Below are positions 1 to 51,079 of a stretch of DNA of 51,079 bases, in pieces. Position numbers and translations under genes: made by a program. Numbering within the stretch: position 1 is the stretch's first letter; every line of letters begins with the position of its first letter. Origin of the DNA: a virus (taxonomy: Duplodnaviria > Caudoviricetes); the IMG/VR virus record IMGVR_UViG_3300044724_010870, positions 1 through 51,079 of that record; one strand, 5' to 3'. Under the pieces are notes generated by a model, which worked only from the letters and a program-made list of their open reading frames with translations, was not told the DNA's origin and did no database searches.

Positions 1-2
1 TC

Positions 3-752
3 TCTAGTAATATTGCATGTGTTACCCCAGACACAGAGCACAAGCCATCATACTCTAATATTGACCCACTAGAACTCTCGAGGCTCATACATCCGGAAAA
101 AATATCAACCGCATCACTAGATTTCCTAGGCAAGGATCACGACTTATCAAAATACGAAACCTTACACATTGGCAAATATTTTAAAAACAAAATACTCGAA
201 ATCATACCAGACTTCATACCAACAGGTGACTACACCCCTCATAGATTAGTAAATCTTAGGGCCGATCATTATCTAGATAAAGAGCATATTGAATACTGGC
301 TCCAGTTTAATTGTAATTTAATGATCAATAAAGCAATAGATATTAATTTAATAAGAAAACACATAGACAACATAGCTGGAATGACGATATTCTGCGGGGA
401 TGAATCAATAACCCCATACTATGTACAACAACTACAACAGCTTAATATAAAATTTAATTTAATATGCAAAGATAATGACCTAATATCCGATGTAAGACTA
501 GATTTCTTTAATTGGACAGTAGAAGAATATTCCATTACAGATAAAAAAGATCTTGACTTTATAGATAGATTGTGCGATAATACCAAATATGAAACAAATA
601 AACAGCTTTTCTCAAAAAACAGAGAGTTTAAAAGTAAGGCTCATTGGCTTCATGCAAACGAACAACAAGAACATAGCAGTATTATAGACTCACCAGATTT
701 TTGGGAAGAGTTAGAACACATGAATATTTATAATTATGACAGGCAAAACTAA
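3..752 (+). CDS. 5'-truncated hypothetical phage protein, possibly with a GT-B/GT9 glycosyltransferase-like N-terminal part
   Basis: The frame of the listed 143-aa ORF (321..752) is open back to position 3 (SSNIACVTPDTEHKPSYSNIDPLELSRLIHPEKISTASLDFLGK...), so the gene starts before the window. IHPEKISTASLDFL resembles the I-x-P-E-x-V/I terminal helix of GT9-like proteins (weak). Confidence 0.6.
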   Translation, partial: SSNIACVTPDTEHKPSYSNIDPLELSRLIHPEKISTASLDFLGKDHDLSKYETLHIGKYFKNKILEIIPDFIPTGDYTPHRLVNLRADHYLDKEHIEYWLQFNCNLMINKAIDINLIRKHIDNIAGMTIFCGDESITPYYVQQLQQLNIKFNLICKDNDLISDVRLDFFNWTVEEYSITDKKDLDFIDRLCDNTKYETNKQLFSKNREFKSKAHWLHANEQQEHSSIIDSPDFWEELEHMNIYNYDRQN

Positions 753-1551
753 AATCCAAGAAAAAGCAGAGAAATCAAAAATCAAAACATCCAATAGCAA
801 GGGCCCCGAACTTTACAAAAGGGATGAAAATGGCCTACTGGAAAACATATTGTACGAGTTCAATGAAGATGGCTCTATAAACTGGAGGGCCATGATTAAA
901 GAAGAGCATTTATTCCCCAATAGGTCCTGGTTTCAATCAAGAGGTAAAGACACTCCCAGAACAATAGAAGGCCTAGCTGACCATCAATTATTGATTAAAC
1001 TTGCGGGCATTAAAGAATTAGCCAAACTTAGAGGCTTCAGGGGTGTAACCTACGACATAATAAAATGCGAACAAGATCATGTTGCGGTTACTTGTTCAAT
1101 GGATTTTATTGGTAATTATGAAACATGCGGAGACGGAATACTTTTCCAGGATTCAGCAAATGCCACACTAGATAACACGAGCAGCTTTGCAACAAAATTT
1201 CTTGAAACAATAGCTTGTAATAGAGCTTTTGTTCGCTGTGTAAGAAACTTCCTTAATGTTCATATTGTTGGAGACGACGAAATAGACAAATCTAGTCCCC
1301 AACAAACAACATCAACTTCTGTCTCTACAAAAAACTCAAACCCATTTAGCCCATCTACCACCTTAATGAAGAAAGCTAAATCATCCCTGGGTTGTTCTGA
1401 TTTCTCTGATTTCAAGAACCATATTAGAGAGTGGTGGAAGGCCAAGGTTGATGGAGTTTACCAAAACAAAAATGTCACCAACTGGAATGATTGGTCCGAC
1501 ATATCAGATAAAGATGCAAGAATACTAATAGGAGTAATTGGTAATCAATAA
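736..1551 (+). CDS. Putative Rad52/Sak-like single-strand annealing (recombination) protein
   Basis: 271 aa, overlapping the upstream gene. The core LLIKLAGIKELAKLRG...VAVTC...ANAT...ETIACNRAFVRCVRNFLNVHIVGDDEI resembles the A-x-x-R-A-x-x-R-x-x-R...G-x-[DE]-E motif of phage SSAP-like proteins, followed by a S/T-rich linker and a small C-terminal domain. The CDS is confident; the function is moderate. Confidence 0.5.
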   Translation: MTGKTKIQEKAEKSKIKTSNSKGPELYKRDENGLLENILYEFNEDGSINWRAMIKEEHLFPNRSWFQSRGKDTPRTIEGLADHQLLIKLAGIKELAKLRGFRGVTYDIIKCEQDHVAVTCSMDFIGNYETCGDGILFQDSANATLDNTSSFATKFLETIACNRAFVRCVRNFLNVHIVGDDEIDKSSPQQTTSTSVSTKNSNPFSPSTTLMKKAKSSLGCSDFSDFKNHIREWWKAKVDGVYQNKNVTNWNDWSDISDKDARILIGVIGNQ

Positions 1552-4500
1552 CTCATCAACACCCTGATTGAGTGAACTCCTTTCTCTTTTATTTTTGCGC
1601 TCCTAAATGAATGGTTGTAGTACCCTTCGCTATCTTTATCTCCTCTTGTTACCTCAAAAGTTGCTATAGTTTGCCCATCCTGAATATACTCTAGCTGAAA
1701 ATGAGATGGCTCCATTTCAGTCCTCCATTTCCCATGCAAAACGAAAGACACCAATCCTCCGACTTCTTCTATTACCTCTAAGTCAACCATGGCCCCAGTT
1801 CTGTGATTCTCAATGTATTGATTGTTGTAAATTACAGGGGTAATAGGATCTCTCATCTGTAAATCTTTCTCAATGCTATCAAATTTATCAAAATTATACT
1901 CCTTAGCTTGTATGGAATAAGCACCCTTGTTTTCTTCCTTGATCGATTCGACCATGTATTGCCTTGGGTTAGCCATGTTAACTGTGTCCTTAATTATGAA
2001 AGACTTGTTTTTAGCATCTTTGTAATTAAAAATACTTTGATCATCTAGGTTTACTTTTTTCTCCAATATATAACCCTGTTTCAGGTCCCCCCTGACAGAC
2101 ATCCATTTACCATGTGCATTCGGGTCGTCTGATGGTGCGGCAGATAAATAATATCCATAATTTTCGTAGTTTTCTGCGGGGTCAGCTGAAAACGGCAAGT
2201 CACCAAATTCTTCATCTTGCTTTCTTGGAATCCATCCATCGTAAGTTATTTCTGCTGTGTAGTTCTTTGGGTTTAGCCACTCAAAACGTCCATTCTTATA
2301 CATTCCGCCAATCCATGCATTGCCTTTTCCCTTTGGCATATTTAAGTATAGAAGATACTGGTCTTGATCCGAACCTATCGATGCAAGCTGCCCGCCTCTT
2401 TCTTTGGCGTCATGAACAGCTTCCTCGAAAGTAAACTCACCCTCTATATACTGAAAAGATTCATCTATAATAGTTAATCTTTCTCTATTTTTTGATATCT
2501 CTACAACCTGAAGTTCTCTGGTTTGTTTCTTTCTTAAGTTATCTATATTATTCTCTCCGGTGTCAGGGTCTACCTGTTCCTTGTTATTATCTAGAGACTG
2601 TATGGTTTCAAACTCGCTTAGATCAAAAATTTCTATTGACTTCCATGTGCTTTTATCCCAAGACTCTATTATTGAATTAATTGGGTAATCTAAATATATA
2701 TGCATATATCTTGCCTGCTGATCTATAATTGTGTTTTTAATCTTTCCTGCAAACCTCCCTATAGTTCGTTTATTATCAAGTACATCTATTATGTCACCAG
2801 GCCTTAGGTATGAACCAACTATATTTGTTTTAAATGAAACTACCTCTGTTTCTAAATTGGCGGATTTAATTAAAAATTCAGCAGCTCTTTTTGCTTGCGA
2901 CTGGGAGGTTATACCAAATCCCTCTACGGATGATTCTATTATGTTGTTTTGATTAATTGCTTCTTTGTCTTCACTGACTTCTATTTTAGGCTTAAATGAT
3001 TCATATTTATCAGTGTACCTAATTTTAACTTTATTTGTTCTAGCTGTCTTTGGCAGGTTTGAATAAGAAAAGCCCTCCTCAGATATGCTGGCATTATTAA
3101 AGAACATTACAGAATCTTTATGCTCATCTTGAAAAAACTGAATTTTACCCTCAGACCAATACATGAAAGATCTAAACACCGCTAGCATTTCATTAATCAT
3201 CTTGTAAGCACTTTGACTTTCCATAATTAATGCATTCATGGTGTATCTAGGCTCAACCAGAGGGTAGTCTATTTCTGTAGCACAATACCCAGATTTAAGG
3301 CTTCCTTGCAGTGGTTCAGTTATATATACTGCAAAATAACCTGGGTTTCCTGGGGCATCATAACTAATTCTTTCGATGATCGCTCGCTCGTAAGTGGAGT
3401 CTTCGTAAAAAATAGCTAAACCTGCCCCAGAATATCCAAACATTTCAAATATTTCTACATTGGTTAGATTTAATTTATTAATTAATAAAATTGATTCCTG
3501 ATTCTTTTTTACATTAAAAAAACTCTTATTATATTTAGGTGAATATCCGGTCGGCACAAACTGATCACAGTATTTTGCCATTTTATACAAAGTCCACTTG
3601 TCTACATTCTCTAACTGTATGCCAAACTTTCCTAATCCATAAGATTTGTTTGATATAATGTCCATCAAACACCAAGCTGGATTATCTGTCCACTGCTTCT
3701 CGGGTTTAAATGTTCCGTCCCAGAGATCTGGATACCTCCTGATTTCAGGGTCGTAACCAGTTGGAACTAAAACTTTTTTTAATTTTAGGTCATAATTTCT
3801 TGTAGGCACCTTACCACCAGTATCTCTAGCATTTACTCTAGTGCCCACAACTACAGAGTTTGGGTAACTTGTTCTAGTTTTAACTACCTCCGTTATAGAG
3901 GCTACCTCAACATCTGCCGCATACCTCTTGGCTTGTTCTCCCTCTACTACGGGATTACGTTCCCTTGTTAATTTGTATATTTTAATAACCCTCTGCTTGT
4001 TTCCAGGATTATCTGGTAGGAATATTTTTATATCTTTTCTGTATGGGTTATTAACTATAGAATAAAATGCCACATCAGTTGAGTATAATTCTTCACCTAT
4101 ATTTCCATACTTAATCCTAAACATCACTTTGTTAGGCCATAACTCTCCGGAATTATCAATTCTCGTCCCCATACTAAATGTGCTATTTTTATCACCTATG
4201 TAATATAAAACTCCAGCACCTATCGCAACGAGTACAGCTGCCATAGCAACAGAACCGAAATTTTTAGTAGTACCAACAGTGCCCCCTCCAATAGTTATAC
4301 CCGAACTTTGCAAGGCTGCTCCAATCTGTTGAGCTAATAAAATACTTCCTATGAGCAGCATTAATTGACCAATTTTATATGTAATTTTTACTTCGTCTCC
4401 AGGGTATATGTAAAAAAGCTGGTTAATTTGTAGTGTTACATACAACTCATCCACTAAAGGATTAATTATATTGTGACGCACGGGGTACTCCTCTTGGTCT

Positions 4501-7500
4501 GCAATAATAGCATTTCTATTAGTTGACAAAAGCCTTTTGAATAAAAAATTAGATATGTTTAGGTAATTACTCGCAGATTTTTGAGCATCCTCTATGGACG
4601 AGTTAATTATAGTTAATTTGAAATCAGTACCAAGCTGGCGCCAATCAATCCAAACACCTATCATATTTAGTTGCTGCGGATGACCGAAACTTTCAATTAC
4701 CCTAGTGTTCGGTTGGAGTAAGACTTCAAGTCCATTATTAGGCAATAAGTCTCCATTGGCATCGGTGTTCCTTGTGTTTGTTATATTTAATATATCCTCC
4801 CTGATCTTTGAGTCCCGAATGCTGGTTACTTCACCCGTGTCTTTCCAGTTTCTGTATATTTTAAACTCACTACCAACAGTAGGTATGTCACTGAAATTTT
4901 TGTAAGGGATGATTAACCCCACCGGCACACCATTAACATCATTTGCAGACCAGGAATATATTTCCCTTGACTCCCCTGATAAATTTCCAGTTGTAAACTC
5001 TATAGTAAAACCCTGTAATATATTTTCGTCGGAGTTAATGAAATCCAAAATCTTAATCATACTTCCGGGTGAGGGCTCATGCTGGCCGGCAGAATAGTTA
5101 CTAGTATCGGTTAAGTTTGTATAAATAGCATTTTCACTATTGCCACCAGAGCCCGGATCGTTTATTTGCCCACTTAACTCGAAAAAGTACTCTTCCATAC
5201 CGTTTATCAAATTTTGGAACCTGAATTTTTTATTTCGATCTGTTTCAATCTCCGCAACACCTCCTTGCATAATAACTCGAGGGTAGTTACCTCCAGCTAT
5301 TTCTTTATCTATAAACTCTTTAAATTTTTCAGAACTTTCTTCAAAGGACTGTATATTTCTGTTTGTATCCGCAACCTCCGTTAAAGACTCGTTGCCCAAA
5401 TAAAGATTCTGTATAAATTCTCCGTCCGCTTGCCTGGTTCGCGAGTATTCATCCTCTGAGTGTGGCACCCAAACTTCTTCCGGGCTATTAATATAAACCT
5501 CCTCCCATAAACTTAAGTTTCCAGAAGGTGTTATATCATCATTAGATCTCCCAAATATTTCACTTAAATATTTAAATGCCCCTCTATTATCTAATGAGTT
5601 TATAGTTAAAGTCTGTTTGTCAATTTCGCTACCCACACTGGCCCCTATCTCATTTTCTATATCGCTTGAGTTTATTAATAACCTCGCTAAACATTCCCTA
5701 GCATTCCTGGTTTTGTACACAACATCTGACGATGAATTTAGGTTTTTAGTATCAGGCCCAAAGTAAATAGACCAACTAGATCCATTCCATATATAATATT
5801 CATCCTTGCTGTCTAATTTCGCAACGGTTCCTGAAAGCTGCCCCTTTTCATTATTCAGTGTGGTCTCACTCTTAGTCCAGGACATTTTTTGCTTGTAACC
5901 AATTGGGTGGAGACCAAGTTTATCAGTTGGTTTTGAATGCTTTTTTAACCTTGGGAACGAAAGCTCTGTCGCTATCAATGGAAGCTTACTCCCATAAGTT
6001 TCTCTTGTTTTTTCATGGTCTGATAGTTCAGATTTTATAATAAGAAACAACCGACCATCTTGCACCGGAACTCCCGAGTCTTGACCTCCTTCTCCAAAAA
6101 CCAAATAACCAACTTTATTTTCGTAATATGATATATCTATATTTGGATTAAATATCCCCAGGAACTTATCTGCATGCTGCCCCATGGTAACATAGTGATA
6201 TCCATCTTCCCCTTTAACCCTAACCTTGTCTCCCAGGTTATAGTATCTTTCATTTTCAATATCTACATGCTGCCCACTAAAAACCTTGTAGTCGTTTATA
6301 CTGGCCTGCCTATCCGGATCCCAGCTTCCATTGTAGGGTGTATAAAACTTATGATTAACCTGGTCATAATATAAACTCAAGCCGTCAAACTCATTCGGGT
6401 GTTGATCGTCGCAGAGATCTTGATCGTATATCTCAGTGCTTTCGAAATTTATTAAATTTAAATCTTGACCCTCTACTTGAGAGTTAGGATCGTAATAATA
6501 TTCAGGCGCCCTATAAAAACCTGTTCCGACACCAAGGTCTGCAGTAATGTTAAATCTACTGGTATAATATCCCCCTCGAGATAACTCACCATTTGAATCA
6601 AATGTTTCCCATTTTACAGTTGAAAAATTTGGGATCACTTGGTATTGATCTGATGGCTGATCAACCTCTTCAGTTCCCTCTTGAAAAATTGTTCCCCCGA
6701 TAAAATGTTTATTCTTAATTGTTTTTTGCTGAAACCCATAGGTTGCCCCTGAACTAAAGTCATTAGGGTTCATTTTTCTTCCGCCATAAAGCTTGGCGCC
6801 TAGTTGTTTTGTATTTGAAGTAAAAAGATATTGATTCTGCATTAACTCTTGTTCGTCAGTTCCAATACCCCCTTTACTGTCTGTTGCGACATCTATATCA
6901 AATTCATTAATATTAAAAATACCTTGCGATCCACCACCCCTCGGGATTTCCATCACGGGAACATCATCTAAATAGACACCTTGTAAAAATTTTCTGTTTT
7001 CCGTGAAAGAGGCATCTGCGCCATTACTCCCTTTCTCTTTAATTGGTAAATGGGAGCCTCCGTACTGATCACAGAAACCCTCCACGGGACCCTCGCACAA
7101 CAAATCAATAGATTTATAAATAGATATCGACTCTAGTAAATCCCAGCCAACCCCAGACTCTTTGTTCCCTGATTTGTATCTTTTACCAACCAGCCTTACG
7201 AATCTTTGGTCAGCGCTACTAGCTCCATCATTAAATAAGACTGGGTAAAACTTTTTTTCGTCTATGCCCCCTTCCCCCTCTTTCCTGGGTAAGCTTTGCA
7301 GGCAAACACATGAAGATAAATTCACATCTTTTTCAGAAACATGCGGAGCCTCACCATAACCAATTTCATCACTAAATTTACTATCAGGAGACCACTGACC
7401 CCCGGGAGCGGGATATGATCCCATTCTTGCCAAAGTTTCTTTATCAAAACCTTTGAAGTAGTTGTACTCGTAATATAAATATCCCCCTAGTGCATTACCT

Positions 7501-8270
7501 TGCTTTCTTATATTTTTAACTATCTGTCCCTCTGCCTGATCTTTCTTTAGCATTGCTCCATAAATACTATCAAATGAACCAAATCCATTCTCAGATGACT
7601 CTTCAGATCTATTATCTGTTACCGTTAATGCAGTTATGCCCTGATCTTCTTGTGATATAAATATAGGATTCTTTTCCCACTGTATATATTCTTCAGATCC
7701 TTCTTCCCCCCATTTGTATTGGGGATACAAAGAAAACAACCCGCCGGGGTTTATAATCGATCCTTTTTCCTTATCCCAGTCATAGTTTAGTGTGGCAGAT
7801 GAAATAACACTACTTCCTAGTTTCATTCTCCCGTACCCTAATGGTATATTTCCACCTTGAAAACTTCTATTAGATTGCCCCTCGATTAAGTACGACTTAC
7901 TCTGAACTTTTAATGGAGACCCATCATCTTTTTCCTCGAAAGACTTAGCTATCTTACTATTTATTGCCGCGCCTATAAAAGATGTCACCCCCATCATTGC
8001 CAAACTAGCCATTGAGCCTGCCGGAGCCGGAAAAATATGAATGTCTTTTTTTGTTGAGAAATTTAATTCACCCTCAGTCTCAATAGGGTCATCCTGAGAA
8101 TATCCCGCTGCATAATAAACCCCCTCTGATTGTTTTTTATCAATATATTTTTTAAGATCTGGGTAGTTTACAAAGATAGCCCTTATTGCTTCCGCACAAG
8201 AGCTTACATCCAACTTAATATGTTCGCCAAACTTAGACGCAAGCTCGCCATGTAAGAAAATATTCTTCAT
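1545..8270 (-). CDS. Tail tip/central fibre protein: lambda gpI-like N-terminus fused to gpJ (TipJ)-like host-specificity protein, with inserted domains
   Basis: 2241 aa. N-terminal gpI signature LHGELASKFG...SSCAEAIRAI...IHIFPAPAGS...GGNIPLGYGRMKLGSSVIS. gpJ motifs DLLCEGPVEG, GVYLDDVPV, SYPNSVVVG, WDGTFK...WTDNPAWCLMDIISNKSYGLG, VDKWTLYKMAKYCDQ, EPRYTMN, GITSQSQAKRAA, LRPGDIIDVLD. Lies directly downstream of gpL/gpK-like genes. Confidence 0.9.
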   Translation of the reverse strand: MKNIFLHGELASKFGEHIKLDVSSCAEAIRAIFVNYPDLKKYIDKKQSEGVYYAAGYSQDDPIETEGELNFSTKKDIHIFPAPAGSMASLAMMGVTSFIGAAINSKIAKSFEEKDDGSPLKVQSKSYLIEGQSNRSFQGGNIPLGYGRMKLGSSVISSATLNYDWDKEKGSIINPGGLFSLYPQYKWGEEGSEEYIQWEKNPIFISQEDQGITALTVTDNRSEESSENGFGSFDSIYGAMLKKDQAEGQIVKNIRKQGNALGGYLYYEYNYFKGFDKETLARMGSYPAPGGQWSPDSKFSDEIGYGEAPHVSEKDVNLSSCVCLQSLPRKEGEGGIDEKKFYPVLFNDGASSADQRFVRLVGKRYKSGNKESGVGWDLLESISIYKSIDLLCEGPVEGFCDQYGGSHLPIKEKGSNGADASFTENRKFLQGVYLDDVPVMEIPRGGGSQGIFNINEFDIDVATDSKGGIGTDEQELMQNQYLFTSNTKQLGAKLYGGRKMNPNDFSSGATYGFQQKTIKNKHFIGGTIFQEGTEEVDQPSDQYQVIPNFSTVKWETFDSNGELSRGGYYTSRFNITADLGVGTGFYRAPEYYYDPNSQVEGQDLNLINFESTEIYDQDLCDDQHPNEFDGLSLYYDQVNHKFYTPYNGSWDPDRQASINDYKVFSGQHVDIENERYYNLGDKVRVKGEDGYHYVTMGQHADKFLGIFNPNIDISYYENKVGYLVFGEGGQDSGVPVQDGRLFLIIKSELSDHEKTRETYGSKLPLIATELSFPRLKKHSKPTDKLGLHPIGYKQKMSWTKSETTLNNEKGQLSGTVAKLDSKDEYYIWNGSSWSIYFGPDTKNLNSSSDVVYKTRNARECLARLLINSSDIENEIGASVGSEIDKQTLTINSLDNRGAFKYLSEIFGRSNDDITPSGNLSLWEEVYINSPEEVWVPHSEDEYSRTRQADGEFIQNLYLGNESLTEVADTNRNIQSFEESSEKFKEFIDKEIAGGNYPRVIMQGGVAEIETDRNKKFRFQNLINGMEEYFFELSGQINDPGSGGNSENAIYTNLTDTSNYSAGQHEPSPGSMIKILDFINSDENILQGFTIEFTTGNLSGESREIYSWSANDVNGVPVGLIIPYKNFSDIPTVGSEFKIYRNWKDTGEVTSIRDSKIREDILNITNTRNTDANGDLLPNNGLEVLLQPNTRVIESFGHPQQLNMIGVWIDWRQLGTDFKLTIINSSIEDAQKSASNYLNISNFLFKRLLSTNRNAIIADQEEYPVRHNIINPLVDELYVTLQINQLFYIYPGDEVKITYKIGQLMLLIGSILLAQQIGAALQSSGITIGGGTVGTTKNFGSVAMAAVLVAIGAGVLYYIGDKNSTFSMGTRIDNSGELWPNKVMFRIKYGNIGEELYSTDVAFYSIVNNPYRKDIKIFLPDNPGNKQRVIKIYKLTRERNPVVEGEQAKRYAADVEVASITEVVKTRTSYPNSVVVGTRVNARDTGGKVPTRNYDLKLKKVLVPTGYDPEIRRYPDLWDGTFKPEKQWTDNPAWCLMDIISNKSYGLGKFGIQLENVDKWTLYKMAKYCDQFVPTGYSPKYNKSFFNVKKNQESILLINKLNLTNVEIFEMFGYSGAGLAIFYEDSTYERAIIERISYDAPGNPGYFAVYITEPLQGSLKSGYCATEIDYPLVEPRYTMNALIMESQSAYKMINEMLAVFRSFMYWSEGKIQFFQDEHKDSVMFFNNASISEEGFSYSNLPKTARTNKVKIRYTDKYESFKPKIEVSEDKEAINQNNIIESSVEGFGITSQSQAKRAAEFLIKSANLETEVVSFKTNIVGSYLRPGDIIDVLDNKRTIGRFAGKIKNTIIDQQARYMHIYLDYPINSIIESWDKSTWKSIEIFDLSEFETIQSLDNNKEQVDPDTGENNIDNLRKKQTRELQVVEISKNRERLTIIDESFQYIEGEFTFEEAVHDAKERGGQLASIGSDQDQYLLYLNMPKGKGNAWIGGMYKNGRFEWLNPKNYTAEITYDGWIPRKQDEEFGDLPFSADPAENYENYGYYLSAAPSDDPNAHGKWMSVRGDLKQGYILEKKVNLDDQSIFNYKDAKNKSFIIKDTVNMANPRQYMVESIKEENKGAYSIQAKEYNFDKFDSIEKDLQMRDPITPVIYNNQYIENHRTGAMVDLEVIEEVGGLVSFVLHGKWRTEMEPSHFQLEYIQDGQTIATFEVTRGDKDSEGYYNHSFRSAKIKEKGVHSIRVLMSY
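2058..2456 (-). other. C-type lectin-like domain inserted near the C-terminus of the gpJ-like protein
   Basis: FQYIEGEFTFEEAVHDAKERGGQLASIGSDQDQ...AWIGG...FEW...YDGW...GKWMSV...GYILEK fits the Cys-less bacterial CTLD pattern. Boundaries approximate. Confidence 0.8.
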
Positions 8271-8277
8271 CCTTATA

Positions 8278-8284
8278 ATTACAC
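8278..8284 (-). promoter_or_regulatory. Putative phage late-promoter motif GTGTAAT, 7 nt before the gpI-J ATG
   Basis: Minus strand reads GTGTAATTATAAGGATG. The same motif recurs upstream of other structural genes. Confidence 0.5.
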
Positions 8285-8992
8285 AAGTTGCCGCATTCTG
8301 TACACAGCTTTTATTCTGCTACTCCAATGGTCTGTTATCATTTCTCTACAAGACAGTTTCTTAATATCTTGATGCATGAAAAACCCATTGCCCACATAAA
8401 CTCCTACATGCACACCTTCTCCACGTATACCGCTAAATATAATTAAATCATTTTTTTTAATTTCTGAAACTTTAACCTTAGTGCAATTCATCTTAACCCC
8501 TGACAATAGTTTCTTATTAGCTCCTTCTGATTTTTCCCACCAATGGTTTTTCACAGAGTTGTAAACATTAATGCCGCACTCTAATTTATAATAATCCATC
8601 ACTAAAGAGCCGCAGTCATTAAAACCTTTTATATACCTCCTACCTAATAGTTTCCGCGGCTTAAAAGTCGTTGGGATATGTAAGTGAAATTTTTCGCTAA
8701 CCAAACTGTAGATCAAATACGGTACCCCCATTTCATAAGATTGATTCCTATCTGAGTCTGAAGGCTCCTCACTGGCTTTGTGATGACTATGATATATTCC
8801 GAGCAACCTATCTTGTGATTTATATTTTAAAAATGACTTATGCGGTATGCTGAAATCTCGTTCTATATTATCACTAATGTTGGGCACGGAAATAACAGAA
8901 GGCCTATTATCTTCACCAAGAACAACCAATCCGCAAACCTCCTGGTGCGGCAGTGATTCGGCATGGTTTATAATTATCTTATCAAAGCTCAT
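8279..8992 (-). CDS. Tail assembly protein K-like (JAB/MPN metalloprotease + NlpC/P60)
   Basis: 237 aa. JAMM motif E(VCG)...HSHHKASEEPSDSD; NlpC/P60 motif GFNDCGSL...HVGVYVGNGFFMHQ. Position between gpL-like and gpI/J-like genes matches lambda. Confidence 0.9.
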   Translation of the reverse strand: MSFDKIIINHAESLPHQEVCGLVVLGEDNRPSVISVPNISDNIERDFSIPHKSFLKYKSQDRLLGIYHSHHKASEEPSDSDRNQSYEMGVPYLIYSLVSEKFHLHIPTTFKPRKLLGRRYIKGFNDCGSLVMDYYKLECGINVYNSVKNHWWEKSEGANKKLLSGVKMNCTKVKVSEIKKNDLIIFSGIRGEGVHVGVYVGNGFFMHQDIKKLSCREMITDHWSSRIKAVYRMRQLV

Positions 8993-9996
8993 TTACTATC
9001 ATAAGGTTCAACACCCGGAAAACCACCAAATGGCAAACCATTTAAAGTTTCCTTCCATGATTTCTTGTTTCTTTGGCACCCTCCCGACGACTCAGCTGCA
9101 TCAGAGAAACGAAGCTTACAACCACACATTGTCTTATCGCAGTCATCCACGATCCAACTATGCCTATCTCGTGGCGGATATGATGCGACACCATCCTCTT
9201 TGCATATATATAACCCTGGGGGGGAGTTTACTGAATCGTTTGAAAATGAAATCACCTTAACTATATCACCCTTGTTATATATTGCATTTGGATCCCAAGA
9301 TTGCAAAGAATCGATATCCCAGTTCTCATCGCCCAGCTTTTCCTCTTCAGGAAAATAAGCCTCCGCTCCAACCCTAGGCCCACTGTATCCACTATTAACT
9401 ATTTTTTTGTTTTTAAAATCAGCTATTGGCCTCCCAGTATAACCACAACCTAGGGAGCTTCTATAATTCCAGGAACAATTGTTAGAAAAAACTTTTCTAT
9501 TAGGAATTGATGCATTCTCTAACTCAAGTAGCGATACAAGCTCAAACTCTACTATGCTATCATTTTCTTGAGTTTTTTGGTTTACATAAAAAATTTCTTC
9601 CTGAACCATAACATCTGGGTCTGCTTCTCCGTAGGGATTTTCGTTGTTTGGGAAATTAACATCATCAATAAACTTAACAAATGTTTTGATGCGCTTTACT
9701 CGATGGTTTGAAAAGTCATTAAAATAATTTAATCTCAATGATATAACACCTCCATGATTAGAAAATGTCATTTTTGGCCTAGGCAATCTAGTATTTCCGT
9801 GCATTTCAAAACCTGATACAGCTATAGGAAAAAATTCATACTCCTTATTGTCAAATATTATAGGCTTCCTGTATCCGTTTTCACCTGCATGAAATAAATA
9901 CTCACCTTTTTCTTTTAAGTTAATTTCGTACAAGCATATACTGGTTGTAGGGTCTAACTCAAAAATATTATCTATATATTTTTTTGTATCTCTCAT
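8989..9996 (-). CDS. Minor tail protein L-like (Fe-S cluster tail tip protein)
   Basis: 335 aa. FHAGENG, YEFFPIAVSGFE...LPRPKMTFSN, RVKRIKTFVKFIDDVNF, VEFEL, Cys pattern CSWNYR...GCGY...CDK...GCKLRF and terminal LPFGGFPG, all characteristic of gpL. Confidence 0.92.
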   Translation of the reverse strand: MRDTKKYIDNIFELDPTTSICLYEINLKEKGEYLFHAGENGYRKPIIFDNKEYEFFPIAVSGFEMHGNTRLPRPKMTFSNHGGVISLRLNYFNDFSNHRVKRIKTFVKFIDDVNFPNNENPYGEADPDVMVQEEIFYVNQKTQENDSIVEFELVSLLELENASIPNRKVFSNNCSWNYRSSLGCGYTGRPIADFKNKKIVNSGYSGPRVGAEAYFPEEEKLGDENWDIDSLQSWDPNAIYNKGDIVKVISFSNDSVNSPPGLYICKEDGVASYPPRDRHSWIVDDCDKTMCGCKLRFSDAAESSGGCQRNKKSWKETLNGLPFGGFPGVEPYDSK

Positions 9997-9997
9997 T

Positions 9998-11263
9998 TTA
10001 TTTTAAAATTGAAATTGTGCTATTTTCAAGATCTCCATGGTCAGCCATAAATATACTTACATTTATAGTGGATCTACTTTTAGTATTTAATAATGTCTTA
10101 ATAAAAGATCCCCGAGATTTATTCGCAATGGAACTAGATGCATTATTTAAATTGTTCCCAAGGCTAGATACTGATACATATAAGGCTTGGTCTTTTATGT
10201 AACCCACTGGTAGATCTACGGGTTCGGTGTCAACTAAAAACCCCATATATATATCGGACCTCCCAGGTACAGAAACAGACTTAGGGTGGGCTAAATTTTT
10301 ATTAAAAAAAGAAGAGGATACTTTATCCACAGAAGTTAAAGAAAAATCTTTTGAATAATCACTACTATAAACATCCCTACCTTTATTTAAGCTATCATTT
10401 ACCATAGAATAAACTAAATCAATAGCTCCAGTAATCCCCCAATTCGAAGAAATACCCTCAAACCAATTATTGGAATCAAGGTGACTAGCATAATCATATA
10501 TCGCTTTTGATATTATACCGTAACCGTTGTTCCAATTATCTTCAGATACTCTCTCAGAATACTGAACATCAAAAACCTCAGTTCTGTTCAAAAAATCTCG
10601 ATTCTTAAATACAGACATAGAGACTCTTTTATTAAGATAATCTAGTGGCTGACTAAACTGGCTTCTATTATATGCCCAGTCCATTTTTTCTGGCTTATTT
10701 ATTGGGCACAAAAATTCGCCAGTTAACGTTATGCTTGTGTCGCAAGAATCAGTCTCTGCCCCCTCTTTTAAAACAGGAAAACCTGGATATATATCTACCT
10801 TTGTTCCAAATTTTGGTGCACCTTCATTATCCTCTAGTGTGTATCTTTTTGATTGTTTTAATTGACTGGCGCCAGGATTAAAAAATGTTTTAATTGTGTG
10901 ACTCTTATTGGGCTGTATAGTGAAGGGCATGTAATCAGCAGACCACTCCTTACTATATTCACTTAGCGATGTGTAACCTTCGTCAAACAGTCCAAACATT
11001 TCTGGGTCATGAACAACAAGCCCTGTGATGGTTATTGGAACAGAGCATGTATTAGTTATAGTGAAAGCTCCGCTTGCATTTTCCCTCACGCACGATCCCT
11101 CACAAGCCTTAAATGCCTCATCGCAGTCCTGCTGTAATAATATACCCGCTTCCGTTAACACTAGACCTGACGACTCGGAAGATAAAACATTGCACTGCGC
11201 CCCAAACTGATCCAGCTGGCTAGAGAATCTTATTTTTTTATCGTTTTCCTGAATAAAGCTCAT
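9998..11263 (-). CDS. Tail-associated protein with an ASH/choice-of-anchor-D-like Ig domain
   Basis: 421 aa. FTITNTCSVPITITGL...F...PFTIQPNKSHTIKTFFNP resembles the ASH (ASPM-SPD-2-Hydin) Ig fold. Cys-rich N-terminus. Confidence 0.55.
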   Translation of the reverse strand: MSFIQENDKKIRFSSQLDQFGAQCNVLSSESSGLVLTEAGILLQQDCDEAFKACEGSCVRENASGAFTITNTCSVPITITGLVVHDPEMFGLFDEGYTSLSEYSKEWSADYMPFTIQPNKSHTIKTFFNPGASQLKQSKRYTLEDNEGAPKFGTKVDIYPGFPVLKEGAETDSCDTSITLTGEFLCPINKPEKMDWAYNRSQFSQPLDYLNKRVSMSVFKNRDFLNRTEVFDVQYSERVSEDNWNNGYGIISKAIYDYASHLDSNNWFEGISSNWGITGAIDLVYSMVNDSLNKGRDVYSSDYSKDFSLTSVDKVSSSFFNKNLAHPKSVSVPGRSDIYMGFLVDTEPVDLPVGYIKDQALYVSVSSLGNNLNNASSSIANKSRGSFIKTLLNTKSRSTINVSIFMADHGDLENSTISILK

Positions 11264-11277
11264 GTTAAATTACCCTA

Positions 11278-14200
11278 TCATTTATTTATGCAGGCATCTG
11301 GGTCCTGCATGAATTTGTAAAACATAGACTCTTGACCACTTAAATTGTTGTATTGGGCATATTCTTCGCCACCAACACTAGGCACTTCTGGCAACAAACT
11401 GTTTTCCCACAAGCCCCTGATGGATCCATTTTCGTCTAGCAATATATGCATCTCTATTTCTTTCTCTAATCTATCCGCGAAATCAAGCTTACTGATCGTA
11501 CCAGTGAAGAAATATGGAGGATATTCTCGCAATGCTCTCCTGTATGGTAAGATAGCATTATTCTTAACACCCTCTATGAATATTACATCGTTAAAATTAT
11601 CATTCTCTATTCCGTCTTGGTAGTAAATAAGTAGGGATTCTTTTAATTTAGAACAAGCTTGCTTTACTCCGCTAAATGTATTGCTTGAATCATAGAAACC
11701 TGCCTCACTATCTACATTTTCTACAGCCACTAATCCGTTTGGATCTACCTCGTTATTGGAAAGATCTGGGTCCTCTAAAGGCTCGGGCATTTTTCCTCCT
11801 GGATATATATTGTAGTCAATGCCGTATTCATTTCCAAAAACTTTACCGTATTGAACTTCTCCATTTTTATAATCTATAAATCGATATGTCTCAGTAGTAT
11901 CATCCCAATATTTTTGATAAAAGCTTCCTTTTTTAATGATATTACTCTTAATGCTTTTAGGTCTGTATGGATCAACTGAGCTACGGGAAACTTCAAGACT
12001 GCACGAAACTCTATTGCCGTTTTCGTCATAACAAAAATCATCAGGCAATTGCTTAATTAACCATCTATCTCTTTCTCGATCCCAAGTTATGTAGTCAGAG
12101 CCCAACCACTGTATGCTAATTTTCGTGACGTCCGCCAATCCTTTAACAGATAAGAATTGCTTAGCACTGGATATTTGATACTTATCCCAGAATTCGTAAG
12201 TGTCCTTATTATATCCGGTTGGCCTCCAGTCTTCCATACCTTCTACCTTATCATCTGAATGTAAAACAAATGGGCCTATACCGTCAAATATAATACCTTC
12301 AGTTCCATATTTTTCTCTACTCTCTTTACGTGTAAAAACAGTCCTGCCCGATCCACAACTAGGCGACTCTGGCTCACCGCTATTTCTTAGTATAACCCTA
12401 ACAGGTGCATTAACTGCAATACTTTGTATGCTATTATAAGGAACTTCATATTCAGCAAACTTACAAACACCACTAAATCTACCTTGGTCATATAAAAATA
12501 AATCAGATACATTACCATCAAACTTACTAACAGGGTGGATTATAGCCCATGGCCCAAATAACTTATCTTTAGGTATGCTACCGATGTCATATGCCTCTGA
12601 AGCTAAGAAATTTTTAGTACCTAAATCATAAGTAGATCCAACCCTCTTAGAACTTATGTAAACAGCTCCTTCGCTAATTTTTGAATTGGTTACTATAGAC
12701 GGTATATTATTCTTCCAGTAGTTTGACTCTTCATGCAATATTCCACCAGGGCAGGTTTTCAAACTGTTCCATCCATGCTTCATCATCCAGTAAAACAAGC
12801 TGTCTTTATATTGCAATCTGATATTATGGCCCCAGCTCCTCTGAAATGCTCCGCTCCTAACTTCAGTCCACCCTCCAATTTTACATCTAACCCTGTATCT
12901 AGTAACGCTAGAGCTAGTGGACAGGGAGGCAATCGGAGTGAAATTATTCTGAATCTGAATACCCTGATCTTGTTTTGGTTGCCCGTACCAACTGCTTCCT
13001 TGTGGCCACAATAAACCTGTACTCTTCCCCTCTCTTTGGAATATAGGCGTGAATACAGGCGCCATCTGAAACCAAAATACCTCCATAAATAAACAGTCAA
13101 AAAATTGCTGCAAATTTTCTATCTTAGAATACGGTAAAGCATTCCACCCATAGGAAAATGTTCCTCCCGCCGATGCCCTAGTTCCGTATGTATATATAGT
13201 CTGGGGGCCATCTGAGGTCAGTTGAGCCTTAAAGCTGTCAAGCCAAGATGGTAGGCCCGCCTCGTACACATCTGTTTTGTATGGTTTAGTTATTTCTGCA
13301 TACTTTGTATTACCTCCATCATATGCTAATGAAGCTCTCCTTGCCGCCTCAATAGCTATATCCCTGGCAGCTTCACCAACCTCGGCATCACCCTCACATC
13401 CCCATGCTGGCCTATTCCCTGGATCGTGTGAAAAGGGTGCATCTGAACCCAGACTAAAACTTACATTACCATCATTATCCTCCACTGGCCTTAAGCCCCG
13501 CATGAAAGGGTCGTATAGTTGAAAAATTTTATACCAACCTTTTTCTAGAGAATTAGGTATGTCAGGCCTATTTGTATTAGCCAAAACATGATCCCATATG
13601 ATTTGCGCCACAGGTAAAGAATAACCAAAAGAGTTATTGTTTTGTGATATGCCCTTGGTAATTATTTCTTGCATAAGTCCATAAGGGTCACACAGTCCAT
13701 TTTTGGCGGGACTTATCTGCTCGACGGTTGGCTTTAATGTTGATGCGAGTGCATCCTCTGCATTTTCTATTTGCTCCGCACCCTCAACTCCGGTTTTTAT
13801 TACCAGTTCAGTATTCCTGGAATCATTTATCTCTAAGTTAAACTGGAATTGAGCATAGCAATCCATTTTCCCGTCTTGCATATCTTCAGTATGAAAAAAT
13901 AACTGAACTCTATCCTCAAACCGATCAACGTCTTTATATCTTATCCCAAAAAATAAATCAATAGATTCGCCAGACTTCAACACAGGCATGTGAGAATAAT
14001 CTCCCACTGAGGCACTTTCTTCACCAGCTATATTATAATCTATAATCTGCAAATCTTCTTCTGCATTCTTGAATGCTCGAATTGGTGCCCCCTTAAACAT
14101 AACCCCTGGATTCGAGACCCCACTAGTCTTGACACTTGAAATTGATGATAAATCTGAAGTTAATATTTCGTATCCTCCTAAATCTAACCCCTGTTTGTCA

Positions 14201-17200
14201 CTAGAAAACGTCGGCTCAGATTCGTTTAAGATAAGATAATCTCCTTCGTCAGTTACAATATCAATATATCCAGTTCCTCTACCCCACCCCCCATCAATTT
14301 CATGAATTTTTCCCTGTCTATAAACTTCGTGCTCCGTATTGAAAGAGTGCCAAACAATATTTGAGGGGTTAGATGTTAGCATTTTTTCGTTTTTAGGGTC
14401 GCTATAATACTGTCCCCCTGTGCCATACATTGGCTCGTCTATCGTATGCTCACCGTCTTTTAATCTTGTAAATTTATACCTATCGTCATCCTTGACTATC
14501 CCATGTTTTAAAACTTCTGTAGAATACTCAGCTAAACTTTTATCGTTCTCAAAACCAATGATAGTGTTGTGCAGCTTAATAGAGTGTGGGCCGCAATTAT
14601 ATATAGTAACTGAAAAAAGATTCTGAAAGCCATTATCTTCCGTTAGTGCAGATGCTATCTCGGTTAATTGCATAATTCTAAACCCTTCTTCATCCCTAGG
14701 TTCAGCGGCACTAACATTATGAATTAATTGAAGGTCTGAGTCTTCTCCAGGAGCACCAGTATAATCTGCTGCATATTGTGAAATTTTACTACTAACTTCG
14801 CCTGACGCTCCGATACCTACAGGAAAAAACATTGTCGGCATTTCGCCATTATACCAGGTTGGATTATTTTTATCTTCATATGGTAATGAGTTGTAGTCTT
14901 CTGTTGCTTGAATCTTGGCTTCATCGTCTGGTAATAAAACGTCATTTTCCGTCTTTACCCTTGCTAAATAGTTTATATAATTTTCCCTAGAGAACAATCC
15001 TCCCGGAGAATAATCTGGGTTCATTAAATTAGAATACCCACCTCTCCATGACTCCGTATAAGCATATCTTTGCAGAATTTCATCTATGCCAAAATCTTTC
15101 AGCACTTCATCTCTGGGCCTCCTTTTTGACAGCCTCCCCCCTGTTTTTAGTTCAGATACGATAGAGTTAATTGTATCTTGTTCTTTTTCTGAAAAATAAA
15201 AATCGCTAATATAGAATATAATTCTCTGGTTAACTACATTAGATCTTTTTGCATTAAATAATTGGGCCACTGCATCCGATAATGCCCACAGATGATTTCT
15301 TCCGGCATCATTTTTAGCTAGATGTGCAGACAACCTATCATAAATATATTTTTTATCGAAAGAGTTTGGGTAGTCTGGTAAATCTAGAATTCTTATACTG
15401 TCTCCATTGTCATCTTTATCCATTGGGTATTCATAGGCATCTTGATTACCAACTAATGATATACCCATATTAACCCCTCTTTCCTCTACTGCGGTATTAA
15501 ATCGTTTTAAATTATCAATGTCATACCCTAGTGTTGATAGCCATTTATTTGAGGCAGTGGAACCCTCAGGTTTATAGACTTTACTAATTAAACTTTGATT
15601 AACAATCTGACCGGTGACAACATCTGTGTATTCGGTAACGGGCCAAGGAGGTACACCATTTGATCCAGCTCCCGGAAGCGAGTCATCTTCGAGATTAATC
15701 TGTCCAGCGCTATATGCTGTTAATGCTTTGGTCCCCGGAAACTTGGAGCCATCATATCCCGTCACTATCTTCTTTAACGAATCGACCACCAAATCATACT
15801 TGGTGTAAGCAGCATCTCCTACCACTACTTTTTGGTCGGATATAGTGCGGGAATTATCTAAAACAAATACAACATCTGTTTCTTTGGAAGAAGGCTCGAT
15901 AAGAAACTCTTGATTGCTAGGGTCAACAACAAACCCTAAAGAAGGAGAACATGCAGCGGAAGACGATAAAGTGCATGTCGCATGCGGCACTATTGGGTCA
16001 AAAATATTTCCGCCTACAACACATGAATCCTGCAGTGAGTCTTCATATAAGTTCGCACTCTTAGACTCTATGAATGTCGCGGTAATTGTATGGTTATTTT
16101 TAAAAACTACCTCATGTGTCCAGCTCGGGCAATAGAAAGCATGAGTAGATTTGTTTTCTTCTTTTATATTGTTTTCAAATCCAGGTAAATAAGGCCTTGG
16201 CATCTGAAAAGAAAAAGACTTAAAACCTAAGTGACTCTCAAGAAATAATAAAATTTCTTCGGCTTCTTCATCTGATCTTTGCTCAAAAGATAAATTCACA
16301 GCAACACCCAAGCTATTAATCCCCGCATTATATTTTTTATTATAATAATTAATGAACGCAGCTTGTATATATTCTGGGGTCTGGGGTATTGTGAAAACAT
16401 TGTTTGGCCTAAAGTCGAAATCTCTATTTTTGTTCCAGGGGTATGCCGTTACGGTATTGGGAGAATTAATATACATGCTACTACGTCCATGTAAAACTTC
16501 GGGTATTAGGGCACTCATTTTTACTTGCCCAACAATAGAATATTCAACCGGCCTAGCAGCACTTACATAAATATAATAATCATCCTCCTTGACATCTTCC
16601 TCTAAATAAAACATCCTGTAATCTTTTGTGATAATTTTTCTTTTTTCAGACTGTTGAGTGTTTTTATTAAACACATATTTGGACAAACCAGTGCTCCCGT
16701 CAAATCCGTCAGGAAATAAAACCCTAGAAGACAAACAATCCAATGGGTGTCTGCCTATTTTCTGATACAGTACATCGGCCATAATATCATCATAGCCATT
16801 ATTTTTAACATCAATATCTGATAAATTAAATGAACCCGTTTCATCATAAGGTATTGCCTCCGTGACAAACTCTCGATCAGATAAGACTTCTTTAACCCTA
16901 ATCAAGCCTACTGAAAAAATTGAATACTTTACAGAATTTACTTGAATATATACAGTATCTCCAACTTCAAGATCTTGGCTTTTTTTAAATTTTAAATTAA
17001 TATGTAAATTCCACCACTGATTGTCGGTTTTGAGTTTCTTTAACTCATCTTCCGTTAGCTGGCTTTTACTGTCAGTTATTAATTCTAGCTTCTTGAGAAA
17101 AGATAAATCATTTTTTAAATACTCTCCCTCGAAATGCTTCGTCACACTTTCTAGGTCATTAGGAAACTTACCATCCCCATTGGGCTCTAGGGCAAAAGTA

Positions 17201-18360
17201 TCTAATCTTGTAACTCTATCTGGGCTTATATACCTTAAACCATTAACAACTATAGGTATAATTACATCCCTTGTATAATCATAGCCATCATGACCTTCCA
17301 CACTATTTAATGTGCTTTGAGATATACATATAAATTTAGCATTTATATTATTATTATTTCTATAGTTAATACTATGACTAAAGTCAACACATGTAAATTT
17401 TAAATCTTTTTTGTAAGGAAATGAATATTCAAAATTAAAATGCTTCACTTCGTTAGAAATCAACCTATCACCCTTATGGTCTATAGAGAATATAGAATCA
17501 TAAACGAATAATTTCTCCTGCAGAAAATGAATAATAGCCTTAGTTTCCTTGTCTGTTCTATTTGTAAAGCTTACATCAAGCTCAAGGGGCAACGAGTTAA
17601 TTGATTCATTGGCCACATATTCATATCCGTCACCCATTTTAAAACTTTCGTTTTTAGCTAAAAAACTAGTCTTTGAATTGTACGAGGGCCTCCATACGAA
17701 ATCTTGAGTCCAATATGTACCGTCATCCATATTTGGGTGCACTGATAAATTAGGCCCATGAGGCTTGACGCAATAAAAATAATAGCCACTATTAGAGGCC
17801 TTGACATTTGAGAAAATTACCCCAGATGTCTTAAGCCCAAAAGCCGCCACAAAAATATCCATTTCATAAGCTTCATCCGGAATGTCTGTAGCTTCTACCT
17901 CTAAAGATAATTTGTAGGAATCTTGATCGTCAAGTTCCGAGTAGGCAATTAATCTAATTACTTTTCTAGGTTTTATTGGTTTAAGGTAAACACCTTCTTT
18001 GTTTTTAAATTTTAAACCAACACCAGCCCCAATTGAAGAATCTCCATCTATATAGTATTCTCCCTCCTCAATGTCTTTACTAACCAATAATGTGGTAAAA
18101 TTATCTGTACTCTTTACATTTTTATTAAAAAGCTTCACGGATGCGGATATACTATATCCCGAGCCCTTTCTCACTCTAATCGAATTAGACTCCCTAGATT
18201 GATTACCAACTACTTTTATCTCGCGATCAACATCGGAAGATGCGTTAGATGTTATTTCTTGGTAATTCTGAGGCTTTACAGAAAACAAAGAATCAACCCG
18301 AACCACATCGTGTTGTTCGTATGTCTCCTCCAATTTCCAATCTAGTGCCTGTACTTCCAT
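11278..18360 (-). CDS. Giant distal-tail/baseplate protein with two lambda gpM-like domains, a VWA domain and a long unknown C-terminal region
   Basis: 2360 aa. gpM-like 1 (~17330-17700): FVWRPSY...FKMGDGYE...SINSLPL...FTNRTDKETKAIIHFL...FTCVDFSH...NAKF. gpM-like 2 (~16060-16420): FDFRPN...GINSL...FEQRSDEEAEEILLFLESHLGFKSF...FYCPSWTH...ITATFIE. VWA: DVVFVLDNSRT...IIFYISD...FFPVGIG. Coupled to the upstream gene by TAATG. Confidence 0.75.
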   Translation of the reverse strand: MEVQALDWKLEETYEQHDVVRVDSLFSVKPQNYQEITSNASSDVDREIKVVGNQSRESNSIRVRKGSGYSISASVKLFNKNVKSTDNFTTLLVSKDIEEGEYYIDGDSSIGAGVGLKFKNKEGVYLKPIKPRKVIRLIAYSELDDQDSYKLSLEVEATDIPDEAYEMDIFVAAFGLKTSGVIFSNVKASNSGYYFYCVKPHGPNLSVHPNMDDGTYWTQDFVWRPSYNSKTSFLAKNESFKMGDGYEYVANESINSLPLELDVSFTNRTDKETKAIIHFLQEKLFVYDSIFSIDHKGDRLISNEVKHFNFEYSFPYKKDLKFTCVDFSHSINYRNNNNINAKFICISQSTLNSVEGHDGYDYTRDVIIPIVVNGLRYISPDRVTRLDTFALEPNGDGKFPNDLESVTKHFEGEYLKNDLSFLKKLELITDSKSQLTEDELKKLKTDNQWWNLHINLKFKKSQDLEVGDTVYIQVNSVKYSIFSVGLIRVKEVLSDREFVTEAIPYDETGSFNLSDIDVKNNGYDDIMADVLYQKIGRHPLDCLSSRVLFPDGFDGSTGLSKYVFNKNTQQSEKRKIITKDYRMFYLEEDVKEDDYYIYVSAARPVEYSIVGQVKMSALIPEVLHGRSSMYINSPNTVTAYPWNKNRDFDFRPNNVFTIPQTPEYIQAAFINYYNKKYNAGINSLGVAVNLSFEQRSDEEAEEILLFLESHLGFKSFSFQMPRPYLPGFENNIKEENKSTHAFYCPSWTHEVVFKNNHTITATFIESKSANLYEDSLQDSCVVGGNIFDPIVPHATCTLSSSAACSPSLGFVVDPSNQEFLIEPSSKETDVVFVLDNSRTISDQKVVVGDAAYTKYDLVVDSLKKIVTGYDGSKFPGTKALTAYSAGQINLEDDSLPGAGSNGVPPWPVTEYTDVVTGQIVNQSLISKVYKPEGSTASNKWLSTLGYDIDNLKRFNTAVEERGVNMGISLVGNQDAYEYPMDKDDNGDSIRILDLPDYPNSFDKKYIYDRLSAHLAKNDAGRNHLWALSDAVAQLFNAKRSNVVNQRIIFYISDFYFSEKEQDTINSIVSELKTGGRLSKRRPRDEVLKDFGIDEILQRYAYTESWRGGYSNLMNPDYSPGGLFSRENYINYLARVKTENDVLLPDDEAKIQATEDYNSLPYEDKNNPTWYNGEMPTMFFPVGIGASGEVSSKISQYAADYTGAPGEDSDLQLIHNVSAAEPRDEEGFRIMQLTEIASALTEDNGFQNLFSVTIYNCGPHSIKLHNTIIGFENDKSLAEYSTEVLKHGIVKDDDRYKFTRLKDGEHTIDEPMYGTGGQYYSDPKNEKMLTSNPSNIVWHSFNTEHEVYRQGKIHEIDGGWGRGTGYIDIVTDEGDYLILNESEPTFSSDKQGLDLGGYEILTSDLSSISSVKTSGVSNPGVMFKGAPIRAFKNAEEDLQIIDYNIAGEESASVGDYSHMPVLKSGESIDLFFGIRYKDVDRFEDRVQLFFHTEDMQDGKMDCYAQFQFNLEINDSRNTELVIKTGVEGAEQIENAEDALASTLKPTVEQISPAKNGLCDPYGLMQEIITKGISQNNNSFGYSLPVAQIIWDHVLANTNRPDIPNSLEKGWYKIFQLYDPFMRGLRPVEDNDGNVSFSLGSDAPFSHDPGNRPAWGCEGDAEVGEAARDIAIEAARRASLAYDGGNTKYAEITKPYKTDVYEAGLPSWLDSFKAQLTSDGPQTIYTYGTRASAGGTFSYGWNALPYSKIENLQQFFDCLFMEVFWFQMAPVFTPIFQREGKSTGLLWPQGSSWYGQPKQDQGIQIQNNFTPIASLSTSSSVTRYRVRCKIGGWTEVRSGAFQRSWGHNIRLQYKDSLFYWMMKHGWNSLKTCPGGILHEESNYWKNNIPSIVTNSKISEGAVYISSKRVGSTYDLGTKNFLASEAYDIGSIPKDKLFGPWAIIHPVSKFDGNVSDLFLYDQGRFSGVCKFAEYEVPYNSIQSIAVNAPVRVILRNSGEPESPSCGSGRTVFTRKESREKYGTEGIIFDGIGPFVLHSDDKVEGMEDWRPTGYNKDTYEFWDKYQISSAKQFLSVKGLADVTKISIQWLGSDYITWDRERDRWLIKQLPDDFCYDENGNRVSCSLEVSRSSVDPYRPKSIKSNIIKKGSFYQKYWDDTTETYRFIDYKNGEVQYGKVFGNEYGIDYNIYPGGKMPEPLEDPDLSNNEVDPNGLVAVENVDSEAGFYDSSNTFSGVKQACSKLKESLLIYYQDGIENDNFNDVIFIEGVKNNAILPYRRALREYPPYFFTGTISKLDFADRLEKEIEMHILLDENGSIRGLWENSLLPEVPSVGGEEYAQYNNLSGQESMFYKFMQDPDACINK

Positions 18361-19562
18361 TATCTGTAAGATTGTTTAATGCTGGCCCGACCTCTTAGAT
18401 ATCCACCCTCGGATACAGATATAGTATCTCTATCAACTATACCATAACTAACTAAATCCTGAGGTATAGGTTCTGGATAAACAAGATTACCAACCAGCTT
18501 GAACTCCCTCATCTCTCCAAGATTATTATCTGTAAAGTCTTTCGAAAACCCAAGATCATTTAAGCTAATTTTTAATTCAGCTCTTTGCCCTGTAATTTTT
18601 AGAAATGGATCCAGCTTTTCCCCCACCACTTCGGCGGTTACATCAATAGACTTTTTATTAACTCTTGTTGGAACCTCTCCGTTTTCGCTTAGTTTACCGC
18701 TTAAGGGTAGCTCGTATGCGGGCTCACGATCTACTGATATAGAATAATTAAACTCCAATGGATACTCCATGCCTACATTTTCTATACCCTCTATCTTCGA
18801 GGTTAATCCGTGAGGGATGCTTTTTTGTTTATTCCTGTAATTGTAATAATCATTACTTATAACATTTTCCGAAATACCTTCCTGGTAATTAAGTGCCCCA
18901 TATATATCAATGGATACCGTGGTTTGAACAGGCTGATAAGGTACTGCATCAAATGTTATTTCCCTGATATATGCATTATCAAAAGTAAAATCCCCAAGTG
19001 ATCCAGTTATTTTACCTTCGTGAACCTGAGGGTATATTTCTTGATCCACTAAACCAGTTATATCAAAAAAAGAATATATATTACCAGTGTTCATGTAGTA
19101 TGTGATGTCCAGAGATCCGGCCGCTCCCCTTTCTGCGGCATATTGCCTAATAACATCCACCTCTCCGTAAGGAACATCCTTATCGTGGCTCAAAAACATA
19201 TCACCCGTAGAGATAACTCTAATTCTATAATCACCAGGGTAAGCATCCTGATTCACAATCAAGCTCTTTTTTGATGGATATGATATTTTAGTGCCTTTAC
19301 GTATAACTTCTATTGATTCGGGTATTTTAGATCCTCTGCCCGCTTGAGAGCCTAGCAGTAAATCATATTCTTTTCCTTTCTCAAAAAACAAGTCTTCTTT
19401 TATATAGGCAAATGCTATTTTATAATCTTCATTAAATTTCTTAGAATATATCGTTTGAGACACGCCAATAGATGCATCATTAGCAAAAATAAATACAGGA
19501 TCCCGTCCCTCGTGAGCAATTAGGACTGGGGTATCTTCATATCTTTTAAAAGGCTTTATCAT
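18360..19562 (-). CDS. Tail tube-like/baseplate-proximal structural protein
   Basis: 400 aa, beta-rich (FDNAYIREITFDAVP; LEFNYSISVDREPAY; SVSEGGYLRGRASIKQ), echoing the two-half pattern of the tube paralogs. Second gene after the TMP, with ATGA/TAATG coupling. Confidence 0.55.
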   Translation of the reverse strand: MIKPFKRYEDTPVLIAHEGRDPVFIFANDASIGVSQTIYSKKFNEDYKIAFAYIKEDLFFEKGKEYDLLLGSQAGRGSKIPESIEVIRKGTKISYPSKKSLIVNQDAYPGDYRIRVISTGDMFLSHDKDVPYGEVDVIRQYAAERGAAGSLDITYYMNTGNIYSFFDITGLVDQEIYPQVHEGKITGSLGDFTFDNAYIREITFDAVPYQPVQTTVSIDIYGALNYQEGISENVISNDYYNYRNKQKSIPHGLTSKIEGIENVGMEYPLEFNYSISVDREPAYELPLSGKLSENGEVPTRVNKKSIDVTAEVVGEKLDPFLKITGQRAELKISLNDLGFSKDFTDNNLGEMREFKLVGNLVYPEPIPQDLVSYGIVDRDTISVSEGGYLRGRASIKQSYR

Positions 19563-20665
19563 CTCCTTCTATTATAATAAGAATTATATGTCAAATTTAC
19601 AGTTAATCTTCCTTCAACAGATGATTGTATTTGTTCGGAAGCCAGCCTGGCTTGAACAACTGTATAATTTTGAACTTTGTTCCCCGTGCAATCCTTAACT
19701 TCTATAGCTAGGTCGTGAAGTGTTGGCTTATACAGATAGTCCCTCAACCTCCTGTATCGATACTCGTCCACTTCAATGGAGAAACTTGTAGTGCTGCTGG
19801 TTGGCCACCTAACATCAACTTGGATTGGCTCATATGACCCAACTATATATATGGGTTCTAGATCTACATTAATACTATGCTCAAAAGACATCACCCTATC
19901 TATTTCCGCGCCACCTATTCGAAGGAATATAGATCCATGACTGGGTATTTTTATTTCAGGAAATACTCCATCTCCCTCCGCTGATAACCCCGTTGAACTT
20001 GATTTGGAATCTTCGGTATCAAAATCAAAAGAATCTTCACTATTATCTATCTTAAAAGATTCAGGACTTCCACCTATATCCCCAAACACCCTTATCTCGG
20101 TGCTTAGTGTAGGTAGAGAGCCCACGGCACAAGAAACCGTGTGCCTAGTCACATAACCATTATAAAAACCAAAATACCTATCTTTAAAATGTATACTACC
20201 ACTAAAAGGATTATCTCCTACATAACTTACTATAAAATCTTTGCTAATTAATAAAGAATTAATGCTAAAAGCTCCTTCTAATGGAGAATTAATAACAGCC
20301 ATACTTTTAAATGGCTGCACTAAAAATCCATAATTATTTACATATATAAAAGGGTTATTTCTTCTGTAATCAAAATCTTCTCCTGGCTCTTCGAAAGGAT
20401 TGTCGCCCTCTGTAATAACTCCAATATTTTGCTCTGAATCAATATCTAGACCTCCCTCGGTTATTAAGTTCTGAGAAATAGATGAGTAGTCTAATTCGCT
20501 CTCAGGTTTTCCAAAATAATTAAAGCCAAAATCAACATGACCATAACCAAGTATATTGATTGGTGTTTCACCTATAGAATATCCACCATTAATAGATTGG
20601 ACACCCATGATTTCCGTGCCATCAATGTATAATTTTTGCTCGTCGCCTAGTATAGCCTGCTTCAT
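19559..20665 (-). CDS. Tail tube-like protein (divergent paralog, possibly tube initiator like T5 p140)
   Basis: 368 aa. GVQSINGGYS...PINILG, NGYVTRHTVSCAVGSLPTLST and ARLASEQIQSSVEG...VNLTY align by eye with RVQSANYGF...INQFG, NGYLTDYSVDISVGNIPTVSC and AKLDSENFSSSIGD...VDLTF of the 509-aa protein. Confidence 0.65.
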   Translation of the reverse strand: MKQAILGDEQKLYIDGTEIMGVQSINGGYSIGETPINILGYGHVDFGFNYFGKPESELDYSSISQNLITEGGLDIDSEQNIGVITEGDNPFEEPGEDFDYRRNNPFIYVNNYGFLVQPFKSMAVINSPLEGAFSINSLLISKDFIVSYVGDNPFSGSIHFKDRYFGFYNGYVTRHTVSCAVGSLPTLSTEIRVFGDIGGSPESFKIDNSEDSFDFDTEDSKSSSTGLSAEGDGVFPEIKIPSHGSIFLRIGGAEIDRVMSFEHSINVDLEPIYIVGSYEPIQVDVRWPTSSTTSFSIEVDEYRYRRLRDYLYKPTLHDLAIEVKDCTGNKVQNYTVVQARLASEQIQSSVEGRLTVNLTYNSYYNRRR

Positions 20666-23600
20666 TAACTAAGCTCTCCACCAACTCGTTTTTCTTCTCT
20701 TATTACGTCTAGTACTGCCGACTTAATTTTCATCGATAACTCTTGTTCCTTACTATATGAATCTCCAGAAGACGCGGTATCAACCTTTTCTTGTCCAGAC
20801 TGATCAACAGTAACGGTTACATTTATGTTGTTTGTTACCTGCCCGCCCCGTGCGGAATCTTTTCGGCCCATTGATTGACCTAATGCAGGTGATCCAGTGC
20901 CCTCATTAAAAACTCCAGGCTCCGGGCTTGATTGCTCTCCGATCACCCCTCCGTTATAGTAGCCCCTAACAACCCCTCCGTTCTTAAATACCCCCGGATT
21001 CTGCATGGCCATTCTCATTAAGTGAGGATTTTTATTAGCCAAACTTTGGGTAGAGGATTTTTTGACAACAAAATCTCCTGGGGTCATTGGGACAGGGCCA
21101 ACTTTATCAATGCCAGCGGGACCCGCAACAGTAGGAAACTCACCGTTTTTATTAATATATCTTAAGTTTTCGTAGCCAATTGTCGATGCAATACTTTTAG
21201 GAACAACAGACTCTCCCGCTGTAAGCATTGCAGGAACAGCTCCGCCTTGATTAAATTTTTTAAACCTTTCATCCTGGCCTGCGGCGGTTTTAATTCCACC
21301 CCAGATAGACTTCATTGATCCTTTAAATGTTCCCTCTTTGCCTCCGTGAATTGCTCCGCCAATGCCTTCCCCAAATCCACCTATGACTCTACCAACTCCG
21401 CTTACAGCCGAACCCGCAAGCTTTCCAGCCCCCCCCATTTTACTTAACTTTCCACCAGCTTTGCTAGTATAATCTATAAGCTTGGAGCCTCCGGCACTAA
21501 TCTTTTTGCCTGCGAACTTTATGCCGTCCATAGCATAACTAGCAGCAGTGCTAGCTACAAGACCCCCCACTTGAGATGCAAATCCTTTATATTTATTAAT
21601 TTTTTGGTTTACCTTGTCATTGTTTTTGTCTACATTATACTGATGTAAATCAAGAAGATAATCTCCATATTCAGAAATTGTTTGGTTCTGAGCAGTATAC
21701 CTACTGCCGAGCTGGGAGCTATCAAGCCCTAAATCTACCGTAGATCCCAGTCCCGAAGTTTTTAATCTACCTCGGTCAAATGTAGGCATCCCGCTGTTAT
21801 CCTCTGGTCTCCTATTCTTTCTACCAAAGTAACTGCTAGCAATGGTGTCTGTAGCTAATTGAGCACCACCCTCTAAGAGTGCTTCCATCCTGCTTTGTTT
21901 AGCGGGGATGGGATTATCAGGATCTATTTTTTTTCCATCCAATGTCCGTGGGTCCTTAAAGTAATCTTTAACCTCACCACCTTTGTCAAACTTCTGCATT
22001 TTGTCAACTTGCTTTTTTGGTATTACATATTCTCCGGCAGTTAATCTAGCTAAAACTTTATCTATGCCAGGGGGTCCATTAACCATGCCCCCATTATTAA
22101 ATCCCTCTGGTTCAGCTACTGTTCTTTGTTGAATTTCTGCCGTTAGTGACTCGATAGCTGTTTTCAGCGAATTTTCAGATAATTTGGATTCCACTAAAGC
22201 CCGAGTATTAGCTTCTGTTGCAGACTTCATGGCATCTTCCTCAGAGCCTACGCCAGTAAAAGCATACAACAACTGATTGGTCATTTTTTCAATATTTTGT
22301 TCTGTAATCTTATCAAATACAGCGCCCGCTGTACTCAGTAAAGCTCCTTCTAGGGCCTCGCCCGTTCCTTTATCTCCTGTAGATATATCCTTAAATGCTT
22401 GCGCTAGACTTGATTTAAATGTATCTACTCCAGCGCTAATAACCGCAGATGTATCTTCAGATGAAACAGCTAGCTCGGCCATCTTTACTCTGAGGTGGTC
22501 AAGCGCTCCAGCCCCCTCCATTGATGTCTCTTTTAGGGCTACTATTGATTGGGCTAGTGCTAATTGATCTTCGCTTTTACCTGTTTGAACAAACCTTGAC
22601 TGCGCTTCTCTGTTCCCTCTTGTTTTATTAAATCTATCAATGTTAATATCTGCGCCGACTAAATTGTCTAATAATCCCTGATCTATGCTCGCTGCATCTC
22701 TAGCTTGTTTTAGTTCAGTAAGTTTATTTGATTGCTCCAACAACTGCCTTGACTTAGTTTGAAGTTCTTGTGTTTTTATGCTCTCCTCGAGCACTTTTAT
22801 TTTTGATGCAGCTATTAGTGCTTCAGTACTTAGAGAAATAGTTTCTTGCTTCACACGCTCACCTGCCAAATCTTTCAACCCGTTAGTCTCTATTAATTCC
22901 TTTAATTTTGCTGCATTGATAAGATTTTCATTTTCCAAGGTAATACGCTCAGTATCGACTAACTCACTAGCTATTTGAGCTCTGATTTCTGCATTCCTCA
23001 GTGTTTTATTTTTTTCTTTAAGCTCTTCCAGGGATAGGCCCAAATTAGCATTCTCTGTATTAATTCTAGACTGCATTGATGATCTTAGGTTGGCCTCAAT
23101 TTCAGATGTGTTAGGGCCGACACTTCCGCCTCGTAAAACGGAAAGCTTCCTCTGACTAGTAAGCTCTGTAGTAAGATCCGACTCGGCAGTATCCCTTGCT
23201 TGTTGTCTTAGGTTCTCTACTATTTTTTCTTCGAATTCTCTAGACTGCCTGAGTAAGCTTATCCTCCCACTAAGAGCATTATTAATAATACTTAGATTTG
23301 CAGTTTCACCTCTTAAATTTTCTAAAATTACTTCCTCTAAATCACCTTGCTCATCTATTAGTTTTTGCAAAGCAAATGCCCCCTCGACGGTTTTCTGCTT
23401 GATGCCTAATTCTAGATTTAGTTTTTGCTGTTTTTTTAACTCAATCTTCCTACTTCCGTCTACATCTATTTGGGATTTTTTTAAAGTAGCTAATATTTTG
23501 GAGTACTCTGCAAGCTCATCGTCGGTTAATGATAATACTTTTTGTTGTCTAGCAACCAACATTGACAGAATTTTCTCTTCTTCATTAAGGCTGTCTCGGT

Positions 23601-26600
23601 TTTTTTCTATTTGTATCAACTGTTTTTGCACACTTCCTTCGGTATCTTTGAAGGTATTTTTTATATTATCTAAACTTTCTTGAGTCGGCTTAATCTCCAT
23701 GCCGTCCGGTAAGCTTTCATTAAATTCATTAACAGATTTTTCGAGTTCTCCTAAGTTCAATTTTTGTATGCTATCGATTCTATTTGCGAATTCTTTTAGT
23801 TTTTCGTCTTGTGTCCCTAATCCCTCTAGGGGACTTTTATTAGATACAAAAGTCTTCACATCCAATGTGTTTAAACTTTGTATGTATTTATCTCTGGCAT
23901 CCTGCTCTTTAGCGTCAAGTGATTCGGTTGCTTGCACAAAGCTCCTGTTTGCCTCAGCCTGAACGAATAAAGATTTAGATAACAAATTATTACCCAATAA
24001 AATATCTTGCTTAGACTTCTCTAAATCTCTATCTGCACTTAAGAGTTTTAGTCGGTTGTCTCTTTCTATTTTATTTATATCTATTAATAAATTTTCAGAA
24101 GCAGCTCGGTTTTTCATCGATGCGCGCAATTTTGTTGACTCTTGCTCGATCTTTTTGAATTCGTCTTTAATATCAAGTTTAGCTACGGCTTCTTTCAATA
24201 CTTTGTCAAGTGCTATGATTTGCTTTGTATCTAATTCTATCTCATTATTCGCCTCCCTTAGAATTGAGTCGAAATTTATTCTGGATGCATCGTCTTTGAA
24301 TTGCAACCTGCTTTTAATAGATTCCATTATGTCTTGAGATGACCCTACTGCCATAGTAAGGTCGCTTTTTTCTGCACCTTGCATGCCAGTTATACCTAGT
24401 GATCCACTAGACATAGAACTTTGTATGAATCTGGTAATTTCTCCTAAAGCCAGTTCTCGTTTGTCTTTTATTCCGACTCCCCTGTCACTTATTGACTCTA
24501 GATTTTCTGCTAAGTTTTTTCTTAATGTCTCGACTAAACTAAAGTTTGCTAAGCCCAAAGACAGCTTCTCAAGAGACTTTGTTACATCTTGTGTCGCATT
24601 GCTTGACTCTTTCAAGAACTGCTGATATAGCTCTTGACTAGCCGCATCTTTTTTGTTCATCTGGCTTAAGCCTTGGATTGATTCAGCTCTTTTCTGCTCT
24701 GCCTTTAATAGCGCAATCTTATTGCTAGTTAGCGCGGCATCTTCTTTGAGTGTGCGCTTTTTACCTTTAACCTCTAATGATAATATCTTTTTCTGCAAGT
24801 CTTGTTCTCGACTGACCGACTCTAAGGCCGCAGATGAAAGCTCTGATGATTCGCTTAGTTTTTCAAGTTTTTCAGCAGCTTTTTGCGAACTACTTTGAAA
24901 TTGATCCATTATGCCCTTGCCATCGCCAAAGAATTTAAAAGCTTCATTTAAAATTGTAAAACCTGTTATAACCTGACCAATTACAGGAGCAAACCTCAGC
25001 AATCCTTTACCTGCTGCCTTTAGGCCTTTCAAAAATCCTCCAGACCCCATGGTATCATTAATTACGGAGCTAAAGCCCTGTCCAACACTCATGCCCTTGC
25101 CGCCCAACAAAGAAACTCGATCCTTTTCAGATGTGAAACCACCAAGGCTAGACAGCTGGGAAGATATTTCCTTTGCAGTTAACATTACTGAAACAACATT
25201 GCTCGCAGCCAACCCAAATTCAGACAATGATTTTATAGCCTCATTACCCCCCTCGGCAAACTCCTCAAGGAAGCCACTAGCCATACTCAGAGAAGATTGG
25301 AGGTAGAATAGTTTCTGCAAGCCCTCCATGTCAGCACCCATAGCCTCTTCCTGGGCCCCTGAATGATCCTCTACCGCATTCGATGCATCAGTGGTTGATC
25401 TTGTTAGAGTATCTACTGTTTTGCTTAATTTGTTAAATTTTTTAGTTACTTGATCTAATGATGTCCTAAGCTTACTTGCTTCAATATCCTTTCCAAATGT
25501 TTTTTGTATGCCGGCCCCAGCTATAAAATTAGGAACCAAGCCTCTACTGGCTCCATGCTCTTTTGGGTTAATGCCCATACGTCTTGACCTAGCAATTCCC
25601 TGCCCGACTCCATTAGGCTCATCCCTGGTGTTTGTTACTGCCAGCCCTAGAGGATTTTTGGAGCTCTTTAATTGATTGCTTTGTTCAATCCTAATACTGT
25701 TAGCTGCAACTCCAGCCGCCTGCTCCCTGGCAATAGCATCCCCTAGTGGATTGGCGAAATTTGGGACAAATCCCTTAGATAGTATTCTATAATCCTCTGG
25801 GTACCTACGTAGATCTCTTAGGGTCTTTCTGTCATAAAACTGAGATAAGAATTGCAGCATAGTTTGCCCGGGCTTAAATTGATTTTCTCCCTCAGCATAT
25901 GCTCTTAAATACTCTTGATGCATTAAATTCTTAGACTTTATTATCTTCTTTTTAAATGGAACAGTATTATTAAAAGGGACTACATTTGCAAAGTTTGGAA
26001 TGAGGCCGCTTGATGCATCACTAAAATAACCTAAACTTCTGCCGCTATTATACTTGTCAACTTTGTCTTTAAGGTTTTTAATGAAAATGCCATTTAAATC
26101 AATCGTGCCTTTTCTGTCTTTAATGGCAGCTTTTGACGCATAATATTTAGCGCCCTCTCTTCCCATAGATGGGCCGCCAAGACCCTTTAGGTCTTTACTT
26201 GCCCTTGCTTTAAAACCTTGAGCTTGTTTATTTATTTTTGCAATCTCTTGCGGGTTGGTGTCCGTATGGTTTTGTAAATAATTAGTAAAATCTGTTAAAG
26301 TAAAATCATCCCCTCGAAGACCCCAGCCATTTGGACCTTTAGACCATTTAAGAAATTTTTGCCAGTAATGAAAGTTTGGGACAAAGCCTCCTGCATTATT
26401 TTTATTTGGAGAATTAAATATCTCCATTGCCTCTTTAGTTTTCGTCCCCCCAAACTTTCTATCCATCAACGACTGAACACCTCCTGTTCTTATAGCCTCG
26501 ATGTCTTCGTCAGAAAAACGTCTTTTTTGTCTTTTCCCGCTAGTTAATACTTTATTTAATCCTGATAGTTTGTCTGCCTGGAAATTGAAAAATTTTCTTT

Positions 26601-29600
26601 TTTCGTGATCTTCTTGGGATGGATGCCAAATTCCTTTTTCACCAGATTGTGCCGCATTTAATTGAGTGGCATATTCTCCAATGCCCACATATCTTAAGTC
26701 TGGAATACCTAGTCCTTTACGAACTAAATTTCTTGCGAGGTTTATATCGTTAAATAAACCCCGACCATATGCAGCTTGACCCCCGGGTACCCTTGTTTCT
26801 TGCAGTCTTTTAAGCCCGCTTTTGCCTTTATAATAATTGACTGCTACCTGTGTCGCCTCTTCACCTAAATCTTGGTCTTTTTCTATAGCATCAACACCAG
26901 CGAGCCTGTGGTCTATGAATGGGGGAGCTACAGCAACACGCCCAGCAACACTGTCCCCGTCTTTAATTTCAAGCTTCTGACCTGCTAGCACTCTTTCTTT
27001 TACAAAATTAGGAACAAAGCCTTTGCTCATTCCCCATTGCATAGCATCGTCCTTAGAGAAAGTTCCGCCCTCTCCTGTCCCGCTAATACCTAGCTTGCTG
27101 GCTAAGTTTTTTGCAGATTTTAAATTTTTTGAGTCAAGCTTCTTGCCCCCACTTACTTTGTTGTTATTCATCCATGTGGATAATTCATTATCCGAAGCCA
27201 TGCGCAAACTTTTAGAAATAATATTAGCAGGATTAATTTTCCCACTTTTAACTTCTTGTGATGGAAACTGATCCCCGAAAGCAATAATGTCAACAGCGAA
27301 ACTGTTTGACCCTTTTCTTGTTCTTGGATCATAAGTAGTGATATGTGTACCCTTATGCCCAGATGATACCTGCTCCCTATTTAACAAATTTTTAGTTTTC
27401 TGTTCGGCAAATTCTGATTGTGACAACTTGCCTTGACCTTTTCTGCCTGGAGGTATAGGCCTGATACCAATCCTCCTCTGTATGGTCTCCACTCCAGCCC
27501 CGGCTAGGGCATTAAAAGTTTCAAATAAAGTTTCTCCTCCTGTGATTTTACTTTTACCAGAATCAGAAGCCATAATAATATCACGCAGAGATGCCGACAT
27601 CAAGACACTCGGTTTTGCTTTCTTGAATTCCTTTTCAATATCTTGATAGTTAACACCTACAGCCTTAGCTATATCCATTGAATTGCCAAACAAGTTTAAT
27701 CTGGCCTTGCCAAATTTTAAGTTAGACCCAGTTAATTGAGCGAAGTTGGGAATAAATCCATGACTGGCATAAGGATCAAACCCGTGTTGACTCATGAATC
27801 GATCTTTATAGTTCCTTCCAGCGCTACTAGAACCCGGGGGCATTATTGCTGGTTGTTGCATGCCTGGAAAACTCTTAACTTCTTCCGCGGTATTATACAC
27901 CACTCGACCAACTCCTGGCATATTCATACTCTTAATGGATCCAGGACTATATCCTCCTGCAATTGCCCCCTCAATCTCCCGCCTTTTTTGAGCCCTTGAT
28001 GGAATGAAGCCAGATGCCGAAGTAACTACACCGTCTCCATCTAAATCAACCGGGCCGGGAGTTCTCGAAGTTAAATCAGGGCTTACCCCTGCCCTCATTA
28101 AGGGTCCAACCAGAGACCCAGCTAGTGCTTTTTGTTTAGCCATTGCATTGGTTTGAGCCTCTATAATCTTTAATAAAAACTTTTCTTGAGCTAGCCTGTC
28201 TCCTTCTAGATCATTTAGCCCCTCCTGGATGTGCTTGTTTTGAGATAAGACACCAACGATGGACTCCTCCATCTGCCTTATCTTTTCTTTTTTTGTCGTT
28301 ATGTTTAATACATCCTTTAAGCTTTGCCCGGCGAACTTTGAGACACTGGTCAGCATTTTTATAAACACTGCGCCAAAAGCGAATAATGCAGGACCCGTTA
28401 GGACATTACCTATACCGCGCACCAAACCCTTAGCAAAGGTGCTGCCTTCCTCTTCTCCCCCTCCAAGAGAATCTTTAATCCCTGTAACGGCACTCAAGAA
28501 TGTCTCTAGCATACCTCCAAGCTCTGGAGTTAATGTGAGTTTTCCTATGGCTTCCGCTAGCTCACTAACAGCAGTGGCACTTTGAGAGGCTAATGCCGCA
28601 ACTGTTTTATTTAATTGTTCGTTTTTTACAGCTGCTTCGCCTGCGGCTTTTGCCGATACTTCGGATGCCTGACTAAATATATTTTGATCTTTAGCTAAAT
28701 CTCTCAGTGCAGACCTAAAAATGTTAGCCTGAAAGATTCCTGCTGAAAATTGCACAACGTTAGACTTTTGAGACTGTGTTAACTGATCAAAAGTTTTGGC
28801 TATGTTCAATAGTATTTTATCTGCGGGTATAATTGCTCCAGCCAAATCCCTAACCGCTATACCCATATTTTCCAACTGCTCAAGGGATTGAGGTCTTTGT
28901 ATCCTGGTGAATATTGTCTTTAAACCATTACCGATTACCGAACCTCCTCGAGCTGTCGTTTGTTGCAGTGATGTCACTAGCCCGATTAAGTTGTCAAGTT
29001 CTACCCCCGCATCAATAGCAACAGCTCCAGTTCTCTCTAACGCATTAATTAAATCCTCAGAACTTACAGCAAACTTTACATCGACAGCAGCCAGTTTATC
29101 AATGATTTGTGTGGTGGTTAAACCTGCTTCGCCAAAAGCATTTATAGCTGCAGTTAGGCCTGAAACTGCTTCTTCCGCCTTAAGGCTGGTAAGTCGAGTT
29201 AATATGAGAGCATCATTAGTTCTTCTTAAGGTTTCTTCCATAGACAGACCTTGTCGAGAAAATTCTAATGCTGCATCTGCTACTTTACTAAAAGATTGTG
29301 CGGTATTTTTGGCAACCCCAAAAAGGCTGTGTCCGAATTTTTCTATACTTGAGCTTGATGAATTTAGAATAACATTGATATCAGCTAATGTTTTCTCAAA
29401 CTTTATGGTTTCAGCAACCAACCCCTTAAATGCATTCGTAACCCCATTGATAATACCTACGGAAGCACCAAAAGCTACAACACGAGCATTAGAGGCCTCT
29501 AAAGACTTTGTGAATTCATTCGCACTAGCAGTGATCCTACCTAGGGGCTGGGTAAAAGATCTTGCATTAACATTGAAGTTAATTTGCTTACCTGAAAGCC

Positions 29601-29679
29601 TAGACATCATCTTGTTGAACTGCATGTCAACTTTTGATGTGTCTAAATTCGCTTCAATACTAGCCCTTATACCTGCCAT
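20665..29679 (-). CDS. Tape measure protein with internal cargo cassettes
   Basis: 3004 aa. N-terminal TP901-like TMP core (KFEKTLADINVI...VAKNTAQSF...EFSRQGL...DKLAAVDVKFAVSSEDL...TARGGSVIGNGLKTIFTRI), long coiled-coil, hydrophobic patches, and C-terminal FxxGG-V-x-GP...D-x-V...LTAGE-x-V motifs and NNINVTVTV...AVLDVIREEKRVGGEL ending typical of TMPs. RBS TAAGGA 8 nt before ATG. Confidence 0.93.
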   Translation of the reverse strand: MAGIRASIEANLDTSKVDMQFNKMMSRLSGKQINFNVNARSFTQPLGRITASANEFTKSLEASNARVVAFGASVGIINGVTNAFKGLVAETIKFEKTLADINVILNSSSSSIEKFGHSLFGVAKNTAQSFSKVADAALEFSRQGLSMEETLRRTNDALILTRLTSLKAEEAVSGLTAAINAFGEAGLTTTQIIDKLAAVDVKFAVSSEDLINALERTGAVAIDAGVELDNLIGLVTSLQQTTARGGSVIGNGLKTIFTRIQRPQSLEQLENMGIAVRDLAGAIIPADKILLNIAKTFDQLTQSQKSNVVQFSAGIFQANIFRSALRDLAKDQNIFSQASEVSAKAAGEAAVKNEQLNKTVAALASQSATAVSELAEAIGKLTLTPELGGMLETFLSAVTGIKDSLGGGEEEGSTFAKGLVRGIGNVLTGPALFAFGAVFIKMLTSVSKFAGQSLKDVLNITTKKEKIRQMEESIVGVLSQNKHIQEGLNDLEGDRLAQEKFLLKIIEAQTNAMAKQKALAGSLVGPLMRAGVSPDLTSRTPGPVDLDGDGVVTSASGFIPSRAQKRREIEGAIAGGYSPGSIKSMNMPGVGRVVYNTAEEVKSFPGMQQPAIMPPGSSSAGRNYKDRFMSQHGFDPYASHGFIPNFAQLTGSNLKFGKARLNLFGNSMDIAKAVGVNYQDIEKEFKKAKPSVLMSASLRDIIMASDSGKSKITGGETLFETFNALAGAGVETIQRRIGIRPIPPGRKGQGKLSQSEFAEQKTKNLLNREQVSSGHKGTHITTYDPRTRKGSNSFAVDIIAFGDQFPSQEVKSGKINPANIISKSLRMASDNELSTWMNNNKVSGGKKLDSKNLKSAKNLASKLGISGTGEGGTFSKDDAMQWGMSKGFVPNFVKERVLAGQKLEIKDGDSVAGRVAVAPPFIDHRLAGVDAIEKDQDLGEEATQVAVNYYKGKSGLKRLQETRVPGGQAAYGRGLFNDINLARNLVRKGLGIPDLRYVGIGEYATQLNAAQSGEKGIWHPSQEDHEKRKFFNFQADKLSGLNKVLTSGKRQKRRFSDEDIEAIRTGGVQSLMDRKFGGTKTKEAMEIFNSPNKNNAGGFVPNFHYWQKFLKWSKGPNGWGLRGDDFTLTDFTNYLQNHTDTNPQEIAKINKQAQGFKARASKDLKGLGGPSMGREGAKYYASKAAIKDRKGTIDLNGIFIKNLKDKVDKYNSGRSLGYFSDASSGLIPNFANVVPFNNTVPFKKKIIKSKNLMHQEYLRAYAEGENQFKPGQTMLQFLSQFYDRKTLRDLRRYPEDYRILSKGFVPNFANPLGDAIAREQAAGVAANSIRIEQSNQLKSSKNPLGLAVTNTRDEPNGVGQGIARSRRMGINPKEHGASRGLVPNFIAGAGIQKTFGKDIEASKLRTSLDQVTKKFNKLSKTVDTLTRSTTDASNAVEDHSGAQEEAMGADMEGLQKLFYLQSSLSMASGFLEEFAEGGNEAIKSLSEFGLAASNVVSVMLTAKEISSQLSSLGGFTSEKDRVSLLGGKGMSVGQGFSSVINDTMGSGGFLKGLKAAGKGLLRFAPVIGQVITGFTILNEAFKFFGDGKGIMDQFQSSSQKAAEKLEKLSESSELSSAALESVSREQDLQKKILSLEVKGKKRTLKEDAALTSNKIALLKAEQKRAESIQGLSQMNKKDAASQELYQQFLKESSNATQDVTKSLEKLSLGLANFSLVETLRKNLAENLESISDRGVGIKDKRELALGEITRFIQSSMSSGSLGITGMQGAEKSDLTMAVGSSQDIMESIKSRLQFKDDASRINFDSILREANNEIELDTKQIIALDKVLKEAVAKLDIKDEFKKIEQESTKLRASMKNRAASENLLIDINKIERDNRLKLLSADRDLEKSKQDILLGNNLLSKSLFVQAEANRSFVQATESLDAKEQDARDKYIQSLNTLDVKTFVSNKSPLEGLGTQDEKLKEFANRIDSIQKLNLGELEKSVNEFNESLPDGMEIKPTQESLDNIKNTFKDTEGSVQKQLIQIEKNRDSLNEEEKILSMLVARQQKVLSLTDDELAEYSKILATLKKSQIDVDGSRKIELKKQQKLNLELGIKQKTVEGAFALQKLIDEQGDLEEVILENLRGETANLSIINNALSGRISLLRQSREFEEKIVENLRQQARDTAESDLTTELTSQRKLSVLRGGSVGPNTSEIEANLRSSMQSRINTENANLGLSLEELKEKNKTLRNAEIRAQIASELVDTERITLENENLINAAKLKELIETNGLKDLAGERVKQETISLSTEALIAASKIKVLEESIKTQELQTKSRQLLEQSNKLTELKQARDAASIDQGLLDNLVGADINIDRFNKTRGNREAQSRFVQTGKSEDQLALAQSIVALKETSMEGAGALDHLRVKMAELAVSSEDTSAVISAGVDTFKSSLAQAFKDISTGDKGTGEALEGALLSTAGAVFDKITEQNIEKMTNQLLYAFTGVGSEEDAMKSATEANTRALVESKLSENSLKTAIESLTAEIQQRTVAEPEGFNNGGMVNGPPGIDKVLARLTAGEYVIPKKQVDKMQKFDKGGEVKDYFKDPRTLDGKKIDPDNPIPAKQSRMEALLEGGAQLATDTIASSYFGRKNRRPEDNSGMPTFDRGRLKTSGLGSTVDLGLDSSQLGSRYTAQNQTISEYGDYLLDLHQYNVDKNNDKVNQKINKYKGFASQVGGLVASTAASYAMDGIKFAGKKISAGGSKLIDYTSKAGGKLSKMGGAGKLAGSAVSGVGRVIGGFGEGIGGAIHGGKEGTFKGSMKSIWGGIKTAAGQDERFKKFNQGGAVPAMLTAGESVVPKSIASTIGYENLRYINKNGEFPTVAGPAGIDKVGPVPMTPGDFVVKKSSTQSLANKNPHLMRMAMQNPGVFKNGGVVRGYYNGGVIGEQSSPEPGVFNEGTGSPALGQSMGRKDSARGGQVTNNINVTVTVDQSGQEKVDTASSGDSYSKEQELSMKIKSAVLDVIREEKRVGGELS
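25525..28011 (-). repeat. Seven dispersed protein-level repeats [AS]-x-G-[FL]-[IV]-P-N-F inside the TMP (first copy GFIPS)
   Basis: GFIPS 27997-28011, GFIPNF 27742-27759, GFVPNF 27004-27021, GFVPNF 26371-26388, GLIPNF 25990-26007, GFVPNF 25756-25773, GLVPNF 25525-25542. Confidence 0.9.
26626..26985 (-). other. Thermonuclease (staphylococcal nuclease/SNase)-like domain inside the TMP
   Basis: IKDGDSV...HRLAGVDAIEKDQDLGEEAT...YGRGL...INLARNLVRKGLG...AAQSGEKGIW matches the SNase motifs DGDT, R-L-x-G-I-D-A-P-E, YGR, N-x-x-L-V-x-x-G-L-A and A-x-x-x-x-x-G-I-W. Confidence 0.8.
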
Positions 29680-29723
29680 AATAAAAATCCTTATATAGTT
29701 TTAATCATTAAAACTACTATTAT

Positions 29724-29730
29724 ATTACAC
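29724..29730 (-). promoter_or_regulatory. Putative late-promoter motif GTGTAAT upstream of the TMP
   Basis: Minus strand CTGTGTAATATAATAG in a 79-nt AT-rich intergenic gap, 44 nt upstream of the ATG. Confidence 0.55.
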
Positions 29731-29758
29731 AGAAAAAACTTTTTATAGTTAATTTTAT

Positions 29759-32700
29759 TTAGCAATCATTATCGTTCACATTCCAGCCCCATTTTGCTTT
29801 TTCTGCATCATCAAACCTTCTCAAACAAAGCCTAAATCCTAATTTCTCGCTCGAAAAACATGCCCTGGAGGAATATTTTTTTCTTGACGCAATCCTACAG
29901 TCGTCATCTTTATCAAGAAAACTGCCTCCTTTGGCTACTCTTTGATTGATAAATGTATTTTCCAGAGGATAGGAAACATCGGCTTGATAATTATCTAAAG
30001 TCCACTCATCAACATTACCCATCATATCAAAAAGACCAAATGTATTAGGAGTATATTGACCAACCTCCACAGTGGTTCCGATGCCTGTATTGTCATTATT
30101 TAATAAATATGTCACTGTATTACTGAATCCAAGATTACCATCGATATTATCGCCGATACCAACCAAGTCTCCATTATCGTAAACTATCATTGTATAATTT
30201 GCTCCACCAGATGCGTGCTTAATGCTACCTCCGGTCAATGTGATTTCCTGGAAATTAGGATACTTGTGAATAGCTCTTCCGTAATAACTGAAAAAATTAT
30301 GGGTATCAAAATATTTACCACATGCCCATAGTTTTGAATTCTCTCCTGTCGTTCCATCTAACCCCTTAATCATGTGGTGCCAGTATCCAGAGAAACTCAT
30401 AAAGCCTTCGACTTCATTATTGTGAGATATGCTACCTGTTTGAGGAACCTCCAGCCAACCCATGGTTTTAGTCTGGTAGGTGATAGAGTTGATCCCCACA
30501 CCTAGCTGCCCGAACCATGCAGCACCTATTGAGTAAACCTTGCCTGACCCACGAAACTTGGATGCCCCTATGGCGGTTGATTGTTTTCTTACCGCCGAAA
30601 AATGATCCCTGCCGGCAGATATACTAAACATAGATGGAAGGTTTTGATTTTTGACGGCCCAAGTACTTCCAGATCCAGCAACCCACCTACCAGAGCCAAA
30701 CATTTTACCATTATTCATCAACATCAAAGTACCACCAGAGCATGATGCCATTTGTTTCATATTTGTAGCTAAATATTTTGAATGAGGCGAAGTTATATAA
30801 TCTTTTGGTGGTAAAACCTTCCACGAATCATCTCCAGCAATAGTATCAATCCCAACCATTCTGTATTCATATATGTATATGCTAGATTCCTGAAAAAAAG
30901 GATGATCATAATCATTATTTTTTAATGGTTGATTATTGGTATCGTCAAATAAACCTAGCTGACCATCTCGATTATTTCCGGTTGCATAAAGCCTATCGTT
31001 TTTCACATAAAAAGTGGTATGATATCCAGCATGACAAAACTCAACCCCGCTTGATTCAATCTCGTAAGGGGAACTCTCGTACCGCCTTATTTCGAACAAA
31101 TCAAATTGACGGCCATCAAATATTTTGTTGACATCTAATATGCCGAAAGATCTAGCAGCACCAAGTCCCCAAAGACTTCCGTCAGTTTTTCTATACACGA
31201 GGTGATCTGGACCCGCCGAAAACTGCTCTACATTAGAATCTATTTGCTTTGGGCTGCTAATCTTTAGCGAGGTGTCCGGGTCGGCAAGTTTACCAAAAAT
31301 ATTAGCACCTACACCCCAGAGTGTTTTATCATTTTTAATGAAATATGTTGTGTTTGAAAAAGCTTGGGGCCTTTGCACTTGCCCACAAAGGTACGAAGTA
31401 CCACTGTAACTAGTGGCCTGAACCTCCTCAACATTGCTGGCAATAGCAGACTGCACTTGCTCGTAAGTATGTGTGCCGGCTGGAGCTATTGAATCACCGC
31501 TGTAGTATCGCGTTGTTGCCCCACCCCTGCATGCATATTCCCATTCGGATTCATTAGGCACACAATACCCCCAATTTTTAGGTATTAAATTTAAAGACCT
31601 CTCTAAATCAGTTAATTTATTACAAAATTTTGTTAAATCTTGCCAGGTTATATTTTCCACCGGAAGATTCTCCCCTACATTTAAGCTTGGGTTGTAATCC
31701 ATAAGGGATTCGTATTGTTTTTGTGTCATCTCGGTAGTAGAAAGATAATAAGCAGACTCGATCCTTTGAGTGAATTGCTTTTCGTTATTACCTCTGCCTA
31801 ATTCTGAGGCAGGGCTGCCTTGCAGGAAGATTGCAGGGCCTAACCTCACCATGTTTATTGGTACAGGTGTACCGGAGGAATCAGTTATTGATGACACTGT
31901 CCTTGTGTCGGGCAATGTTGATGCCGTAATATTCCCTGCAGAGTCTATACCTCCAGCTCCCCACTCAACCGTATTAATGGTAATTGTAATGTTTTGAGCT
32001 GGCATATTAAATGATATCTCGTCTGCCAAAGAATCTTCATCAGATATCGTAATATCACTAGAAGACCAAGATATAAATTCATGGGTGCTATTGACCCGCT
32101 TCCTTAATACCACAGCAGTGTTGACCTGAGTGCTGTATGATGTTATGACATTGCCCGATAAATTCAATGCCTGTGCCCCGCCCCCATTAACCACTATATT
32201 CACAGTATAATTTTGCGGAATGAATGATTTTGTTACTATTACATCATCATCCACCATGGTAAATTTTAATGATGCATCGCTTGTTCCGGGCTCCAGAGTA
32301 ATTGATCTTGAAGGGTTATTTTTGTATAACACTTCCCACCCTGATCCCAACGAAAAACCAACTTCTGTCGTAGCTTCTATAGTTACGGAATCTCCATAAA
32401 CTTTATAATTACCATCAAGGGATAATAGAGACCCACCCCCAGATGGCTCTGAATAAAGATATATGGCTTTTCGGCTATATACATTTGCGCGAATGCTTGC
32501 CGATCCAATTCCCGAGGTAAATGATGTAGTGGCACTACTTTCGTCATCTATAACTCCTGCTCCATTAACAACCCAGGACCCAAAAACAAACCCCGGATTA
32601 GGGTTGCATACTATTGTAAAAGTCGTTTGATCTGTAGCATCCACTCCATCAACTTGGTCTGAATTATAAATTATATATGTTTCGGAGTTTTCTCCATCTA

Positions 32701-34861
32701 TATTTATCTTATAATTTATAGGTTCGAATACCGCTGTTGCTATAGCATTGCCATCCCCTATTGTAACTATATAAGCTCCATCGTCTTGAGCCTTATTAAC
32801 TCCGTCTACATGGTTATATATATTACTATTAGATTTCTGAATATCTCCAGGTCCAGATAGTTCCCAACCTAGAAACTTAAAACCAATATTTGTAGAATAG
32901 TATATCTCAATTTTATCACCAAGGTTTACAGAATCTTCTTTCATCCTACTACCATCACCCGCTTTAATGTATGCATTACCCGCAGATGTTTCACTCTCAT
33001 CAACGGCGAGTGAATAATTTATGATTTCATAATTTGCATACAGTTTAGCATTTGAATTACCAGTGTTAAATATAGTGCTCTCAAGAGATGCATCCTGTAT
33101 GGATCCCGAGCCCTCAAGTCGCCAACTTATCCAATTGTAGCCAGGTTGAGTTAGGGAGTGTATTTCAATGTTTTCATTCTCTTCAACATCTATAGTCTTT
33201 AATTTATCATTTATATATTGAACCCCAGCATTACCTGCTATACTTACAGTATATTTACTCGCTTCATAGTAAGCTTGAATATTGATATCTCCGGCCCCGC
33301 ATGTTAATGTAGTTTGGCTGGAATCTTTATCTGATAAAACACCCTGTCCAAATGTCACTTCCCAGTGAGAAAATTCGTAGCCAGCCAAAGGTACAGCTTC
33401 TATATCAAATGAATCACCGATATTAAAAGAAACCTCCTCAAGCCTAGACCCTGTTGACAATATTACTTCTTCTCCTGGCCCGTATAACCTTAATTGGTAA
33501 TTGATTAAATCATAATTCGCAACAATTATAGTGTCAGCACTAGATGTCGTAAAAACAGTGCTTTGGGAATTTACACTTCCAAAACTACCTGCCCCACTCT
33601 TAATCTCCCAATTATTAAACTGATACCCCTCTTTGGCATTTGCCTGTACAGCTACTTGTTGCCCAGGGTAATAACTTCCCGAACCCGATTGAACCCCTGC
33701 GTTAATTGTATTTGAAGTTACTCCTAGAGTAAACCTTTTTTGCATAAAGGCCCCTTCTAGTGTTGTGTCTTCTGATATTGTAACTGTTAGTCTTTCTTTG
33801 AAAGCATTTTGATTTAATAATTCTTGGTCTGTGTATACCCCTATATCCTGACCGGCAACTGAGTCAAGCGAGCCTGACTGTATTTCCCATTGTGTAAAAA
33901 AATAGGGTTCTTTAGATGTTGCGTCGTAACCCGGCTTAGCATATAGCTGTATTAAGTCCCCATACTCATATCTCCCCGCACCAACTACACTGCCTTCACC
34001 TGTATGTAAAAGTGTTAAATTGTATTTATTATTACTAAATAATCCCTTGACATCTGTATCTTTTAAAATTGTTACACTAGTTGAAGCGCTTGTAATATCT
34101 AAGATATTTTCACCCTGCCAACCTATAAATAAGTTATGCTCTGACTGTGTGGCCTCGATTTCCACTTGTTGAAGATAATTGTACTCTCCTGAATTAACCT
34201 CGTTAACCTGCCCATTATAACCGGAAATATTTAAGGAATATTTTATCGGCTCATAATTAGCCGTCAGGGTGAGGTTTTGATTCATTAATACTTTGACTTT
34301 TCTCGATAAAGGCTCCGAAAAGGTATAATCGTCGGAACTCCACCCTGTAAAACTATAGCCGTATTCTATTGCAGAGATTTCTATCTCACTAAATTCACCC
34401 TCTAGATTTCTAAACGAACCTATTACTGTGCCATGTTCGGATATAACGGTAGTAGTAAATGTTTCCCTTATAAAAAAGGTATTGGTTGAACACATAGTGA
34501 TATAAACAAATGGCTCTTCCGAGGTTGTGTGAAACTGAGATGCATGCCTCTCAAACACAGCATAGACAGAGTATCTCCATATTCCAGGCTCATGCACGGT
34601 GTCGTACACTTCTAGCTCAGAAATATTATTGGTCACCTTGATAAGATCTCCATTAAGTCGGTTTTCAGTGCAGGCATCAATCCACTCACCGTTTTCGATT
34701 AAGCAGTCTTCTTTTGTTGTTTGCCCAGCTACAGAACATACCCCAGACCTATCTATCTTACCAATATTTTGCCTGTATACTAAATACCTAGAAAGCCCAG
34801 CTGTATGCTCTGGCTTCTGCCATGTTATGTGGAAGTCCCAAGATTTATCTGTATTAGTCAT
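29759..34861 (-). CDS. Large fibre/adhesin-like protein: Fn3-like N-terminus, ~10 InlB B-type repeats, FGE-sulfatase-like (CLec) domain split by an RCC1-like propeller
   Basis: 1700 aa. Repeats G-Y-x-F-x-x-W...A-x-[YF]. FGE N-part GSPASELGR...TEMTQKQY...NPS...LPVENITW...PNESEWEYACRGG and C-part VGQYTPNTFGLFDMMGNVDEW...RVAKGGSF...GFRL. RCC1 blades LWGVGANIFGKL, SAGPDH, YATGNNRDGQLG, GIGDNIDGNLG lie between them. Confidence 0.85.
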   Translation of the reverse strand: MTNTDKSWDFHITWQKPEHTAGLSRYLVYRQNIGKIDRSGVCSVAGQTTKEDCLIENGEWIDACTENRLNGDLIKVTNNISELEVYDTVHEPGIWRYSVYAVFERHASQFHTTSEEPFVYITMCSTNTFFIRETFTTTVISEHGTVIGSFRNLEGEFSEIEISAIEYGYSFTGWSSDDYTFSEPLSRKVKVLMNQNLTLTANYEPIKYSLNISGYNGQVNEVNSGEYNYLQQVEIEATQSEHNLFIGWQGENILDITSASTSVTILKDTDVKGLFSNNKYNLTLLHTGEGSVVGAGRYEYGDLIQLYAKPGYDATSKEPYFFTQWEIQSGSLDSVAGQDIGVYTDQELLNQNAFKERLTVTISEDTTLEGAFMQKRFTLGVTSNTINAGVQSGSGSYYPGQQVAVQANAKEGYQFNNWEIKSGAGSFGSVNSQSTVFTTSSADTIIVANYDLINYQLRLYGPGEEVILSTGSRLEEVSFNIGDSFDIEAVPLAGYEFSHWEVTFGQGVLSDKDSSQTTLTCGAGDINIQAYYEASKYTVSIAGNAGVQYINDKLKTIDVEENENIEIHSLTQPGYNWISWRLEGSGSIQDASLESTIFNTGNSNAKLYANYEIINYSLAVDESETSAGNAYIKAGDGSRMKEDSVNLGDKIEIYYSTNIGFKFLGWELSGPGDIQKSNSNIYNHVDGVNKAQDDGAYIVTIGDGNAIATAVFEPINYKINIDGENSETYIIYNSDQVDGVDATDQTTFTIVCNPNPGFVFGSWVVNGAGVIDDESSATTSFTSGIGSASIRANVYSRKAIYLYSEPSGGGSLLSLDGNYKVYGDSVTIEATTEVGFSLGSGWEVLYKNNPSRSITLEPGTSDASLKFTMVDDDVIVTKSFIPQNYTVNIVVNGGGAQALNLSGNVITSYSTQVNTAVVLRKRVNSTHEFISWSSSDITISDEDSLADEISFNMPAQNITITINTVEWGAGGIDSAGNITASTLPDTRTVSSITDSSGTPVPINMVRLGPAIFLQGSPASELGRGNNEKQFTQRIESAYYLSTTEMTQKQYESLMDYNPSLNVGENLPVENITWQDLTKFCNKLTDLERSLNLIPKNWGYCVPNESEWEYACRGGATTRYYSGDSIAPAGTHTYEQVQSAIASNVEEVQATSYSGTSYLCGQVQRPQAFSNTTYFIKNDKTLWGVGANIFGKLADPDTSLKISSPKQIDSNVEQFSAGPDHLVYRKTDGSLWGLGAARSFGILDVNKIFDGRQFDLFEIRRYESSPYEIESSGVEFCHAGYHTTFYVKNDRLYATGNNRDGQLGLFDDTNNQPLKNNDYDHPFFQESSIYIYEYRMVGIDTIAGDDSWKVLPPKDYITSPHSKYLATNMKQMASCSGGTLMLMNNGKMFGSGRWVAGSGSTWAVKNQNLPSMFSISAGRDHFSAVRKQSTAIGASKFRGSGKVYSIGAAWFGQLGVGINSITYQTKTMGWLEVPQTGSISHNNEVEGFMSFSGYWHHMIKGLDGTTGENSKLWACGKYFDTHNFFSYYGRAIHKYPNFQEITLTGGSIKHASGGANYTMIVYDNGDLVGIGDNIDGNLGFSNTVTYLLNNDNTGIGTTVEVGQYTPNTFGLFDMMGNVDEWTLDNYQADVSYPLENTFINQRVAKGGSFLDKDDDCRIASRKKYSSRACFSSEKLGFRLCLRRFDDAEKAKWGWNVNDNDC

Positions 34862-37800
34862 TGTTAATTTCTATTTCAAATATTGCATCATAAACATTAA
34901 ACCTATCAGTGATATCACCTTTGCCAACATTCTGCTTTAACTTAACGGCCAACTTAGGTGACCCTGTGCCTGAGCCCGAATCAGATATATCAATTTTTTC
35001 ACCAAATGCCGTAATTGGTTTTCGAAAATCAAATAGAGTTTCAGATTGCTTCACATTAACAGTAGACCCACTAGCTGTAAGATTATATAATTTAATACAA
35101 TCCTTGTTACCAATATCTGATGATTTAAAATTTTTAGAATGCTGCAATGTAGCTTCGTCATTTATAAATCTTATGGCCATCATCCCATAAGAAACGGCGA
35201 AAGGCTGCACTTCCGTACTCGTTCCACCCATGGCCGGTTGATTGGTTGAAAATGATTCGATTAATACCCACCGAGATTTATATCTATAATAAAGGAAGCA
35301 TTTTTTATCTGCGCCGATTATTGCCATCCTGTCACTTTTCTTGTCTTCTTTTGGGCTTATAACCACTTTCCATCCAAAACTTTTAGCTCCGCTAGGTGCG
35401 GTGATTTTATTGGCTCGCACCCATGCATATCCGCCATTACCCGAAGCAGTTTGATAATTAATATTCTGAGATGCGGGCGAGAAGTTTTCGGAGTGCAAAG
35501 ACAATGCATCAGGTGTTGTAATTTTTTTTGTTTTTTGAAATTTTTTCGCCGTTAAGCTCGCTCCCACTCTAATAATTTGTGCAACATTAGTTCTATTTTG
35601 TCCAAATGACTTTGATATTCTAATTGTTACATCTGGCCAAATTAAATCATAAGATCCAGAATTTTCACCTATAGCACAGCCATTATATTTAGTTAAGTTG
35701 GTTGTTGATGTAGTGCTTCTATTAGGAGTCCACCCAAAGTAATCATCTTCCTTAACGGCTCTGCCTTGTAAGTTATTTGTTTGAGATGTAAAGTAAGATT
35801 GTTTGCCTTGGTTTTGTATATAATAAACTATTCCAGACTTAGAATTAGTTTTCCACACCCCAGCTATTACATTACCAAAGTAACTGAGAACAAAATCACT
35901 ACCAATGAGCCCGTATACATCACTACCACTAGGCTCTTGTGATATTTTTAAGTCATTATTATTTCTTTTTGCAGTGGTGTTATTTGGTGATTTATTATAC
36001 AATGAATTTTTCAGGTTTATGGTAATGGATGCACTGCCTCTCGCTGGAGCCCTCCCGGAAACACTATCCGACGACCTGCTTTTCTTGACCTTGATATTGG
36101 ATGTGCTGATTGATATATTTTGAAACCCCTGAGAGCCGTTAAACTTTAAATAAACAGTCTTACCAGGTTCAACGAAAAATTTATTATTTTTCTCTTTCAA
36201 GCTATACCTCTCCCTGCCGAACTCGATACTAAAATTGCTATTCACCACCCCAGTGAAGTTTACATCAAGCTCAACCAAAATCCTTTGATATACACACTTT
36301 AAAACAACATCACTAGATAATTTTACTTTGTCCAAAATATCAAGACTCTCGTCGCCAAACCATTCTATATTTCCAGAATCTACAATCCATGATTTAAATT
36401 CAGTATCTGACTGCCCAGCATACCGCCAAAAAGGACCATTATAACTAAAATAATTCGGGGCTAGCTGCTCACTTCCTTTTACTTCTATATCTTTTAATTT
36501 AATATATTTTCCAGTAGCGCTATCTCTTATTGAGTAAGTCGGGCCATGTGTATACTGAAATTCATACTGCCTGCTATTTTGGTTATAAAAATAATAATCT
36601 AATTGTAGCTTAAATGCCTGCTCTTCATATGCTCCATACAGGGTGCCTCCCGAACTCATTAAAAATTCAATTTCATTATTAAATTTTTCCGCAGGACCTA
36701 TATTATCAAAAGGAGGGTTTGATCCTGTCCAGCTTAAAAATGAGTAACCGGGCAATGGGTTAGCCTGAACTTTCACTAAAGATCCATTGCTTAAAGTTTT
36801 ATATGAGTAAGTATGATTATCATCTCCAGATGAAAGATTTACTCCAGGTAAACTTTTACCATCCTGATACACAAGTGGCATGGCTACAATATTACCTTGA
36901 TTTTTAGGCACCTGAATCAAGAGCTCGTATATTTCAATGAATTGAGCTTCTACAGTAAAAGAGTCTCCAGCAACCAAGGTAGAGCCTTGACTAATAGTAG
37001 TTTCTTTTTCGTTAATTGAGTTAACCACCACAGTTCCAATATTAAGCCACTGACTAAATACAAACCCAGAAGGCTCGTTGGTTTTTATACTAACGGGGAA
37101 ATTAGATTCCCTGATTAGATACTTACCTGAATTTGTGCCTGTATTTTCAATAGTGAGCCCCAGCGCTTCGATGTTCGCATTGGCATTTGGAGTTGCCTGC
37201 TGTGTTAAGTCCAGAAAGAAAACCGGCTCAAAAATAGCTGTAATTTCTACATTATTCCTAATAGATATTGATGCTCCTGAGTTATATTTTAGCGAGCCGT
37301 CTAATCCGGAAAAAACATCAGATGTAGCGCCTTGAGTTACCTTCCATTCCTTGAACCTGTATTGGTTGCTATTTAGGGGTGTGGCACTTATATTTATAAT
37401 GTCTTCTATATTATATGTGCCTCCACCAGTAACACTGCCCAGTGTGGCATCTTCCGCTATTACTGTTAGGACTAAAGGAATAAATTCAAACTCAGCTTCA
37501 AGTTCTACATCCGTCGAAATTTGAAATGTTGGGTTTGCATCTGTGCTTCCATTATTTAATCCTATAGTAGTCCCATTTAATATATTCCACTGCTTAAATT
37601 GGTATCCCTGGCTGTTGAATGCTTGCAACTGAATATCTTCACCTATTTCATAAGGGCTATTTTTTATCGTTAAGTCCACTGCTTTACCCATATGTGTTTC
37701 CCGAGAAGATAATGTTAGTATATTTTGCCTTAAAAATACTGCAAATATATTAAGGTCACCTGTTAAGTCCAAGCTCTGTGGTGTGGAAATAAGTGGGTCA

Positions 37801-40800
37801 AAAGTGTTTAAGTAATTCGCCGGCCCATTAACTATCCACTCACTAAATCTATACTGAGGTTCGTTGGGTATTGCCTCTATGCTTGCGGTATAGTTTTCTT
37901 CATCATATTCCCCTGACCCTATTGCTCCACCTATAGAATCCACTTGCACAAGAGAGCTTGGGTCGTCGGTCGTGTTTAATGTAAGTAAATATTCTTCAAT
38001 AAATACAGCTTCAATAACCAAGTCATCGATCAATGTAATGGTTTGCTCATAGTCATCACTAAGTGCTAAACTAGAGCCACTAATAATATTCCAACCTTTA
38101 AACTTGTACCCAGGAGTTGCTGTTATAGTTATAGTTATGCTTTGAGTAAAATTGTAAGACCCATCAGGAACATCTGTAACTACAGAGCCCTTGGCTTCAT
38201 CCCCGGCTTGTATGGATGCACTAAAATTATACATTCTGTATTGAAAATTAGCTCTCAATTCAGTATTCTCTATTATTTTAACTCTTTGCTTAGCATCGTA
38301 TTGATCGACCCCCCAAATAACCGAGCCCGAAACGAGAGTCCATTCTGAAAATTCATACCCAATTGGGTCAGACGGTATTGCATTAATTTCAACCTCTTCT
38401 GTCTCCCTATATGTTCCGTCTCCATCTTGACTTACCGATAAAGTAGCTAATGCCCATGACGTACTAAGGGTGAGATCAAATGGTATCAAAAAGTAGGCCC
38501 TTAAAGATAAATCAGACATTAAATTAAAATCATGATTTGGGTTGTTTTTTTCAAGCGGTAAATATGGATCTAATATATAATCTCCATCATCCATAACAAT
38601 TTCCCATCTATCGAATTCATAAAGCCTGCCATCAATAGAACTGATCTGACCTTCAGCAAAGACAGATACTGGAACCGCATCATCTGAATTAGCTTTATAG
38701 ATTCCTTGGCCACTAAATACACCCGTGGATGTGTCGCTGTTTGCATTATAAATTTTCAACTGATATTTTTGCCTAAATAAAGCCTCTAAAGTTATATCCC
38801 CCTGTAAAGATATTACTTGCCTAGCTGCTGTCTCACTAAATATGTTTGCAGGAGTTTCATTTTCTATTGCAGTCCAGCCGGCAAATCCAAAAACTCCAGG
38901 CTTGGTGCCATCAATCTGACAGTCGTTGATAAAACAAGAGGCATTAACTTCCGTCAAATCTAGCTCCGTAAAAGATCCACTGGTCTGTCCATTGTTACCT
39001 AAATAAATTAATGTATTTTCGTTATATCTTGACTCTAGTGTGTTGGCCCCTTTAGAATCTTTAGAGGTTCCATATGCTGTGTATGTTAAATTAATCTCAT
39101 GCAAATCTAAAAATAAAGCATTAAAGCTTAAGTCCCCCAGAACTCGAAGTTTTTGATTACCTCCATAAAACTCATCGAAATCTTTTGCTCCGTAATTTTT
39201 TACTTTATCTTTGTCTGATATTTCCCATTTGTAGAAAACAGATTTTGAATTTAGTGGTATTCCAGATATTTCTACTACATCTCTGACCGTGACTGTTTTT
39301 GGGAGCTCGGGTAGAGTTCTTCCTAAAGAGGTATCATTTACGCTAAAATTAAGGGCATACTCAGATAGCTTGATAACAGCCCTAATCTCAACATCCCCAG
39401 ATAAAGTAATAATTTGCTTTGAGCTGACATTCTCCTGGAGGCCTTGTATGAAATCTACCCCCTCTATTATTTCCCACTTTACAAATTCGTACCCATGATC
39501 TATATTTGATACAAATATCTCGGCTCGATTATTTTCCGAATGATATTCTCCCGATCCAGTAGTCTGTACATAAAGGCCATCCTTAAGGACTTTGCCGCAG
39601 TCTCCCCCTCTGCATTTTTCGCTCGATAAAAAACTGCCAATCTTTAACTCATATTCTTCTGCAAATATAGCCTCAAGTTCCACATCCCCAGAAACGATAA
39701 GCCTCTGGCTAAGGCCTTCTGTGATTTCAAATTTATTGGATATGTTGGATGCCCCGCTCTTTATAGCCCACCGAACGAAAACTCCTTCGGCATTAGCTAT
39801 AGTTTTAATATTTATAAAATTTTCTTCCTCGTCTAGGCGAACAACTCTTCTGATTCCATCGTCCCTGTCATGCCTAACCTTTCCCCATAAATTATTCCTT
39901 GTTAATCGGAGGGTATATATTCTTTTAAAAACAGCTTCTAGTAGAACTGGCCCATTAACCTTAAAACTTATTCCTTCTTTTTTAAAATCAATTGGCTCAT
40001 TACTATCATTGATAATATTGCCATATCCACCTTTTATCTCCCATCTCTTGAATCTATATAGCGAACTGTCACTCGATTGTGCTTTTATGAAAATTTCTTG
40101 ATTGCAAAAAAACGAACCTTCCCCTGACACCGCTCCATAAGTGTCATTATTAACAGTTAAGCTTACATCAAATAATGCATCTTCTCCATGGGCATGTATC
40201 TCATAGTTTCCATCTATAGTTAACAGGGTATCTTTGTCTGTGGGGTCGAAGCCAGATTGGCCTGATGGCCCCCCGGTCCACTCCTTAAATACAAAGCAGT
40301 CCCTACTAAATGCAGCTAGTGTTTGAATATATCCAGCTGGTAGGGTGAGTATATTATTCGGTGTAATACTATGAAATGCATTAGTGTCTCCGGTAACTTT
40401 TAATTTGTATGTTTTTTGAGCATAATTAATTTCTATCTGTATATCCCTATCTAGGTAAAAGTTTTCAATCTCAAAAGATGTCAATGTTTTATCTCCGTGA
40501 GTTATGCTAGATATGATCCACCCAACTTTAGGCTGCACGATACTTTTTAAATTAATCCTAGAATTATTAGCTACTGTGAATTCATAATTAGTTTTATCTC
40601 CGTCCACACCGAGTGATGATCCCGATAAACTCCCCCTACTATATGTGCCATTGACTAATATTTCTCCTCTAGGGTCATGGTTTAATATTCTTAAAGTAAC
40701 TTCTGATTTAAATTCTATTCTTTTATATATACATAAAGAATACTCATCTGAAAAGCTTTGAGCTACAATACCATATATGTATTCTCCGTAATCAAATATG

Positions 40801-40991
40801 TCATCAATATATCTATTGAAAAATGGCAATAAGCTATCTGAAGCCACTCTAGTTCCCGACATGATATATTCACAAATTTGCTGATCGGACAATCCGACTA
40901 GTGATGGGTCATCTATAGCTCTAAAAACTATAATAGACTTAACACTTGACAGATCCTCCGGCAGATCCCATGTTATCTCAAATTTCGCCAT
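34854..40991 (-). CDS. Large fibre/adhesin-like protein: Fn3-like N-terminus, ~16 InlB B-type repeats, basic C-terminal head
   Basis: 2045 aa. Repeated G-x-V-x-G-x-G-x-Y...I-x-A-x-P...Y-x-F-x-x-W...L-x-A-x-F units. C-terminal ~450 aa is K/S/N-rich with FG motifs (YFGNVIA, DYFGW, SFGWKVVIS, AFGEKIDIS). Confidence 0.8.
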   Translation of the reverse strand: MAKFEITWDLPEDLSSVKSIIVFRAIDDPSLVGLSDQQICEYIMSGTRVASDSLLPFFNRYIDDIFDYGEYIYGIVAQSFSDEYSLCIYKRIEFKSEVTLRILNHDPRGEILVNGTYSRGSLSGSSLGVDGDKTNYEFTVANNSRINLKSIVQPKVGWIISSITHGDKTLTSFEIENFYLDRDIQIEINYAQKTYKLKVTGDTNAFHSITPNNILTLPAGYIQTLAAFSRDCFVFKEWTGGPSGQSGFDPTDKDTLLTIDGNYEIHAHGEDALFDVSLTVNNDTYGAVSGEGSFFCNQEIFIKAQSSDSSLYRFKRWEIKGGYGNIINDSNEPIDFKKEGISFKVNGPVLLEAVFKRIYTLRLTRNNLWGKVRHDRDDGIRRVVRLDEEENFINIKTIANAEGVFVRWAIKSGASNISNKFEITEGLSQRLIVSGDVELEAIFAEEYELKIGSFLSSEKCRGGDCGKVLKDGLYVQTTGSGEYHSENNRAEIFVSNIDHGYEFVKWEIIEGVDFIQGLQENVSSKQIITLSGDVEIRAVIKLSEYALNFSVNDTSLGRTLPELPKTVTVRDVVEISGIPLNSKSVFYKWEISDKDKVKNYGAKDFDEFYGGNQKLRVLGDLSFNALFLDLHEINLTYTAYGTSKDSKGANTLESRYNENTLIYLGNNGQTSGSFTELDLTEVNASCFINDCQIDGTKPGVFGFAGWTAIENETPANIFSETAARQVISLQGDITLEALFRQKYQLKIYNANSDTSTGVFSGQGIYKANSDDAVPVSVFAEGQISSIDGRLYEFDRWEIVMDDGDYILDPYLPLEKNNPNHDFNLMSDLSLRAYFLIPFDLTLSTSWALATLSVSQDGDGTYRETEEVEINAIPSDPIGYEFSEWTLVSGSVIWGVDQYDAKQRVKIIENTELRANFQYRMYNFSASIQAGDEAKGSVVTDVPDGSYNFTQSITITITATPGYKFKGWNIISGSSLALSDDYEQTITLIDDLVIEAVFIEEYLLTLNTTDDPSSLVQVDSIGGAIGSGEYDEENYTASIEAIPNEPQYRFSEWIVNGPANYLNTFDPLISTPQSLDLTGDLNIFAVFLRQNILTLSSRETHMGKAVDLTIKNSPYEIGEDIQLQAFNSQGYQFKQWNILNGTTIGLNNGSTDANPTFQISTDVELEAEFEFIPLVLTVIAEDATLGSVTGGGTYNIEDIINISATPLNSNQYRFKEWKVTQGATSDVFSGLDGSLKYNSGASISIRNNVEITAIFEPVFFLDLTQQATPNANANIEALGLTIENTGTNSGKYLIRESNFPVSIKTNEPSGFVFSQWLNIGTVVVNSINEKETTISQGSTLVAGDSFTVEAQFIEIYELLIQVPKNQGNIVAMPLVYQDGKSLPGVNLSSGDDNHTYSYKTLSNGSLVKVQANPLPGYSFLSWTGSNPPFDNIGPAEKFNNEIEFLMSSGGTLYGAYEEQAFKLQLDYYFYNQNSRQYEFQYTHGPTYSIRDSATGKYIKLKDIEVKGSEQLAPNYFSYNGPFWRYAGQSDTEFKSWIVDSGNIEWFGDESLDILDKVKLSSDVVLKCVYQRILVELDVNFTGVVNSNFSIEFGRERYSLKEKNNKFFVEPGKTVYLKFNGSQGFQNISISTSNIKVKKSRSSDSVSGRAPARGSASITINLKNSLYNKSPNNTTAKRNNNDLKISQEPSGSDVYGLIGSDFVLSYFGNVIAGVWKTNSKSGIVYYIQNQGKQSYFTSQTNNLQGRAVKEDDYFGWTPNRSTTSTTNLTKYNGCAIGENSGSYDLIWPDVTIRISKSFGQNRTNVAQIIRVGASLTAKKFQKTKKITTPDALSLHSENFSPASQNINYQTASGNGGYAWVRANKITAPSGAKSFGWKVVISPKEDKKSDRMAIIGADKKCFLYYRYKSRWVLIESFSTNQPAMGGTSTEVQPFAVSYGMMAIRFINDEATLQHSKNFKSSDIGNKDCIKLYNLTASGSTVNVKQSETLFDFRKPITAFGEKIDISDSGSGTGSPKLAVKLKQNVGKGDITDRFNVYDAIFEIEINND

Positions 40992-40992
40992 C

Positions 40993-42420
40993 TTAAATTT
41001 GTCTTACATCTACATTAGATACTTGCCCCCCTTCCCCAAATGAAGACACATTATCAACTTCAAGGCTTGAGGGCGACATTAATTGATTTGGACCGCATGG
41101 TGAGAGTTGAGTACTTTGATATGTACCGCTAATACTTAAACCTTCAAATTTACCCATACCAAATGTAAAAGAACAATTTACGGAAGCATTTCCACCAATA
41201 CCCAAGGAATAAGAATAATTTTCCAGTTTGGCTTTGTTTATTTTGTAAACCATCTGCTTGTCTCTTTTTTCGGACTTGACGCAATATAACTGGCAATTAT
41301 TTTGTAATATAATTTCCATGTCATAAAATCCATCATCACAAAATATATCATCTAATCTTCCTTGTTTAAATGCGGCGGCTGTAATTTCAAAACTAATTGT
41401 CCCTAACTGGGGCCTTTTAAGTTTTCTTCCATATGCATGTATTGCCCCAAAGCCATAGAAATTATCTCTTTCGAAAGGTACTTGAATATCAAAAGACTGT
41501 ATTGCTATTTCTGGACTGAAGCAGTAATTACCTTCATCCCTATATAGTAAAGGTCCGCCATGATCTAAATTCTTAACTTTTATAGATATTCCTCCGGGAG
41601 ATATGGCTGAAGCATAAGAGTCGTACAATAAAGGCTCAAACACAAGGCCGCCATCTATTATTCTAGCTCCTCCTTTTTCTAAATCTAAAGAGGGTATAGT
41701 ACTGCCTAGTATTTCCTCTTCTACAGTTATGCCGTCTTCTGATTCTACCCTGCCCCCATTTTGAAATCTAATAAAGTCATCTTCCCCAACATCCGATTCG
41801 CTAATAAGATTTGAGGTTTCAATAAACTTATTGATCCAAGATTTAGCTTGCTTACATTCGTAAATTATATTAGAAGACTGAAATGAAGCCGATGCTTTAG
41901 CAAATCCCCCCACACTAGCTGATACAGAATAATTACTCAAGAAACAATTACCAAAACCAATAACATCATATCCTGCTGTAATTTCTGCTTCTGATAAATT
42001 TTTAATAATATCAAATTCTTCTGGGCCTAGTGCCAAAAATGCATTTTTATTATCTCTTAAGTTATTATGTATTGAACCTCGTTGCGAGAAATCTTCATCA
42101 ACTCTTCTTGTGCCGTGATAGTCGGTTTCTTCTGTAGGTTTTGGGTAAGCATTTAAGCCCAAAATATTCTCTTCATATCCGTCAGTTAACAGGTATTCAA
42201 AATTTAAAGTTACATCAGGTTCACTAATTATCTTTCTCTCCATGTAAGCATTGGATCCTATTTGTCTTATATTTTCCCTGCTTAATCCTACTGAAAAATC
42301 TAACGACTGAACTCGGTTCACAAAAAATAACTTTTCAACCGATTGATCGTCCTCTTCCACGAAGTCTGTCATGAACAGACCAGCAGAATTATACTTTATA
42401 ACTTTCCTAGAAAGAGGCAT
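40993..42420 (-). CDS. Tail tube protein paralog 3
   Basis: 475 aa. RKVIKYNSAGLF, NRVQSLDFSV...ENIRQIG...EPDVTLNFEYLLTDGYEENIL, GFGNCFLSNYSVSASVG and AKLENYSYSLGIGGNASV align with the 509- and 841-aa proteins. Confidence 0.7.
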   Translation of the reverse strand: MPLSRKVIKYNSAGLFMTDFVEEDDQSVEKLFFVNRVQSLDFSVGLSRENIRQIGSNAYMERKIISEPDVTLNFEYLLTDGYEENILGLNAYPKPTEETDYHGTRRVDEDFSQRGSIHNNLRDNKNAFLALGPEEFDIIKNLSEAEITAGYDVIGFGNCFLSNYSVSASVGGFAKASASFQSSNIIYECKQAKSWINKFIETSNLISESDVGEDDFIRFQNGGRVESEDGITVEEEILGSTIPSLDLEKGGARIIDGGLVFEPLLYDSYASAISPGGISIKVKNLDHGGPLLYRDEGNYCFSPEIAIQSFDIQVPFERDNFYGFGAIHAYGRKLKRPQLGTISFEITAAAFKQGRLDDIFCDDGFYDMEIILQNNCQLYCVKSEKRDKQMVYKINKAKLENYSYSLGIGGNASVNCSFTFGMGKFEGLSISGTYQSTQLSPCGPNQLMSPSSLEVDNVSSFGEGGQVSNVDVRQI

Positions 42421-42427
42421 ATAATAA

Positions 42428-42434
42428 TATACAC
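42428..42434 (-). promoter_or_regulatory. Putative late-promoter variant GTGTATA, 7 nt before ATG
   Basis: Minus strand GAGGTGTATATTATTATATG in a 37-nt gap with no Shine-Dalgarno-like sequence. Confidence 0.5.
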
Positions 42435-42457
42435 CTCAAACATTATGTTAGGAATTA

Positions 42458-44842
42458 TTAAGCCTTATAAATTAATGCTTGAGTGGTAGTTGGTAAATCA
42501 ACCTGTTCCCAGACAATATTAGTAAATCCTGTTTTTGTCACCAGCGGGTAATTAGAAGCAGAGGGTACATCTACTACCTTGTCGGAAGTATTCAATACCT
42601 CCAAGGTTTTATCGTCTTTTGCTTTTACAGCTGTTAGCGAATTAATCTCTGCCCCATTAGCACCAGTAAATCCAGATAGTGCTACATTAACCTCGGTCCC
42701 CACTGGTATACCATGCTTGATAACAGTTGTTAGTAACATGTTGTCTGTTGCGGTACCATTAATTCTTGAAACAACTTCTATGGTTTGGTAAGTATCTACC
42801 TCAGGTCTAGGTGTTACTGCCCCACTATAACTTCCCCCAGTATTAGCTCCATCAACTCCGGTTGCTCCAACCGATAAGTCTTGGTCTTCTACAAAATTTT
42901 CAGATATTTTGTCCCAATAAGTTGAGTCGGTCAAGTCATCAGCATCTATAAGACTTAAATCTGTGGCATCGGTTGCGGCTGTTGGATCCTCTATATCTAC
43001 CACTGGAGACCCAAATGCAGACTGCTCTGTCCAGAAAGAATTAGAGGCTTGCTGGGAGCTGTATTCTGTACCTTCTATAAGGTTTGAATAATCGTCTACA
43101 TTTGCAGCGCTAATAGAAGAAGAGGACACAAGTAACACTTGGATCCCTCCAGTATCTCCAGCTAATACATAAGATGTTATTGGGCTACCTTCGTCTGCAG
43201 CCTGATCAATAGTTGCTTGGTCTGCATAAATCGCCCCCATACCATCCGATGCTGGTACATCTGCTACTCCTCCAGTAAAAGTAATTGTCTCTACCTCTCC
43301 CGAAATTAGGGTAGCCCCACCAGACACAGTCTCATCTTCGTCTCCAAGTTCCAATGTATAATTTCCTGCATTAAGTATTTGGCTTCCGTCCCCACTTTGC
43401 ACGGAGAAATTTTGAGCCGCTCCAAGTGCACTTATAGTAGAAACTCCATCAGCTGTAATAACCAACTCTAAAGCATTTTCATTGCCCTCAAGAGTAACAT
43501 CTGATGTTAGTCCAAAACTTCCTCCGAATATAACCAATGAAGGAGCAATGCCACTTGGTATTGTGCTGTTTGCTGAATCAAATGTAACTGACCCAATGAG
43601 GGCGACATTTTCAGCTGTGAAATTTGGATAAATTAACCTTATTGAATCTCCTGCTTGTGGTACGGCACTTAATTGTCCGCTCAATGTAGCTATATTAGTG
43701 ATGCCATCAAATGATTGAATTGTTTTAGTTTCAGATGTAGCATCGCTATATGTTACTTGTATGGAATAACCATTGAATAACCCATTGTTTGCTGTATTTG
43801 ACCCAATAGGTGAATCGGTTAAAGTAAATGCGACAGCTGTTTGTGTAGTTCCCGAAGAATCAACATTCCCTGACCTTCCATTCGTGAAGTAGCCAGCCAG
43901 CTGATCAAAAGTCGCATAAGAATCAATCTTAAAATCCTGACCATTAAGAACATCTGTATTTCCTGTGGTATTAAATACTAAAGAAGCGGTTGCCGGACTA
44001 CCAAATGCTATGGAATTTACTGAGCCCGTACTTCCTGTAGTGGTTGCTATATTTCCAGTGGAACCTGCGGAGCCCGCCGAAATATCAGAAAAATCTAAAT
44101 TTGCCCCAGTGTTATTAAAGAAGAAACCAGCCCCAATGCCTGCGGCTTGTTGAGCATTGAGTTGACCGCCCAAGGTGCTTTCACCATTATAATAAAACCA
44201 AGTGCGATTTGGGACAATCGATGTTTCATCAACAGAACCAAAATAGGATGGCTCGCCCTCGAACCTTCTTAGGCCATCATAATTAGCAAAAACAACATCA
44301 GCAACAGTAGCATTGCCCGCGTTTGTCGTGTACAACAAACCAATAGCATCAGCCACCTTAAATCCGCCTGATGTGATTCTCACTAAAGAATCAGCTAAAA
44401 TGAGATCGGATGACACATCAAAATCTTTATCAGATACTAAGTTAACAGAACTGTATACTGTAAAATTTCTTGTGAAATACTTTGATCCACTTTTGTATAA
44501 AGAGCCTTCATTGTCCTCAAAAAGAACGAGCTCTGAGAATGTTGTTTCACCATTCGATGTATTTACTGGAAGAGCCTTAACAAGCTCATAATCATTTTGA
44601 GCAATAAAAGACTTTGTAACCTTGGCTCCACTTTCTTGAGTAAATGTCCACCTTAAAAGGTCCCCGCTACTAATCGTCGTTCCCCCGTCAGCGCCCAAAA
44701 AGTTCTCGGGCGAATAATCAAGAGCATTATAATTGCATTGAAATATGGCTCCTTCAAGATTTGGGTTTTCGGCATCATATCCATTTAACACTGTTTCGTC
44801 TTTTTTAACGACTTGGTATACTTCTTGTTTTAATATGCTCAT
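42458..44842 (-). CDS. Acidic, T/S/G-rich virion decoration protein, in frame with the upstream tube gene
   Basis: 794 aa. Internal ~43241-43980 segment is homologous by eye to the insertion in the 841-aa tube paralog. Preceded by TAAGGA 9 nt upstream of ATG. Confidence 0.75.
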   Translation of the reverse strand: MSILKQEVYQVVKKDETVLNGYDAENPNLEGAIFQCNYNALDYSPENFLGADGGTTISSGDLLRWTFTQESGAKVTKSFIAQNDYELVKALPVNTSNGETTFSELVLFEDNEGSLYKSGSKYFTRNFTVYSSVNLVSDKDFDVSSDLILADSLVRITSGGFKVADAIGLLYTTNAGNATVADVVFANYDGLRRFEGEPSYFGSVDETSIVPNRTWFYYNGESTLGGQLNAQQAAGIGAGFFFNNTGANLDFSDISAGSAGSTGNIATTTGSTGSVNSIAFGSPATASLVFNTTGNTDVLNGQDFKIDSYATFDQLAGYFTNGRSGNVDSSGTTQTAVAFTLTDSPIGSNTANNGLFNGYSIQVTYSDATSETKTIQSFDGITNIATLSGQLSAVPQAGDSIRLIYPNFTAENVALIGSVTFDSANSTIPSGIAPSLVIFGGSFGLTSDVTLEGNENALELVITADGVSTISALGAAQNFSVQSGDGSQILNAGNYTLELGDEDETVSGGATLISGEVETITFTGGVADVPASDGMGAIYADQATIDQAADEGSPITSYVLAGDTGGIQVLLVSSSSISAANVDDYSNLIEGTEYSSQQASNSFWTEQSAFGSPVVDIEDPTAATDATDLSLIDADDLTDSTYWDKISENFVEDQDLSVGATGVDGANTGGSYSGAVTPRPEVDTYQTIEVVSRINGTATDNMLLTTVIKHGIPVGTEVNVALSGFTGANGAEINSLTAVKAKDDKTLEVLNTSDKVVDVPSASNYPLVTKTGFTNIVWEQVDLPTTTQALIYKA

Positions 44843-44854
44843 TGTAAATTTTCC

Positions 44855-46384
44855 TTATCCGTTATAGTGGTTCATTGTAACTTTAGACTTGTAATAATTC
44901 GACCCAAACTTAACTACTTCAGACTGGAAATACTGCTTAGATAAGTCGTAAGCTTCTGCTGTTGGCGGCACTTTTGTTTCAAAAGTAGTATTAGGAACCC
45001 CTGTATCACTAAACCAGCCTGGAGATACACCATTATTTCCGTCTTGCGACTCGATTCCATAAATGAATAAACCTCTCGATTTATCATCTGCACCAGCAAC
45101 CTGAACTGAAAATGTTAAGTCAACGGTCTTATTGTCTCCGATTGAAGATGAGAAGTTTTCAGAGTCAAGCTTTGCTCCCCTTAGGGTGTACTTAACGGCT
45201 ACCTTCCCGGTATTTTTATCGCATCCCATGCAATCTGGGTTATAAACGGTTACTGAAATATCGTGATCTCCGCACTCACAAAGTAAGTCTACAAGATTTG
45301 CTTCATTTAAATCCGAAAGGATAGCACTCACATTCATGGTAACTGTCAATGGGACGTCTACTGCTTTAGTGAACCCAAATGTTGATCCAAGTCTCTGTAG
45401 GTTTGTTCTGGTTAAGGGTACATTAATCGAGCAGGATTGTATATGTGCACTGCCTCCCGACTTGTCTTGAGTGCCAGAGACTTGCTTACTCATAAACTGT
45501 GCTGAATCAATACTAATTACAACATCTCCTGGCCTGAGCGCGGATACATCTCCGCAGCCATAATAACCACTCTGAGCAGCCGGTAGAGAAAATAAACCAG
45601 TGCATCCCTCTGTTTTGCAGTCACCCTTGTTGCCGTCTTTCCATGCATCGCTAATAAGTGAGCCTTCAGCCATATCAATAGCTGGAACATTAAGCCCGGT
45701 CTCCCCGATGTCACTCTTTATATTCATGCCCTCTACAGAGCAAGACACGGTAGGGATATTACCAACAGATATGTCTACGGAATAATCGGTCAGATATCCG
45801 TTACCCAAGGCAACCACAGTTTTTTGTGTATCTTCGATAGCGACGTCTCCAAGAACTACATCTCTAGATTCTGGTGTTGTAAGAATGAAATAGTTATTAC
45901 CAGCTTGATAGGTTTCGGGCGAGAAGTGCCCGCTCATAGAGTTAACCTCTCCGTTGGTAACAAATTCTAGCATTCGCTCATTGTAACCGTCTAAAAGGTA
46001 GTAACTAAAGTCTAAATTAACAGTTGGAGACTCAATAACAATCGAATCAAGTCTGGATAAGTGCCCAAATTGATTGATATCTTGCTTATTAACAGTGAAT
46101 CCGTAATTAGCACTCTGGACTCTTTTTAATTGTTTAACGATAGATCCATGTGCAGTTGCATAGCTTGGGTTTTCCCCGGTTGGGTTCCACTCCGGCCAAT
46201 CATCTCCACATTGCCAACCAACTGCTTGATCTTTACTATTAATGCCCCCAGCACTTTGAGCAGAATTAATTGGGGGTGTCATAAGCCCATAACCACCCTT
46301 TCCTGTGTAGTGGTATCCAGTAGCGTCAGGACTAACAAATAATGCTTCGGATTGGTAAATTACTCTGTTTCTTGATACTGCCAT
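44855..46384 (-). CDS. Major tail tube protein candidate (paralog 2)
   Basis: 509 aa, near-colinear with the 841-aa protein (RNRVIYQSEALFVSPD, AHGSI-x-KQLKRVQ, QFGHL-x-RLDSIV, LLDGYNERMLEFVTNG, IGDNKTVDL). Beta-rich two-half architecture, upstream of the TMP. Confidence 0.75.
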   Translation of the reverse strand: MAVSRNRVIYQSEALFVSPDATGYHYTGKGGYGLMTPPINSAQSAGGINSKDQAVGWQCGDDWPEWNPTGENPSYATAHGSIVKQLKRVQSANYGFTVNKQDINQFGHLSRLDSIVIESPTVNLDFSYYLLDGYNERMLEFVTNGEVNSMSGHFSPETYQAGNNYFILTTPESRDVVLGDVAIEDTQKTVVALGNGYLTDYSVDISVGNIPTVSCSVEGMNIKSDIGETGLNVPAIDMAEGSLISDAWKDGNKGDCKTEGCTGLFSLPAAQSGYYGCGDVSALRPGDVVISIDSAQFMSKQVSGTQDKSGGSAHIQSCSINVPLTRTNLQRLGSTFGFTKAVDVPLTVTMNVSAILSDLNEANLVDLLCECGDHDISVTVYNPDCMGCDKNTGKVAVKYTLRGAKLDSENFSSSIGDNKTVDLTFSVQVAGADDKSRGLFIYGIESQDGNNGVSPGWFSDTGVPNTTFETKVPPTAEAYDLSKQYFQSEVVKFGSNYYKSKVTMNHYNG

Positions 46385-46432
46385 TTTATTACTCTCTCTT
46401 TTTTTGTGTTTATTAAGTTTGTCCTTTTTCCT

Positions 46433-48958
46433 TTATGCTCTATAACCTAATACGTCGTAAGTGCCCGCGATTTCGGTGCTTGCTTCTCTGTCGTCACTAC
46501 GTAAACCCCTGTTTAATGAAGTTGACTTTTGAGGTACATTGTACTCTCCCGCTGCGCCAGTAAAACCTGGGGGTAATCCCCATGCAGTTGCTCCCCCGGT
46601 GCGCCCTCCATCGATATCAGGATCGGAAACTATAGGATTACCTTCTCTTCCGGATATAAAAACACCCTTCTTTAGGTCATCGGCTCCACCAATTTGAACG
46701 GTGAATTCAAGATCCACGGTTTTGTTGTCGCCAATGGTAGATGAAAAACTTTCGGATTGTAATTGTGCCCCCCGGATTGAATATCTCATTGCTGGTCTTT
46801 TATTTTTTGTTGTACAACCAACACACTCTGGCTCGTAAAGATCCATTTCGATGTCAAGCTCTTCGCAATTACAAATCAAATCAACCATATTACCTTGCTT
46901 GAGATCAGACATTACGGCTGAAACGCTCAATGTCGCATTAATAGGTACATCAATAGCTTTTGAAAATGAAAATGTAGACCCAAGTCTCTGCAGGTTGGTT
47001 CTAGACATACCAACACTTAAATTTGCTGTTTGAACATGAGCAGATCCCTTTTGAGCTGTTGCATCCTTGTAGTCTCCGCTACTCTGAACAGAAAGTAACC
47101 CTTTTTCACTAAGGTTAAGAACGATGTCGCCAGGCCTTAAAGCTGAAACTTTATTTTGTTGCTGATCTAAGGGCAGGTTAGGATCGGGGCATCCATCAAA
47201 TCCACTCTGCGCTGCTGGTAATGAGAACAAACCTGTGCAGGAATTATTTTTAGCAGAAACGACACTACCATTTTCGGAATCATACTCGAATGCATCACTA
47301 ATGAGGCTGCCATCATAAAGATCAACGGATGGTAGATTTAATCCTGTTGTGCCGATGTCGCTTTTAATGTTCATGCCTTCTACAGTGATTGATGCTGTAG
47401 GAATAGCTCCTACTCCAACATCAACAGAATAATCTGTAACAAATCCATTACCTACCGAGATCACACTCTTTTTTGTATCAAAACCTTCTTTTTGAAGACT
47501 TGCATCTCCTACCACAACATCTCTGGATTCAGGAACTGTTACTACAAAAAAGTTATTACCGGCTTGATAATACTCTGGATTCAAGTGTCCACTCAAGCAA
47601 TTCTCCTGACCATTTGTTACGAACTCAAGCATTCTTTCATTGTATCCATCGAGCAAGAAATATGTAAAATCCATATTAACGGTTGGATTTTCAAGAACAA
47701 TAGAGTCTAATCTTGCCAAATGACCAAATTGATTAACGTCTGTACGGTTGATACTAAAGCCATAATTTAAAGTTTGCACTCTTTTCAACTGTTTAATAAT
47801 TGATCCGTGAGCAATTGCAGGAGCATCATAAGATGGAACGTCATCAGACCCACCAAGGAACTCAAGCTCTCCATTTTGCGCAACAAGACTAGCATCCGGA
47901 TCGACAAGCGAGTCTTCCGACCCACTACCGCCAACACCACCATCAAAGGCTACTTGGTCACCCGGCCCTATTAGTTCAGAACCATCTCCGCCGCTAGTGA
48001 TTACCAAGCCTTCACTTGCTGCCCAAGCGGCAATCGTGTACTCAGCTGCACCACCTACTGTAGCTGGCGTAGTGAGGTTGCCAATTCTATTCTCGTTTAA
48101 TATGGTTTCAAATGAATATTGCGGACTTGGACCCCCAGCTAAAGTAAAAATAGCACCCGTTATAGTGGCCTTGGTTCCAGGAGCAAGCGGAACAGTATCA
48201 TCTAATACAATCAGTCCAGATACAGCTAAATCATCAGCACTAAAATAACGAATATTAATTACATCCTGATTTTGCGGCGCTCCACCGGCCAAAGGTTCAG
48301 CTAGTGTAATAGTGCCGGTTACACCATCAAAAGCGCTAATAGTAGCCGACTCAGTTGTTGCATTGGCACTAAAAGTTACCTCTATTGTTTGTCCATTGAA
48401 AAAGTTGGTCATTGCTGCATCTGAAGTATGGCTTCCTGGGGCATTACCTATAGGTCCATTGTTTACATCGAATGCAATTCCAAAGCTTGAAGCATCAATC
48501 GAATTAATAATTGTGCCAATCCTTCCGTTGTTGAGTATATCTTCTAGTTGACCCATTGTGGTGTAAGTGTCAACCTTAAAAGTCTTTGTATTTAAGACAT
48601 CTTCATTGTTTGTTGTCTTGAAGCTAACTACATCACCGTCTGGTGTGTTTAATCCAAAATCTAATCTAGTTGGGCTGTTTTGAGTATCGCCAACTGATCC
48701 TACTACAGCATCGCTAGGGTTAGCAGAATCATCTCCGTTCCAATCTGGCCATTTAGCCAGTCCGTCTTTTGGTGTCCATCCGTAAAGTTTATTGTCGACC
48801 ACCTCACCAGCTTCTTGATTGCCATGTAGTGGCGGTGTCATTAATCCATACCCATTTTTGCCAGTAAAATGATATCCGGTCGAATCTGGGCTTACGAAAA
48901 GCGCTTCTGATTGATAAATTACTCTGTTTCTGTGTACTGCTGAAGGTGCTCTTGCCAT
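46433..48958 (-). CDS. Tail tube protein paralog 1 with a ~300-aa N-proximal insertion
   Basis: 841 aa. Same conserved blocks as the 509-aa protein, plus extra sequence (~47840-48730) between WPDWNG and PAIAHGSIIKQ. Confidence 0.75.
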   Translation of the reverse strand: MARAPSAVHRNRVIYQSEALFVSPDSTGYHFTGKNGYGLMTPPLHGNQEAGEVVDNKLYGWTPKDGLAKWPDWNGDDSANPSDAVVGSVGDTQNSPTRLDFGLNTPDGDVVSFKTTNNEDVLNTKTFKVDTYTTMGQLEDILNNGRIGTIINSIDASSFGIAFDVNNGPIGNAPGSHTSDAAMTNFFNGQTIEVTFSANATTESATISAFDGVTGTITLAEPLAGGAPQNQDVINIRYFSADDLAVSGLIVLDDTVPLAPGTKATITGAIFTLAGGPSPQYSFETILNENRIGNLTTPATVGGAAEYTIAAWAASEGLVITSGGDGSELIGPGDQVAFDGGVGGSGSEDSLVDPDASLVAQNGELEFLGGSDDVPSYDAPAIAHGSIIKQLKRVQTLNYGFSINRTDVNQFGHLARLDSIVLENPTVNMDFTYFLLDGYNERMLEFVTNGQENCLSGHLNPEYYQAGNNFFVVTVPESRDVVVGDASLQKEGFDTKKSVISVGNGFVTDYSVDVGVGAIPTASITVEGMNIKSDIGTTGLNLPSVDLYDGSLISDAFEYDSENGSVVSAKNNSCTGLFSLPAAQSGFDGCPDPNLPLDQQQNKVSALRPGDIVLNLSEKGLLSVQSSGDYKDATAQKGSAHVQTANLSVGMSRTNLQRLGSTFSFSKAIDVPINATLSVSAVMSDLKQGNMVDLICNCEELDIEMDLYEPECVGCTTKNKRPAMRYSIRGAQLQSESFSSTIGDNKTVDLEFTVQIGGADDLKKGVFISGREGNPIVSDPDIDGGRTGGATAWGLPPGFTGAAGEYNVPQKSTSLNRGLRSDDREASTEIAGTYDVLGYRA

Positions 48959-48985
48959 GATATTAATTAGGTTAAGTTTGTATTA

Positions 48986-48992
48986 ATTACAT
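48986..48992 (-). promoter_or_regulatory. Putative late-promoter variant ATGTAAT
   Basis: Minus strand AATAATGTAATTAATAC, 27 nt upstream of the 841-aa ATG, in an AT-rich gap. Confidence 0.35.
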
Positions 48993-49020
48993 TATTTTTT
49001 TTGTATTGTGAAATTTAAGT

Positions 49021-49893
49021 TTAGCCAGCCTCAAAAGTAGCGGTGACCGTAACATTTGATGCGGGCAATACAAATGTTTGAGTAGAAATATTTACAAACG
49101 TGAGATTCACACTGTTAGTGTTCTCGTCGGTCGCAGAAATAGATTCGAGCACATTGCCCTCGTCAGCGGCTAATGTTAGTGTGACTGTGTCCCCTTCTTC
49201 GCCTGATGAGACATCAGAAGTTATCGTTCCACTTGTGATATTTTCATCAATAGTTACGGAGTAAGTTGGTGCTGGAATTAAAGTAAACCCAGCTGATACA
49301 CTCACACTAGATCCAGGCATAATGAATGTTTTTGTAGACTCATCCACTGAAGTGATTTCCAAGGCCCCGCTATTACCGGTGGCAGATATAGAGGTGAAGC
49401 TGTATCCCTCATCAACACTGATTGTGAGGGTCACTAGTGTACCTTCTTGAGCCGAAGTTAAGTCAGTAGCCACAGAGCCCCCTGTAATTTCCGTATCAAT
49501 GTCTACAGAAAAGCTAGGAGGTATGTATGTTGCTTCTGCAGTTACATTGGCTCCAGGCATGATAAATTTATTTTCCGTTACAGTGATGCTTTCCAAAGTT
49601 TTACTGTTCAGTACAGACCAACTATCAAAAGTATAACCCTCATCCGGGTTCGCAACTATTTCAACTTCGTCCCCCATACCAAAGGGGCCAGTTGTGCAGG
49701 TTTTTTCTGTACCCCCAACGGTATCCAAAAAAGATACCGTATAAATTGGTGCCGTTGTATAGTCATATTCGTACACATACCATTCAGTTCCACTAAATGT
49801 TATAATTCTTTTTGTGTCTGTTTCAAATAAAGTATCCCCGGCCGAAGGTGACTCGGGCCGTGTCGTTGATAGGCATGTTTGTAATTTACTCAT
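49021..49893 (-). CDS. Small virion protein: short N-terminal attachment-like module + three InlB B-type repeats
   Basis: 290 aa. TTRPESPSAGDTLFETDTKRIITFSGTEW followed by three G-D/T-x-V-x-[IL]...DEG[YN]...F-[IV]-[ML]-P-x-x-x-V-x-V-x-A repeats. Confidence 0.75.
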   Translation of the reverse strand: MSKLQTCLSTTRPESPSAGDTLFETDTKRIITFSGTEWYVYEYDYTTAPIYTVSFLDTVGGTEKTCTTGPFGMGDEVEIVANPDEGYTFDSWSVLNSKTLESITVTENKFIMPGANVTAEATYIPPSFSVDIDTEITGGSVATDLTSAQEGTLVTLTISVDEGYSFTSISATGNSGALEITSVDESTKTFIMPGSSVSVSAGFTLIPAPTYSVTIDENITSGTITSDVSSGEEGDTVTLTLAADEGNVLESISATDENTNSVNLTFVNISTQTFVLPASNVTVTATFEAG

Positions 49894-49897
49894 GTTT

Positions 49898-50755
49898 TTA
49901 AGAATTTATATATATGTACCATTCTGATCCGTCCCAAACATACAAGTCTTGTGTGTCTGTTCCTAGGGCTATTACACCTATTTCTTGATCAGTTAGAGAA
50001 AAAATGTTTTCTTGTGTATCTTGTATTTGTAAATTATATACCGGAACATCATATTTAAATGCATACCAACTTGAACCGTCCCATACATACATGTTATTCG
50101 TGTCTGTTCCATAAGCTATGGTGCCGGGCTCAGAAATTAAGTTGATGAAAATTTTATCCTCCGTATCTATAATGCCAAATTTAATGTTTTCTGGCTCTTC
50201 TTCAATTTCTTGCTCTGTGACCTCGACTGGGTCTTCACAGTCTTCATATCCATCGACTTGCCTTGGTTGTGAGCCATACATATTGTATTGGTAAACAAGA
50301 TCCTTAATTTCTTTGGCTGCTTGGTCAGCCATACTTTTAAATTCTTTACTTAAGGCTATTCTAGTTTTAGGGGAATTATTAATAGAATCAGCACTTCTTT
50401 TTATTCTTGTGTCTCCTTCTTCTAGCTCAAGCCATTCTGAATTAGATTCATCAACAGTCTCTCCGGCATCATAAACACCCCTTAGTATTCTTCTAGCTTG
50501 CTTTTCATTGTATTCTTTTAGATACAATTGTTCAAGAATATTAATTTCCTCTTGTTGCAACCTTGGCTGGATCTCTCCATCTGACCCAGTAAAAGAAAAG
50601 TTTTGGTTTAATAAAATATTTAACTCCCCAATTTTTCCACTTAATGTACCCGAAGTTACTAGTAATTCATAGCTTTTTTGTTGATCACTCAGATAGTCAA
50701 ATTCAGTGAGAAATAACCCACTAGCTATAGTCCCTATTTGATTTATACTACTCAT
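49898..50755 (-). CDS. Putative head-tail connector/neck-type protein with two C-terminal GTDT...YVWDGS.W modules
   Basis: 285 aa. Helical N-terminal region with WLELEEGDTRIKR beta-hairpin reminiscent of adaptor proteins (weak), an acidic linker and a tandem C-terminal repeat. Confidence 0.5.
   Translation of the reverse strand: MSSINQIGTIASGLFLTEFDYLSDQQKSYELLVTSGTLSGKIGELNILLNQNFSFTGSDGEIQPRLQQEEINILEQLYLKEYNEKQARRILRGVYDAGETVDESNSEWLELEEGDTRIKRSADSINNSPKTRIALSKEFKSMADQAAKEIKDLVYQYNMYGSQPRQVDGYEDCEDPVEVTEQEIEEEPENIKFGIIDTEDKIFINLISEPGTIAYGTDTNNMYVWDGSSWYAFKYDVPVYNLQIQDTQENIFSLTDQEIGVIALGTDTQDLYVWDGSEWYIYINS
49901..50175 (-). repeat. Tandem ~45-aa protein repeat
   Basis: IIDTEDKIFINLISEPGTIAYGTDTNNMYVWDGSSWYAF versus IQDTQENIFSLTDQEIGVIALGTDTQDLYVWDGSEWYIY. 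Confidence 0.85.
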
Positions 50756-50764
50756 GTAAGTAGT

Positions 50765-50771
50765 ATTACAC
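50765..50771 (-). promoter_or_regulatory. Putative late-promoter motif GTGTAAT, 9 nt before ATG
   Basis: Minus strand AAGTGTAATACTACTTACATG in a 27-nt gap with no Shine-Dalgarno-like sequence. Confidence 0.55.
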
Positions 50772-50782
50772 TTAATTTAAAC

Positions 50783-51079
50783 CTATAGACCGTTTAGTTT
50801 CATTAAGTCCTGCATTGATAGCGATCCTCCTTTTTTCATCGCCTCTTTGTGCAAATCTAATCCCTCAGATGCTTGTCCACCAGTTATGGATTCTATATCT
50901 TCCTTTGATGCCCCCACAATACTTGCCCCAGCACTATCTTCTTTGTTTAGTTGTTTTGCTGCATTTTGTCTTGCCTGAGAAGAGTTGGCAAAATCAAGTA
51001 ATGCTTTAGGATCCTTGAGTATTCTATCTGGAATATTTTCGCTTGTTTCAAAAATATTTTTAAATATCCTTGTGTATAC
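50783..51079 (-). CDS. 3' end of a hypothetical phage protein (not in the ORF track)
   Basis: Open frame from the window end: VYTRIFKNIFETSENIPDRILKDPKALLDFANSSQARQNAAKQLNKEDSAGASIVGASKEDIESITGGQASEGLDLHKEAMKKGGSLSMQDLMKLNGL-TAG (99 codons including stop), same strand as the cluster. Confidence 0.8.
   Translation of the reverse strand, partial: VYTRIFKNIFETSENIPDRILKDPKALLDFANSSQARQNAAKQLNKEDSAGASIVGASKEDIESITGGQASEGLDLHKEAMKKGGSLSMQDLMKLNGL

Follow-up and report, generated by a model that had tools for sequence, protein, structure and literature searches.

The locus described here raises the question why a phage tape measure protein should hold, within a single chain, a row of mutually unrelated segments set apart by one recurring peptide. 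We analysed the whole of the 51,079-nt IMG/VR record IMGVR_UViG_3300044724_010870 (Caudoviricetes; referred to as the window), which comes from an uncultured large aquatic phage. The gene in question, P0001 (Table 1), has the features of a siphophage tape measure gene, i.e. the core domain and great length, directly upstream of the tail tip genes, and its surroundings form a tail cluster of the lambda type, the M-, L-, K- and I/J-like genes following downstream (Pfam, PHROGs). Seven G[FL][IV]P(NF/S) motifs span positions 25525-28017, with their glycines at aa 557 (GFIPS), 641, 887, 1098, 1225, 1303 and 1380 of the protein. The strict form G[FL][IV]PNF accounts for six copies and is absent from the rest of the window in all six frames; none of 2,000 shuffles yielded one. 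The initial annotation had already listed seven motifs with GFIPS as the first copy, which holds true, except that it let the first motif start at 28011 instead of 28017. The residues following GxIP in this first motif differ between homologs. Between the motifs lie six segments of 76, 238, 203, 119, 70 and 69 aa, close to the sizes estimated earlier; as also claimed there, all are basic (positive net charge in all six) and unrelated to each other (best pairwise BLAST E 0.22).

Table 1. Features of the tape measure locus, in window coordinates
Feature	Position	Strand	Basis or remark
Tape measure protein gene P0001	20665..29679	-	single open frame, 3,004 aa; PF10145; 9 tape measure PHROGs
TP901-type tape measure core, aa 123-309	28753..29313	-	PF10145 E 9.8e-25
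Conserved hydrophobic, transmembrane-like segment, aa 426-444	28348..28404	-	hydropathy; ~110 aa ahead of array
Motif 1, degenerate (ASGFIPSR)	27994..28017	-	sequence pattern
Constant bracket module A, N side, 76 aa	27766..27993	-	predicted small helix-strands-helix domain
Motif 2 (SHGFIPNF)	27742..27765	-	sequence pattern
Cassette F1, 238 aa, likely PD-(D/E)xK nuclease	27028..27741	-	conserved residues; weak fold matches
Motif 3 (SKGFVPNF)	27004..27027	-	sequence pattern
Thermonuclease (SNase) cassette, 203 aa	26395..27003	-	profile vs PDB thermonucleases, E 1.4e-10
Motif 4 (AGGFVPNF), DNA breakpoint of cassette exchange	26371..26394	-	sequence pattern, DNA comparison
Cassette F10, 119 aa	26014..26370	-	no Pfam or PHROG match; recently shared with distant phages
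Motif 5 (SSGLIPNF)	25990..26013	-	sequence pattern, DNA comparison
Cassette F3, 70 aa, small, basic	25780..25989	-	no Pfam or PHROG match
Motif 6 (SKGFVPNF)	25756..25779	-	sequence pattern
Constant bracket module B, C side, 69 aa	25549..25755	-	helix-hairpin-helix predicted, moderate confidence
Motif 7 (SRGLVPNF)	25525..25548	-	sequence pattern
Second hydrophobic segment, less conserved, aa 1559-1577	24949..25005	-	hydropathy
C-terminal GG-type modules	21025..22101	-	weak likeness to lambda gpH C-terminal module
gpK-like JAB + NlpC/P60 protein, candidate protease	8279..8992	-	Pfam E 3.9e-10 and 1e-13

The array is real and widespread, a polyvalent-protein-like assembly built into the tape measure protein. 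Among 120 proteins we counted 3-13 motifs per protein and a total of 710 segments, which fall into 99 segment families (46 singletons; 166 cassette families when extra loci are added) and 92 architectures, with array lengths from about 470 to 2,200 aa. A fixed colinear region in homologs had been named beforehand as the finding that would speak against exchangeable cassettes; the 92 architectures show the opposite, and the expectation that segments vary while their flanks stay is borne out, with A and B constant. The view that all six segments are variable cargo has to be narrowed: it applies to the four middle ones (F1, SNase, F10 and F3), but the first, module A, is present in 119/119 homologs and the last, module B, in 118/119. 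In all 95 further proteins with both modules, the first B comes after an A-type module. Module B occurs in 1,140 clusters at 50% identity, and because this module alone marks about that many clusters, we regard the array layout as widespread. No tblastn match to the array, and thus no cultured member, was found among 50,697 phage records. Eight genome-contig matches sit in MAGs of unrelated taxa and are probably co-binned phage contigs; we therefore assign no host.

DNA comparisons show that related phages exchange cassettes at the motif, matching the earlier proposal that the motifs are exchange boundaries. Cassette F10 shares 92% aa identity with five proteins that reach just 65-67% in the N-core, and its DNA from motif 4 to motif 5 is 92-93% identical to that of three distant phages, compared to 24-37% upstream. 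The DNA block in common with L154-L157 begins at nt 3291-3292 of the gene, the Gly codon of motif 4 starting at nt 3292, and identity drops from about 93% to about 75% at motif 5. A contig of another study has one difference over 25905-26389 and is unrelated in sequence from motif 4 on. As the breakpoints map onto motif DNA and certain codons are enriched (e.g. Pro CCT in 235 of 378 motif copies, against a background of 35%), one could imagine that the motif is only a DNA crossover site, or that the array is excised at the RNA level, and that the peptide is functionless; contigs had no joint at which a cassette was skipped, though this does not count as evidence. We consider this very improbable: in the 378 copies every synonymous codon occurs at all six positions, yet P, N and the first G are fixed, and the reading frame is open through the array in P0001 and homologous proteins, with catalytic residues kept. 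Since all synonymous codons are used, selection acts on the peptide, and conservation at the protein level, as noted in the initial annotation, is thus confirmed. The motif may have a double role: a signal in the protein and, owing to its recurrent codons, a short crossover point at the DNA level.

Nuclease cargo had been suspected, with one thermonuclease-like segment and one bearing a PD-(D/E)xK-like signature; both suspicions gained support, and nucleases are a main cargo. With Pfam, the six segments showed no more than a weak SNase match, and with PHROGs none of them had a match. By its sequence, the SNase cassette is a thermonuclease homolog with catalytic residues kept: besides the profile match listed in Table 1, D909, R925, D930, E933 and R973 fall on the active-site motifs of SNases in the alignment, so that the DGD, R, D-x-x-E and YGR residues expected of the family are present. 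PF00565 scores E 0.082 on the cassette in P0001 and 2.5e-6 to 2.6e-5 on four of five homologous cassettes. Cassette F1 is likely a PD-(D/E)xK nuclease. In 30 sequences D797, E809 and K811 are invariant and E759 is conserved in at least 90% (given also as D151, E163, K165 and E113), which reproduces the E...D...(D/E)xK pattern of the superfamily, and the top four VIA matches (FAN1, VRR-NUC, MspJI and BspD6I) all have the restriction-endonuclease fold. All four are weak (best match FAN1: Z 4.5, rmsd 5.9, 112 aligned; none at Z >=5); Foldseek returned nothing at E 0.001, and the F1 profile found no match in PDB sequences. The F1 family is present in 108 of the 120 proteins and a restriction-like cassette in 118, the families besides F1 being assigned by eye from consensus patterns. 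Homologs gave weak GNAT, P-loop and polynucleotide-kinase-family (PNK) matches as well as an HTH match, and the majority of cassette families had no library match. The ADP-ribosyltransferase, kinase and HAD labels that we presume for homologous cassettes come from by-eye patterns and known signatures, plus weak PNK-family PHROG matches, because profile searches of PDB sequences were empty; a three-sequence profile of the ADP-ribosyltransferase-like family, for instance, had no match there.

Structures were modelled for A, F1 and B, and all three are predicted to fold separately, F1 with a nuclease fold, in keeping with the earlier assumption of independently folding cassettes. Module A reached a pLDDT of 82-95 per block across residues 21-90, and module B a mean of 64. 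In both models the motif falls in a low-confidence, unpacked stretch; the G-F-I of motif 2 has a pLDDT <50 inside an otherwise confident model (mean 86.6). For module B, the profile found nothing in PDB sequences and the best VIA match to structures had a Z of 2.3; the ESM Atlas held no usable match for F1 or B. An hhalign comparison of A, B, the lambda-like C modules and family G16, an alternative type of A module, gave no significant match beyond the shared motif, and we saw no catalytic triad among the invariant residues of A and B. By eye, A and B have in common a short G-x-V-x-N-x-x-E pattern.

Inteins and other Hint-type elements have an all-beta Hint domain, an N-terminal Cys or Ser and a C-terminal His-Asn. 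Such an element was considered and rejected, with A and B predicted as alpha/beta, P0001 lacking any Cys, and H-G-A as the last residues of module B ahead of the motif. The A-cargo-B unit might still be removed from the ruler at assembly, in an intein-like manner or by a protease, and act in the producing cell or be packaged separately, its core perhaps being a selfish nuclease element with later passengers. Such removal would suit the minimal form with one inner segment, mostly of restriction-like families, found in 53 of 91 locus ORFs having both A and B, and the invasion of ICP1 tape measure genes by homing nucleases, as introns (described in the accessible part of PMC10055350); moreover, at 0.145 nm per residue (a value from the accessible part of PMC5099701), the array range of about 470-2,200 aa would amount to tail-length differences as large as about 250 nm. 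We find it improbable, since the models of A and B are small alpha/beta units lacking a Hint-like all-beta fold, and since kinase-, GNAT- and phosphatase-like cassettes do not belong to the machinery of homing. The near-absence of Cys from the arrays (7 in 141,456 residues, compared with ~0.8% in other ORFs), equally marked in the rest of the tape measures and in those of T5 and lambda, rather fits an array that shares the tape measure's fate. Longer arrays also accompany longer C-terminal parts (Spearman 0.58, n=96, kinship uncorrected), which again argues against removal.

The reading we favour, with a probability of about 0.5, is that the motif-fenced, exchangeable cassettes travel in the tail, reach the cytoplasm, are cut free and act on the host or its defences; one difficulty is that the phage's own DNA would have to escape the nucleases. 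They would likely be carried extended inside the tail. Upon ejection they would likely enter the host cytoplasm, because the array directly follows the conserved hydrophobic segment, which we infer to insert into the membrane. In 119 of 120 proteins hydropathy peaks ahead of the array (aa 395-470), whereas four of 120 have a peak inside it; for the second, only partly conserved segment, a peak of at least 1.2 within 450 aa past the last motif is seen in 72 of 115 proteins vs 10-14 of 115 in two control windows. For the TP901-1 tape measure, a cytoplasmic domain beside two hydrophobic regions has been modelled (accessible part of PMC5099701). Release by cutting at the motif peptide is likely because a near-invariant P-N-[FY] sits in an unstructured linker at each boundary, and the freed cassettes would then probably serve as nucleases or modifying enzymes against the host or host defences. 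In the complete 214-kb relative G001, all seven exact pattern matches lie inside the tape measure gene; thus these virions do not use the motif as a maturation site in general. The translation of the gpK-like candidate protease shows HSH and Cys/His motifs.

Tape measures of T5 and lambda are known to be cleaved (PMC10038345, PMC12617516). As far as the accessible parts of these reports go, T5 pb2 and lambda gpH resemble P0001 in that the tape measure is cut, with T5 separating a proposed enzymatic piece, and in the lambda-type tail tip; they differ in having one C-terminal cut by a protease given as unknown. The cut site of T5 pb2 is disputed (R1127 vs V1148; accessible part of PMC11937520). 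The T5 site SFVPR/AEGG bears a weak sequence likeness to the motif, scoring -7.7 bits under the motif profile (rank 3 in pb2) compared to 25-32 bits for full motifs. No more than 164 of 1,478 motif copies have A-x-G-G, which likewise speaks against cleavage.

Alternatively, the cassettes could be delivered uncut, as tethered beads on a cytoplasmic loop of a membrane-inserted tape measure channel near the incoming DNA, with the motif as a signal by which the chain docks, is threaded or is kept in register (with a chaperone, the tail tube, A/B or neighbouring chains). The array does have a conserved hydrophobic segment on one side and a partly conserved one on the other, no protease is linked to the motif, short motif stutters occur, and the G16 module holds IPNF and VPNF within the module itself, as one would expect of a binding strand more than of a cut site; in addition, the polymerase of Thermus phage P23-45 is proposed to act while pore-associated (accessible part of PMC10770324). 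We nevertheless rate tethering as possible but rather unlikely: the motif lies in an unpacked stretch of the models, the near-invariant P-N-[FY] found at all boundaries, next to any cassette, also resembles a protease site, and once free, kinase-, GNAT- and ADP-ribosyltransferase-like cassettes (the last labelled by eye) would have access to a greater number of targets.

Delivery of cut cassettes, as favoured here, has partial counterparts in known systems. Polymorphic toxin systems come with immunity genes, and the genes flanking P0001 are, judged by size, not small immunity-like ORFs. According to the accessible part of PMC5512222, these toxins likewise combine a constant delivery scaffold with effector domains that can be exchanged, but vary mostly in the C-terminal toxin domain, whereas P0001 varies in several internal cassettes. 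Polyvalent proteins (Iyer et al. 2017, accessible part of PMC5512222) also unite enzyme domains of unrelated kinds in a single chain, vary in architecture, and are proposed to be co-delivered with DNA and to act on several targets together; with the SNase and the likely PD-(D/E)xK domain in P0001 and 92 architectures in homologs, the array has the at least two unrelated enzymatic or DNA-binding domains and the variable architecture that mark this class. They differ in being capsid-packaged or T4SS-linked, with processing ascribed to MPTase domains; in P0001 the carrier is the tape measure, one peptide fences each domain and the array is flanked by the constant modules A and B. Pfam searches of P0001 and 11 of 119 homologs detected no hallmark domain such as MPTase, although divergent copies could escape, and the context is that of a tail. 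The main text of PMC5512222 contains neither 'tape measure' nor 'PNF'. P23-45 gp96, a giant tape measure fused to an active virion RNA polymerase, carries an enzyme whose action must be cytoplasmic, but, as described in the accessible part of PMC10770324, this is a single fixed N-terminal enzyme with no repeated delimiter or exchangeable array. ICP1 homing endonucleases provide variable nuclease genes within a tape measure gene; they interrupt it and are spliced from the RNA (accessible part of PMC10055350), in contrast to the in-frame, peptide-fenced cassettes of P0001. A literature search, covering main texts and few subscription papers, found no description of such an array, and the motif strings gave no phage paper by title.

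If our favoured reading is true, the tail lumen would be an added route for ready-made enzymes into the cell before phage gene expression. More tentatively, the array might act as a reloadable magazine in uncultured ~200-kb aquatic siphophages, with the peptide as protease site and codon-level crossover and with A and B in processing or loading; such a programmable, tail-delivered effector polyprotein would have no described counterpart and could point to the protease that matures tape measure proteins. The repeated motif offers a direct handle on how tape measures are cut and by what, of interest for lambda gpH, whose cut site is unmapped and whose cutting agent is stated as unknown (accessible part of PMC12617516). 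The at least 99 cassette families (166 with extra loci), most of them without library match, form a catalogue of candidate host-takeover and anti-defence proteins, and the natural plug-in site within the tape measure could interest those who engineer phages in laboratory strains. In the remainder of P0001, a profile search with the C-terminal 511 aa had no match in PDB sequences, and the C-terminal GG-type modules weakly resemble lambda gpH 732-769 (pairwise E about 0.001). The array also stands out by composition, with a Gly+Pro content of 16% vs 5% downstream.

The tape measure ORF of the window, a linear virus record with an estimated completeness of 45%, is followed by lambda-type tail tip genes. 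Its product carries the seven motifs ([AS]xG[FL][IV]PNF) around six basic segments that the initial annotation had described (see the table), and these segments are indeed mutually unrelated, BLAST among them giving no relationship (best E 0.22). The core pattern G[FL][IV]PNF occurs six times in the protein and was not found elsewhere in the window; 0 of 2,000 shuffles gave a single copy. In lambda gpH, the C-terminal module bears a weak likeness to the GG-type modules at the C-terminus of this protein.

Features of the tape measure gene and other large genes of the window
Feature	Position	Strand	Remarks
Tape measure ORF	20665-29679	minus	3,004 aa; PF10145 core, E 9.8e-25
Seven motifs	aa 557 (GFIPS), 641, 887, 1098, 1225, 1303, 1380 of the protein		
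Six enclosed segments			A, F1, SNase cassette, F10, F3, B: 76, 238, 203, 119, 70, 69 aa; all basic
GG-type C-terminal modules	21025-22101	minus	three, mutually related (hhalign 99%)
gpI/gpJ-like tail tip protein	1545-8270	minus	2,241 aa; fused
gpM-like tail tip protein	11278-18360	minus	2,360 aa; two matches
InlB B-repeat protein	29759-34861	minus	large; also FGE-sulfatase-like and RCC1-like domains
InlB B-repeat protein	34854-40991	minus	large
InlB B-repeat protein	49021-49893	minus	large

Using residues 1-650 as query, we scored 7,991 candidates, of which 2,146 proteins were accepted as matches; the best 120 (query included) were analyzed and contain 818 motif copies (3-13 per protein). Cutting at motifs up to residue 2,900 and keeping segments of 20 to 1,000 aa yielded 710 segments. 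They fall into 99 families, 46 of them singletons, and are combined in 92 architectures, so that number and identity of the inter-motif segments vary, a check called for by the initial annotation; with 191 added ORFs of viral contigs the totals rise to 1,352 segments and 166 families. The genomes of five relatives that we checked are complete and measure 194-214 kb. Among 50,697 annotated phage records, none matched the array. By direct BLAST, module A is present in 119 of 119 homologs and module B in 118, whereas the SNase cassette, F10 and F3 are found in only 24, 16 and 26, respectively. A and B are therefore constant brackets and the other four segments cargo, which narrows the earlier view of all six as cargo. 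The B profile matches 1,140 clusters at 50% identity; among its best 150 matches, 105 of 132 new proteins have the tape measure core, in all 95 proteins having both, the first B comes after an A-type module, and at least two B copies occur in 8 of the 132. Of the 91 locus ORFs in which A and B both occur, 53 enclose a single inner segment, which mostly belongs to a family bearing a restriction-like signature. Neither A nor B has significant homology to the other or to the lambda-like C modules, and neither gave a clear fold match. At the A position an alternative family of about 80 aa, G16 (e.g. L012:8738-8980), has IPNF and VPNF within its own sequence and no significant match to the A profile; P0126, P0131, P0135, P0172 and P0185 combine an N-side G16, a central B, more motif pairs and, close to the C-terminus, another A-like module. 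In one relative, L132 (a 210,818-bp contig in a MAG), the related gene is spread over several frames, possibly through long-read errors.

Cassettes are exchanged by motif-bounded replacement, in agreement with one of the two roles first proposed for the motifs. The closest relative by N-core, the N-terminal part of the protein (86%), lacks the SNase cassette and has the remaining ones in a different order, and five proteins with N-cores only 65-67% identical carry an F10 with 92% identity. The DNA block common to this gene and relatives L154-L157 starts at the motif-4 glycine codon: identity is 24-37% upstream of it, 92-93% between motifs 4 and 5, 74-77% across F3 and 66-67% across B. Since a differing upstream cassette forces the alignment to start near the conserved motif, these data define a replacement between motifs and not the crossover base itself. 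A 485-nt contig of run X4, whose study is not flagged as a possible source, equals 25905-26389 but for one difference and passes into other sequence at motif 4. When mapped onto an N-core tree (FastTree), the SNase cassette requires 14 changes for 23 carriers (shuffled-label mean 21) and F10 10 changes for 17 carriers (mean 16; 200 shuffles), values below those of shuffled labels and thus indicating some vertical inheritance plus repeated gain and loss. In L266 (5369-5998) F10 occurs as a tandem duplicate, one copy being shortened internally.

As annotated initially, the motif is conserved at the peptide level: all synonymous codons are used in 378 copies from the 191 ORFs, with some bias (proline CCT in 235 of 378, 35% in the background). 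This usage fits selection on the peptide with some homogenization by recombination, and not a recombinase site; that the motif acts only at the DNA or RNA level seems very unlikely. In the complete 214-kb relative G001, all seven exact pattern matches lie in the tape measure gene; another genome has one beyond it (G004:C1:37663-37680), carried by no listed ORF of at least 150 aa. Closely spaced copies also occur: two lie 8 aa apart in L157 (region 4958-5000), P0125 has runs of shortened IPNY copies, P0195 has nine copies spaced 17-38 aa apart, and [IV]PN[FY] copies no more than 30 aa apart are seen in 57 of 252 proteins, copies inside G16 included.

Segment 3 is, by its profile, a thermonuclease homolog, as first suspected: built from six sequences, this profile hits thermonucleases of known structure (E 1.4e-10), and DGD, R, D-x-x-E and YGR are in register. 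For F1, the PD-(D/E)xK-like signature is borne out by the kept residues E759, D797, E809 and K811, and the fold match is weak: the structural comparison ranks FAN1 and VRR-NUC nucleases first, followed by restriction enzymes (best Z 4.5, rmsd 5.9, 112 aligned), and Foldseek gave nothing significant. We therefore grade a restriction-type nuclease fold as likely, not proven. The predicted structure of A plus F1 (mean pLDDT 86.6) has the two as separate units, with G-F-I of motif 2 below 50, so that the independent folding expected of cassettes is predicted for this pair. Of 120 proteins, 118 have one or more restriction-like cassettes, families other than F1 being assigned by eye. Homologs have weak GNAT, P-loop and PNK-family matches, as well as CI-type HTH and PGDYG matches; ADP-ribosyltransferase-like and kinase-like families were recognized by eye only, and no family was found for F10 and F3.

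Of 120 proteins, 119 have a hydrophobic peak ahead of the array (4 have one within it), and a second, weaker peak follows the array in 72 of 115 (10-14 of 115 in control windows). The array would be packaged in the tail in extended form, come to lie past the hydrophobic segment, on its cytoplasmic side, and refold after arrival; circumstantial evidence suggests that its cassettes would then be freed by cutting at the motif. Delivery into the host would have a precedent in P23-45, whose tape measure is fused to an RNA polymerase that is active (PMC10770324). We give delivery with cutting a probability of about 0.5. At 0.145 nm per residue, as in TP901-1 (PMC5099701), the predicted tail length is about 435 nm with the array and 315 nm without it. 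Excision before packaging appears unlikely. Array length and C-terminal length correlate (Spearman 0.58, 96 homologs with intact C-termini, kinship uncorrected). Cysteine is nearly absent from the array (7 in 141,456 residues), equally low in the rest of these proteins, 0 in the T5 and lambda tape measures and about 0.8% in other ORFs. As to cutting, T5 pb2 is reported to be cut after R1127 (PMC10038345), a position that is disputed (PMC11937520); the site, SFVPR|AEGG, scores -7.7 bits with the motif profile. For the lambda tape measure, cut site and protease are described as undetermined (PMC12617516). A gpK-like JAB-NlpC/P60 neighbour is a candidate protease by its domains only. Cassettes delivered and left tethered are a less probable outcome than delivery with cutting.

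The array is real and widespread, and apparently undescribed in print, a literature search of partial coverage (main texts) having returned no description. It would work in like manner to polyvalent proteins (PMC5512222), in the available main text of which tape measures and the motif are unmentioned, and differs from ICP1, where nucleases of the tape measure gene are described as spliced introns (PMC10055350). Enzyme-bearing tape measures and polyvalent cargo are thus known ingredients, and the peptide fence with constant brackets is new; if cutting and delivery hold true, it would come close to a new category. G001 (L344, L346, L339) encodes a ClpB-like ATPase, Hsp20, PhoH, a sigma-70-like protein, DNA polymerase III alpha and two UvdE homologs, as well as DUF1501. 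We take this domain to be typical of Planctomycetota and Verrucomicrobiota, a host hint only. The head and tail tube genes of G001 have almost no library matches. The InlB B-repeat proteins of the window are probably adhesion or fibre proteins.
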